DNA of 64,000 nt from Azolla caroliniana (Eukaryota; Plantae; Polypodiophyta), in the NCBI GenBank assembly GCA_043228905.1, contig JBHGNT010000017.1:7874001-7938000 (forward strand), given 5' to 3'. Shown here piece after piece: positions 1 through 64,000 of this stretch. How positions within the stretch are numbered: position 1 is the stretch's first letter; the number at the start of each line of letters is the position of its first letter. The notes under the pieces were generated by a model, which had not been told where the DNA came from, searched no databases, and was given only the letters and a program-made list of their open reading frames with translations. The translations under genes and the position numbers were made by a program.

Positions 1-392
1 CTCCTTTGTCAACTTTGCAACGATCCTCGTAATGACCATAGGTATGTCGATCTCGATCTCTCTCTTCAAAGCCTTGTTCTTCGTCACATTTCTCTTCACA
101 ACCGCAACTACGCAGATCTCGATCATCTTCATCTACGTCACCGTCGAGCAAAGCATAAAAAGGTTGAGGCCCGAATCTTGATGTCAGAACCGCTTCGTAC
201 CAATCCGGAATTTCTGGACATAGTCTTTCGACTTGCCTTGTCAACTTGAGATACTCCAACGGTCTATCCTTATCATCATGAAACATCATTTCGATGGCCT
301 TCCTTACAAATGGAAGCATCATGAGCCTAAGACCACCTTCTATTCTTATCGACTCCTCTAAGTCATATGCATCCAAGATCAAATCCATCATT
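1..392 (-). other. Open reading frame of unknown function running off the left edge of the window (MMDLILDAYDLEESIRIEGGLRLMMLPFVRKAIEMMF...), probably TE-associated
   Basis: Manual translation of the minus strand shows about 130 codons with no stop to position 1. No recognised motif. Confidence 0.3.
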
Positions 393-837
393 CGCAATGC
401 CCCCATTACCACCTTGTGTTGTTCATGTCTGGTTCACCAAATAGATGTTGTGTGGCGCATGACACACATGCCAAACGTCGGGATGTGTGCATCACAAGCG
501 CAGACAAGCATCGGGCCTCTATCCGCTAGTGGTTATGGAGGATTGACGATGGGATTTCTACGCCTACGGGTCGGTCGAACGGGACCACCAAGGTCTTTGA
601 TCGGGGAGAACAAATCGGGTGAGTTGTGCCTGTAAGGAATTGGCCGTTTAGGTTTATCGTCAATCGTCCTTTGTTGTCGAAGATGCACCCGAACCCGACT
701 CAACGGTGCGGTGGATTGACGTGTAGGCAGCTGAAGTAACGCACTAATGTGGTTGAGAGTGTGTGAGAGAGAGAAATGAAAATGGAGGAAGTGTTTAAGA
801 TAGATAGATAGATAGATAAACGAATTGAAATTCCAAT

Positions 838-900
838 TCTAGGTTTGAACCCTTGACTTTAATTTAGAGAAACAAGACACATCACCAATAAGATAACTAG
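838..900 (-). other. Degenerate tRNA-like Pol III promoter module (A-box/B-box)
   Basis: Minus strand reads TATCTTATTGG...GTCAAGGGTTCAAACC. The spacing is tRNA-like but no cloverleaf can be drawn. Confidence 0.35.
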
Positions 901-1162
901 GTTTTCTTATTAAAATATCTTGATTTATCTATAGCTTGCTTGATACATAGCTTGTTTGATTCATCGATTGATTCCCACTTATAAAGATGCCCCCATGCAT
1001 ATGTGCATGTGAGGGTGTAAGACATGCATACAATGCATGAAATGCATGATTGCCATTTGGTGCTCATGCATCACATGTGATGCATGATGACCATGTACCT
1101 CATCCAAGCTCTCATGTATGAGCATTCACTTCTGAAAAACATAATGATGATTTAAAGAAATA

Positions 1163-1228
1163 ACTTAGCCTAATGGTAAGTCAGTTGTCTTCTATGTTGG
1201 AGGTGCAAGGTTCAATACTTGCACCCCT
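1163..1228 (+). other. Degenerate tRNA-like Pol III promoter module (SINE-head-like)
   Basis: TAGCCTAATGGTAAG (A-box) ... GGTGCAAGGTTCAATACTTGCACC (T-arm hairpin containing a B-box). Confidence 0.45.
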
Positions 1229-1887
1229 TCGTATGCTTGAAAATGCAAATAGGCTTTAGGTGTTCTCATTACATTTATATTTACAACATGCTAACGTATG
1301 AGTGTAACCATCACCCCTTTCATTCGTGTGCACAATACACCTTCTCGATTCCACGCGATTTTCACACCGTTGCCGAAAATCTTCACGACAACATCTGCAC
1401 CCATCCTCATCCAAGGTTTCATCTTTCTCCGCTTCAGAGCACCTTTTTATGGGGATGTGATCAAGGAATGGCACGGTGATGTCGGGGATGCAATCTCTCA
1501 ATACCTTGTTCATTGCATTTACCATGTGGGTTACAGAGTTAGTCCCTCCTTGTGGCAAGGTACACATTCGCACAAGGCCGATAGGGGTCCGCATCGTCGT
1601 GACGTCCCTACTCTCCACGGCTAGTTGGAATTGATCATACCTCGAGTATAGATCACCAATCGAATAAATAGACCTTCCAGCGAAGGCCTCGGCGAATTCT
1701 TCAACGCTCGACCTGACCCCCGCATTTTGAATTGTCACTTGGTTAACAGGTTGTAGGTCCTAGATGAAGCGTAAGGTTCCATTCTTCTTTGGCATAGTGA
1801 ACAACCAATTCGAGTATGGGGTGCTTGATGGTTCGAGTATACCCATCTCGATCTTTTCCTTGAGTAGCTCAATCAACTTCGGGATGT

Positions 1888-3858
1888 TGTCAAGATTCGA
1901 ACTCTTGACATAACCATGTTGTAATCGAGTGTTATGTGTTAACCACACATCTAACATATAATCATGTATATACTTCCTCATTGTAGGTTTTAGCTAGCAT
2001 CATGTGCATAATTTCTCCCTTGTATTATTAACACTTGGCACATGCATGCGTACCTACTACCTACATGCTCTATTGTATCACATGCATGCAATAGGTATGC
2101 ATGCCACTTAGTATAAATAGTTAAGTTCACCTTGAAGGAATTCAAGGTGAACAACGCCAATCATGGACATATCAATCTAGTATTCCCATTTTGCCCATCC
2201 TCTCTCCTTGATCTTCATCTCTATCTTTATGCTCTTGTTCCTCGCGTCATCGCTCCGTCATAGCCTCATCATCTGTGCTTTGTCTTAGTCCGCGCTTGGT
2301 GTGTCCATGACAGTTTGTTCACGTTCCAACTAGAAGCATCCCCCGTCTCCGTCATCGCCTTAGCTTCTAGAGTTACCATCGTCACCGTACCATCATCAAC
2401 ATCGCTTCATTTCCTATCTTCCTCGCCGTTTCTATCTCCTAGTTTCTTCTCATAATTTTCATTGGCTTTTAGTTCTCCTCATCATTGTCTCTATTTTTTA
2501 GTTTCTTTCCTGTTCGTGTTCGTGTTCTAGTTCCCAGTGAGGGCTGCACAAGGCCGCTCACTCCCGTTGGTGTTCGTGTTCGAGTTCCTGGTGAGGGCCA
2601 CATGGTCGCTCACTCCTGTTCGTGTTCCAGTCTCCGGTGAGGACCGCACATGGTCGCTCACTCCAGTTATTTTTCATGTTCCATATCCCGGCGAGGACCG
2701 ACATGGTCGCTCATGCCCATTGCGGCTCATGTCTCAGTTCTCGGTGAGGACCACACATGGTCGATTAATCCCGTTCGTGTTCCTGTTCCCGGTGAGGGCC
2801 ACATGGTCGCTCACTCGTTCGTGTTCCATTTCTCGGTGAGGACAACATGGTTGCTCACGCCCGTTGGTGTTCATCTTCCAACTCTCAACGAGGACCGTTC
2901 CAATTCCCGGCAAGGACCCCACATGGTTACTCATGCCCCTTGGTGTTCATGCTCCCTGTGAAGACCGCACATGGTCGCTCACACCCGTTTATATTTGTGT
3001 TCCAGTTCTAGGCGAGGACCACACATGGTCGCTCATGCCCATTGGTGTTAAATACCTCGTCTTGTGGAAGGGTTACTCCTTGTCTAGGGTTTACAAAATA
3101 CTTTACGCCCGTTGGTGTTCGTCTTCCAACTCTCAACGAGGACCGTTCCAATTCCCGGCAAGGACCCCACATGGTTACTCATGCCCCTTGGTGTTCATGC
3201 TCCCTGTGAAGACCGCACATGGTCGCTCACACCCGTTTATATTTGTGTTCCAGTTCTAGGCGAGGACCACACATGGTCGCTCATGCCCGTTGGTGTTAAA
3301 TACCTCGTCTTGTGGAAGGGTTATACCTTGTCTAGGGTTTACAAAATACTTTGGAGGTGATTTAAGCTTTTCATCAACAATATCCCCTTAAGCCGACAAA
3401 CGATTTGGGAAGGCATCATTGGAGGGGGGATAATATCAAGATTCGAACTCTTGACATAACCATGTTGTAATCCAGTGTTATGTGTTAACCACACATCTAA
3501 CATATAATCATGTATATACTTCCTCATTGTAGGTTTTAGCTTGCATCATGTGCATAATTTCTCCCTTGTATTATTAACACTTGGCACATGCATGCGTACC
3601 TACTGCCTACATGTTCTATTGTATCACATGCGTGCAACAGGTATGCATGCCACTTAGTATAAATAGTTAAATTCACCTTGAAGGAATTCAAGGTGAACAA
3701 CGCCAGTCATGGACATATCAATCTAGTATTCCCATTTTGCCCATCCTCTCTCCTTGATCTTCATCTCTATCTTTATGCTCTTGTTCCTCGTGTCATCGCT
3801 CCGCCATAGCCTCATCATCTGTGCTCTATCTTAGTCCGCGCTTGGTGTGTCCATGACA
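1888..3858 (+). mobile_element. Non-autonomous LTR retroelement (TRIM/LARD-like), 1971 bp
   Basis: 425-bp direct LTRs at 1888-2312 and 3434-3858 (TG/TA...CA). 5-bp TSD GATGT at 1883-1887 and 3859-3863. PPT GGAGGGGGGATAA before the 3' LTR. Non-coding interior. Confidence 0.95.
2537..3352 (+). repeat. Internal tandem array of about 45-55 bp units with core GTGAGGACCACACATGGTCGCTCAC; includes a 248-bp higher-order duplication
   Basis: About 13 units visible. 2856-3103 is repeated near-identically at 3104-3352. Confidence 0.9.
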
Positions 3859-5659
3859 GATGTGAGCTCTCGGAACCGTGATTGGTTTGATGTTCCACGG
3901 TACACGCGGTACCGTAAAGATCACCATTGGCTCCACGATCTTAGGGTTTACTGTCCCTATTTCACTCGACGAGAAGGAAGCCACCCCCAGGCAGTAGAAA
4001 GCCACCGGAGCTTCTGTCGCGTCTCATCGGTGAACCGGTGCCCTATGCCTCGTGGGTCCTGCAAGCTAGGATCTTTTGCTACCCTCTTTATCCGATCCCA
4101 ACTATCGTTAGGAAATGTGGCAGCCACAGGCTTCACCTTCTTGTTTGCGGTCTTGTACTTCGTTTGCACCTCGACCGTCCTCGCTTCCTCGATCAACCAC
4201 CCAATCTCTTCGACGACGGTGTACATGTCAACTGAGTTGACTGGAATTACCTTGTCTTCATTGAGGCCCGAAGTGACTCTCCTCTCCATCTCTCCGAGAG
4301 TGTCGTCGAATGAGACCACCTCCATGGCATCGCTTATGGTGTCATCTTCCCCTAATAAATTACATTGTTTGAGATACCTTTTGTATCTCTTGGCCCTAGG
4401 CTTATCTCTATCACTTAAACTAGTAATTTTACAAGATCCATTTTCGGAGAACCAAAATTGTTTCCTATTACATTTAATAGTTTTGCAAGGATTTAGGGTC
4501 TTAGTTTGCCTCGGGCTATTGCGGCCCCACTCTTTAATAGCCCGCATCAAAAATCCTCTCGGCTCTCCCCTTTGAGGGAGGCTCGATTATGCTCATGGTT
4601 GGGCCTCACCGTAAGGAATTGGACCGAATGCTTCCTATCTTGGCTCTTGACCCTCGCATATGCCGACCCATTGTCTAGCACCTTCATCTCCATGTGAGCC
4701 ACCGTGATATATGGTTCACCCAAGATGACCAGGTGCGAGGATGTCTCTTGAACGAAGAAATGTTGATCTATTTCAACATCCCCCACCTTCACCCGTACAT
4801 TCGGACAAGCCCCATATAGGTCCTCTGTTGCTCGGGTCGCCGCTCTAATCTTCCACCCATGCTTCGTGTTGATCGACCACTTTCCCTTTTTAACCTGTTC
4901 GTGTTCACAAGTGGAAGGATCGCGCATTCCACTTATAGATTCCTTTAATAATCTTGCGATTTTAGGTGATTTTCAGAAACTTGATACATCAGTATCACAT
5001 GTTTTAAATAGCATGTAAAATTTGTTAATTTTTTGAGATTTAACAAGTTTCAAAATGATCATTTCTAAAATTGAATAGTTTTTCAATAAATGTTTAAACG
5101 TTGATGGTTTGCAAATATGAAATGTAGTTAACTTAACACACAAGTTAAGATTAATGGTTTCACCATCTTGAGAAGATGTAGGTTCCAGAAGTGGAAGTTA
5201 CATCTATTGTTAGACTTGAAAATGTTTTAAGTATAAGAGGTAACGTTGTAATCCTTAATGCCATCATCTATCAATTTAGTGCTCATTAACATCTATAAAT
5301 TCACAACTCAAGAAATGTATACAATATTCATAAACAATTTTGATAAATCCATAACTCCTAAATTGTAGATGATATTCATAAACTATCAAAACTGTCAAAC
5401 TTAGATGTAAACATTAATATATCAATTTGAACATATCACATTCTTATCAAGGTATCCACGATGCTCTCCTCTTCTTCATTTTGAGAGCTCCCCTACAAAA
5501 TTTGTGATTATTTGGCATTTGCAAGGTTCAATTACCATCAACACAATTATTAATGGTTTTTGTTAATCAAGGAAGCACATGTTCACCATAAGGTATCTTG
5601 TTGTGAAACATACTTCTTTACAACATCGATATGCATCTTTTACTCTTGTCAAAACAAAG

Positions 5660-6110
5660 ATTTTAGTACAATTCGAGTTCATGTAAACCTTAAGCCTCTT
5701 TTATTTGAAAAAAAAGAAGATTTCTAAACATTAACTACATCATTGTATTGAGTTGATGTAAAAAACAAAGTTTTCATCACAATTCCATACAACATATCAA
5801 ATTCATGTTTAAAGTTTTTTTTCCCGAATTAAAAAGAAAAAAAAAAAAAAAAAAAACAATCGAACTTGACTTGATGAAAAAACAAGATTTTTCACCACAA
5901 TTCAATACAATGTACCTTGTTCATGTTTAAAGTAATTTTTTTAATTTTGTTTCAATTTCTTTTCTTTTCTTTTTGAAAAAAAAAAAACTTTAAACATAAA
6001 TTCGATACATTGTATTGACTTCTAATGAAAACTCGGGTTTTTTCATCACTTCAAGTTTTAAAAAAAACAAAACCAAAAAGACCTAAACTCTATACATTGT
6101 ATTGAATTGT
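5660..6110. repeat. AT-rich direct/inverted repeats of about 70 bp (foldback/MITE-like relic)
   Basis: The motif CATTGTATTGA...TTTTCATCACAATTC..ATACAA..TTCATGTTTAAAG recurs in both orientations. Confidence 0.45.
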
Positions 6111-7947
6111 TGTGAAAAAACTAGGAGACAGAGAAGAAGGGATCACCCTTCGAGTCGACCGACAAAGAGCAGTTGGATGTAATAAGTACTCGACTATTAG
6201 CCAGTCGAGTACCCGAGGTATAAAGGTCGACAAAGGAGTTGGAGTCGGAGTCGTACAAGTATGAAAGGACAGAAATCGAATTGTAATTTTGCCAAGTAGC
6301 AAAATAGAGTAATTTAGAAAATAGGACGGTTAGTATAAACTATAAGTTCTTGCCGAACATGCAAGTGTAATATCTTGGAGAAGTTTCTCAAGTCGCTTAT
6401 AAAAAGGGGCCGAGAGCATTGTATCATGATCGTTCTGTTTTGGTTTAATATAATTTTGGTAGTTAGAGTACTTATTGTGTCAAATGTTCTATTTATTCTT
6501 TTATATATTTACTGTGTTGAATGTTCAAATCTATTCTCTGCTACACAAATTGTGTTTAACTAATAGTTGATCAAGATCTTATGTTCTAAGCCTAGTATTA
6601 GGTTCTGTGTAATCATTGTTTGCATAAGTTCTAAGTAAGTAAGTAGTTTTGACACATACTATATATCCAACCAGAATCATCTTGATAGAACGTTCTCGGA
6701 AGTAAGACGTTCAACCCATTCTGTCTGTCAGATGTCGGTAGGAACAACACCAACTAACTGGAAACCGTATTCTAACCGAAGAACAAAGAGAACCAGCTGG
6801 ATTCGGGCAAGGATCCGAACATGGATCTAAATTGGATTCGGATGAAGAGTCGACTGAAGAGGAAGATGTAGAACCAACGGTAGATAACCAAGGTAGGAGA
6901 TATCCTCTGAGAGAGAGAAGGCCCCCCCTTAGATTTCCGAATGAAGAGCATGTACTCTTAATTGATGAGGGGGAGCCAGAAAGCATTGAGGAAGCAAAGT
7001 ATGATACCCACAACTGAAAGTGGTTGAGTGCCATGCAGGATGAAATGAATTCCCTACATGAAAATCATACGTATGAGCTTATGGAGTTGCCGAAAGGAAA
7101 GAAGGAACTTTGGAACAAGTGGGTGTACAAGTTCAAACCAGGAGATGGCGGGAATCCACCCAAATACAAAGCTCGAATTGTGGTGAAAGGCTTTCTACAG
7201 AAGAAGGGTGTAGATTTCGACGAAATATTTGCCCCAGTAGTGAAGATGACATCCATTCAGACGGTGCTAAGCATAACAACTATCATCGACTTAGAAGTTG
7301 AGCAACAGGATGTCAAGACAATCTTCTTGCATGGAGATCTGGAGGAAGAAATCTACATGCAGCAACCAAAAAGGTTTGTGGAGAAAGGAAAGGAAAACTT
7401 GGTATGCTAGTTGAAGAAAAGCTTGTACGGGATGAAGCAAGCACCTTGGAAATGGTCTCAGAAATTCGAGTCCTTCATGGTAGATCATGACTTCCACAAT
7501 ACGCAAGCCAACCACTATGTCTTCGTGAAGAGATATGATCCTTTTGTCATACGTTGACGACATGTTGATTGTTCGACAGGACCCGAAGAAAATTGGAAAC
7601 TTGAAGAAGGCCTTGAGCAAGTCGTTCGTGATGAAGGATATGGGTCCAGTAAAGCAAATCCTGGGAATGCACATTGTCCGGGACAGGGCAAAGAAATTGT
7701 TGTGGTTGTCACAGGAAAAATATGTGACAAAGGTGCTCCAGAGATTCAACATGGAAAACGCGAAGCCGGTCAGCTCGACATTGCCGACAAACTGTGAGTT
7801 GTCCAAGAGACAATGTCCGAAGAAGAAAATAGAGAAGGTTGAGATGAGCAAGGTACTATACGCCTCAACAGTCGGAGGCTTGATGTACGCGATGGTCTGC
7901 ACCAGGCTGGACATCGAATATGTTGTCCTAGTCGTTAGACGATATAT
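6108..7947 (+). mobile_element. Internally deleted Ty1/copia relic (probable LTR about 6108-6565, RT about 6830-7947)
   Basis: Copia RT motifs AMQDEMNSL..N.TYEL, KWVYK, YKARIVVKGFLQKKGVDFDEIFAPV, QDVKT.FLHG, YVDDMLI. Stops and frameshifts. Cut off by the LTR at 7948. Confidence 0.85.
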
Positions 7948-7972
7948 TGTCATGGACGAGTAGGCGAGGCTC

Positions 7973-8010
<38 letters not shown>

Positions 8011-10550
8011 ATAGATCAGAGAACAAGAACTGAATTATGCTTTCATAACTAGTGTTGTTCACCTTGACTAAGGCCAAGGTGAACCCCTGTATTTATACAT
8101 GTTTGTGGGCTCTAAATGTAGTTCCATCTAGAGATTCATTTTCATGCACAAGCTTCTAGAGCTTTCTGGAAGCTTCTAAAATCTCCTACACGTAGAATAG
8201 ATAATCTACAATATATTAAGGTAACATGACCATGTATTGGATGTCTTGGTTAAAACATATCGATTGATTATAATACAGTGGGTCAAGAGTTCGAATCATG
8301 ACATGATTGTTGTCATTCGATGCCAACAAGAGTCTAGAATCTTGTCCACCTCATACTCCTTACCTGTGGAAAGCTCAATTGGGGGTGGAGGTGGAGAGTG
8401 TCTTCCAGGGATAGTGGATGGATGATGAGGTTCAAGAAGAGAGGCATGGAATACATTATGAATCCTGAAATGTGGAGGAAGCGCGAGCCGAAAAGTGGAG
8501 GGGTTGATATTCTCAATGAATCTACAGAAAGGCCCCAACTTCTTGTAGTCCAACTTTCCGCAAGCTCGAGTAGTGTCGACATGGCGACGTAAGAGCCAAA
8601 CTTGATTACCAACTGCAAAGGTGGGTGTGGCTGAGCAATGTCGATCAGCTTGTGTTTTGTACCAATGCCTTGCAAGGATGAGCTCAAGGGAGAGGACTTG
8701 ATGAATGTCGGCTAAAATACGAGCATGTGCTTCTGCTGACGAGTTGATAGAATTGCCAAGGATGGAAATACTAAAGTGAGGATGGAAACCATAGTTGGCG
8801 AAAAATGGGGTGACCCCAGTTGAACCATGTAGCGTATTATTATATGTGAACTTTGTTAGGGGTAGGAGGTCAATCCGATCATCTTGCTGGTAGCTAAGTG
8901 AGCACCGAAGGTATTGCTTGAGAATTTGGTTCACCCACTCAGGTTTGAGGATGATAGGACGAAGACAAATTCACTATAGTGCCTAGTGTTTGAAGGACTC
9001 GTCCCCAAAAACGAGAGACAAATTGGGGTCCGTAATCTAAGGTGACATCGTCCAGGACCCCATGAAGCCGCACCACATTTTTTAAAAATAGATCGGTTGT
9101 TGCTTCCACTGAAATAGTCTTTGCATAGGGGGAAAAATGAGCCATCTTTGTAAACCATCTACCATGACGAGCATTGTGTCATATCCGTGGACTAGAGGAA
9201 AGTCAGTGATGAAATCCATGGAAATTGATGCCCAAGGCCGGTTGGGAATGGGAAGTGGTTGGAGTAATCTATATGGCCTATGGTGGACGACTTTGGATCG
9301 AGCACAAGTACCACATGTCTTGATGAATTCCTTGACGAACATCCACAGTTGAGGCCACCAATATCCTCGTGAGATTAATTCGAGTGTCTTTGTAACACCA
9401 AAATGGCAAGCCAAGGGGTCGTCATGACACTTTTGGAGAACTTGAGTTCGACATCGGCCCTCCGGAACATATAAGAGTTGGTCTCGGTAAAGCAATCCCC
9501 CCTCGAATATGAAGCGATCAAGGTCTTCCTTGCTCTTGGGTTTAGACGGATTAGTAAGACCTTCCTTAATTGCATTAGAGAATTTGTCGATGGGAAGTGC
9601 TTTGGCTATCTCCTCAAGCAAAGAGTCGTCATGGAGCATGCATGTGGCAAAGAGTTGGAATTGATATGGTTTTAGCAAACATTGAGATTGTTGAGCATAG
9701 GCATCATCCCTTGGGCTCAACTCGAAATTCGAGCGTTGTGAAAGAGCATTGACGTTCATGTTTTGTGTCCCTGGTCGAAAGACAATTTCAAAGTCAGCAT
9801 CGGGTTGGGATAAGATGGCACCAATGGCAAAGTCAAAGGCATCTGTTTCAACTTGAAAAGGCTTAGTGGGGTCGACATGAAGGAGGACTAGAGCCTGAGT
9901 AAAAACTTCCTTGAGTATGTCAAAGGCGTGTTGAGCAAATGGAGTCCATTGAAACGGCATCCCTTTACAAGTAAGCTCAATCAAGGGTTGGACTCTGACG
10001 GAGAACCCCTTGATAAATCGCTTATAGAAATTCGTGAAACCAAGGAACGATTGAACATCCTTTACTCGTTTTGGAATGGCCCATTCTTGGATAGTCTTGA
10101 TTTTCCTTGGATCCATGGTGGTGCCCTGGGGTTAGATAAGATAACCAAGAAATTCTATGGAATTGCGATCAAACTCACATTTTTCTATCTTGGCATAGAG
10201 GCCATGCTCCCTGAGTTTCGAGAGAATCAATCGAACGTGGTGAGTATGCTCTTCAATGCTCGACGAGAAGACAAGAATGTCATCAAGGTAGATAACAACA
10301 AAGTGATCACGATATTCTCAAAATAAGTCGTTCATTATATGTTGAAAAACAGTTGGGGCATTGGTGAGTCCAAAAGGCATTACCTTGTAGTCGAAGTGTC
10401 CTTATCGCGTATGAAATGTTGTCTTCCATTCATCACCAGGTTTAATCTGAACCAAGTTGTATGCTTCCCCCCGCAAGTCAATCTTGGAGAAGACATGTGC
10501 ACTACGAAGGCGATCGAGGAGTTGATCCTAGAAATCCTTAAGAGGTAACG
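7948..10550 (-). mobile_element. Truncated Tcn1-like chromovirus (Ty3/gypsy): RT-RNaseH-integrase-chromodomain start plus one LTR (7948-8303)
   Basis: ORFs 9082-10116 and 8296-8934 (FLGFTNFY, ETDAFDFAIGA, zinc finger HDD..H..C..C, GPF, FHASLLEP, EYEVDKILDS). The LTR reads TGTCATGATTCGAACTC...CCATGACA on the minus strand, with a TATA box near 8091. Confidence 0.88.
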
Positions 10551-12197
10551 AGATAAAGTTATATGGGCTTATTGGATATCATTGGTGTGCAAACCTAACA
10601 AATGTAGAAAAAAATTTTAAATGATAGGCACATTTATTTATTTTATATGTATCATAGAAGACACTCAACATTTAATTAATTTATGTTGGGGTTATGCCTC
10701 TAACTAGATCCTTTTCATCAAAGGTTCAAGATGATTGTGTGTTGTACAACATTCAATGGTTATTACTAAGTAAATATCTCACGCAAGCTAGAGTTTACAT
10801 GTGTATCTCTTAAAGATTAAATTATTTTCAATAAGCACAAGTGCGTGCACACACACACACACTCGCTCATGCTCACAAGTGCGCACACAAAATCAAGTTC
10901 ATACACATGGACAAATTACACACCTATATGTCATGTACCATGTAGTTACTATTCAATAATAGTGAATGGTTCATTTAATTTACTGTGATAAACATGAATC
11001 ATTAACAACACTATACACCACTACACACACACATTCCTATTCAACTATGTCTATCCAATTACATGAATATGTGGCAATGAATGGATAGAATACCACTTAT
11101 ATTTCACATATTCATACAACTTATCATAACTTAACCAAGATTCAATGGAAAAAAATGAAAATGAGCTTATCATGGTGATACAAATTTAAGATTACAAGTA
11201 CTATGGGGTTATTTGATTAAAAGAAACGAATAAGTACTTTTCAAAAAGTTATCATTTCCATATATGTACATATGGACACACACATGTTTACATGCAGTGC
11301 ATATGATTTTAGATTCATCTATTTCAATCAGCAAGATTAAAAGAGAGATGAAACAAAGAAGAGTTGAATGAGCACTTATGGATGTATCTTTACATGTTCA
11401 TGTACTTCTACATAATACATTTAATGGAAACACATACACGTAAACGATGAAAAAATTCATTGATATATATGAGCTGGATGTAACCAAGACTGTTCATAAT
11501 AAATCAACACAACTTTTTTTTTCTCTTTCACGTAACAACTTTTCTACACTAAACTAAGGTTTAAACATGGGACATGAAATATCAGTACGTATGTTTTTTT
11601 CGTCTTTTACATAGCAACTTTTCTACGCTATAAACAAATCCTTACCAAGACAATAGGACCAGATGCCCATGTGAAAAACTAATCTCCACCATAACTTTTA
11701 TGGCCAATTGAATCAATTCAAAATTCAAGTGAAAACATCAAATAATCAGAACACATAATGTCCTCGAGGCTTCACAACTTGCCTTGCTCTTTAGGTAGTT
11801 AGGGTAGACAAATATAAATCTTGGAAGTCATATCATGCCAGAATCAAGAAAAATAACTCGTCACAAGGGACATTAATTAGCTCTATATTCACATTCCCAA
11901 AAAGAAATTCATGTTCGTTGATCAAAATCTGAATTGCATTAAACTCTTAATAAAAAAACTTCAAGAAACACCTTAATAAAATATGCCCTACTTGAAGATG
12001 TGATTTGCTTGTTACAATAAGAACATAAGACATCTCTCATGAAGTATTGTGGCCCCACTCAAAACTGTCCTCACAATTACAAAGGAACTTAATCTTTATA
12101 TTACACCTCCACGGCTGGCCTTTGTGAATGAAAGATATCTTGAGGACAATGAATGATTCCAGACATTACGTCACCAAGTTTATTTCGATTTATTTGG

Positions 12198-15100
12198 TCA
12201 AATCATCCGAAGTTCATATTCACCAGCAGTTGTGATATATCGTACCCATGGTAATGCCTGATACCCACTCTTTTCAATGATCTTAAGATACCTTACCTGC
12301 ACAATTCATAAATAGCTGGCATTGATTAAACTAAACACAAATAAATTCCTATTTTAAGGTTTTGGTCTGAAAATCACGTCTCTTTCTGTTCTTCTTTCCT
12401 CAATTCATGTAGCAACACAAGATAGCAGAGCAACTGTGTATGTGCTTCAAGGTTATTCACTGTAACTAATCAAAAAGTAGAGCCCAGATGGGATTATTTT
12501 CAATGGTTCACTAAACATTTAAGAGTAATGTGAATGTATCACCACTGAATATTGTGTGATTTTTACGTAAGATAGCAAAAAAGAAAAAGAAGTGAAATTG
12601 ACACCAACAGATGTCTACAAGGCTGTTTAATGATCAAATTCCCTCACCATGAAGTCTAGAGTATTCTGGTCTTGTAGAGGCATTTGCAATTGCAAGCAAG
12701 AACTCACTGAATGTGCCCTATTTATTGGTTCTCTTTATGGATAAGACTTTCAGAGGATGTAGTTGTCCAATGCACAACTAAGAAATAAAAAATATAGTAG
12801 GATTTGCACAAATATAATGGGTCCTGGAATTGAGACACCAAATGGCATTCAGGGAGCATAGTTTTCCTTCACTCGGAACCATGGGTACTAGCCATCTCAG
12901 AGAAAACCATATATGTGTAAATGATCACTAGTCTCACATATCATGGTGACCATCAGCTTTCTTGGGATATGCAAACAGATCAATGATTCAATGAAAACTA
13001 GACAAGCAATCACATCAATAGTCTATTTCATTGGAATACATATTTGACAAAATCAATGGAATCTGTTATTTCACTTAATGATCGGATGATGTTTCTTAAC
13101 TGGTCCAAAGGACAGCAAAGAATGGACAAAAAGAGTTGAAATAGAGAGGATTAATCTTTAAGACATTTGGCAAGCAACAAGCACCCAAACAAAATCCAAG
13201 TAGCATTAATATCATATCTCTTCTCTATGGCAAAATTATTTTGATGTGTTGGCAAGAAAAATGAGGGGGGATGAATTACAAGTTTCCAAAATGTTGGTTT
13301 TACCTGAATTCCAGACACTGTGAAGTAAGGAATTTCAAATTTGACCCGTATAGGTGGATGCTTTTCAGGTGTGGTCTCCTCAGCTGCAATGCTTGGAAGT
13401 CCAAACTGAGCTCTTAATAAATAGTCCTGCAGAGGCCATACGAAGATATGTCACTTAATTATTACAAGGTAGGTTGATTGTGCCAATGTTCATAAACCTA
13501 CTTTTCCACCAGGAAAGGATTTGATCCTCCATATCAATGCTTCTTTCTCAGGAGCATATACAGCTGACCCCATTGATGTCCGGACAGACGGAGTTGTCGC
13601 ATCTGAGGAGACTGGAAGTTCAATCTCCACATTTGTGGCTGTACTGAAAGATGTAAGATATATTAATACGTCAATCCATTATAACATCATAGTGGCTCAA
13701 ATTATCATTTATTAGGGTATGACTGCAGCACCATTATCTATACAATCATAAACCCAAACAATAACAAAAACTCAGAAGTGAACTCAACTTTACATCCTCC
13801 TCACCTCCGCTCTTTGAATTGACTTCGGGCTTTCACTGTATACTCAACACGACTTCTCGAGTGCCTTTCAACTTGAGCTTCAACCCAAATTAGAGGTTTC
13901 ACCTGCATATCAATAAAGAACCCAACTGATTTATGCTCCTAAAGCTTCCAGATGAGAGGTTTTTTCCTGCATATCAACAAAAATTTAGTCTTTAAAACAA
14001 CTCAAAACTCCTTGTAAGCTTCACCTGAGTATTCAAACGATATGTCATCAGATCAAAAGATCCATCTGGAGGGATAAATGAGATTGTTCGATCATTCTCA
14101 AAGCGTGCCAGACGCACACACCTACAATGGAACACGAAAATTTATGACTTTCACCACACCAGAAATACCCATCCTTTGACCATCTGAAGGTTTCAAATTA
14201 CATACTGATGAAATTTGATGTCATCAAGATCAATCGCCTTCCCCTTAGTAGAGCGTCCTTGTGCCTCCAATAACACTCTATCGTTGAGACCCAGCTTGCA
14301 CTCTGGCATTCCACTAGAAAATTGCACCAAAAGAATAATTCTCATTATCTCAATATTCTTCACATAGTTTCCCCAACAGAAGGTAAAAAGCACTCCATTT
14401 TATTACCTGAGATATGTCCTCATCTTCAATGCCCCCACTACATCAGATCTTACAACTTGCCCATTGCTATTGACCAAAATGTTCACACTCTCAACAACAT
14501 CTAAGAAAACCTGGTAAAGGGCATAAAACTATAAAATGATAAAACTAAAGAGAAAACCACGACCAGTGAAGGATAAGGAGTACCTCATTCTTCTTGTAGC
14601 GAATGCCTTCACTTCTCCAAGAGACTGCATTTGTGACAGCCATTGGAGGACGCTGAGTTACTTCCATCTTGTATGCATCTGTCTTTATGAACTCGCTTAA
14701 AATCTTTGCTTCCGTAAATTGTGGATAACCAAAATCCATCATTTCATCTAAAAGTTCATACTTCAAATTGAGATACCAAACGTAATTAGTTTTAATATAT
14801 TTATCATGGAAAACAAGAAACTATAAAAGCTTTCCATAGACACAGATTTATAACATAATAACAACACTTAAGCATAACTTACCACAACCACAAAGTTGTC
14901 TCGCAATGATTCCTCTTCAAGTTCCTCAAAGTAATGCTTCAAGACCTGAAAATTTGAGACTTGAAGAGTTATCTTTTCACATTGAAAGTAAATCAAAATA
15001 TTACATTTTCAACAAAACTTTTACTCACGTCAATAACCCGATGCAAAAATAGCAAAAGACTTGCAGCATTGCAATTTTGCCTTGCTGCTATCACTACATA

Positions 15101-15999
15101 AACATTGTTATACTGAATATACATATATGTAACACCATCTTCCAAAACAACAGGATCATGTGAGGCTGGATCCCCCTGGTAACAATGTTCATGATGTCAG
15201 TACAAGAATCAATAGAATTTGTTGCTTATTGCTTAGTTATATGTTGTTCATCATTAAGAAAGATTTAGCATTTTTACTTGCACCCAAGAAAAAGAGAAAA
15301 GTACTGGTTACATGATATATATCAGATGGAATAGGCAATTTAATGGGATGAAAGGGGTAAGTAGCTAGATTATAGATTGCTACCAAAACATGGCCATATA
15401 TTATCATATTATCAAGCCAATGCTATTTACATATACATCGGCAGAGAATGAGCTACAAAAGATAGGTCTTACTGACATTTTTCAAGGAAAATTTCAAAGA
15501 TGGTGTATCACAAGTTCTAGGGCTTCCGATAGTCTTACTGTGTTTTAAATAAGAATAATCAGCTAAATTTCAAATTGGTACCAAAACATAGCATATTATT
15601 AAGCCAATACTATGTGTCTATACATTAATCATAGAGAATCAGCAACGAAAGATAGAATCTGTGACAGTTGCAATATCAAGTTTCAACGATGGTGACAGGC
15701 TACATCACGCATTTTAAATCTTGAGTGTGTAGCACTCTTAGTGCCTTCTGAATAGGAGTAATTAGCTAAGTGTCAGAATTCTACCAAAAAACAACCATTT
15801 ATAAGCGTATTGGTAAGCCAATGCTATGTATCTATACATTAATAATGGAAAAATGAGCTATAATGCATACCACTCTGTCAATGAGTTTTGAGAAAAATTT
15901 CTCCACTTGACTGGCACTAACATCTCCTCTATAGTCTTTCAAAATCAAAACGTGCCCTTTCATATCTAGGAGAAACAAAGCTGATGCTGCACCCGACAT
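12198..15999 (-). CDS. AP1M: AP-1 adaptor complex medium (mu) subunit, 428 aa. Exons: 15999-15871, 15175-15029, 14945-14883, 14760-14584, 14510-14407, 14313-14206, 14121-14025, 13902-13805, 13643-13502, 13426-13304, 12296-12198
   Basis: Manual splicing gives all GT-AG introns and 1287 nt in frame. Sequence runs MSGAASALFLLDMKG...DYRGDV, YELLDEMMDFGYPQ, VSWRSEGIRYKKNEVFLDV, SGMPECKLGLND, KFEIPYFTVSGIQVRYLKIIEKSGYQALPWVRYIT..GEYELRMI*. Confidence 0.97.
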
Positions 16000-17670
16000 T
16001 TTGAAGAAATGCTCGCAACACTAAATCCTTATGTATATCATTGAAATAATACCTGCATAGTGCATTTTGATAATCATTGTTCATCCTCAATGATTTTTGT
16101 GATTATTACAAAAAACTTTTACACCAGTGTGATTAGTGAAGTTTATTAATTCTCTGTTACAAAAAAACATCCTCTTCTGTGTCATCATAACATCTTCATA
16201 TTGGATATTAACACATCATTCAATAATCACAGAAGCATATAAACCCTCCTATTTATCAGAGTTTCTTTTTTAAATCCAATGCTACTAGTTTCAACTCTTT
16301 GTTGTGGAAAATGAATTTATAAAATCAGTTTTTTGGGAGGAAAGTGTTAGTTGAATGTTAATGGGCAGCTATCAAACTCAAAATATGAATGCTTTCTCAG
16401 GTACCATATCATTAGACCCTTCTTTCTAGACTTGAAACCATGAATTTAACGATATACCCTTTCCAAACCTCCTGTACAGCCATCGTCTCATAGATCACGA
16501 TCGGTCATCTGTGGACATTAAAAACTTATCTATCTCTCCAATTAAAGCACTCATCAATATATTATTTCCCACATCCATCATCAAGAATGTAACTTTCCTA
16601 TGACTCCTTTATAGCTTAATTACACTGACGTAGCAACATTTGTACATGAGGACATAAACTCAAATGTTCTTTGGACCAGCATGAAAATAAAAAGATAAAA
16701 AATGTAGTTTTCTGCTACAATTCATCACAGTGGTGTAGCAACATTTGCACATACATAACAATGATATGCACTCATATTTTCTCCGGATCAGCATGAAAAT
16801 AAATAGAAAGGCAATTTCTGCTACAATTTCATAACAGTGATATAGCAACAGCCATTGGAACTGTTCATAATAGTGGCATAGCATCATCCACACCACCATG
16901 AAATAGGTACTACAAAAAGAAAATTTTGTGCTACAGATTCAGAACACCACAATGGAAATATTCAAACATAACGTGGAGATAACTCAAATCGTCTTGGAAC
17001 CGGTGTGAAAATCAACAAATGAAATTAAATGTCTGCTTCAAATATATTCATACAACTTTTTCTGTGTTAACTCTTAACCAGATTGAATACACCGACATAG
17101 CAGTCGTTGTAAATAGCAATAACATCACTCAAATGCTTAACAGGTCACTGTGAAAACAAACAAAGCAGAAAATTTTCATTCCATCTTTCTGTTTTAATAC
17201 TTAACTAGACTGGCGTCACAGCATTCATACATAAGAAATCTATCACTCGATGTTCTGAGGAGCATCATGAAAATAAACAAAAGAAGAAGTGCATTTTCTT
17301 CGTACAATTTTCATAGATCACTCAAGACGACCATGAAACTAAACAAAAAGAAGGAGAATAAGTCAAATTTCTGCTACAACTTTCAAGTGACTTTTTCTCT
17401 CCTAAGCAGGTGAGAGAGCACGAGGGAGAGAGAGATCTATTGATACAGAAAGATGTACAAATGGCAGATTTCTTTCTATCTCTTTTCCTAAATGTGATTG
17501 TATGGTATACAACATTACAGATACAGAAAATATCTTTCTCTCTGCGTGTGCGTGTGTGTGTGTGTGTGTTATGAAGCTACTTCTGGAAGCATAGCATTCA
17601 GCTCCAACATTCGTACGTAATTTGAGACTTTGAATCAACGAGCAATTACAGAGAGGAGGAAGGAGGATAC

Positions 17671-17827
17671 CTTGATCGGATCGGATCTGAACTGATCTGA
17701 TCTGTGATGGTCTGGTCTGGTCTACTCTCTCGATGCCGATCCGCTCACAGAAGAACAATCCTGTTGTTGTGTACACAAACAAACACAACTTGGGAGAGAG
17801 AGATAGGGACAGACAGACAGAGAAAGA

Positions 17828-17866
<39 letters not shown>

Positions 17867-17960
17867 TAAAGTTAAGGGGTCATGAAATTGCTGCTGTGCA
17901 GCTTCTTCTTCTTCTTCTTCTTCTTCTTCTTCTTCAAGTGTGTAAGTGTTTGTTTGTGTT
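17671..17960 (-). promoter_or_regulatory. Probable non-coding 5' UTR exon/promoter of AP1M with (GAA)n and (CT)n tracts; intron 17670-16053
   Basis: Donor AAG|GTATCC at 17670 and acceptor GCAG at 16053 upstream of the ATG. CT-rich leader typical of plant 5' UTRs. The start position is uncertain. Confidence 0.55.
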
Positions 17961-20634
17961 GTGTTTCTCCAATCTCCAAAACTCACACTACACTTGGGAG
18001 TTGGGTTGGATGGATGGGTCTCTCTCTCTTCATTCATTCTCTCTCACATACAACTCTCTCTCTCGATCTCGATCTCGATCTCGAACCTTTTTGCTCTTTG
18101 TGGGTTGTTGTTGTTGTTGCTGCTGCGTCTTTCTCTTTCTCCTCCCCCCTCGTCCACCCCGCGCTCCAAGGACTAGACTTTGGCAATCGAAAATCCCTCA
18201 CTTTCTCCTCTCCTACATCGGTCATGCTTCCCCACCTGAAGTTTGGGCGCAGCCCAGGAATAACGAGATTATTCCGAAATTCGCGCGGCGGTGTTGGAAC
18301 CAGCCATCGAATTATTGGGTATATCCAAAAACATCATCGAATTCTCTGTCGATGGGGGGATTTTGAGAGCATCACCTTTCTTCTCCCCTCATTGACAATG
18401 AACAAACTCGCCTCCAATGTGAAAACGGAAGTCTGAGGGTATCTTCTTCATTTGGATGGTTGCCCCACCTCCCCCCCCCCCCCCCCAAAAAAAAAAGCAA
18501 AATGGGAATATGCACACATCACCACTCAATGCGTCTTTCAAATGCCAAGGTATTATGGAGCTTCCTTCAGTTAAGCTAAGGTGCACTTGGTATATATATC
18601 AATGCTACTTGCTTCACTCGCATACATGCAATTAATGTGGTCAAATGCAAGATTGCCTTTGAATTTCAAGAAGCAATGTGGATGGTGGTCCATTGAAGTT
18701 TATATCAAGTGATGACTCATTGTATAAGGTGGATGCTCTTGTCACATGTCAAGCATCTAAATCCAATGAAATTCCTCATTGGACATAACGTCATAAGTTG
18801 TTCAAATATGCATATCAAATGTATTGGTTAATAAGGGTTTGGTTGATATGTTGTGTGTTTTCCCCTAAGCACCCTTTATGTGTGTTTCTAAAGGCATCAA
18901 AATGAAGAAATTCAAGGTTGTGAAAAATAGGAAAAACTATGTGATCATGAAAATAGACCTTGCTACACAACAAGATACCAATAGTGGACAACAATCGGAT
19001 TTTTAACACATTGTGATATTATAAATGAGAGTAAGAACTCCATCTTGTTACTAAGAAAACAAAGTTTTGTATGATTCCAATTGCATCCATCTAAATTAAT
19101 TGCATGTGCTCACAAGATTGGCCACTTATTCATATGCATTTAAATTCCAAGAGTTCTTTATAAATTTCAATGGAGGCCATTTACGCTAATGGAGCACATT
19201 TGTTCCATTCATAGATGTCCATTGGCATTAGTAATCAATATTGTTCATAAGATTCTTTGGAAGCACTTGTTGGCTTGGGTTTGCATATCAATTCTATGAC
19301 TACTTGTGCATTTTTAAACGTTTGATGCATCGTTACAGCTTCTCAAGTTTCATGGTCTATCTAAATTTTCCTTTCCCTTGCTCAAAAACTCCAACCATTA
19401 ACTTGTGACAAGTAGTTTTTTTCAAAGTCTATGCATGTTGATTGTACTTTCATATTATTGGGATTAGCTTTGCAAATGTGATCGATGATGTGTATGCAAA
19501 AGTTCCTTGTAGAGTTCACACAATGATTTACAATCTCAAAGATTTACCAATAAATTACCATGTGAGCTAGATGATAAGAGACAATACCCTCTAAGGCTTA
19601 CTGTGTGCAACAAAAATTCAAGCTACAACTTTTGCTTCAACAATTAGAAAAAAATGTGGAATAGATAAGGAAAATTTATTGAAATCATCAGTGATCACAT
19701 GCATGAAGTTTGTCTAGAACTATGAAAGATGAAAGTTGAACGCAATGCATCTTACATTAAGGTGACATTTAAATGTGACTAGTTGTTCCAAGTTCATTTA
19801 TAATTATCTTGGGATAACTAAAATAAAGACTTGATAACTCAATCTTGGAACTGTAAAAATTTATTGCAAAACCAGGATCCAATCCTATGTGCCAAAAATA
19901 GAAATCAAGTTCTAGGAAAGCACAATCTAATTTCTTCCTTGCAAGGTGGATTTGTGGGGGCCTATTAGGCCCAATTCTCCCTTCTTGTCATACAGCTATG
20001 CATGACCCTTTGAACTCTAAAAGATACTTAAGTCATTACTCTAATTTCATACAATTTACATTGCATACATTATGTAAATGTGAATCAATAATTTATAAAG
20101 ATTCTAAGAATTTATCAAATAACACCTGAAACAGAATAGAATAGAACAGATTTTTTATCTTCTACGAGGAGCCCATGTTTTCATCGTCCATGAATAGAAA
20201 TGTTATAAAGGACATGAATGAAAAAAATGTCATGCTACTCCATTCTCAGACCCCTAATGCATATATAGGAGCTTTCAAATTGCTTGGAAGAAGCATCACT
20301 TATGACACAATGTGAATCAAATGGCATTATCTATATGGACACAATGTAGATTTATCGCACATATATACACAATGTAAGATATACCATGAACATACCATGT
20401 ATAGATATACAACAAATTCCATTTGACAGACTCAAGGCGCACAGGATAATCCAATCAATAAAGAACAAAGAAGACTTGAATGATTCTTTTGCAGTTTCTT
20501 CTGATTTTGCTGTGTTTAATTGATAGAAATCTTCCACTAATTGCAACACATATTAAACAGGACTTTGAGGCATAATGGGCAAAGAAACTCATATATTGGT
20601 AAGATGACAAACATGATTTGTCCATTTTTCTTAT

Positions 20635-22550
20635 TCAGTAGTTTTTACCACAATGAATTAGACTTCCAGCACCGAGAAAGAGACCGAATATAGCAGCACT
20701 TCCAAGGGTGTTTTGTCCTATCATGCGCAATTTCAGCAATCCAGGAACCTACAAAGAAAATGATAGAACCCATACAATCAGAATATAATATTATCTGTTT
20801 CTAATTGTGATAGATGTTACGAAGGGAAAACAGACTAGTTCCAGTGCCATCTGTATTTGTATCATCATGCAATGCTTTTTGAATCACATATTTTAACTAA
20901 TTGAATCATCACATGAGAGGACTATCCTATATCCCTATAAATGCATTGTGAGTATGTTGCCACATCCCAATGCACATCATAGATGCTTTAGAATCCAGAT
21001 CAATATCTGTAAATAAAATCTTCGGGAACCAGCAAGTTTTTCCTTTCATGCATGCATCATGGTAAAACAGGAAAATATAAGAAAACACCAAAAAATGTAA
21101 TTGAGAGTTTATATATTTATGTTCGATGTCATTACTGTAATATAATTTTAAACTAACCTTCTTACTGCACACTCATCTACCAACCAACTGTTACTAATAC
21201 AAAATATACTTCGCTAGAACAAGAAATAACAAGTGCATTGTTTAGTTTGGGAGAATAAATCTATACCTTATATCTAACAGCCTCAAATGTTCCATAGACA
21301 GCACCTGGGAATTGAAACATGCAAACAATTAAAAAAAATAAAACTTTTCCATGAAGAGACTAACAGGAATAAATTAGAACAAGTAAGCTGAAAGAAATTG
21401 TGCCACCTAAATTGTGATTGAGATATCAATCATCAGTTGAGTGATATAAAACATATCAACTACATGCTAAAGCACAATCTACAGTTTGTCTTTATACAAT
21501 ATGTAAGAGACTTTAGACATTTCCACAATTTTCAGGTGTCACTGAATTGAAATTCTGAAATTCAGATGTATAAACATGACAGTTCTAATATACAGCTCAT
21601 GGTTTTTAACATTTCAGTTGCATACAAGCAGTTGATTCCTACAAAACTTGCACCAACATTCGAAATTTTTTCAATAAGACAACAAGTCTTCCCTTATAAT
21701 TACTGATTGCGTTCAACATCATGAATCATTAACTTCACGATGAAGCCTAAATGTTTTCTGTGTAGTAGTCATATTTTTGGTAAAGCATTGAGCTATGTTT
21801 GGTTAAAGCATTAAACATCTACAAGCCCAACACAGATTTGCAATTGTATGAGAGCCTTTCAAAGTAAAATTGGTATTTCCTCAAAGATTGTGTAGTGCAG
21901 CAGCTATACCTTCTGCTACCGACCATATAACTTCGCTCTCAGCACTATATGGCTGTACCTTTTTAGTGCAAAACCCCCAAAAAATACCCAGATCATATGT
22001 GATAAACGGTCAATTTGTCATTAAGTTAGAAATTCTGCTTGTGTCAAAATGGCAACTTTAAAATCCATACATTATATCTATTTGGAAGGGAAAAGTACAT
22101 AGAACTAAGTAGAGGTAATCAGACGGGTGGGTCCTTTTAGTCGGAAGTCTAGCAATCTAAAATCCACATCCCACATCAGCATCTCCACATCCAACATCCA
22201 ACATTTAACATCATGAATTTAAGTCCTTTGCACAGTGATCTTGGGTGACGTGAGATTTACGTGGGTGATATGTTTTCTCATAAATTGTCCAAATATCTCA
22301 ACAAATAAATGTCCAAGTTCTCTTCTTGTACATTTCCACTGGTTTATTCAACCAAGTGAATAGAGCAGAGTCACAAAGAGAGCTGTGTGTAATCTTACTG
22401 AGTGCAGAAACCTCTCTGTCTCCCTGTGTGTAGTTGAGATAAGAAGAAAGAGTGGAAGGGGAGTTATATGAACTTACCGATGGCACCTCCGACAGTTGCT
22501 CCCATGGCTACACCAGCAACCACTCTCGTCAGGCAACTGTCACGCGCCAT
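20635..22550 (-). CDS. ROMO1: Reactive oxygen species modulator 1 / MGR2 family mitochondrial inner-membrane protein, 74 aa. Exons: 22550-22478, 21304-21267, 20748-20635
   Basis: The spliced product is MARDSCLTRVVAGVAMGATVGGAIG|AVYGTFEAVRYK|VPGLLKLRMIGQNTLGSAAIFGLFLGAGSLIHCGKNY*, matching the plant Romo1/Mgr2 pattern. GT-AG introns, 225 nt in frame. Missed by the ORF track. Confidence 0.93.
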
Positions 22551-24130
22551 GGCTTCTTCTAGGGTTTAACACAAAGAATACGGACATATATGTAATGTAT
22601 GATAATAATGTATGTATGTATGTATGTATGTACATATATAAGCTCGTGTCTATGTGCTACCAAATCATATGGAGGCCTGGCTAGGCTCGTGACCAGCCAG
22701 TGTTGGCCAAAGTTTATAACCCTTACCGGAAATTTTCTTGTTGCTTATGATCCTAACCGGAAATTAAAAAATTTAACCGGCCACTTTCTTACTAGTGATA
22801 ATATCAACCGAAACATGCTAAAAAACTTTTTTTAGAACAAGATGAGGTAGCAACATAGATAAAAGGACATTATATGAAGCAAATATGTCCTTCCTCCCCT
22901 ACCCTATGTATGATGCAACCATATGGGCTTTAAGACGCCCCATGTACATATGGACATAGAGAGTCCACAATCATTATGTTGTCCTAGATAATATATATCA
23001 AAGTATCCACTTCCACATGAGATCATTTGAGTTCAATTGACAAAACCCTCCCTCCTTGACAATAGAAGCATAATTTGTTCCATCAGTCCAAAACAATTAC
23101 CGATACCACTAAACCCTTACACATATTGGTTATTAACATTTTAGTCCAAACTTTTTTATTGGCTAGCTCTCACAAATGTGAAAAAGGTCAAGGCAAAAGA
23201 ATGGTATTAAAAAGAAAAACAAATATACAAAAGCTAAACATGTGGATATTGATATTTATGTGATCAATTTAGGAAACTAGCATACATATTATTTTTCATT
23301 CACTACAAAATGAGCAACTATGCAAGATAATTAATCCTTAGCCTCATGATAATAAAAACTATAGAGGCTAACCATGAGACAATCTATTAAGAATGTCATG
23401 CTCTTGCAATAATCGAAAGGTGCATCCTTTTCCTTCTCCTTGCAATGAAGAAAGCCACCTCACTAAAATGGAAACATGGTGAGAAATGATTTCCATGATC
23501 TCGTGTTGGTATGGCACATAAGCCTTATCTCCTTCTACACACAGTCTTTGTTGTCATTGTCATGATAACACTCACATCATGCATCAAAAGGATCATGACA
23601 CTCACATTATGACTCGAAAGGATTTAAACCCACGACCTTGTTGTACACATGTCAAATCCTTAACCATTGTATTAATATTCTTATATGTATAGTCTCTAGA
23701 ATATGAAATCTAATATCATAGGAATATTCTATATTACTCTACATTCTAGAATGACCTAGAATATTCTAGAGTGTTCTATACCACTAGAACCTTCTAGAAT
23801 ACTCTAGAGATCTTCTAGATTACTCTACATTCTAGGATAACCTAGAATATTCTAGAATGTTCTCTCTTACTTATAAATAGGGATCTACCACCCATCCCAA
23901 ACCTAAATTGGTTCAACGCCATTTTGTAGCCTACTCTTTGTAATCCATTTTACGCTTCAATATAATAATTCTCTTTCAATTATCTCTCTATCTCTCTATC
24001 TCTTTTTCTCTTTTTCTCTCTTTCTCTCTCTCAGTCTTGACAGTTTGAACCAATTTTTTTCCTTTCATCTCTTCGTCTTCCACAAATCCTAACAAGTTCT
24101 CTTCTTCCTTCTCCTCTCCTCTCGTAAGCT

Positions 24131-25255
24131 ATGGAGTCCGTGAGCAAACAAGAATACATGCGTGTTCTTTCTGAGCTCGACATGCTCATGAATAAATTTG
24201 TGGCATTAGAGCATGAGAATCAAAGGCTACTTGGAGATCTACAACACGTGAGCGCCGAAAAAGCTCAACAATATGAAGAGTTATCACAGCGGGTTCATCA
24301 ACTCGAGGCGACTATATTGTCATTACGTGAGCAAGCGCCGGGGGCTCAAAACTCCCCTAGAGAGCCAAAGATCAGCCTCCTTGCCAAGTTTGATGGTACG
24401 AGGTCTTTATTTCGAGGCTTTTTGAATCAAGTTCGTCTAGTTATTCAACTACATCCCAATCGGTATCCAACTGATGCTGCTCGTGTGGGATTAGTGGGAA
24501 CTTTGCTATGCGGTACAGCGTTAACATGGTTCGCACCACTTCTCGAGAAGAAATCACCATTGCTGGAGGATTTCAAGGCATTTGTTAAAGAGTTTCAAGC
24601 TAGTTTCGGAGACACTGACAACACTAGGACAACGATAAACAAGATTCGAAGGCTCCGACAAGGAGATCGTCTCGCGTCGTCTTATGCAGCCGATTTCCGT
24701 CTCTTGGCATGCGATATCCCTTGGGATGAGGCAGCTTTAATGGATCAATTCCGCCAAGGTTAGAGAAATGATGTCAAAGATCTTCTTCTTACTTTCCCTG
24801 AAGATCCGCAGTCACTTACAGAAGCCATTAGTCGAGCTGTGCGATGTGATAATCGCCTATTTGAGCGACGTTCTGAGCGCCAACAAATGTTACGCCGCCA
24901 ACCTGAGCAGACTTATGCTTTCGTAGTTGCAACGCCTCCACAAGTTTCTAGACCCATTACAAGGGATGGCCCAACTCCGATGGAAATAGAGTCAACACAA
25001 CGTCGTGGGCCGTTATCAGATGCTGAGAAGCAACGACGTCGAGCGCATCGCCTCTGCCTGTATTGTGGCGGTCCAGGACATATAGCTGTAAATTGTCCAC
25101 ATAAACCTAGGCGTCAAGTATACCAAGTAAGTGCCCATGAAAACCCTACATCGAGTTCTATTGTTACTTCTAATAACATAAATAAGCCTCATAGTCCATG
25201 CCATGAGAATAGATTCGATGTCTTGAGTCAATTAGACGATGTGTTAAACGAGTAA
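24131..25255 (+). pseudogene. gag of the Tcn1-like element (one in-frame stop at 24761)
   Basis: PKISL.AKFDGTRS, LRQG, GPTPMEI and the CCHC knuckle CLYCGGPGHIAVNC. Confidence 0.9.
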
Positions 25256-25341
25256 GTCCGGCCAAAATAGGAGCCATTTGGCTGGACCATCCTAGCTATG
25301 TAGAGTTAGTTCCTACTCGTGGTTCCATTTCATCAAATCAA

Positions 25342-28300
25342 GTGAGTCGAGTTTTTTCAGCACAAGTCGAGCTTACCACATCTACATGTCATCGAGTCCT
25401 AGCCTCTGCCCTTCTAGATTCTGGAGCCAACTCTTGTTTCATGGATCGTGAATTTGCCTTGTCACAAAACATCCTCTTGAATAAGCTTCCCAGCCCAGTA
25501 GTCGTAGGAGTCATTGATGGACGTCCCATAGCATTAGGAGATATAGTCGAGGAGTCCGAGCGAATTAGGATAGTTCTTGGCAATTTGGCAAGCATAATCT
25601 CTTTCAACATTATTTGTAGTCCGGAACACCCAATAGTTCTAGGTCTCCCCTGGTTTGAACTCCATAACCCGAAGATTGATTGGATGAAAAGAACAATTGC
25701 GGAGACCCGGGAAAAAAGCACAAACCCTGCATCCCTCTCTCCTACATGTGATAATAGATCCCCGGAGTTATCGCCCATCTCTTTACGACAGTTGTGGGAG
25801 GAAGGGGGGAACGAGGCCATGTTTGTCTTCGCAATAATAGCAACTCCATCATCCACTTCATGCGAGGCGGATATTAAACTACCAGAGAAATACAAGGAGT
25901 TTTCAGATGTCTTTGATAAGGTGAAGGCCAATACATTGCCGGAGCATCGGCCATACGACTGCCCTATTGACTTACAACCAGGGAAAGAACCTCCATGGGG
26001 CCCAATTTATAATCTCTCCCCTGTAGAGCTAGAAACTTTGCGGGAATATATTGATGAGAATCTGGCAAACGGATTCATTCGGCATTCTAGATCCCCTACT
26101 GGTGCACCTATCTTCTTCGTTAAGAAGAAGAATGGGACTCTTCGGTTGGTCGTGGATTATCGAGGGCTAAACAAAGTGACTATCCGAAATAGATATGCTC
26201 TACCATTAATCCTGAATCTTTTGGAACGTCTCAGTGGTGCAAAATATTTCACGAAGTTGGACCTTCACGGAGCATATAATCTAGTTCGGATTCGCCCGGG
26301 GGATGAATGGAAAATAGCTTTCCGCACCCGCTATGGACATTTTGAGTATACAGTGATGCCATTCGGTCTCACGAATGCACCTATTGTTTTCCAACATATG
26401 GCGAACGATATTTTTCAAGATTTTCTTGATATCTTCACTATAGTTTACCTAGATGATATTTTAATCTACTCAAAGACCCAAGAGGAGCATGATGAACATG
26501 TTCGTCAGGTACCGCGTCGACTCCGAGAATATGGTCTCTACGCAAAATTAGAAAAGTGTAGTTTCGGCCAAAATCAAGTGGAATTTTTGGGGTATGTTGT
26601 ATCGTCAAATGGTATTGCTATGGACCCCATGAAGGTACAAGCAATTTTAGAGTGGCAAACGCCCCTTTTAGTGCGTGACGTGCAATGTTTTCTCGGGTTT
26701 GCAAATTTTTATCGAAAATTTATTAAAGATTATTCCAAGGTTGTGCTTCCGCTTACTTAGCTCACACATAAAGATCGACCATTTATATGGAGTTCAGATG
26801 CAGCCCAGGCATTCGAAAGCTTAAAACGAGCATTTACAACGGCACCTATCTTAGCACATGTCGACCCAACAAAACGCTTCATCCTCGACGCCGATGCATC
26901 CGATTTTGCACTAGGGAGTGTCCTCTCGCAAACTGGAGATGATGGACAACTACACCCTATCGCCTTTCATTCACGAAAGTTCGAAGCTGCAGAGATCAAC
27001 TACGAGATCCATGACAAAGAGCTTCTTGCAATCGTGGATTCGTTTCAACAATGGTGACATTTCCTAGAAGGTTCTTCTCAGCAGATCATTGTCTACAATG
27101 ATCATAAGAACCTGACTTATTTCCAAAATGCTCAAGTCTTGAGTCGGCGACAAGCCCAATGGGCACAAATTTTGACTCACTTCGATTTTATCATCATATA
27201 TCGCCCTAGGATGCAGCAAGGCAAAGCAGATGCTCTTTCTCGGCGCTCTTATATGGAACTTCGTCCAGGGGAACTTGCATTTGAGCATCAAAAACAAATC
27301 CTTTTGGGTCCTAATTGATTACGATTAATGGTAGTTAACGCCATAACAACTCTTGAAAATTCCACTCTTCTTTATTCCATTCGAGATCATATGGCCACTA
27401 ATGATTTCGCCAAGGATGCTTTGGATCATATCGTCCCGGATCGTGCTTCTTGCTCACGGTCGAAAAATCCTCGTAATGACTATTGTCAGTTCTATTGGCA
27501 TGGTGGTTTTCTATTTCGACAAAATTTATTGTATGTTCCTGATGGTCCCCCACGACTACAAGTTTTGCAACATTGCCATGACTCACCAATGGCTGGTCAT
27601 TTTGGAGTTCACAAGACTCTAGAATTAATTTCTCGACGCTATTGGTGGCCTCGCCTTCGTCATTTTGTTGAGGAGTATGTTCGGAGTTGTGATATATGTT
27701 GTCGATCAAAGAATCCTTGTCACCGACCCTATGGCTTACTACAACCACTTCCCATTCCGGAAACTCCTTGGAAGTCTATATCCTTGGACTTCATTACTGA
27801 TCTCCCAGTTTCAAAAGGTTTTGATGCAATTCTCACAGTGGTTGATCGATTTACCAAAATGGCACATTTCTTGCCATGTACAAAGTCGATTACTAGTTAG
27901 GAGGCGGCTGATCTCGTTATGCGGGAGGTATTTAAGCATCATGGTCTACCGGATGATATTATTAGTGATCGTGGTCCACAATTCATCTCAAAGTTTTGGA
28001 AGCACTTGTTCAAACTTCTCCACATTTCAGTTAAGCTTTCTTCGGGCTATCATCCTGAAACAAATGGCCAAACAAAGCGTACCAACCAGACATTGGAACA
28101 ATATCTTCGTTGTTTCATCAACTATCAACAAGATGATTGGGTTGCTTTTTTGCACTTGGCGGAATTCACTTACAACAACTCAGCCCATTCTTCTACAGGA
28201 TATTCCCCATTTTTCGCAAATACGGGCTATCATCCTCGGTGGACGATGAATGCGCATCCAGAAGTTCCTACCAACCCTGCTGCCGAGGATCGTCTTAGTC

Positions 28301-28875
28301 GCCTCCAAGAAATTCAAGCTAACATTCTCCACAATTTGCACGATGCTCAATTTACACACAAGAGGCTTGCCGATCGTCATCGTCTAGACTCCTCAAAAAA
28401 GTTCCGCATTTGGGATCATGTATGGCTTCTCCAACACAACATCAAGACCACTCGACCTTGCAGTAAATTGGATTACCAACGTTTTGGCCCTTACATGATC
28501 ACTGGTAAGATAAGTGATGTTGCATTTCGTCTTGCCCTCCCTCCGCACATTCATTTTCATCCGGTGTTTCATGTATCCCTTTTGGAACCTTATACTACAA
28601 GTTCAATTCCGGGCCGACTTACGACACCCCCACCACTTGTCGAGTTCTTGGACGGGCCTGAATTTGAAGTTGATGCCGTTCTCGATTCTAAAATCGTGTG
28701 CAACAAGCTGTATTACTTAGTTGATTGGCTAGGTTATACCCCTAATGATCGAACTTGGGAACCTGCCGCAAATCTTTCCAATGCATTTCATCGCCAATAT
28801 CCTTGTAAACCAGGTCCTAATACAAACCCTACGACCCGTGAGACGTGTCGTCGAAGAAGGGGGATAATGTCATGA
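25342..28875 (+). pseudogene. pol (PR-RT-RH-IN-chromodomain) of the Tcn1-like element, several nonsense mutations
   Basis: [45 protein letters not shown]. Chromodomain FEVDAVLDS..YYLVDWLGY..TWEP. Confidence 0.93.
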
Positions 28876-29842
28876 TAACACTCACATCATGCATCGAAAG
28901 GATCATGACACTCACATTATGACTCGAAAGGATTTGAACCCACGACCTTGTTGTACACATGTCAAATCCTTAACCATTGTATTAATATTCTTATATGTAT
29001 AGTCTCTAGAATATGAAATCTAATATCATAGGAATATTCTATATTACTCTACATTCTAGAATGATCTAGAATATTCTAGAGTGTTCTATACCACTAGAAA
29101 CTTCTAGAATACTCTAGAGATCTTCTAGATTACTCTACATTCTAGGATAACCTAGAATATTCTAGAATGTTCTCTCTTACTTATAAATAGGGATCTACCA
29201 CCCATCCCAAACCTAAATTGGTTCAACACCATTTTGTAGCCTACTCTTTGTAATCCATTTTACGCTTCAATATAATAATTCTCTTTCAATTATCTCTCTA
29301 TCTCTTTTTCTCTCTTTCTCTCTCTCAGTCTTGACAGTCATCGACATTCCTCTGCTTTCCCAAGTTGACCCCTCAAGTCATTGTCAATGGAGGTATGAAG
29401 CTATGAAAGAAACCATGTGCAATTGCCATTGGTTCCCACATGATAATACAAGTTTCCTTTCATTTACTTATCTAGGTCTCAAGCATAAGCCGTTCACATT
29501 TGATATTTTCCAATTAATCTTATTGTATTTCGTTGTCGATTTAAGGACTTTCAGATAAATATATTAGATAAAAAAACAAAGAATGGCAGCCCAAACCTAC
29601 AATATATCCATCATACATCTTAAATGTCCAATAGAAATCAATCCTCTTGCACACAATGTTTATGATTTTGTATATTATTTGTGTGCAACAGAAGTTTTCC
29701 TAATGCAACAGAAATGCTACCGGTATCACATCCACCAAAGATGTCTTTCCATCATTTTGACCCAATTAAGGAAAGCTCCATTTCCTGCTGGAAGAAAAAG
29801 GCGCATTTATCCAATAAAACTCTCTCTCTCTCTCTCTCTCTC

Positions 29843-32800
29843 TTTTGGTAAAAGCACACAATTATATTAATTGTATGTAAAATCCACTTAGTTACAACAC
29901 TTCTTAGTCTCCTCTACCTATCATATGCCTATGTAGGGAGAGGGACGTTCTATAATACTACTAAAAAACCTGAATATGCATTTGAGGAAATGATCCCCAC
30001 ATGCTCTAACATCCAAAAATTCCACATGAGAATTCCTTTAAGCTTCTTTATATAGGCTTTCACCCCATGTCTATTATCAAACATGAAAGCATTACACATA
30101 TTCCAATTGTGTTGTAGACCCCAATAACGTAAAAATTGGAACAATATCTCCATCTCATCATTTGATCCATTTTGAACATATTGAGAAAAAACCCATTGTT
30201 GAGGTCTCAAACAACAACGGGTTAAAACTTGCCAAATGTCCGATAAGTACTTCCAAATGGCACACGGTATAGGACATTTAATGAACCTATGTGTACTATT
30301 CTCCAATGGAACGGTGCAAAAGAAACAAGTGTCAGACCCAAGTCCTCGTCTCTTTAAGGCCGAACCTAATGGGAGCCCACCAATCATGACTCTCCATATG
30401 AATACCTTTGCACGAAATGGTAGATGGGAATGTTAACCACGTTGTACTATTTTCCACCACCTTGCATCTGACTTATATACATTCCACAACTTCGTTGCTT
30501 TAGGAGATAGCCAAGATAATGATGTCATCGCATGATGATACAATATATTTGTAGTGACCTGTAACAAGCGTGTACCATCTTGTAACCGCCAATCTACCCA
30601 AGGTGCAAAATTGGTTTTCAATGGCAACAATCCTTGCAACAATGGTATGTCATGTAATTTCTCCCAAATAAATCCATAATTTGGGGGAATACATAACCAT
30701 CTCTTGGCATCTTCAAAATCCGACAACCTTTGAGATTCATTATCAACCACATCTTCCAAATGTACAATCCCCAATCGAAATAAAGGATTGAATTGAGATC
30801 TCAACTTCTCTTTACCATGCCAAAACAACACTCGAGAAGAAACAAGCAATTCGTTTTGTAATGAATTACAATATTCTTGATCACTTGATGGTCCCCATTC
30901 AAAAAGAGATATTGTATCTTGCCACGATCTTACCAAATGTTGTCCACATACAGAATGTCGAATCTTTAGAGGAATACTTCCATTCAGTAGTGACCACCAT
31001 GACGCTTGAATCTTTGCTTTCCCATGCACCAATCCTTCATGCTGAATAAAATATTGCATCATATATATCCACGGTTGATCTTGTTGACATATATCTCATA
31101 ATAATGTAAATCTACGAGCCATCAAATGCCTTTCCAAATCCAATATTGCTGCACCACCTAACCTTTTAGGAGTAGCCAAATGGTCCCATGAAATCCATGT
31201 AACTCCCATCATTTCTCCCTTCCGCCACAACATGAACCGAATAGGTTGTAACATGCTTTGTAATGCCTTCTTAGTCCAATGAAGTAAAGGAAAAAAATAT
31301 AATAACATGGGTATCAAGATACATTGCACCACTTTGAGTCGTACATGAAAGGGCCATAATTGAGACTTCCAATACATAAATTTGTCCCTCAATTTACTAC
31401 CAATCTAATCAATCAATTGAACATTTGTAACATCAATGTCCAATGGATAACCCAACTGTCGATAAATTGAACCTCGTGTAATCACTGACCCTCGCCATCC
31501 CAAACATTCCAAATCACTCTCCGTACAAGAAATGAGGTGAGATTTCCTCCAGTTTATATACAACCCTGAAGCCAAAGCAAATTGATCCCAAACTTGCATA
31601 CTCCTTTTAAGATTTTCTTTTGAGGCTTGTAAAAACATAAAAGAATCATCTGCCAATGCTTGTGCCACCAATTGTCCACCAGAAGGAAGATGCAAACCCA
31701 CAATATCACCACTGGCCGCAAGATTTGACAACATTACTAACAAAGGATGTGTAACAATAGCAAATAACAATGGGCTTAGTGGACATCCTTGCCGCACAGA
31801 TCTAGTAAGAAACACTTTCGAAGTGACTCCACCATTAAGCATCACACGGGAGGTTGCATTTTGCCCTAGCAAAAAGATAAGTCGATACATATGAGGACCA
31901 AACCCCATATTATACATCACACCTGAGAGGAAAGACCAATTAACATGATCATATGCTTTTTCCAAATCTAATTGCACCATAACCATTTCTTGATGCGTAT
32001 GTCGAGCATAATCAGTCGCCATTTGAACATTCAAAACATTATGGAATATATTTCTACCTGTAATAAAACCATATTGAGATGGATGAATAAGTTGAGGTAA
32101 GAACTTCTTAAGTCTATTGGACAATATCTTTGCAAACACTTTGTACAACCCTCCCATCAATGAAATAGGCCTCCATTGATGAAATGACTCCGGAGATGGT
32201 ACCTTTGGTATCAATTTGATTAAGCCCACCTTCCGGCTCTTAGGCATGAAACCAAAATCCCAACATTGTTGAAACATTTGTGTGAATGGACTCTTAAGCA
32301 TGCTAGCATACTTCTTAAAAACTTCATTTGTAACACTATCCCAGCCATGGCTTTTACCATTTGGAAGGTGTAACAATACCTTTTCCACCTCAACTTCTTC
32401 AAAATCAGCATCCAATTCTTGACAAATATTTGTATTCACGACACTCCCAATTACATTATAAAACTCGTCGTGCTTTCAAGACATTCTCATTAATAATCAA
32501 CTCTGGCCCAATCAAATTCTTAAAATGAGTAATACATAACTCAATAACCTTGACCGGGTCTACAACAATGTCATCCCCTATCTTAATTTGTATCACATTT
32601 GAACGAGCATATGGTGGTCTTAATCCTTGAAAAAACATATGAGATTGTGATTGATTATCTATAAATCCCTCCTTTAATTGACGTAGTCTTGTGTGTTGAT
32701 AACTTTGACAAGACAAATTCTTCACAATGTCTTGTACTTGAACTTGAACATCCAAAAACTTTTTATCATGTGGATTATTCATCAATAGTACATTGCACCG

Positions 32801-35340
32801 CATAAAAATATATGAAAACTTATCAATCTATTTCTTACGTCTTTTAGCATTAGTCATACCATAAATACGACGAATATCATTGATGTTTTGTAGTGTTGTA
32901 TCCCATGCATGCCATCATTTTGAAATAACTTGTTCTGAAAACATGCCAAAAATTTGTTGCATATAGGCATCAAATAAAGAATGTAATAATAAAGAAGAAT
33001 TAAACCTCAAAGGAACTCGTTGAAGCAATGTTTTGTACATATCTACCCCATGTTTATTAAACTCAAAACATATGGGAAAATGATCCAATGTCACAACCTC
33101 TTGCATAATTGACATATTAAGCATCTTTGGCAAAAAGGACTCATCATGCATAACATACATTCTATCTAACCTACTCCATGTTTCCTTGTATTGTATAGAC
33201 TGAAATGTAAACCCAACCTCATCTTGATGCAACCATTTCCATACATCCAACTTCAAAACCTCTGATGCCAATTTGTCCCAAACTGCTTGCTTAGGAGAAT
33301 CCATCAATGAGAATCGTGAAGTAGATTGTGAAGCATCAACACACTACGTTGATTAGCATTATTGGGTGCATAGATTCCTACCAACCATATCAAATCCTCA
33401 AAATACTTGACTTCCATCACCAAAAAACATCCATATGGATCATTATAGACTATATGTGGAAAAAACGAATCACGAATAATCATGACAACCCTTGAGTAAT
33501 GATGTGATAACCATCATGCATAATATGCGGAATATCCATGCAAATGTAACACAGATCCTGCCAAATCATGACACTTATGTTCAACTGCACATAAAACATC
33601 CCAATCTTTATCAATTAAAGTTTTCCATAATATATATTTCTTATGAGGAGAAGATGCCCCTCTCACATTCCAGGATACCACTTTCATTTAACACCTTTGG
33701 TAAGAACTTGCTCTTTATGAGCAAGTGTATTCATGAATGTACTAACTACTTGTTCAAGGGCTGCATAAGGATTTGTGTGTACTACATCCCCTCCATCAAT
33801 ATTAGGGTTTTGTTGTCTAGCTCCACGAGAACGAAGTCCTTGATTTAATTGAGGCCGTACCACCCTTCCTGAAGAATCAAATTGTAATTTGTTGGACAAT
33901 CTCTGATTTCGCACTTGTTTCTGCCAAGGATTTTTCTTAAACCCCTCCTTCCTTCCATCTCAAATTATCTTTTGGTAATGTCGTACCATAAGTATTTTTT
34001 GATTCCCTTTATATGGCAACCCCCTTCCCTTTTATCTTATGCTTCACTTGATGCCACTCTCCATCTTCAACATTTGGGCCATTATTATTACATACTCCAT
34101 TCTCCTCCCCAACACCTCTAACATGACCATGAACTTTAGGATCTCGCTCTAACCCATGAGATGTTCCCTCATCCATGACCATATCAACCATTGAGACCAT
34201 CTTCGTTATTTTTCCCTTTGACATTATTTTCTCGGGATAGTTCACCATGATATTGGCATTCAGCCATAAAATGCCCCAATTTACCACATTTAAAACAATG
34301 TCCCGCAAAAGTTTCCCATTGAAACTTAAAACGAAATCGACCAAATCGAGATGTATCGATACACAACCATCCTGGAAGTTTACAACTTGTATCCCATAAC
34401 ATGCAAAATCTACATTTGTTCAACGAATTAACATGAGGAGCAACCAAAACTTTACCAATTTGGGACATCAATCCTGGCAGTAAATCCCAAAAGAATGAGT
34501 TATTACAATCAATGGTCACCCAAATTGGACATTGTTGTTTTAATAAATCTTTATAATCCACCATTGGAACCCATTCCATCACATGCACCAATTTTCTATC
34601 AAAAAAGATTGGTACCTTTGCCATCAAAGCCGTACGGTGTTCTGACGATCGAAAAACTACATCATAGAAACCTCTTGGACCCACATACACATCCTCAACA
34701 CAATTAGGCATTATGAATGAATTTTAGGCATTATGAATGAATTCAACCACTGCTTAATCCATGATACCAAAGGAAGTTTGCTAGTGAAATACAAAATAAC
34801 ACCACGATCATAGAACTTGTCAAAAGTTGCTAACACAGAGTTGGTCTCCATCAACACCTCGACAACATCCTCCTCCACACAATCTTTAGCATCTTTCTCA
34901 TATTTTTTCATAAAATCAGAAAGCAAAGCCTTAACAAAATCACGACGACTGTCAATATCATAATCATCTCCAATAACATCTTTCCCACCAAGAATAGCAG
35001 CATATGATATGTTTTCTCATGTTTTGTATAATCAATACACTTTTTCCTCTTGTAATTTTCATAACCATCATCACTACCACATCCATCAACAATCATCAAC
35101 TCACTTCCTGTTGTTGTGTCAGCCATCCTAATAGCGATTGAGAGAACTAACTTGAGACGATGACACTTTTGCTTGCAGCTTCTTGTAACGATAATGAAGC
35201 ATACCGTCCAAGTAATCCTTGGAAAGCCCTCTGAACGAGCTTCACAATGAGCCAAAAATCATAAAAAACGGAGTTCTGAGGACAAAGTTACATCAGAAAC
35301 ATGTTTCAACACTATTCTTGAAACGTCATCGCGTTTTTCG
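29843..35340 (-). mobile_element. Apparently full-length L1-clade LINE (degenerate ORF1 and ORF2) flanked by (TC)n
   Basis: ORF1 about 35126-33690 with knuckle CFKCGKLGHFMAEC. ORF2 has endonuclease (SRLDRMYV, DHFPI), RT (WRPISL, LDLEKAYDHV, SVRQGCPLSPLLF, ADD) and zinc finger CFFC..E..H.F..C. (TC)11 and (TC)12 lie on the two sides. Confidence 0.92.
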
Positions 35341-35566
35341 TCTCTCTCTCTCTCTCTCTCTCTCAGCAAATGCTACCATGACAATTAACAAACATATAGA
35401 AAAAAATTTTGAGAGCAAAATCAAAATTGAGTCTATACCAACGACTCATTAAGGGAGTTACATCAAGAACATAAAAACACATCAGATTTCAATAAACTAT
35501 TAAAAAGAAGTAGAAAAAACAATATCCCAAAGGTCAGAAGTAGAATAAACCATTAAGTAGAACGTT

Positions 35567-35944
35567 TCAAGGCTCTACAATAGTAACCTCTACTTCCACT
35601 CTAGGTTCAATTGTGATGGAGGTAATCTATTTAATAACCTCAAAAGAAATATGGAGATCAATTACTCTTTTATGCACTCGGAGCTCAAACTTGCCAAAAA
35701 TATTTGTTCCTTCACCACAAGGAGACTTGTGAGTTGTGATGCGAAGCACCTTGATACACATTCTGATAGGTCCTTTCATTTAAAGAATCTTTTCCTTGGC
35801 AACATGAACCAAATCAACACAAACTTGTTCTAAATTTTTAATACTCTTTGAAAAAAGAGTGATACGAATCTTGTGTAATGCCTCATGTGGTTCTTCAATA
35901 CCCAACTTTCTAGGCTTCACAACTGATGGCATAGTCATTATCAT
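35567..35944 (-). pseudogene. RPS20: Processed pseudogene of 40S ribosomal protein S20 (uS10)
   Basis: Intronless and full-length: [53 protein letters not shown]...ITSITIEP.VEVEVTI. Two premature stops. Confidence 0.9.
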
Positions 35945-35985
35945 TCAGTATAATCGATCCCCCGAGACAGACACCAATAAGGTCG

Positions 35986-36125
35986 TGTCATGATGACACT
36001 TACATACGATTTGGGTTTACAAGGAATCGCACCCACAACCTTGTTATATACGTGTCGTGTTCTTAACCATTGTAATGATATATTTATGTGTAAAGAACTT
36101 ATAAACTATATAGAATATCATAATG
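35986..36125 (+). mobile_element. 5' fragment of a Tcn1-like LTR (second copy at 36618-36757)
   Basis: Starts TGTCATGATGACAC. Shares GGA.T.GAACCCAC.ACCTTGTT.TA.ACATGTC..CTTAACCATTGTA with the LTR at 23558. Confidence 0.75.
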
Positions 36126-36228
36126 TATTGCACTGGAAGATGGAATACAATGAGTAAACAACAAGGGAGCTCTTGAATGGCGATGATAGGTTGCTTGCTG
36201 AGTGGCGGAAAGAGAAGCTACTTCTGCT

Positions 36229-36267
<39 letters not shown>

Positions 36268-36367
36268 CCCTACATTAACATGTTTTGAGCAAAGGTATGA
36301 GACAACACAGACGGGTGCACAAAGAGTGAGATAGATAGATAGATAGATTATATTATCGTCTTCAGAG

Positions 36368-36877
36368 GTGATGCAAAGCACCTTGATAGGCATTCTGATA
36401 GGTCCTTTCATTTGAAGCATCTTTTCCTTGGCAACATGAACCAAATCAACACAAACTTGTTCTAAATTTTTAATACTCTTTGAAGAAAGAGTGATACGAA
36501 TCTTGTGTATTGCCTCATGTGGTTCTTCAATACCCAACTTTCTAGGCTTCACAACTGATGGCATAGTCATTATCATTCAGTATAATCGATCCCCCGAGAC
36601 AGACACCAATAAGGTCGTGTCATGATGACACTTACATATGATTTGGGTTTACAAGGAATCGAACCCACAACCTTGTTATATACATGTCGAGTTCTTAACC
36701 ATTGTAATGATATATTTATGTGTAAAGAATTTATAAACTATATAGAATATCATAATGTATTGCACTAGAAGATGGAATACAATGAGTAAACAACAAGGGA
36801 GCTCTTGAATGGCAATGATAGGTCGCTTGTTGAGTGGCAGAAAGAGAAGCTACTTCTGCTGATCTCTCTCTCTCTCT
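36368..36877. repeat. Duplicate of 35736-36245 (5' two-thirds of the RPS20 retrocopy plus a Tcn1-like LTR fragment)
   Basis: Near-identical copy at a 632-bp offset. ORF 36118-36576 contains the RPS20 N-terminus. Confidence 0.9.
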
Positions 36878-37146
36878 ATCTTCAAAGCTCTCTATAAGTT
36901 CACTCCGGCCATAGTTTTCTATGTTCTATAGCTCGTTGGAAAGCTCTTTGAGAGAGCTTTCTAAAGAATGTTCATTTACTGAATTCCGTTATGGTGGCGA
37001 GAAGTTATGAGCATTTTCATCCGCAATCATCTTTGCCCCACGGTTCCTCAAACGGAAGGTAGATTTTGAAGCCCTAAATCGAGTGAAAGGTACATTCTCT
37101 CTCCTTCCCTCTCTGTCTCTCTCTTCTCGTAGGGTTTGTCCCTACA

Positions 37147-40023
37147 ATGGCAAATACTTGTAAAACCGCCGCAAAGTTCCAGGGTATGATTGATAATGAG
37201 CCGAGATCACCAACAAATCTCGATTCTAATGCAATGGACAAAATACTTATGAGTCACTTGATTTCTCTTCAAGAAACCATAAACAAGCAAGGTGAAGAGA
37301 TTAGGACGTTAGTGAAAGAGAATGCTAAGCTCCAAAGTGTTGTCATTGAGAATGAAAGTCTTAAACAAGTGGTTGCAAAACTTCAAGAAGAGATTCAAGA
37401 ATCTAAAAGAGCTTCTTTTGAAACAAATGAGTGCCTTAACAAGATTGAGTTAAAGGAAGCATTAAAAGAAGAAAAATTGGACATGATGAGACGGGATGTA
37501 AGTGAGATGAAAAATGTATGTACAACGAAGTCATGGGCCGATGTATGTGGTGGGGATGTGCTATCAAACTCATCTAATATGCATGTGATGCATCAAGAGA
37601 AGAATATAGAAAGCATAGATGTCCGAGAATTGAAAGAACGTGAACGACGATCAAAGAACATTGTCGTCCGTGGGATTAAAGAAGAGAGTATGGAAACACC
37701 CGCATCCCTTGGAAAGGCCATTGGTGATTTTTTTAACATGCATTATGGGATGTTAGATGTGAATGTATATGGGGCACACCGAGTTGGGAAACATGGTGTT
37801 ACTCGCTCTGGAGAAAGGCCTATTGTATGCACAATGACAGATGATACAAAGTGGCGGATCATACTCGAAAATAGTTGGGTATACCTCAAAGGTACACAAT
37901 GCTTTGTGAGTGAAGATCGTACTATCTCACAACAAAATGCTCGCCATAAAGCATATGAAGAAAGATTGAAAAATACGGTTAAGGATGTGCCTAAAGATGG
38001 AAATGAGACTAACCCACCCCTTTTACGACTATGCTTTTGGAATTGCAATGGATACCCATGGAATGCGGGATTTGGCATAGAGGAGCTCACTAATGACTCC
38101 GATATCACACTTCTTGTTGAAACATGGGAGCGTGATACTCAAAGGATTCAAGGTTTAGGAAACTATAATGTACACTCTTTGATATGGAAGAAAAATCCAA
38201 GACAAAGAAGAGGACAAGGAGGGGTGGCATGTTTGATTAAGAAGGAAATAGATAAATATGTGTCAATCATAAAAAATGATGAAAATAAATGCTACATATG
38301 GCTCAAAATAGAAACACCTAATGATTTGCCCACTTTTGTAGTTGGATGTTACATTCCTCATCAAGATTCTAACTTTTATGCTTGTTTGGATAAAGATCAA
38401 CCGTTTGCCAATCTAGAAGATGATATTGCTTATTTCAAATCCAAAGGGGAAGTTATTGTCTTTGGTGACATGAATGCTAGTACAAGAAGTTTCCAACTTG
38501 ATTCACAAGAATCTTTCATGCCACATATCTCAAGGATGCAAGAGGATATGCAAATGTATAGCCGCTCTTCTAGCGATGAAAAAGATCCAGACCAATTTGG
38601 GAAGTTACTCCTACAAATGTGCAATAGTACCGGATTTCTTATTGCAAATGGTATTTCCTTATGGCCCAACACTAATGGTTTTACATGTAGAAAACACAAC
38701 GGAAATAGTGTGATTGACTATGTGCTACTTTCCGAAGGTATTTTGGATCGTATACATAAATTCTCACTTGGTGAATGGACACTGGAATCCGATCATAGGC
38801 CTTTATGTATTGATCTGAAATGTATGCGTAGGTTTGATTGTGAGAAGGCTATTGAAGATAATAAACAACCGCACTTGAGCATGAACCTTAAGAGAGCACC
38901 CATGTATTCCAAGATAGTTGAGGATATGTTACAAATGACAAAGATACAACATGGTGCCACACTAGAATGCAAATGGGAAACTTTCAAGAAAGTCATTCTC
39001 TCTTGTACAAACAAATGTTTTTCGACCAACCACACATCTTGGAAATGCACCAAGAAACTTAGGAAAAAATGGTTTGATAAAGAATGTCGTGAAGCTCGAA
39101 AGTGCCTTATGGCTTTGGATGTAGTTAAGGATAAAGAGAATTACCAAAAGCATTTGCATGAGTATAAAAGCCTTATTCAAAGAAAGAGAAGAATATGGGA
39201 AGCTACTCAACAATTTATCCAAACGCAAGAGAAAGCACATGCATGTGCTAAATTTTGGGGAAATCTAAAGGGGAAATGTGTTGAGAGTTATGGTGACTTA
39301 ACTCTTCACGACTTGTCTATGCATTGTAAGAATTTATATGAGTTATCTCTTGCCGGAAAGATGATGTGTTACGGTTCTTTTTCACATATGCCTCCCTTCT
39401 TTACAATTGAAGATATATGCATAGGACTTAAGAAATTGGCCTCTCGAAAGGCAAGCGATCTTCAATGTATAAAGGCTGAAATGCTCAAATGGATGGGAAA
39501 GGAAGCACATATATGGATAAGCGATATGTTTAATGATGCATTGCAACATGGTATGCCATACGATTGGACTACAAATTGGATCAAACCTTTACATAAAGGT
39601 GGAGATATAAATAATGTAAACAACTATCGAACCATCATGGTTGGATCATTAATGGCAAAACTATTTGGATGTATAATGGAATCAAAGATAAGTGTATGGG
39701 CTGAAAAAAGTGGTAAGAGAGGTTATGGACAAGCTGGCTTTCGAAAACACCATAGCACCATTGATCACCTTATCACCCTTCGAGTATTAATGGAGGAAAG
39801 TCGCCTTAGAGGTAAAGGTTTATATTATTGCTTTGTAGACTTCAAGAAAGCTTTTGATATGGTACCTCGCGAGCATCTTTGGAGGCGAATGGAAGAACTT
39901 GAGGTGCCAAGTGAATATATGCTTGCAATTTCCCGAATTTATGAGAAGGTTATATGTTGTGTGCGCATGAGAGATAAACTTTCCGATTTTTTCAAAAGCA
40001 CTATTGGTGTTACCAAGAGATAG
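37147..40023 (+). CDS. RTE-X-like LINE polyprotein (coiled coil/RRM ORF1-like region, APE endonuclease, N-part of RT), 958 aa, 3'-truncated at 40012
   Basis: ORF1-type NIVVRGIKE..HRVGK..RPIV..VSEDRT. APE motifs FWNCNG, LVETW, GGVA, GDMNA, IDY, SDHRP. RT motifs NYRTI, QAGFR, FVDFKKAFD. Confidence 0.85.
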   Translation: MANTCKTAAKFQGMIDNEPRSPTNLDSNAMDKILMSHLISLQETINKQGEEIRTLVKENAKLQSVVIENESLKQVVAKLQEEIQESKRASFETNECLNKIELKEALKEEKLDMMRRDVSEMKNVCTTKSWADVCGGDVLSNSSNMHVMHQEKNIESIDVRELKERERRSKNIVVRGIKEESMETPASLGKAIGDFFNMHYGMLDVNVYGAHRVGKHGVTRSGERPIVCTMTDDTKWRIILENSWVYLKGTQCFVSEDRTISQQNARHKAYEERLKNTVKDVPKDGNETNPPLLRLCFWNCNGYPWNAGFGIEELTNDSDITLLVETWERDTQRIQGLGNYNVHSLIWKKNPRQRRGQGGVACLIKKEIDKYVSIIKNDENKCYIWLKIETPNDLPTFVVGCYIPHQDSNFYACLDKDQPFANLEDDIAYFKSKGEVIVFGDMNASTRSFQLDSQESFMPHISRMQEDMQMYSRSSSDEKDPDQFGKLLLQMCNSTGFLIANGISLWPNTNGFTCRKHNGNSVIDYVLLSEGILDRIHKFSLGEWTLESDHRPLCIDLKCMRRFDCEKAIEDNKQPHLSMNLKRAPMYSKIVEDMLQMTKIQHGATLECKWETFKKVILSCTNKCFSTNHTSWKCTKKLRKKWFDKECREARKCLMALDVVKDKENYQKHLHEYKSLIQRKRRIWEATQQFIQTQEKAHACAKFWGNLKGKCVESYGDLTLHDLSMHCKNLYELSLAGKMMCYGSFSHMPPFFTIEDICIGLKKLASRKASDLQCIKAEMLKWMGKEAHIWISDMFNDALQHGMPYDWTTNWIKPLHKGGDINNVNNYRTIMVGSLMAKLFGCIMESKISVWAEKSGKRGYGQAGFRKHHSTIDHLITLRVLMEESRLRGKGLYYCFVDFKKAFDMVPREHLWRRMEELEVPSEYMLAISRIYEKVICCVRMRDKLSDFFKSTIGVTKR

Positions 40024-41618
40024 ATAGATATATTATATTATCGTTTTTCGGAGGTCAAATATGACCTACGAGACCAAAAATATTACATTTCACGTGATAC
40101 GTGTGAAAGTGAGTAGTGACTCTCGATGTTCAAGAACTTTACCAATGAATGTTGCAATCGAGAGTGCACATTGTGGTTGTGAAAGGAATTCATGCAAGGA
40201 TTGGGCTCGATCGAAGAGATGTGGAAAGCATGGTCGAATATGATCAAAGGCAGAGCATTGTATCAAAGTGTGATACTCAGACTCGCGAACTTGTTTGAGG
40301 CAAAGTGTGCATAGCCGACCACTCTCATCACTTGTGCCCCAACGCCCTGTTTCACATCGCAATGCATGTGAGCTAAGTCGCATGGAAGCAATGGTTCGAA
40401 CGGCAGATAACGGTATGGGCTCTAACATGTATGGATGTGTATGATTTCCCCGTTTCGCAAAGAATATGGTTTTGTAGTTAGGTGCAACATGTGTAGTATA
40501 ATGTGTGAAGCGTGAGCCTCCACATTTGTCCCATGTCATGATACATTGGCGTTGCAAAAAGGCCTCATTTACAGAGGAATCTAATGATGCATCATGAAGC
40601 AAGTGTCTCGCATCCCATCTACCAAACCCTTTTCTATATCTTGCATCCAACCGGAACACAAAATTTTGCTTTTATGCGTCTTTTGGATCTTTTTGCTTGC
40701 TTCCCACGCAATTCTAGGAAGTCGATGTGACGAACTTTTTTGAACCTTTAGCATGTATTCAACAACCCTTTCCATGGCCATGATCTCAATGGGAAGCGAT
40801 CCCGTCTCAAGGAGGAGGAGGGTGTAGGGCGTTTGTTTCTTAACTTGTAGAAACTTGGTAAGAAAATGCTTTTGGACATTTTCAAACTCTTTCCACATAG
40901 ATTTACGGATGCTACCGCCCCATACTTCCACCCCATAGAGAAGAACCGGTGTCACCAAAGTGTCAAAAAGATATTTTTTGAGGACCCAACACTTAATATC
41001 TCCAAGATTGCATGTGTTCTCAAATGCGTAGTATGCTCACTTACCCGCCTCTAAGCGGCGTGTAGCACATTCATTCCATCTATGATTTGAAGGAACTTCA
41101 AGGCCAAGATATTTGAAGCTTTCCACACATTCACGTGGCTCATTGTTGTACATAATGCATGGTTTATCTCTTTTTTGGCTCTTCACAAGCATAATCTTTG
41201 TTTTAGAGCTATTGACACTTAATTTAGTATGCATGCAAAAAATTTCCAATGCCTTCATAAGCTTTTGTGCATCGCCTAAAGTATTTGCAAAAAGCACTAC
41301 ATCATCTGCATATAGCAAAAGCATAATCACAACATTCCCAATGGCAACTTCTTCAACACGTTCTTCCTTTGCAAACTTGGTAACCATTTCTTCCAATTCA
41401 TCAATGCATAGACCAAATAGTGTTGGTGAGAGTGGGCATCCTTGCTTAACACCAATAGTGCTTTTGAAAAAATCGGAAAGTTTATCTCTCATGCGCACAC
41501 AACATATAACCTTCTCATAAATTCGGGAAATTGCAAGCATATATTCACTTGGCACCTCAAGTTCTTCCATTCGCCTCCAAAGATGCTCGCGAGGTACCAT
41601 ATCAAAAGCTTTCTTGAA
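40016..41618 (-). mobile_element. 3' part of the same RTE-X-like LINE in inverted orientation with (TATC)n tail
   Basis: GVKQGCPLSPTLF, LLYADD, FKYLG, LLYGVEVWG, RLSSHALRCETGRW..CTLC..ESEYH..C. Tail (TAGA)n on the plus strand at 40016-40032. Confidence 0.9.
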
Positions 41619-42542
41619 GAGAGAGGGAGGGAGGGAGGGAGGGAGGGAGAGAGAGAGATACCTTAGAGCAACGAGCTGGAGATGTTGCACAATCTGTGAG
41701 CAACGAGCAACGAGAAGAAGGAAATCAGATGACAGGAGCATTGATTGTCAATAAGCAGTGAGATTTGAGAAGGGAGCAAGGTGCAGTGATCTGCGAGGAG
41801 TGAGGATCGAGCAACAAGCAAGCAAGGAGCAAGGAGGAGTGACTCATGAGAAGCGAGTAGAAGAAAATTAGATCACAGACACTATTACGCTCAAAGAGGG
41901 AAAAAAGAGGGGAAAGAGAAAAAGAGGGGAAAGAGGGGAAAAAGAGGGGAAAGAGAAAAAGAGGGGAAAGAGGGGAAAAAGTGGGAATTCAATAAACATA
42001 AAACCTTTTCCTTTTACCTCCTTTTTTTTACAAAACTATATAAATAGCCTGTTTGAAAAATATGAACCGACTAGATTCTGGTTGGTATGAAAACCTAGCC
42101 GGAATTAGTTCCGGCTCTACCTCACATTAGTTGGCAAAAGTCCCAACCTAACTGGAACGCTAACTCTGTTCCTAAGACTTTGCCCAACATTGCTTGTGAC
42201 TAACTACTACCAAAAATTAACGAGGGCAAGTGAGGGAATCGCGGGCGCGGACGGTGCAGGTCACACCGTTGATGGCGCATGTGATCTCCACCGTCCGATG
42301 TGGATAAAAAGCTGACAGGGACTGTCACCAGGAGCCCGACTCTGTCACAAGGAGCCCGACTTTGTCACAAGGAGCCCTGTTGATTGACAGCCTCTGCCAC
42401 GAGGAGCCCAACTTTATCAAAAGGAGCCCTATTGTCTGATAGCCTCTGTCACCAAGAGCCCGACCAACTTTGGGTAGGAACCCGATTCTCAAAAAGATAA
42501 AACTAATAAAGAATAAAACAATCATATATAAAACAAAAGTGA

Positions 42543-42600
42543 ATAGGGTAGTGGTTATAGTTTTTTCTAAGATATGTTAGGTCTATGGTTCAAATCCTTT
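42543..42600 (+). other. tRNA-like A-box/B-box module inside the TIR element
   Basis: TAGGGTAGTGG...GGTCTATGGTTCAAATCC followed by a T-run. Confidence 0.45.
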
Positions 42601-45319
42601 TCTTCTTTGAATTCTTTCTTTTTGGTTTTCTTCTTCTTCGAAAACACTTAACCATATGTTGTTGATTGTACCTTTGTGCCCTAGTATATAAGTTTATAAC
42701 TAGACATTTGCAAAGTTTCATTGATGCAAGTGGACTTATGCTTTAGTTTCTGGATTGAATATTTGTTTTTCTATAACTCTTAAGAGGCTCCTTTTCATAA
42801 TTCATTGATGACATTCCAAATAAGATTGTTCTCCATCTTAGATATCCTCTAATGTGCAATATTCTTGCCAAAGATTAAACAAGTTGACAATTTGAAAAGA
42901 TGAAAAATTGATGTATTGGAGATTTGTAAAGTGGCCTATGCATGGATTGCTACGATAGTGCAATTGATTTCTTAGCAAAGGATGCATGCGAGAATTTTAG
43001 GTGGAATGCCCTTGAACTATTTTGGCAATATGATACAACCAAATAGGTCTTTATAGAAAGTTAAAAGAGTTATTTATTTAATGCTTGCCTACTTCAAAAT
43101 AGCTTGAATACACATATCCATGACTTTGCTTCGAAGGTGATTTTGTAGCTCAAACAATATTGGAAGCAAATACTAGCTGATTTGTGGAAATACAAGTCAA
43201 AGAATGGTCTCCTCATGACATGTTCCATTAGCCAAAGAATTAACAATGTTGTCATCATAGGGCCCCCATGCATCCTTGTGATTTGCTCACTTCTTTTTAT
43301 AGTTGATAATGAGCTACTTCTTTTTACAGCTTTCAAGAGCTCATTTGCCAAATAAAAATAGAATGGCAAGCACCACTACTTCTCCCTAAATGACCACTTA
43401 ACTTCCACAATTATTATATGATAGTTTCGCATCTACAAGTTACAACATGATGAATTCTCGTCTTTTGCAATTGTAGATCTTTTACCCTATGATCCTTCTA
43501 ATTTGCATCGAGCCCTTAACACTTTTGTTCAAGTAAAGTTAGCTCTTACCATTTGGGCTATGTTTGATTGTCACTTTAATATACAACTCACTCATGTTCC
43601 AAGTAAAGTTAACTCTCATAATCTGGGCTTTTTCTTTATTATTTGACTTTATACCATGGAATACTCTACCTATGGATCATGAGCCAACATAAGAAGATAG
43701 GACTCCACCAACAGTTGCCGACACTATTACCACCACCATGTTAGAAATGAACCTGAAAAGTTATATAGCTTTTAACTTCCAACAAAAGGATATGGATACA
43801 AAACCTTGAGACCTCAGATACAAACGATGCACTGGACGACCATGATGTATCCTCCAATTCCTCTCCCGACATGGCAAAGACACATGATGCATTGTGCTCT
43901 CCATAGATGGTTGCGGTCGATTACTATAGTGATTGAAGTGAGTGAATACAATGTGATCGAGAATACCAGTGATTGAGGTGAATGAAGTGAATGTGAGCGA
44001 TTATGCCAATGAATAAAGTGAATGAATTCAAATGAATGCCAATGATTGAAGTTCAAATGAATTCAACGTGATTGATAATGCACATGAATGAAGTGGATGC
44101 TTTCAGTTTCTTCAATGATTTAGTTCGAGAATAATTTCAACACTTCGAGAATGATTTCAGCTCTTAGTGAATGATCAAGAATGCCAACGGTTTGTGAATG
44201 ATTTATGTGGTTTGATTAATCACTATGGTGAATGAAATCAGTGCGAGTGATTAATAGATTGTGAATGAAGTGAATGATTTTAGCTCTTAATGAATGAGTT
44301 CACCTCTTAGTGCATGTTAGTGACTTTGGTGAATCAATTTAGTATGATCGTTAGTATGATCGTTGCAACGCCATCATTTTACGTAGTTGGGCACCTGCCT
44401 ATTAATGAGCCAGGCTCCTCATTAATGAGTAGGGCTCCTCATTAATCAGTCGGGCTCCCTCCTTTGATATGAGTGGGGCTCCTCATTAATAAGTCGGGCT
44501 CCCTCTTTTGATATGAGTCGGGCTCCTCATTGGAAAAATTGGAATGTTGAAATTAGTTAAGCTTCCAAGTGATATATACCATTAATTGATTTTTGAGGAT
44601 TTTGAACATAATCTTCAACCCCCCATATAACATTATTGTAGATTACTTTGTGTACCTTAGTGCAGTGTTCACATAGCCTATCTTCTTCATTATTGACTTA
44701 CTAGGGTGTATGCAACCAAGAAGACCCCCAACCAAGAAACAGGCTTTTACTAAAGCATTGCATACACAGTTTATATAGGTATGAATCCAAAAGCTTCGAA
44801 AATAGAAGGCTTAATCCATTATCTCAAACTCATCAAGTCATGGTATTCCACTTTGAATAAGATTCACATTGAGTCATATACGACCAAAATGAGATTTGTA
44901 TATTGATTTGATATTACAAAATTAACCTTATTGATATGGCCAAGAATATACAAAAAAGGTTGGCCGCCTTGATTCCAAATACAAAAAAGTTGGCAACCTT
45001 CATTCTAGAATATACAAAAAAGGTTGGCAACTGCTTTAGATAGTACATCAAGATCATATATTTGATGTTACATAGTATAACTCCGAATGATGAAAATAAC
45101 CCTAAGCCTAGAGTCCTTTGTGCCCATTTTGCCATGATTTTCCAAAGGAGCTCCACATCTTCGAATCCAAACCATTGCTCCTTACCCTACACCACAAGAT
45201 GCAATCAACCCTAAGCCCTTACAAAAACAAATGCTCATATTCAATCCTACGGGATACTTACAAAATCATTAGACTCAAATCCTTGAATGAACTCCTCAAC
45301 CAACATCCAAATTGTTTGT

Positions 45320-45840
45320 ATCACTTAATACCCACAATTCGTCCCATTAGGTTGGGTCATGGGATATGCAATACATGGAACCGTTCGTTGCTGATGATGC
45401 AATGGTCATGCATGGCGCTAGAGATATGTCGTACAACCAAACCACCCAATGTCTGCATGTTGGTTGTTGGATGATTATTCAGTGGATTACAAAAAACAAT
45501 TGGGCTCCTCCCCTTCTTGGCATCGAGACTTGTAGGAATCTGCCGCATCTTCATCCAAAGCACCCAATGCCCTGTGTGAAATATTGGAATGAAGACATAT
45601 TCCCGTTCAGGGACCCAAGTGAGTATGTTTTCTACCTTATCACTTTGCTCTGCTAGTTGTACCCATAATGGATCAACAATATGAAACCGCTTGTTGATCT
45701 TAGGGGGTAGTGAGTACTCCATCCATAAGTGGAAGAGGTTCCTTGTCCACGTGGATGCCATCTCCCCTAAAGTCCACAACGAACATAGTTCTACCTCAGT
45801 CAAAAAGATTGCTAGATCCAGTCTTTGGCAAGTCACATGA
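45320..45840 (-). pseudogene. Ulp1/C48 SUMO-protease-like domain within the TIR element; upstream exon remnants reach about 47450
   Basis: FHIVDPLW...YVFIPIFHTGHWVL...CNPL, then after a frameshift QPNGTNCG (H...Q.N..CG catalytic pattern). TATA-like CTATAAAA near 47485 on the minus strand. Confidence 0.65.
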
Positions 45841-47917
45841 AACCTGTTTATTCGGCATTTGCATTGGTCTTCTACAACATTGGTGTGACATTTGCATTAG
45901 AAAAACCCAATATATACTTTCTTCAATAATGATTACAAGAATGTACATCAACTCACCATTTAGTTTGACATCTTCAACAAATGGCCCCATGTCGTTTATG
46001 GGGTTCGTATCCATGTTCGAGTCATTCATAGGCTTTTCAGTAATGATGTTTTCACTATCCATATCATTGGATTTGGGGCACCTAGCGCACTTTCTTAACA
46101 AAAACCTAAACCATTAATCAAGTTAGCACACAAACATCACTACTTATACACAATATATAGTTCAGAAATGATTCAGGCCATACCTCCCTTCATAGGGTAT
46201 TGTTTCACCCCAATCTGCATCAAAGTCTATGAAGGTCTTGGACCGACTAGCCATCTGTACAAACCACATGCCATTTTCAATAACCACCAATATGTCCATT
46301 ACATTCAAGTTCAAATTTCACAATCAAAGCACACTAAGAAATCGTTAGATGCATGCAACAATTTTTTATTGATATAGCTAAATAATTGGGAGGAAACAAG
46401 TCCATATATAATAACATATGAAATATTCAATGGAGAAATGTGGAACATGCAAGGTGTCTCCAATAGCATTTCGAATATGGCATATGAGAAGCAAGAAGAA
46501 AAAGGGATACAAAAGAAGCCCATGAAATCAGAGACACCACACAAACATATTATTCATGGTGATTCATATACATTGCATATTAAAATGTTTGAAATATATC
46601 AATTTTCAAATCCTACTTTGATTACAAAGCCTATTGTATGTCTAGAACCATATTTGAGAACCTAGTCCTCTTAATAAGATACCGATGTAGAGTGGAAGAA
46701 TTCAAACGTTTAGAATATGGCATATGAGAAACAAATGGTTCCATATTCAAACATGATTTCCATATTTCGAAGGATCACGTGGAAGAATTCAAACATATAG
46801 AATATGCAAGCACACATACATACATGGTATTCATTGGCTATAATGGCATGTACTCATGGTGATTATATCTATGCTTACAATGCTTAACTAATCTCTACTA
46901 CGTAATATTATCATTGTTGTCATCCAATAGGAAAATAACAAACCTATGATGTGTATCCACATCTATGTGCTTGAAATAATTGCATTCCTATGTATGTAAA
47001 AATGAATACATAAGTGCTCAAGATAATCGTACCTGAGATAACTAAGTACGTGAGATAATCAGTGCCTGAGCAAACATATTTTGTGTTGCTTTGAGCTTAG
47101 TTTCGTTTGGTGGAAAACAATGAACATGGGTTGAAAGAAAATACAAAAATGTTTGTTTCTAATTCAACATTTCTTCATATTGATGGTGAAATTATAACAA
47201 TGCATTTATATGATACATTTAAAAAATGGAACAACTAAGTCTCTCACCTTGTTAGAATATAGAACCATGTGATCAAATGTAAATGAAAAGAAACCCAAAA
47301 TGACGTAAAAAATAAAAATAACCATGAAAATACATACCTATTATTGCCTTCGTTTTGCAGATCGAATGTAGGTGGTTGGGAAGTGCTCGTTGGTGGGAAG
47401 TGATGCTCCTCTCTGATTCTTCCCTCCAAATACCCTAAAACTCTCTTTTCAAAATAGATTCAAAATGAGTGATTCAGGGTTTTTATAGTCAGTGCTCATT
47501 AATAATGAGCGGGGCTCCTAGCCAAACTCTTGATGAATGAGTGGGGCTCCTAGCCAAACTCTTGATGAATGAGTGGGGCTCCTTTTGACAGAGTGGGGCT
47601 CCTAGTGACAGAGGCTGTTAGACATCGGGGCTCCTAGTCAGGCTCTTGATTAGTACGCGGGGCTCCTAGTTGGGCTCCCCAAGAAGTGACGATTTCTTCC
47701 TGTGTTTTTTTTTCACATCGGACGATGCAGATCGCACTTGCCCTGGGCTAAGCGACATGCACCGTCCCTCTCCACGATTCCCTCACTTGCCCTCTTCAAT
47801 TTTTGGAGGTATTTAGACACGTTGCTTGGGTAGGGAATCACAGTCACGGATAGTGCAAGGCGCTTAGTTGAAGGCGCGTCTGATCCTTATGTAATGAATG
47901 CATGCATGCATGTATGT

Positions 47918-49516
47918 AAGCTCGCGTCTATCTGCTACCAAATCATAAAGAGGCTTGGTGAGGGAATCAACTGTCATGGACAATGCAAAGTGCTTAGCTG
48001 CGGGCGCGTGTGATCTGCACCTTCCGATCCTTATCCAAAAAAAAGGCGTCAGTCTCAGGTAACAATCGACAATAGTTTGGTTTGAACCGAACCGAACCGA
48101 GAAACCGTGGCTTAACGGGTTAAACAGTTCGTTTCAATTTCAATAGTCAGAAACCGCGGTTTAACGGTTTTTTATTTTTATTTATTTATTTTTAAATTTT
48201 TACAAATTTGTAAAACAAAAATTTAAAATTAAAAAAATTATTTTTAAACAATCTTTTCATTTTTAGACCTTATTCTCACATTTTAGGAACATCCTTAAAA
48301 TTAAAAAATTAAAAAAAATGAACCGAACCACGAAACCGCGGTTTTAACGGTTTCAAAAGAAATTAATGGTTTGGTTTAATGGTTTAATGGTTTCGTGGTT
48401 CGGTTCGGTTCAGATTTCAAAAATTTTAAACAGTTCAGTTTTGACCCTCTCAAACTGAACCGAACCGTTGCCGATTGTTAGTCTCAAGGCGGGTGTCTAA
48501 TTCAAATAAGGCGCCTGACCGACTCAGAGGTAAGCGCTCGACTCAAATCAGGCGCCCAACCAACTTAGACATCAAAAACTACAAAAAATTCTAAGTGTAA
48601 AAAAACATTTTGACATCAAAATCGTACATCGAAATTCCACTAAAAAACCAAAAACTTCCAATTACACAAAACATAAAACGTCAAATTACAAATACCTTAA
48701 AACTCAAAACTTCAAATTACACAAATTCCCAGCCACAAAATGTCCAAATTCAAGTCCCTAAACCTAAAGATAAAAATTGAATCCATACGTAAGCAAAGAT
48801 TATGGCTCATGTGGGGATGATGGCAAAATGCAACCATAATTTTTGCAACAATCAGCATTCGAGTCCCTTGATGTCAAAGTCAAGGCATCCCAATGCAAAC
48901 ATTGAACCTTCTCAGTCTCACATATTGGAAAACGCCGCCTTGCTTGATTTGCACCTCTCTGAAGTTTTTCGGTGTAGGATTTGGAAGTGTTTGGGGAGAT
49001 ACCAATAAGTTTTACGAGATGTCGACCGTCGCTCCTCTTTTCGCACGAATTTTTTGCTTCCAACTTATGGAGCCCGAGTCTTCTTTGTTGGTTGATTTCG
49101 GTGCACCTAAACTATAGCTTTTACGATAGATCTTCCAATGTCTATATAGAATCCTCAACAACATCCCGACCAAAGGATCCTAACCCTTGCTTGAGCCATT
49201 AAATAACTTCCTTGGCCGCTTGTATTCTAGATATCCATGATTCCATGTAAGATGTTCTAGGGTTTGTCTCTATGGTTGGTTTTGCCTTTGTCTCCACTTC
49301 TATTTCTGGGATATCATCCATTCACATTTGGGCCGCATGATCTATAAATTGTAACGACCCACATAGGGATGGCATATGCTTCTCAATGATCATCCGAATC
49401 CCGAGTACATGCTTACATTTATGTGCAAGGTCTTGGCAATCATGATATGAGCATTGGAGTGAGACATTATACCATAGAGTGGGAGTATTCATGCTCAATA
49501 TTCTAAACCAATATAA
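47918..49516. mobile_element. Second TIR-family element end with a SWIM-type zinc-finger remnant (minus strand, 49322-49516)
   Basis: 47918-48030 is homologous to the TIR at 42196. WYNVSLQCSYHDCQDLAHKCKHVLGI resembles the SWIM motif CxCx(n)CxH of MULE transposases. Confidence 0.5.
48060..48480. mobile_element. hAT-type MITE, 421 bp
   Basis: TIR TAACAATCGACAA versus TTGCCGATTGTTA. 8-bp TSD GTCTCAGG/GTCTCAAG. Many AACCG/CGGTT subterminal repeats. Confidence 0.88.
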
Positions 49517-50002
49517 TGTTGGGAAACATGTCCCTTCGGATGGGAAGAAAAGAACGAACCAAATCGGATGAAAATCGATTATATAACCGATTCGGGAGAC
49601 TATATTTGTAAATAGTCTAGATGTGCCCATTGAGGTTATATTTATAAATAGTCTGCTATGCATATGAGTATATATACACCTTAGGGCAAGTAGTTAGATA
49701 GAGTGTGTAATAATCATTATTGCTGTAAATAGTTACAGTGAGTAGTTGTCTCTATAACTGTGAGTGAGAGAGAGTGTGAGAGTAGTAACTCTACTGCCGT
49801 CTGTTAGATGAAGACAATCTCAAGGTTGTTGTCTCTGAGTCTCCTTGTACTCTTCTTTGTACACATAGTGATTTTTTTTCTTGGGGTTTGTGGACCCCTG
49901 TGGTTTTTTCCCTTTTCGGGTTTTCCACGTAAAATATCTTGTGTTTATTCTCTTGGTTTTTCGGCAACTTTTTGTTTTTTTGTCTATGCATTAACTTTCT
50001 CA
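49517..50002 (+). mobile_element. Copia-type LTR (solo or 3' LTR), related to the LTR at 60503-61290
   Basis: Start TGTTGGGAAACATGTCCCTTCGGATGGGAAG resembles TGTTCGGAGACAAGTCCCTCCGGATAGGAAG. Shared TATATTTGTAAATAG and GTGGTTTTTCCC..TTTTCCAC blocks. The right end is uncertain. Confidence 0.7.
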
Positions 50003-50304
50003 ATTCTTTGGACCCGAACATACATATGAGTAACCGGTTGTGCCCGGTCATGATCCCAACGTATAAGGCCTCATCCACAATATGGATTGTGTTGGTATAA
50101 GTCAACTTTTGAGTATCCTCTCAACCTCTGTAAGTCTTGACCTTTAATCCCTACAATTTGCACGGGGCACAAATCTACTACTCTCACATATTTCTTGCCG
50201 TTGCATGTACCATTCTACGATGATCCCTTTGATGCAAGCACCAATTTCACGGCCCCTGATTAAGACATGCCCAAGATAGGCAATAGATCGGTTTATTCTT
50301 GCCA

Positions 50305-50382
50305 TAGGGTGAAAATGTAGCCAGATGTTGACTTCCGATTGTCCGTATTTCCGGCATAGTCGGAGTCAGTATAGCCTTCTAT
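50305..50382 (-). mobile_element. Copia RNase H fragment
   Basis: Minus strand translates to GYTDSDYAGNTDNRKSTSGYIFTL. Confidence 0.8.
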
Positions 50383-53300
50383 TGTCCGCCGGAATCGTAA
50401 CCGATGGACAGAAGCACAGAAGTATTATAATATAGTAAAGTGTTAAGAAATGAATGTAACGATTCATGCGGGAAGTGTGAACGGCTAAAAGCCATGTGTA
50501 TATAAAGGGCAGAAATCCTCTGTAAGAGGTAGTGTGTAGTTTTGAGTGCAAGATGTTTTTCTAATAGAATCCTATCTTCTTTGACCTCTGTGTATATCTG
50601 TGTCTATCTACGTGACAGCCCATTTTATCAGGACGACGCTCAACACACGTAATGTGAAAGGGGAAACTGCCGACATGATCATCGAGTGAGCATTACAGCT
50701 TGAGTTGGACGAAGAGGAGGAAGGATTTTCTCTGTCCTCATTATGATAGGCGTTGCCTCTAGATGAGGAACGCCACTTTCGTCGGACTATTCAGTGCACG
50801 ATTTGCCTCAATTCTGGGCATTCCGCGATGGAATGCAATATGCGAATTCACTGCCCAATTTGTCACTCAAAGGCACACACGGTCGAGCAGTGTGAGCACA
50901 ATATGCTGAACAGACCTACGCCCACAGTATGACGTGTAGAACCACATCGACCACCTCGCCAAAATGATCAAAGGAGCCAAGAGGAAAGACCCCGATATAC
51001 GAATCGAAATCGATTGAGCATTACAACTTGAGTTGGACGAAGAGGAGGAAGGATTTTCTCTGTCCTCATTACGACAAGCGATGAGGAACGCCACTTTCGT
51101 CAGGCTATTCAGTGCACGATTTGCCTCAATTCCGGGCATTCCGCGGTGGAATGCAATATGGGAATTCATTGGCCAATTTGTCACTCAAAGGCACACACAG
51201 TCGAGCAGTGTGAGTACAATATGCTGAACAGACCTACATCCACAGTACGATGCGTAGAACCATAGCGACCACCTCGCCGAAATGATCAAAGGCGCCAAGA
51301 GGAACAACCCCGATATACGAATCGAAATCCACGTGATGACCGATACTACTGTAATCGCCGGGATAACAACGACTCCGATGAAGAGGAGCTGGAGGACGAA
51401 GAATATCGGGGCAACCACTAGTATAATAAAGGGGGGTTTCATTACGACAACCACCATTTGATGAACAGGCGTGGTGGATTCAATGGGCCTCGCTCACAAG
51501 GAAAGCATCGATAATATAGGGACCAACGGCGTTACGACAAAAGTTTGGTGGATGACTGGCGCCAGGAGTCACGCAGGGACCAACCGCAAACACCCCGGAA
51601 TTCCAGAAGAATGCAGCAAGACCAGGAGGAGCCAGTGACGCTTGGGGATAGGAATCCGCCGCCAACTGCAGAGAAAGGAGAGTCCAACATACATTGTTTC
51701 GTCTGCCAATAGCCCGAACACTACGCAACTCAATGTCCTCTGCGCAAGGGCAAAGGACCAGCCGTAAATACAATTACGACGGAAGTTCAATAGGTCACGA
51801 CACGACAACAAACAAGGAATGCGGACTGGGCTGCACAAGATGAGTTACGCAAATTGGCCCAAGCATGGGTAGAAAAAGCAAATGCGGAAAATACGATGCG
51901 TATGCGTCAGGAGTCTGCAACCAATGTGGGGCCGATAGAAGAAAACATAATATCATCAGACTCCATATGGAAGCACTAGCAGGCTGCGAAATAACCATGA
52001 CCATGGAAAAACTCCTTCAACTAGTTCCACGATTCCGGCAGGCCGTAGAAAATCGCATAACAGGCAGGCCTGGTATAAATGTGTCAACAAATCTTGCCGA
52101 AACTAGCGCCGGACCAACAGTGGTGGATCACCACAATCCAGCCATTAAACTAGTACTACACGGGTAGGAAATAACAGGCGGTATAATTGACGGGGGCTTG
52201 GGTGTTAATGTGATTAGTGCCAAAACATGTGAACAATTAGGAATTTCGGAATGGGAAGCTTGCTCCTTTTGGCTTCGCATGGCGGATACCCGATCTGTCA
52301 GACCGTTAGGGTTAATCCAGAAACTCTGCATCGTCATTGGCGGTCACCGCTTTGACATCTCGGCGGTAGTACTCGCACTCGATGTTCTGTGAGCGTACCC
52401 AATACTACTTGGCAGACCTTGGCTTCGTTTGGCTAACATCAAACAGAGCTGGCAACATAATTGTATCATTTTCCGACGAGGACGCAACAAAGTTTGCGTA
52501 CCCACAAGAGAAATGACGGCGCAACCCAAAGGAATGACACCATTGTATGCGGAATACATAAATATGCTGGAAGGAGTGGATGATACAGAGCTAGAAGCAT
52601 ACCTGGATGAGCACCCGCAAATCATCCCGCTATTCGGAATTGACGTAATAGAAACACGACGGAATACACTACTCCCACTATAGTTCACGAAGAGGCTTAT
52701 GAACCGGACCCAAAGTTGATAATGGAATTAAACCGAGCACGGGCCACATTCGAGAAGGAAATGGAAATTTCATGACGAGTCACTACCTCAACGTTGGAAG
52801 AAGTTAACGTAAGAACGACGACGGATCCCCCCTGGATTACTCTCCATCGGAAAAGACTTACTACCAGATCAGAAAGAGGCAATGTTAGCCCTGCTCAAGG
52901 AATATAAAGATGTGTTCGTGTGGTCCCATGAAGACATGAAGGGATTGGATCCAAAATTCTACCAACATAAGATCAATTTGGCTACCGATGCGAAACCTGT
53001 TCAGCAACGTTGATACCGAATGAACCCGAATTAAGCGGATCGCGTAAAAGAAGAAATTGACAAACTTCTCAAGGCTAGATTCATTCAACCAGTCAAGCAA
53101 GGAATGTGGCTGAGCCCGATAGTCATAATTCCGAAGAAAAATGGAAAAATCTGCGTTTGCATAGACTATTGGAAATTGAACGCCGTAACTATTACAGATG
53201 TGTTTCCCTTACCTTTCACCGACAGTGTACTGGACGCAATCGCAGGGCATGATGTGTATAGTTTTCTAGACGGCATTAGTGGATACAATCAAGTACGCAT

Positions 53301-56300
53301 GCATCATGACGACGAAGAGAAGATGACGTTTGTCACTGACTAGGGAGTTTATGTCACGGTAGTCATGATGTTCAGTTTAAAGACGGCGCCTGCTACATTC
53401 CAATAGACAATTACGGAAATTTTTGGGGATTACATACCCGCCTTCATGCAAGTCTTTCTGGATGATTTCGTGGTGTATGGGACAACAGCCGACCATCTGA
53501 GTCATTTACGACTGTGTTTGGAGCACTGCCAGGCTGCACGCTTAAGCCTGAATCCAGCCAAATGCGCATTCGGCGTCACAAGTGGAGTGCTCCTCGGCCA
53601 CATCGTCAACAAAGAGGGGATAACGGTGGATCCTAATAAAATTTCCGCGATCATTCAAGCAAAAACGCCGACAACTGCCAAAGCACTCAGCCGTTTTCTG
53701 GGACAAATACGCTGGCATATTCGTATGTTACAGTATTTGGCGGATTTCACCACGCCGTTACATGCCGCCATCCACCATCCACCTTTCAGTTGGACGGCAA
53801 TGGAAGAAAAAGCGTACAATGCGCTTAAAATAATGCTGACTCAAGCACTAGTCATACAACCACCAGATTGGGGGAAACCATTTCACGTTTTTGTAGACGC
53901 CTCAAACATAGTAATAGGTAGCGCGTTGATGCAGCTCACGGAGCCGAATTGGTACAGACCGGTGTATTACGCCAATAGGAAGGTAACAAAGGCAGAGCGT
54001 AACTACTCCACAATAGAATGAGAAGCGTTGGGGATGATATACAACATCAATAAATTCCGACATTATCTATTGGGGCGGCAATTTATGTTTCACGTGGACC
54101 ATACAACGTTGCTATACCTGGTGGGGAAGTAGGCGCTAATAGGAAAATTGGCTAGATGGATGCTATTGCTCCAGGAGTTCGACTTTGTTATACATCATCG
54201 ACCTGGTACGCAACACGCTGTAGCAGATTTCTTAAGCAGGATAGATAATGGAGAAATTGTGCGGAAAGATGGCGACGACTTTCCTGATGTAAACATCTTG
54301 CGTATTGCAACTATAGCGACACGTACGGAAAAATCTTTTCCAGATCGTTGGTTGATGGAGATGACATTCTTTTTGACCACAGGATTACTACCGCCGCAAT
54401 TAAGGACAGACGAAAAGAAATGATTAGCCGTCTGAAGTGGTAACTTCTATTTGGTCGACAGGGTCTTGTATGACAAAGGGAGCGACGGAATCTGGCGACG
54501 CGGAATACGCCAGGATGAGAAGGAAGCGGTTTTGTGTGAAGCTCACTGTGGTACGACAAGAGGACACTACGCGGGCGATGTTACAGCTCGTAAAGTCTGG
54601 CAAGCCGGCCTATGGTGGCCGACTATGCAAAAGGATGTGTATGAATATTGCAAACAATGTGATCCGTGTCAACGGATGGGCCAACCCACGGAGGTCGCAA
54701 GGATGCCACATCAACCAGTGTTGCCGTTGGATCCATTCCAGAAATGGGGACTTGATTTCGTGGGGCCGTTTACACCAGCGGTAGCTCAGACTGGCAATAA
54801 ATATATACTTGTGGCTACTGATTATTGCACCAAGTGGGTGGAAGCGAAAGCACTACGAGAAAATACCGCGGCAGTGACGGCGAAATTTCTTTATGAACAC
54901 ATCTGGTGTTGTTTTGGCTGCCCCATCGAGCTCATCAGCGACCAAGGGAGCCACTTTTTGAATTCGGTCATCCGGGAGCTAACACAACAGTATGTCGTTG
55001 TCCACAAGAAGAGCACACCGTATTACCCACAGGCGAATGGTTTAGCGGAGTCCACGAACAAAACATTACAAACCATACTGAAAAAGATCGTCAATGAGAA
55101 CAGAACAGATTGGGATACCAAATTACACAATGCATTATGGGCGTACCGAACCAACTATAAGACCATCATACAATCCATGCCTTTCCGGCTAGCATTTGGG
55201 CTGGAGGCCGTAATGCCAGTCGAATTTCAGGTACCCAGTTTGCGGATTCAAGTACGTGACCGGCTATCAGAAGACAAATCCGAACAAATACGGCTACAAC
55301 AATTGCTTGAACTAGGCAAGACACGATTACGAAGCATGGCCACACTAGAACAAGAGCAGCGTCGGTGTAAAGCATTCGTGGACCGGCAACGAAATGCGCG
55401 TGAAAAAGATTTTGCGGTCGGCAAAGTGGTCTTAGTCTTTCAAACACGGATGGGGCAAATGCCAAGTAAATTAAGATTCCACTGGACGGGGCTGTACTGG
55501 ATAGTTGGCGCGGAAAACGACACGTTTCAACTAGGCACCTTGGCCGGAGAAGTATTACGGCAAAAGGTGAATGGGTTTCGACTAAAACCCTACCTGGGAC
55601 CGGTGCCACCAAACCCGTTCCACGCCGTAAACCACACTGCCGAGGAATCCGCGGATTAATTACAAGGAACCCACTTGTATCCCTCATGCGGAAACCATGC
55701 AAAGATATTTCAAGGCATATTTGGTGTTCGCCAAAGCATACAGGACGAAGGAAATCCTTGACCCCTTCTTTCGAGAAATAGCCAAGTTCTTGCTAGAGGT
55801 AGGATGCGTGCATGTAAATGCCTATGGGATGCCAAAGCAGAAGGCAGGCATCATCATTGATACCTTCGAAGGGCGCGTGGTCTATTGGGGGGTAATTACA
55901 GGACCAACTTTACGGGAAGGCTTGCACGCGTATTAGGGTGGCAAAAAGCTAAGGCCTATCATACAACAATATCTGACTATACTATTTCCACCCTGAGGTC
56001 TGCCCGCACCACAACCCAACAAACCCACGCCGCCGCCACGTTTCGCAAAACGGAGGTTAGCGGAGTTGGCTACCATAGAATGGGAAGCTGAACCACAATC
56101 TTCCTAGCCCAACACGTGGACAACACGGAGAACGGTTGGGAAGCAGGGACGAAGCTCTGCAAGAGCAGGAAGCCGAGCAACGCCAGGAAAGCCCGAGGCC
56201 GAAACGGCGTAGGCTGGAGAGGAAAGATGGGCATGGACTAGTCAAAGACACAACCGCAGACAAAGACACAACCACAGACACAACCACGACCGCCTTGGTC

Positions 56301-59300
56301 GACAGTTCTACAACTACGGATCCCAACACCACTTTCGAAATAATCCGGGAACCACGGCCGATCATTATGGCCCAGTCGCAATGTGGGAAAGGCGTACTCA
56401 TGGCGGAAAATGAAGTCCTAGAGTACTTGGACATCCCGGATACAACCCATGAGTTCGGTGCGCTACTACAATTTGGAACAACTTACGAACTCATGGAATT
56501 TTTGGCAATGCAACAAATCAAGGTATCGTAGAGAATGGCGGAGGAGCACGCAGAACAATAGATGATTGAGCGAGCTCTCACATAAACAACGGAAAGTGAG
56601 GATGAAGGGCCCCTAGCCAAGGTAGGCAGGCAACAGAATGCGGGGATTCGGCATATGGGCATTGAACTACCTCCATTGAATGCGACCCTAGTTGAGGTAC
56701 ATTGGGAATTGGCTAGAGTGAGTGTGGGGGCCAAGGATATGGCTAACAAGAATAAAAACTTGTGGAAAACAGTCAAGATGACTCAAGACCAATTACAGAA
56801 GGCCCAAGAGCGCATTACGAAGCTCGAACACAGCATCACTAGGGCACCGCAAAATCCCGAACCAGGTGTCGAATACGAGTGTATAATGGCCGTATTCACA
56901 TTGTCCCTTTGGACAACCCAAGTTTGGGCCATTTCTGTAAATAGCATAAAGGGCAGTTGCCCTAGGATAGTCACTATATAAAGTGACTTTGTAACCCTTA
57001 GTAAAAGGGTTGGTTGTCATTTGTAACTGTTGCTATTAAGAAATAAAATTCTTTTTTTTGCCTATCTATGTGTGTGTACCTTGTTCATTCTCATACAAAG
57101 GTCCTTCAACATCACATATGTTGTTTGTTCTTCTGCACTGACAACCTTGTCCCCAACATTTGGTATCAGAGCGTTGGAGGTTCTTCAACCTGCTGTCGTC
57201 CGTCATAGTATACCACACAACACTATGTTTCTGTTTTCTTGAAGAACAGAGAAGAGAGAAGACAAACAAGAAGTTTGCATCTCACTGTGTTAAATCACTA
57301 CTTGGAGTAAGCTAGCCGGCTGTACTCTGTTCCTGTGATTGTAACCACTTAAGGTGAGCTCCTTGTGCAACACCCGATCCAATCGTGCTTCATTTGGTTA
57401 AACAACATCCGAATAGGTCACCAGACGTTATTCACCCGCTTGCTATAACCATCCGCTGCAGATTGGTCTCCAGGAAACAATCAAATTCGTGCTTCATTCG
57501 GCTGATCGACATTCGGGAGGATCAGTTGGATCCGTCCCTCTCATCGCTGCAGTCATCTGAAGCAGAACAAGCCTAAATAATCGGTTTCTTGTGATCGGTA
57601 TTCGGCATACAATCGGAAGCTAACCGGAGTCACTCCAAGAAGGTTTAGCAAACAAGTATCCGAAACCAAACCGACTTGGGTTCATGACCGACTAGAGCGA
57701 TATCGGGTGAGCCGACCAGCTGCACCCAACTAAGGTTCCTAGTCAACTCTGAACAGAGTCTTACCAACCGAAACCGAATCAGATGGCATCAACATCCGGC
57801 TCATCGGAGATGAGTCTAAGGAGGTTCGACGGTTCGAACATCAACTTCTGGAAGGAACAAATGCAGGACTATCTCATAGTCAAGGGTTAGATAGACCCGA
57901 TTGAGAATGAAAATCCTCCAGAAGCATACAAGGCAAACGAGTGGCTAAAGCTGGACAGAATCGTCCACGCCACGATTTAGATGCACTTGTCGGAGTCAGT
58001 GTACTTCATAGTGCAATCATGCTCGACAACTTTTGAACTTTGGAAAACACTGTCGGAAACTTATGAAAAGAAGTTTGCCGCAACGAAGATGTATCTGATT
58101 CGGCGCCTCTACAACTTGCGGATGAAAGAATCCAATTTGGTTTAGGCACACCTCAACGATTACGAAAGCCTAAGCTCCCAAATATCGTCTAAAGGAACGG
58201 CAATAGAGGATGAACTCAGAGCAATGATACTCATGAGTAGTCTCCCCTCTTCTTGGGAAACTTTCGTCACAACCGTGTGCAATGCTTCAACAACTGCCAT
58301 TAAGTACTCCGAAATCACGAGCGCAATCTTGACTAAAGTAGCTCGGAGAAAGTCTTTCGCCAAAGACTCGGTAGATGAAGCTTACGTAGTACAAGGTTCG
58401 ACCGACCGATCGAACAACCGGAGAAGAAGTTCTTCCCGACCGCCGAACAATCAGCGAAGCCGGAGCAAGTCCCAGGACAACCGAATCTGCAACTACTGCA
58501 AGAAACCGAGACACATCAAAGCTAACTGCCGGGCACTCAAAGCAATAACCAACAAACCTCAGAGAGCGGATCAGAAGAGTAGTCGGCATGAGGAGGTCAA
58601 CTACATCGGCTCTTCAGCCGAAATTTTGATGACCGACCCGAACATACTGTCCATAGAGAACCTAGTCGAATCAGAAGTTCTACTTACGACTGAGGAATCG
58701 AGCACATGGCTCCTGGACTCGGGCGCATCATATCATGTGACACCTCATCGATCTCAGTTTCAGCAATACTCGAACTGGCACTCCGACTCAGTTCGAATCG
58801 GGAAATCGCAACACTGTGCCATAATCGGAATCGGCACCATAGAGGTCAACCTTCCGGGTGGCTCTACACTCGTACTACACAACGTCCGATACGTTCATGA
58901 GCTTTCAAGACCCCTGATCTCAGTCGGACAACTTGACAAAGCTGGCATCCATGCCAAGTTCTCATCAGGAGGGTGGACACTCCACAAAAGGAACCTCCTG
59001 CTTGCTGAGAACCAAAGGTACACTCTTTGTACCCTTTATATGTCACACTCAAAGAGGGTGACTTATTTTTTGTTGATATCCCCGTGTCATTGTTATGGCA
59101 CGGACGAGTTGGACACCTCAGCAAGGCCGGCATAACGCACCTATCCAGAGCCGGTTACATCCCCAAGCTCTCCTTCTCGGATCACCAATTCTACGAGCAT
59201 TGCCAGTATGGCAAACAGGTAGCCACATCACACCCGACATCAGCACCAAGAGAATCGAGTCCCCTCGATTTGGTCCACTCGGATGTCTGTGCCTCGATGC

Positions 59301-60393
59301 CACATCAGTCTATCGGCAGTGCTTCGTACTTCGTCAGTTTTATTGACGAATCGACTCGGAAGGTGTGGGCTTACCCCATTAGAACCAAAGATTGGGTGTT
59401 CTTGATCTTCTCCAAATGGCTTGCAATGGTCGAAAACTAGGACGGTCGGAAACTAAAATGTCTCCGAACCGATAATGGAGGAGAATTCCAGTCTGACAAA
59501 TTCATCAAATTTTGCCGGGAATGCGGCATTCGACGTAAATATACGGCACCCTATAGTCCGGAGCAAAACGGAATTGCTGAATGCATGAATCAGACGATTC
59601 AAGAACGCATAGTATCCATGCTCCAACACTTCGGACTGTCGGATGGCTTCTGGGCAGAGGCTCTACTTACGGCAGGACACATAATAAATATGTCGCCAAG
59701 TAGACAACTAGGACTTAAAATATCTCAGGAAACATGGATTGGCAGTAAGCCGAATTATGACAAGCTGAGGATCTTCGGTTGCGAGGCGTATGCTCTCATA
59801 CCAAAAGACGACCGCCGGAAACTCAAACCAAGATCAAGGAAATGTGTTTTCCTTGGATATGGACCCGACGGCGAGATCAGATACCGACTCTAGGACCCCG
59901 ATCACAGACAAATCGTCCGAAGTTCGGACGTCGTGTTCAACGAGTCGACTATGCACAAAACGGCCGAAAGGCCTATTGAAGTCCGAAGGGTAATATTTTC
60001 CGAAGTGCCAACCCTTCATGAAGGCCCAACCCACAACACGAGATCGGTTTCACAGGTAACCGACACCTCCTGTCCTGAATCCACCGATTCAGCACAACCG
60101 AATGGCTCGGCTTCCGACCATCCGACACCTATACCCGGTGCAACCAGTCCAATCATACCTCGAAGATCTGAGAGACTATCGCAATCTCCGGAAAGGTACT
60201 CTCCCGGAATTTTCTTCACCGACGCTGGTGAACCGACATCTTATGAAGAAGCATCGGCATCTGCCGACTCAAACACCTGGCATTTGGCGATGGAGTCGAA
60301 AATGCACTCCATTTGTGCAAACAAGACTTGGGACTTGGTCGAATTACCAAAGAATCGACGTGCTCTTCCGTGTAAGTGGGTCTATCGACTAAA

Positions 60394-61290
60394 AGCATGT
60401 CCCTCATCTTCGACTTCCACACTGAATAGTTGGAGCCGGTGAGCTTGAACATGCCGCCAAATGATTCGTCCATTTTCTGTGTTGTTTCGCTCTGATACCA
60501 CTTGACGAGAACTGCACGCTCCCTATACGCAACGCTCGGCCACAACCGAACTTAAATCATACACAGAAAACGGGATATAAAGCACGACACAAAGAAGAGA
60601 CGAGTACGCAGGATGTTTATGTGGAAAACTCAAACTAAGGGAAAAACCACGGTAGCCCACAGGCTGCAAACTATCACTATGTTAGAATGTACAACAGTAA
60701 GTTCACGGAGGCAACGACCTCGTGCTCACGATCCTTGGCATAGGCGGCGGTTACAATAGAGGCAACGACCTCTTTCTCTCTCTCTCTCTCTCTGTACACA
60801 GTTACGCGCTCTCTCTTTTCTTGCACCAACAAGAATAACAATCGTTAACTAAAAGTTTGCCCTAAGTCATATTTATACTAATATGACTTTTCGGCTATTT
60901 ACAAATATAGCGATGATGGACTCTCATAAACATATTTACTAATATGTCTCTTCATCCGGTGAGCACTCCTCACCGGGTCTGCACCATCCGGCTCTTCGTA
61001 GTTGGGTACTCCTCATCCGGTCCTCATCGGGTTTGCACCATCCGGCTCTCCGTAGGCGGGTACTCCTCATCCGGTCCTCACCGGGTTTGCACCATCCGGC
61101 TCTCCGTAGGCGGGTACTCCTCATCCGGTCCTCACCGGGTCTGCACCATCTGGCTCTCCGTAGCCGGGTACTCCTCATCCGGTTCTCACTGGGTCTGCGC
61201 CATCCGGCTCTCCGTAGCCGGGTACTCCTCATACGGTTTCGAAGGGATTGTTCTTCTCCCTTCCTATCCGGAGGGACTTGTCTCCGAACA
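60394..61290 (-). mobile_element. Nested antisense copia remnant: 5' LTR (60503-61290), PBS (60489-60500) and gag start; replaces most of the host RT
   Basis: GCTCTGATACCA next to the LTR. gag MDESFGGMFKLTGSNYSVWKSKMRDML. The host ORF jumps from KWVYRLK to HIRRVLERF. Confidence 0.88.
60950..61232. repeat. 54-bp tandem repeat (about 5 copies) in U3 of the nested copia LTR
   Basis: Unit GGGTACTCCTCATCCGGTCCTCACCGGGTTTGCACCATCCGGCTCTCCGTAGGC. Confidence 0.9.
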
Positions 61291-64000
61291 CATCAGACGT
61301 GTCTTGGAACGCTTCAACATGCACTCGACCAAGTCTGCTTCGACCCCACTCCCCATTAACCTTCGGCTGTCTCAGCGAGACTGCCTGACATCCGGTCCGG
61401 AGGGGGAAGATATGAAGTCGATACCGTATGCACCGACAGTCGGCTCCCTTATGTACGCGATGGTCGTGATACGGCCTGATATTTCTCATGCCGTAGGAGT
61501 CGTCGGCAGATTCATGCACAATCCAGGCCGATCGCACTGGAATGTAGTCAAGCATGTGTTCAGATATCTCGCTGGCACAAAAGAGCACGACATTCTCTTC
61601 GGCCCGAACTCAACCTCAGGCGTAGTCGGTTACACCGACTCGGACTTCGCCGGCTACGTGGACAATTGGAAATCAACAACGAGATATTGTTTCAAATTCG
61701 GCAATGGAGCAATCTCGTGGAAGTTGAAACTTCAGGAGTGCACAACCACCTCAACGACCGAAGCAGAATATGTAGTTGGGTCCGACGTGGCAAAAGAAGC
61801 TTTATGGCTCGGTCGGCTGGTGCACACGTTTCGACAAGTTGACCTCGACTCAGCTCCAGTTGTCTATAGTGACAGTCAGGGTGTTGTTGCTTTGTCAAAA
61901 AATCTGGTTCACCACAACGCCTGCAAGCATATCGACGTTTGATATCACTTTGTTCGGAACTGCGTCATTTCAGGGAAAATCAGTCTCGAGAAGATATCCA
62001 CAACCGATAATGTCGTAAATGGAATGACCAAGTGTCTTCCGGCGGATCGCTTCCGGTCCCTTCGGCACCAGATTGGCGTAACGAAAAATCGGTCTGGTTA
62101 AAGTCGGACACATAGCACAGGATGATTTCGGACAACTGACATCGGTTCTTTGAGGATCAACTTCAACTCTTCCGACCCGACCGGTTCGGTCTTCTGTCTT
62201 TAGATCTGGCCGACTCGAAAAAAATCGATCTGTCCGATAAACCTTGCATATACCTGTAATTTCAGATAACCCATGTATACGCCCATTATGGGTGAGTGTC
62301 GAATACGAGTGTATAATGGCTGTATTCACATTGTCCCTTTGGACAACCCAAGTTTGGGCCATTTCTGTAAATAGCATAAAGGGTAGTTGCCCTAGGATAG
62401 TCACTATATAAAGTGACTTTGTAACTCTTATTAAAAGGGTTGGCTGTCATTTGTGACTGTTGCTATTAAGAAATAAAACGTTTTTTTGTGCCTCTCTCTC
62501 TCTCTCTGTACCTTGTTCATTCTCATATACAGGTCCTTCAACATCGCAAATGTTGTTTGTTCTTCCGCAGTGACGACCTTGTCCCCAACACCAGGAGTGG
62601 GGGAGGACCCCTCGATAACCCTACAAGAGGAGATTGCCGCACAACAGGCCATCACTGCTAAAACAAAAAGGGCTACGCAACTTGCGGAGTCCGAGATTGA
62701 CCACCTCCACTCCGAACTCCGCCAATCCTCTGATAGAGAAAAGGACATCCGGGCCAAAGGCCAAAAGGCAGTGAAGGCACTAGAAGAGAAACTCAAAGCG
62801 GAGGCAGCAGCGCACACCTGCATGAAAGAAGAGAACACCAAACTACAAGAGGAAGCCCAAAAGTCGGTAGCGGCGATCGCAGGACTCCGAGCGTTATTGG
62901 AAAAGAAAAAAGCGTGGTACGACGAGTAGCTCGTACGAGAATAGGAGGTGAGGGATCAGGTCGAAGTCCGCCTGAACAATGAAATGGGCCAACTGGAGGA
63001 ATTACACTCGAAAGAATCTCAGATATGGGCAGGGATGAAGAACCATTATGAGGAAGCGGTTGTGGTTAATAAGCAAGAAATTGAAAACCTCAAAAAAACC
63101 CTGGAAGAAGCGCAGAAACCACTGCCAAGTAATAACCGACAACGTACGCGTACTTCTTCAACAAATCGAGATAGGTTTACAATGCAATTACAAGCGGCGC
63201 TAGACAAAGGCTGGATGGCGTGGGCAACACAAGCGGCGGAGTTGCATACCTACTGGGCGGACTAGGAGAATCGTAGGAAAGAAGGCTGAGGTTTCTATAA
63301 ACTCAATGAGGAAGGCATTGCGGTAATACACGAGGACCTAGCACAAGATTATTGCACGCTAGCGGACCAACACTCTGAGGAACTCGTGCAGCTACTGGAA
63401 GATTTCGGCGAAAGTCAGGAGGATATGTTTCACCGAATCATGGACGAAGGTAGCACGCGGCAAAGAGCGGAGCCCATCGCGATACCAGATAGCGATACCT
63501 CTGATCAGGAGGAACTGCAACCCAATTCACCGGAGATGACAACTACGGCCGACAACACTGAGGAAGTTACGGACAGGACAAAGCCTTAGCCTACCGAGAG
63601 CCCGCAGACGAAAGAGCCAGCCACAGTAGAACGAAATGAGCCAACAGAGTCGGCTCCACCAATGCAGGGAGAAGTTGACGCCGTGGAAACAACCACGACG
63701 ACCAAGCAAGTACAACACATGCAAGTGAGCAAGGACGCACCTACGGGCACTACACCGTCCCCAGACCAGTACGTAGGAGCAGAACCAAACATCCAGGATA
63801 TTTTGAAGAAGGAATAGAGGGATGGGTTCGACGTGCCATGGCACTGTCCCACAGGCGTGCCAGGTGTTGTCCACCAGAATCGTAACCGACGGACAAAAGC
63901 ACAGAAGTATTATAATATAGTAAAGCGTTAAGAAACGAATGTAACCGTTCAAGCGGGAAGAGTGAACGGCTAAAAGCCCTGTGTATATAAAGGGCAGAAA

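What the first reader, a model, noticed from the sequence alone, without database searches (positions are those of the whole stretch)
2537..3352. Non-coding LTR element whose interior is an array of about 13 bulged RNA stem-loops
Seen: each unit core GTGAG-GACCA-CACA-TGGTC-G-CTCAC folds into two 5-bp helices with a bulged G and a short CACA/ACAT loop. Several variants keep pairing through G-U (GACCG/TGGTC, GGCC/GGTC), while the U-rich linkers drift. The element has intact LTRs, a PPT, a self-priming site and a TSD but no ORF. Inference: a multimerised Gag-binding/packaging signal (like an MS2 operator array) that lets a parasite RNA compete with its autonomous helper. The 248-bp duplication shows the array has expanded.
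Basis: partly seen in the sequence, partly recalled or inferred. Interest (0 to 1): 0.75.

Follow-up and report, generated by a model that had tools for sequence, protein, structure and literature searches.

The report
Hairpin-array parasite of plant retrotransposons
A family of gene-less plant jumping elements carries a run of about 6 to 25 short repeats predicted to fold into hairpins, has kept that run while apparently swapping its end pieces with different protein-coding relatives, and likely uses it in its RNA as a repeated grip for the borrowed copying machinery, a use not yet tested.

Summary
Window 1888-3858 is a 1.97-kb non-coding LTR retrotransposon (425-bp LTRs, GATGT target duplication, self-priming site, PPT) with exactly 13 bulged-hairpin cores. 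It is one copy of a large superfamily: four LTR/3'-end lineages, 85 of 86 PBS-to-PPT copies carrying the array, plus older unit types whose upper stems differ but mostly still pair. Inherited stem changes break pairing less often than copy-private ones (21/74 vs 365/718), strongly in the inner pairs. The signal vanishes when each kind of change is counted once, and RNAalifold finds no consensus, so selection on RNA shape is likely, not proven. The closest helper is a different family (B), not 7948-8303, and no helper tested carries the hairpin. The 248-bp duplication is private to this copy, and unit number shows no trend with age. Best reading: a parasite-made, multivalent RNA signal for entering helper particles (about 40%); a neutral minisatellite remains possible (25%). 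No earlier scan note matched by sequence. New variant of a known kind.

The parts
1883..1887 (+). 5' target-site duplication GATGT
1888..2312 (+). 5' LTR (425 nt, TG...CA); U3+R 86% identical to autonomous family B
2112..2155 (+). TATA box, post-TATA inverted repeat and R-start site (2144-2155) that is complementary to the PBS (self-priming, inferred)
   Evidence: sequence; R site and PBS covary across lineages
2313..2325 (+). Self-priming primer-binding site (one mismatch against the family in this copy)
2330..2370 (+). Post-PBS inverted repeat (about 9-bp stem), shared by all lineages of the superfamily
2371..2536 (+). Pyrimidine-rich leader (43% T); a shortened form of a longer low-complexity tract in older lineages
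2537..3284 (+). Array of 13 bulged-hairpin cores (2537, 2591, 2637, 2691, 2744, 2792, 2836, 2910, 2958, 3012, 3158, 3206, 3260) plus two 5' half-units (about 2888 and 3136)
2857..3352 (+). Copy-private 248-bp tandem duplication (three cores, one half-unit and part of the chromodomain remnant)
3299..3417 (+). Decayed C-terminal chromodomain DNA, about 73-86% like the end of family-B pol, with a deletion
3421..3433 (+). Polypurine tract
3434..3858 (+). 3' LTR (starts TA)
3859..3863 (+). 3' target-site duplication GATGT; the element sits inside a broken gypsy RT gene on the - strand

Best explanation
This is a non-coding, likely self-priming LTR retrotransposon that likely borrows Gag, RT and integrase from chromovirus helpers (family B for this lineage), and whose interior array of predicted bulged hairpins likely acts in the element's RNA as a multivalent signal for getting into helper particles, by Gag/nucleocapsid binding and/or by pairing between RNA copies. 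Shown: anatomy, copy number, array in nearly every complete copy, retention across four LTR/3'-end combinations, covarying PBS and R site, absence of the hairpin from the helpers tested. Inferred: transcription from U3; self-priming; capture of new U3/PPT ends by template switching in shared particles; selection on the inner five base pairs and the bulge position; expansion and contraction of unit number by template switching. Untested: what binds the hairpin. The signal would be the parasite's own invention, not a multiplied copy of a helper psi.
For: Array kept in 85 of 86 PBS-to-PPT copies across four U3/3'-end lineages; two of the U3 types have coding partners at 85-88% identity. Unit types defined by flanks alone keep the lower helix and bulge while the upper helix changes on both sides: pair 7 A-U/G-U/G-C, pair 8 C-G/U-A, pair 10 A-U/G-C. 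On a tree built without stem columns, inherited changes break pairing 21 of 74 times against 365 of 718 private ones (OR 0.38, p 2e-4). Without the CpG and G1 sites it is 15/54 vs 274/509 (p 3e-4); for pairs 7-8 only, outside the search anchor, 6/27 vs 90/194 (p 0.02). Inner pairs 3-7: 6/39 vs 175/373 (p 1e-4). At pair 7 G-U is common (109 of 394) and A-C rare (6), which favours + strand RNA. Family B Gag has a CCHC-type knuckle by inspection of its DNA, the usual binder of unpaired G (recalled). Cross-packaging of a non-autonomous RNA through its own signal has precedent in VL30 (PMC4859993 passages).
Against: Counting each kind of inherited change once gives 14 keep vs 12 break, no enrichment, so repeated counts of one historical event may drive the p-values. 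The window's family alone gives no signal (OR 0.65, p 0.19), and pairs 7-8 alone lose significance at stricter thresholds (p 0.08, 0.12). RNAalifold returned no consensus on A1; pairs with two-sided change were reached by 240 of 500 shuffles. Widespread types carry fixed breaks (C-A at pair 2 in 70 of 394; G-A at pair 5; C-A or G-A at pair 8 in H2 sub-lineages; a truncated half-unit). G-U versus A-C asymmetry of inherited changes is not significant. No helper has the motif, so there is no known ligand-site precedent. No trend of unit number with age. Units were collected with a lower-helix anchor, which hides badly broken ones.
Confidence: 0.4

Rival explanations
1. Neutral or nearly neutral minisatellite: a short palindromic unit is multiplied and shuffled by RT template switching, and quasi-palindrome correction or chance keeps the arms complementary.
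For: Tandem arrays are common in plant LTR elements and of unknown function (PMC11963269 passages). Unit number ranges 6-25 with no age trend. Fixed stem-breaking types spread through the family. No signal when event kinds are counted once. Whole-array z -0.72. No RNAalifold consensus.
Against: Array retained in 85 of 86 copies over four lineages with LTR divergences up to about 0.12 while other interior blocks were lost. Bulge and G-U pairs persist, which exact template correction would erase (inference). Inner-pair depletion of inherited breaks.
Confidence: 0.25
2. The hairpins are RNA sites for a host protein (nuclear export, stability or silencing avoidance, in the way multimerised export elements work), needed because the RNA has no ORF; they are not Gag sites.
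For: Same structural evidence as the best explanation. Absence from helpers fits a need specific to a non-coding RNA. Loop letters are nearly invariant within the main type.
Against: Loops differ among the older types. No Rfam match at gathering score. No host ligand was tested.
Confidence: 0.2
3. The unit is a double-stranded DNA site (inverted GTGAG...CTCAC half-sites for a dimeric factor) acting as an internal enhancer or chromatin signal.
For: The outer half-sites are the most constant letters across types.
Against: Half-site spacing varies from 11 to 15 nt and the inner arms covary as a stem. G-U states are common and A-C rare at pairs 6-7.
Confidence: 0.08
4. The interior is the remnant of an antisense protein gene (Ser-Pro-rich 16-aa repeats followed by Lys/His/Arg/Asp repeats), and the hairpin is incidental.
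For: In one older lineage the - strand reads protein-like, with stop-free stretches of 120-180 codons and mostly 48-nt units. Antisense ORFs beside tandem repeats exist in Retand (PMC11963269 passages).
Against: 13 copies show no synonymous excess (shared 14 S / 34 N / 1 stop against 23% expected), and 16 of 21 gaps break frame. Unit spacings 46, 53 and 44 break frame in the window's family. No Pfam match and no longer homolog (weak evidence by the tool's own note).
Confidence: 0.07

Closest known systems
Tcn1 / Tf1-Sushi-type self-priming chromoviruses (Neumann et al. 2019, PMC6317226 passages; Novikova et al. 2010, PMC2864245 passages)
   Same: No tRNA PBS; PBS complementary to the R start; 5-bp TSD. 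The helper family B has gag, protease, RT, RNase H, integrase, Tf2-like SH3 and a chromodomain.
   Different: The element is non-coding and carries a hairpin array. The passages read describe no non-autonomous hairpin-array partner. Clade placement by phylogeny was not tested.
TRIMs and other non-autonomous LTR elements (Gao et al. 2016, PMC4717578 passages)
   Same: Two LTRs, PBS/PPT, no coding capacity, a related autonomous element; tandem LTR-internal arrangements occur in related metagenome contigs.
   Different: Larger (about 1.5-2.8 kb), self-priming, chromovirus-dependent, and the interior is not a plain deletion of the helper but a unique repeat cassette.
Retrozymes (Cervera et al. 2016, PMC4918200 passages)
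   Same: Gypsy-dependent non-coding LTR elements of similar size with a structured interior, sharing only end motifs with helpers.
   Different: No hammerhead found, no tRNA-Met PBS, no global high stability; structure is a local repeated hairpin.
Internal tandem repeats of Retand/Tat/Ogre elements (PMC11963269 passages); rice Dasheng and soybean SNRE LTR swapping (recalled; the SNRE title was seen in a reference list; the papers were not held)
   Same: Variable-number arrays inside an LTR element; for SNRE, a non-autonomous partner exchanging LTRs with its helper (recalled).
   Different: Here the units are predicted hairpins with covariation, and the array persists across four end types in a self-priming chromovirus system.
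VL30 (PMC4859993 passages) and the MS2 operator array (recalled)
   Same: Non-coding RNA cross-packaged by a helper through its own signal (VL30); a repeated bulged stem-loop as multivalent protein site (MS2, analogy only).
   Different: No binding shown here; no helper counterpart of the hairpin; no sequence relation tested.

Membership tests
Non-autonomous LTR retrotransposon | Two LTRs with TG...CA ends and a target-site duplication | tested here: met
   exact 5-bp TSD in 21 of 31 two-LTR copies; this copy's 3' LTR starts TA
Non-autonomous LTR retrotransposon | PBS and PPT present, no gag/pol | tested here: met
   only a decayed chromodomain tail
Non-autonomous LTR retrotransposon | Dispersed multi-copy family with a related autonomous element | tested here: met
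   81 exact 5' junctions; family B, 146 exact 3' ends, U3+R 86%
Non-autonomous LTR retrotransposon | Mobilised in trans by that helper | not testable with these tools
   inferred from shared ends and overlapping LTR ages
Tcn1 (Tf1/Sushi-related) chromovirus system | Self-priming: PBS complementary to the transcript 5' end | tested here: met
   PBS type and R site covary: P1 with R1 in 46 of 46 and P2 with R2 in 29 of 29 copies where the R site was found (75 of 86); priming itself not shown
Tcn1 (Tf1/Sushi-related) chromovirus system | Helper pol ends in a chromodomain with aromatic cage | tested here: met
   Pfam Chromo E 6e-16; Y, W, Y residues seen (cage positions recalled)
Tcn1 (Tf1/Sushi-related) chromovirus system | RT/RH/INT phylogeny inside the Tcn1 clade | not tested
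   no reference set held; best solved-structure match is Ty3
TRIM | Miniature size; interior derived by deletion of the autonomous element | tested here: not met
   interiors 634-1881 nt; only the PBS and the last about 135 nt match the helper
Retrozyme | Hammerhead ribozyme in the LTRs | tested here: not met
   no Rfam hammerhead even at E<=5
Conserved structured-RNA element | Covariation and purifying selection on base pairs | tested here: inconclusive
   for: (inner pairs); against: (distinct kinds)
Packaging signal (psi) | Specific Gag/NC binding and need for packaging | not testable with these tools
   needs binding and particle-RNA assays

The most novel reading that the evidence does not exclude
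A parasite-evolved, multivalent RNA grip with no counterpart in any helper: a modular R-U5-PBS-array cassette that gets packaged by several different self-priming chromovirus families and renews itself by capturing their U3/PPT ends. It would be a natural MS2-array-like packaging amplifier and a first function for the internal tandem repeats of LTR retrotransposons.
Probability: 0.25. Interest if true: 0.75.

Novelty: new variant of a known kind. Interest (0 to 1): 0.5.

Why it matters
Tandem arrays inside plant LTR retrotransposons are common and their function is stated to be unknown (PMC11963269, passage read). How non-autonomous elements win access to helper particles is also largely unresolved. 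This system offers a small, defined 21-25-nt hairpin with natural compensatory variants, a young helper family with near-identical LTRs, and several end-swapped lineages, so both questions become directly testable. If the array proves neutral, what remains is a tidy example of a self-priming non-autonomous chromovirus partner with covarying priming sites.

Tried and rejected
1) Rfam: only chance-level hits.
2) Origin of the unit from helper chromodomain DNA: looked plausible by eye, but a monomer profile found nothing at E<5 in families A or B. Natural monomers hit that spot in 0-1 of 47 cases in four of five family-A copies and 10 of 47 in one. Lineages lacking the chromodomain tail have the array, and one copy joins the array directly to a longer chromodomain piece. 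Rejected as unsupported.
3) 7948-8303 family (A) as partner: less similar than B.
4) Antisense ORF: no coding signal.
5) More units in younger copies: no trend (46 of 47 copies used, L137 dropped for K 0.37).
6) No coding partner found for the U3c end type (not proof of absence).
7) Expression: no RNA holder listed. Contigs of X1 (probably DNA) and X2 cover parts of the stretch with variants; this says nothing on transcription.
8) Literature: 10 searches returned no title or abstract describing a hairpin-array non-autonomous chromovirus; subscription papers (Dasheng, SNARE) were not held, and no supplements were read, so a mention in REXdb or TRIM tables cannot be excluded.
9) Earlier scan notes: the place look-up showed 8 unrelated notes, the sequence look-up none.
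Rows dropped: L025 and L038 (malformed) from unit counts, leaving 29 of 31 copies; L165 (wrong-strand parse); units with atypical length (994 kept of 1,070).

Full report
Observation. Window 1888-3858 is a complete LTR element: 425-nt LTRs differing at 13 sites (K 0.031), GATGT target duplication, a polypurine tract, and a 1,121-nt interior with no ATG frame over 108 aa. It interrupts a broken gypsy RT gene. The 13 nt after the 5' LTR are complementary to a site 32 nt after the TATA box, not to a tRNA. A covariance model finds exactly 13 hairpin cores on the + strand, 2537-3284 (six of them were in the training set). Single cores mostly fold well (z -0.4 to -3.4), but in the folded whole transcript only 8 of 13 form locally, and the array is not globally stable (z -0.72). 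Rfam gives nothing. The last 135 nt of the interior are decayed chromodomain DNA, and the 248-bp duplication occurs in 1 of 29 copies.

The family. The own genome (523 Mb) holds many copies: 81 exact 5' junctions, with solo LTRs too. Of 34 loci chosen by the PBS region, blind to the array, 19 were new complete copies, 1 repeated an earlier one and 14 had no 3' LTR within the fetched stretch; every complete copy has 6-25 units. Median LTR divergence is 0.025, and unit number does not track age (rho 0.03, n=46).

The helper. A targeted pattern found family B (146 exact 3' ends): 5.29-kb elements with gag and a pol ending in Tf2-like SH3 and chromodomain, U3+R 86% identical, the same post-TATA hairpin and PBS, and very young LTRs (K 0-0.032, n=16). 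This anatomy matches the self-priming Tcn1 chromoviruses of mosses and club-mosses (PMC6317226 passages; PMC2864245 passages); I did not test the phylogeny, and I infer a non-seed plant host only from this. Helper leaders are 30-50 nt long. Neither A, B nor two further families carry the hairpin: no hit at E<1 in 24 loci, no core in 13 of 13 full-length B copies. The array is therefore not a multiplied helper psi.

The superfamily. A diverged junction led to older relatives (119 exact junctions of a second PBS type; LTR K about 0.04-0.12 among well-paired copies). PBS and R site change together: type 1 with type 1 in 46 of 46, type 2 with type 2 in 29 of 29 copies where the R site was found. 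That is good evidence for self-priming. Four combinations of U3 and 3' end occur, while U5 and leader stay 70-84% alike. Two U3 types have coding chromodomain-bearing partners at 85-88%, a third resembles family A's LTR start by eye, and none was found for the fourth. 85 of 86 PBS-to-PPT copies keep at least three units. Genome-wide, a two-unit pattern matches 1,681 times against 11 for the reversed control. Related, partly tandem and chimeric copies occur in 39 metagenome stretches. I infer a mobile R-U5-PBS-leader-array cassette that repeatedly captured helper ends by template switching, as recalled for soybean SNRE (paper not held).

Is the hairpin selected? For: in older lineages extra unit types, assigned by flanking sequence only, keep the 5-bp lower helix and the single bulge but have different upper helices that mostly pair. 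Pair 7 runs A-U, G-U, G-C with A-C rare (228, 109, 37, 6 of 394); pair 8 goes C-G to U-A and pair 10 A-U or G-U to G-C. On 46 natural 25-nt cores, 84.8% of cells pair and the covariation score beats 499 of 500 shuffles, a control that ignores relatedness. On a tree built without stem columns (994 units), changes shared by three or more elements break pairing 21 of 74 times against 365 of 718 private changes (p 2e-4). The result holds without CpG-prone sites (p 3e-4) and for the unanchored pairs 7-8 (p 0.02), and it is concentrated in pairs 3-7 (6/39 vs 175/373, p 1e-4). Against: the window's own family shows no significant signal (p 0.19). RNAalifold gives no consensus. Two-sided pair counts are not above shuffles (240/500). 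Several widespread types have fixed breaks, mostly in outer pairs. Stricter sharing thresholds weaken the test. Counted once per kind, inherited changes are 14 keep to 12 break. Unit shuffling makes one event appear many times, so the p-values are optimistic. I put selection on + strand RNA shape at about 60-65%.

Mechanism. Most likely (40%): the RNA, made from U3, self-primes like its helper and is copied in helper particles; the array supplies many copies of a small bulged stem that Gag/NC binds, or that lets RNA copies pair arm-to-arm, raising its share of packaging and explaining the frequent end swaps. Binding is untested. Rivals: neutral minisatellite (25%), host export or stability factor site (20%), DNA palindrome (8%), antisense protein remnant (7%). 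The last was prompted by a striking protein-like - strand frame in one older lineage, but it shows no synonymous excess, mostly frame-breaking gaps and no homologs.

Comparison. It is a non-autonomous LTR retrotransposon (membership met), works like retrozymes and VL30 in parasitising a helper (PMC4918200 and PMC4859993 passages), but is neither a retrozyme nor a TRIM (PMC4717578 passages). Internal tandem arrays are common and of unknown function (PMC11963269 passages). Ten literature searches (listed under Tried and rejected) showed no such hairpin-array chromovirus partner; I read passages only, no supplements. Verdict: real feature, new variant of a known kind, interest 0.5; 0.75 if the array proves to be a parasite-made packaging amplifier (probability 0.25).

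Noticed in passing
window 7948-10560 (-): Truncated family-A chromovirus (RT to integrase plus 3' LTR) that has lost the chromodomain C-half and PPT by a short deletion; its LTR really starts about 22 nt further out in intact copies.
   Followed up: partly
window 23558-about 29360 (+): Full-length self-priming-type chromovirus of another family (PBS GTTTGAACC, R site GGTTCAAC), LTR stretch 99% identical, pol 50% identical to family B over 512 aa.
   Followed up: partly
window 60503-61291 (-): An LTR with a tRNA-Met-type PBS and five 54-bp repeats in its U3, inserted in a Copia element (56866-62590); gave only a chance-level hit to the hairpin model (E 1.3).
   Followed up: no
window 42196-47820: Long imperfect terminal inverted repeats enclosing arrays of 20-52-bp repeats with a GAGTCGGGCTCC-like core; looks like a non-autonomous DNA transposon.
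   Followed up: no
window 35736-about 36900: 632-bp tandem repeat that includes an LTR-like piece related to the 23558 LTR.
   Followed up: no
window about 12200-14500 (-): Intron-containing host gene whose exons read like an adaptor-complex mu subunit (by eye, recalled motif; not searched).
   Followed up: no
L166, L171, L202, L207, L209, L231 (- strand of interior): Protein-like frame of Ser-Pro-rich 16-aa repeats followed by Lys/His/Arg/Asp 10-11-aa repeats; no coding signal or homolog found, origin unexplained.
   Followed up: yes
window 2330-2370; L124; family B leader (L104): A stem-loop directly after the PBS exists in all lineages (with a two-sided change in L124) and, with different sequence, in family B, where it includes the gag ATG; a better candidate than the array for a structure shared with the helper.
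   Followed up: partly
L236, L239, L258 (metagenome contigs): Tandem LTR-interior-LTR-interior chains and chimeras joining one lineage's PBS to another's U3 or 3' end; may be real tandem elements or collapsed assemblies.
   Followed up: no
L273: Array-bearing copy joined to a longer chromodomain piece than usual: a likely intermediate of 3'-end capture.
   Followed up: partly
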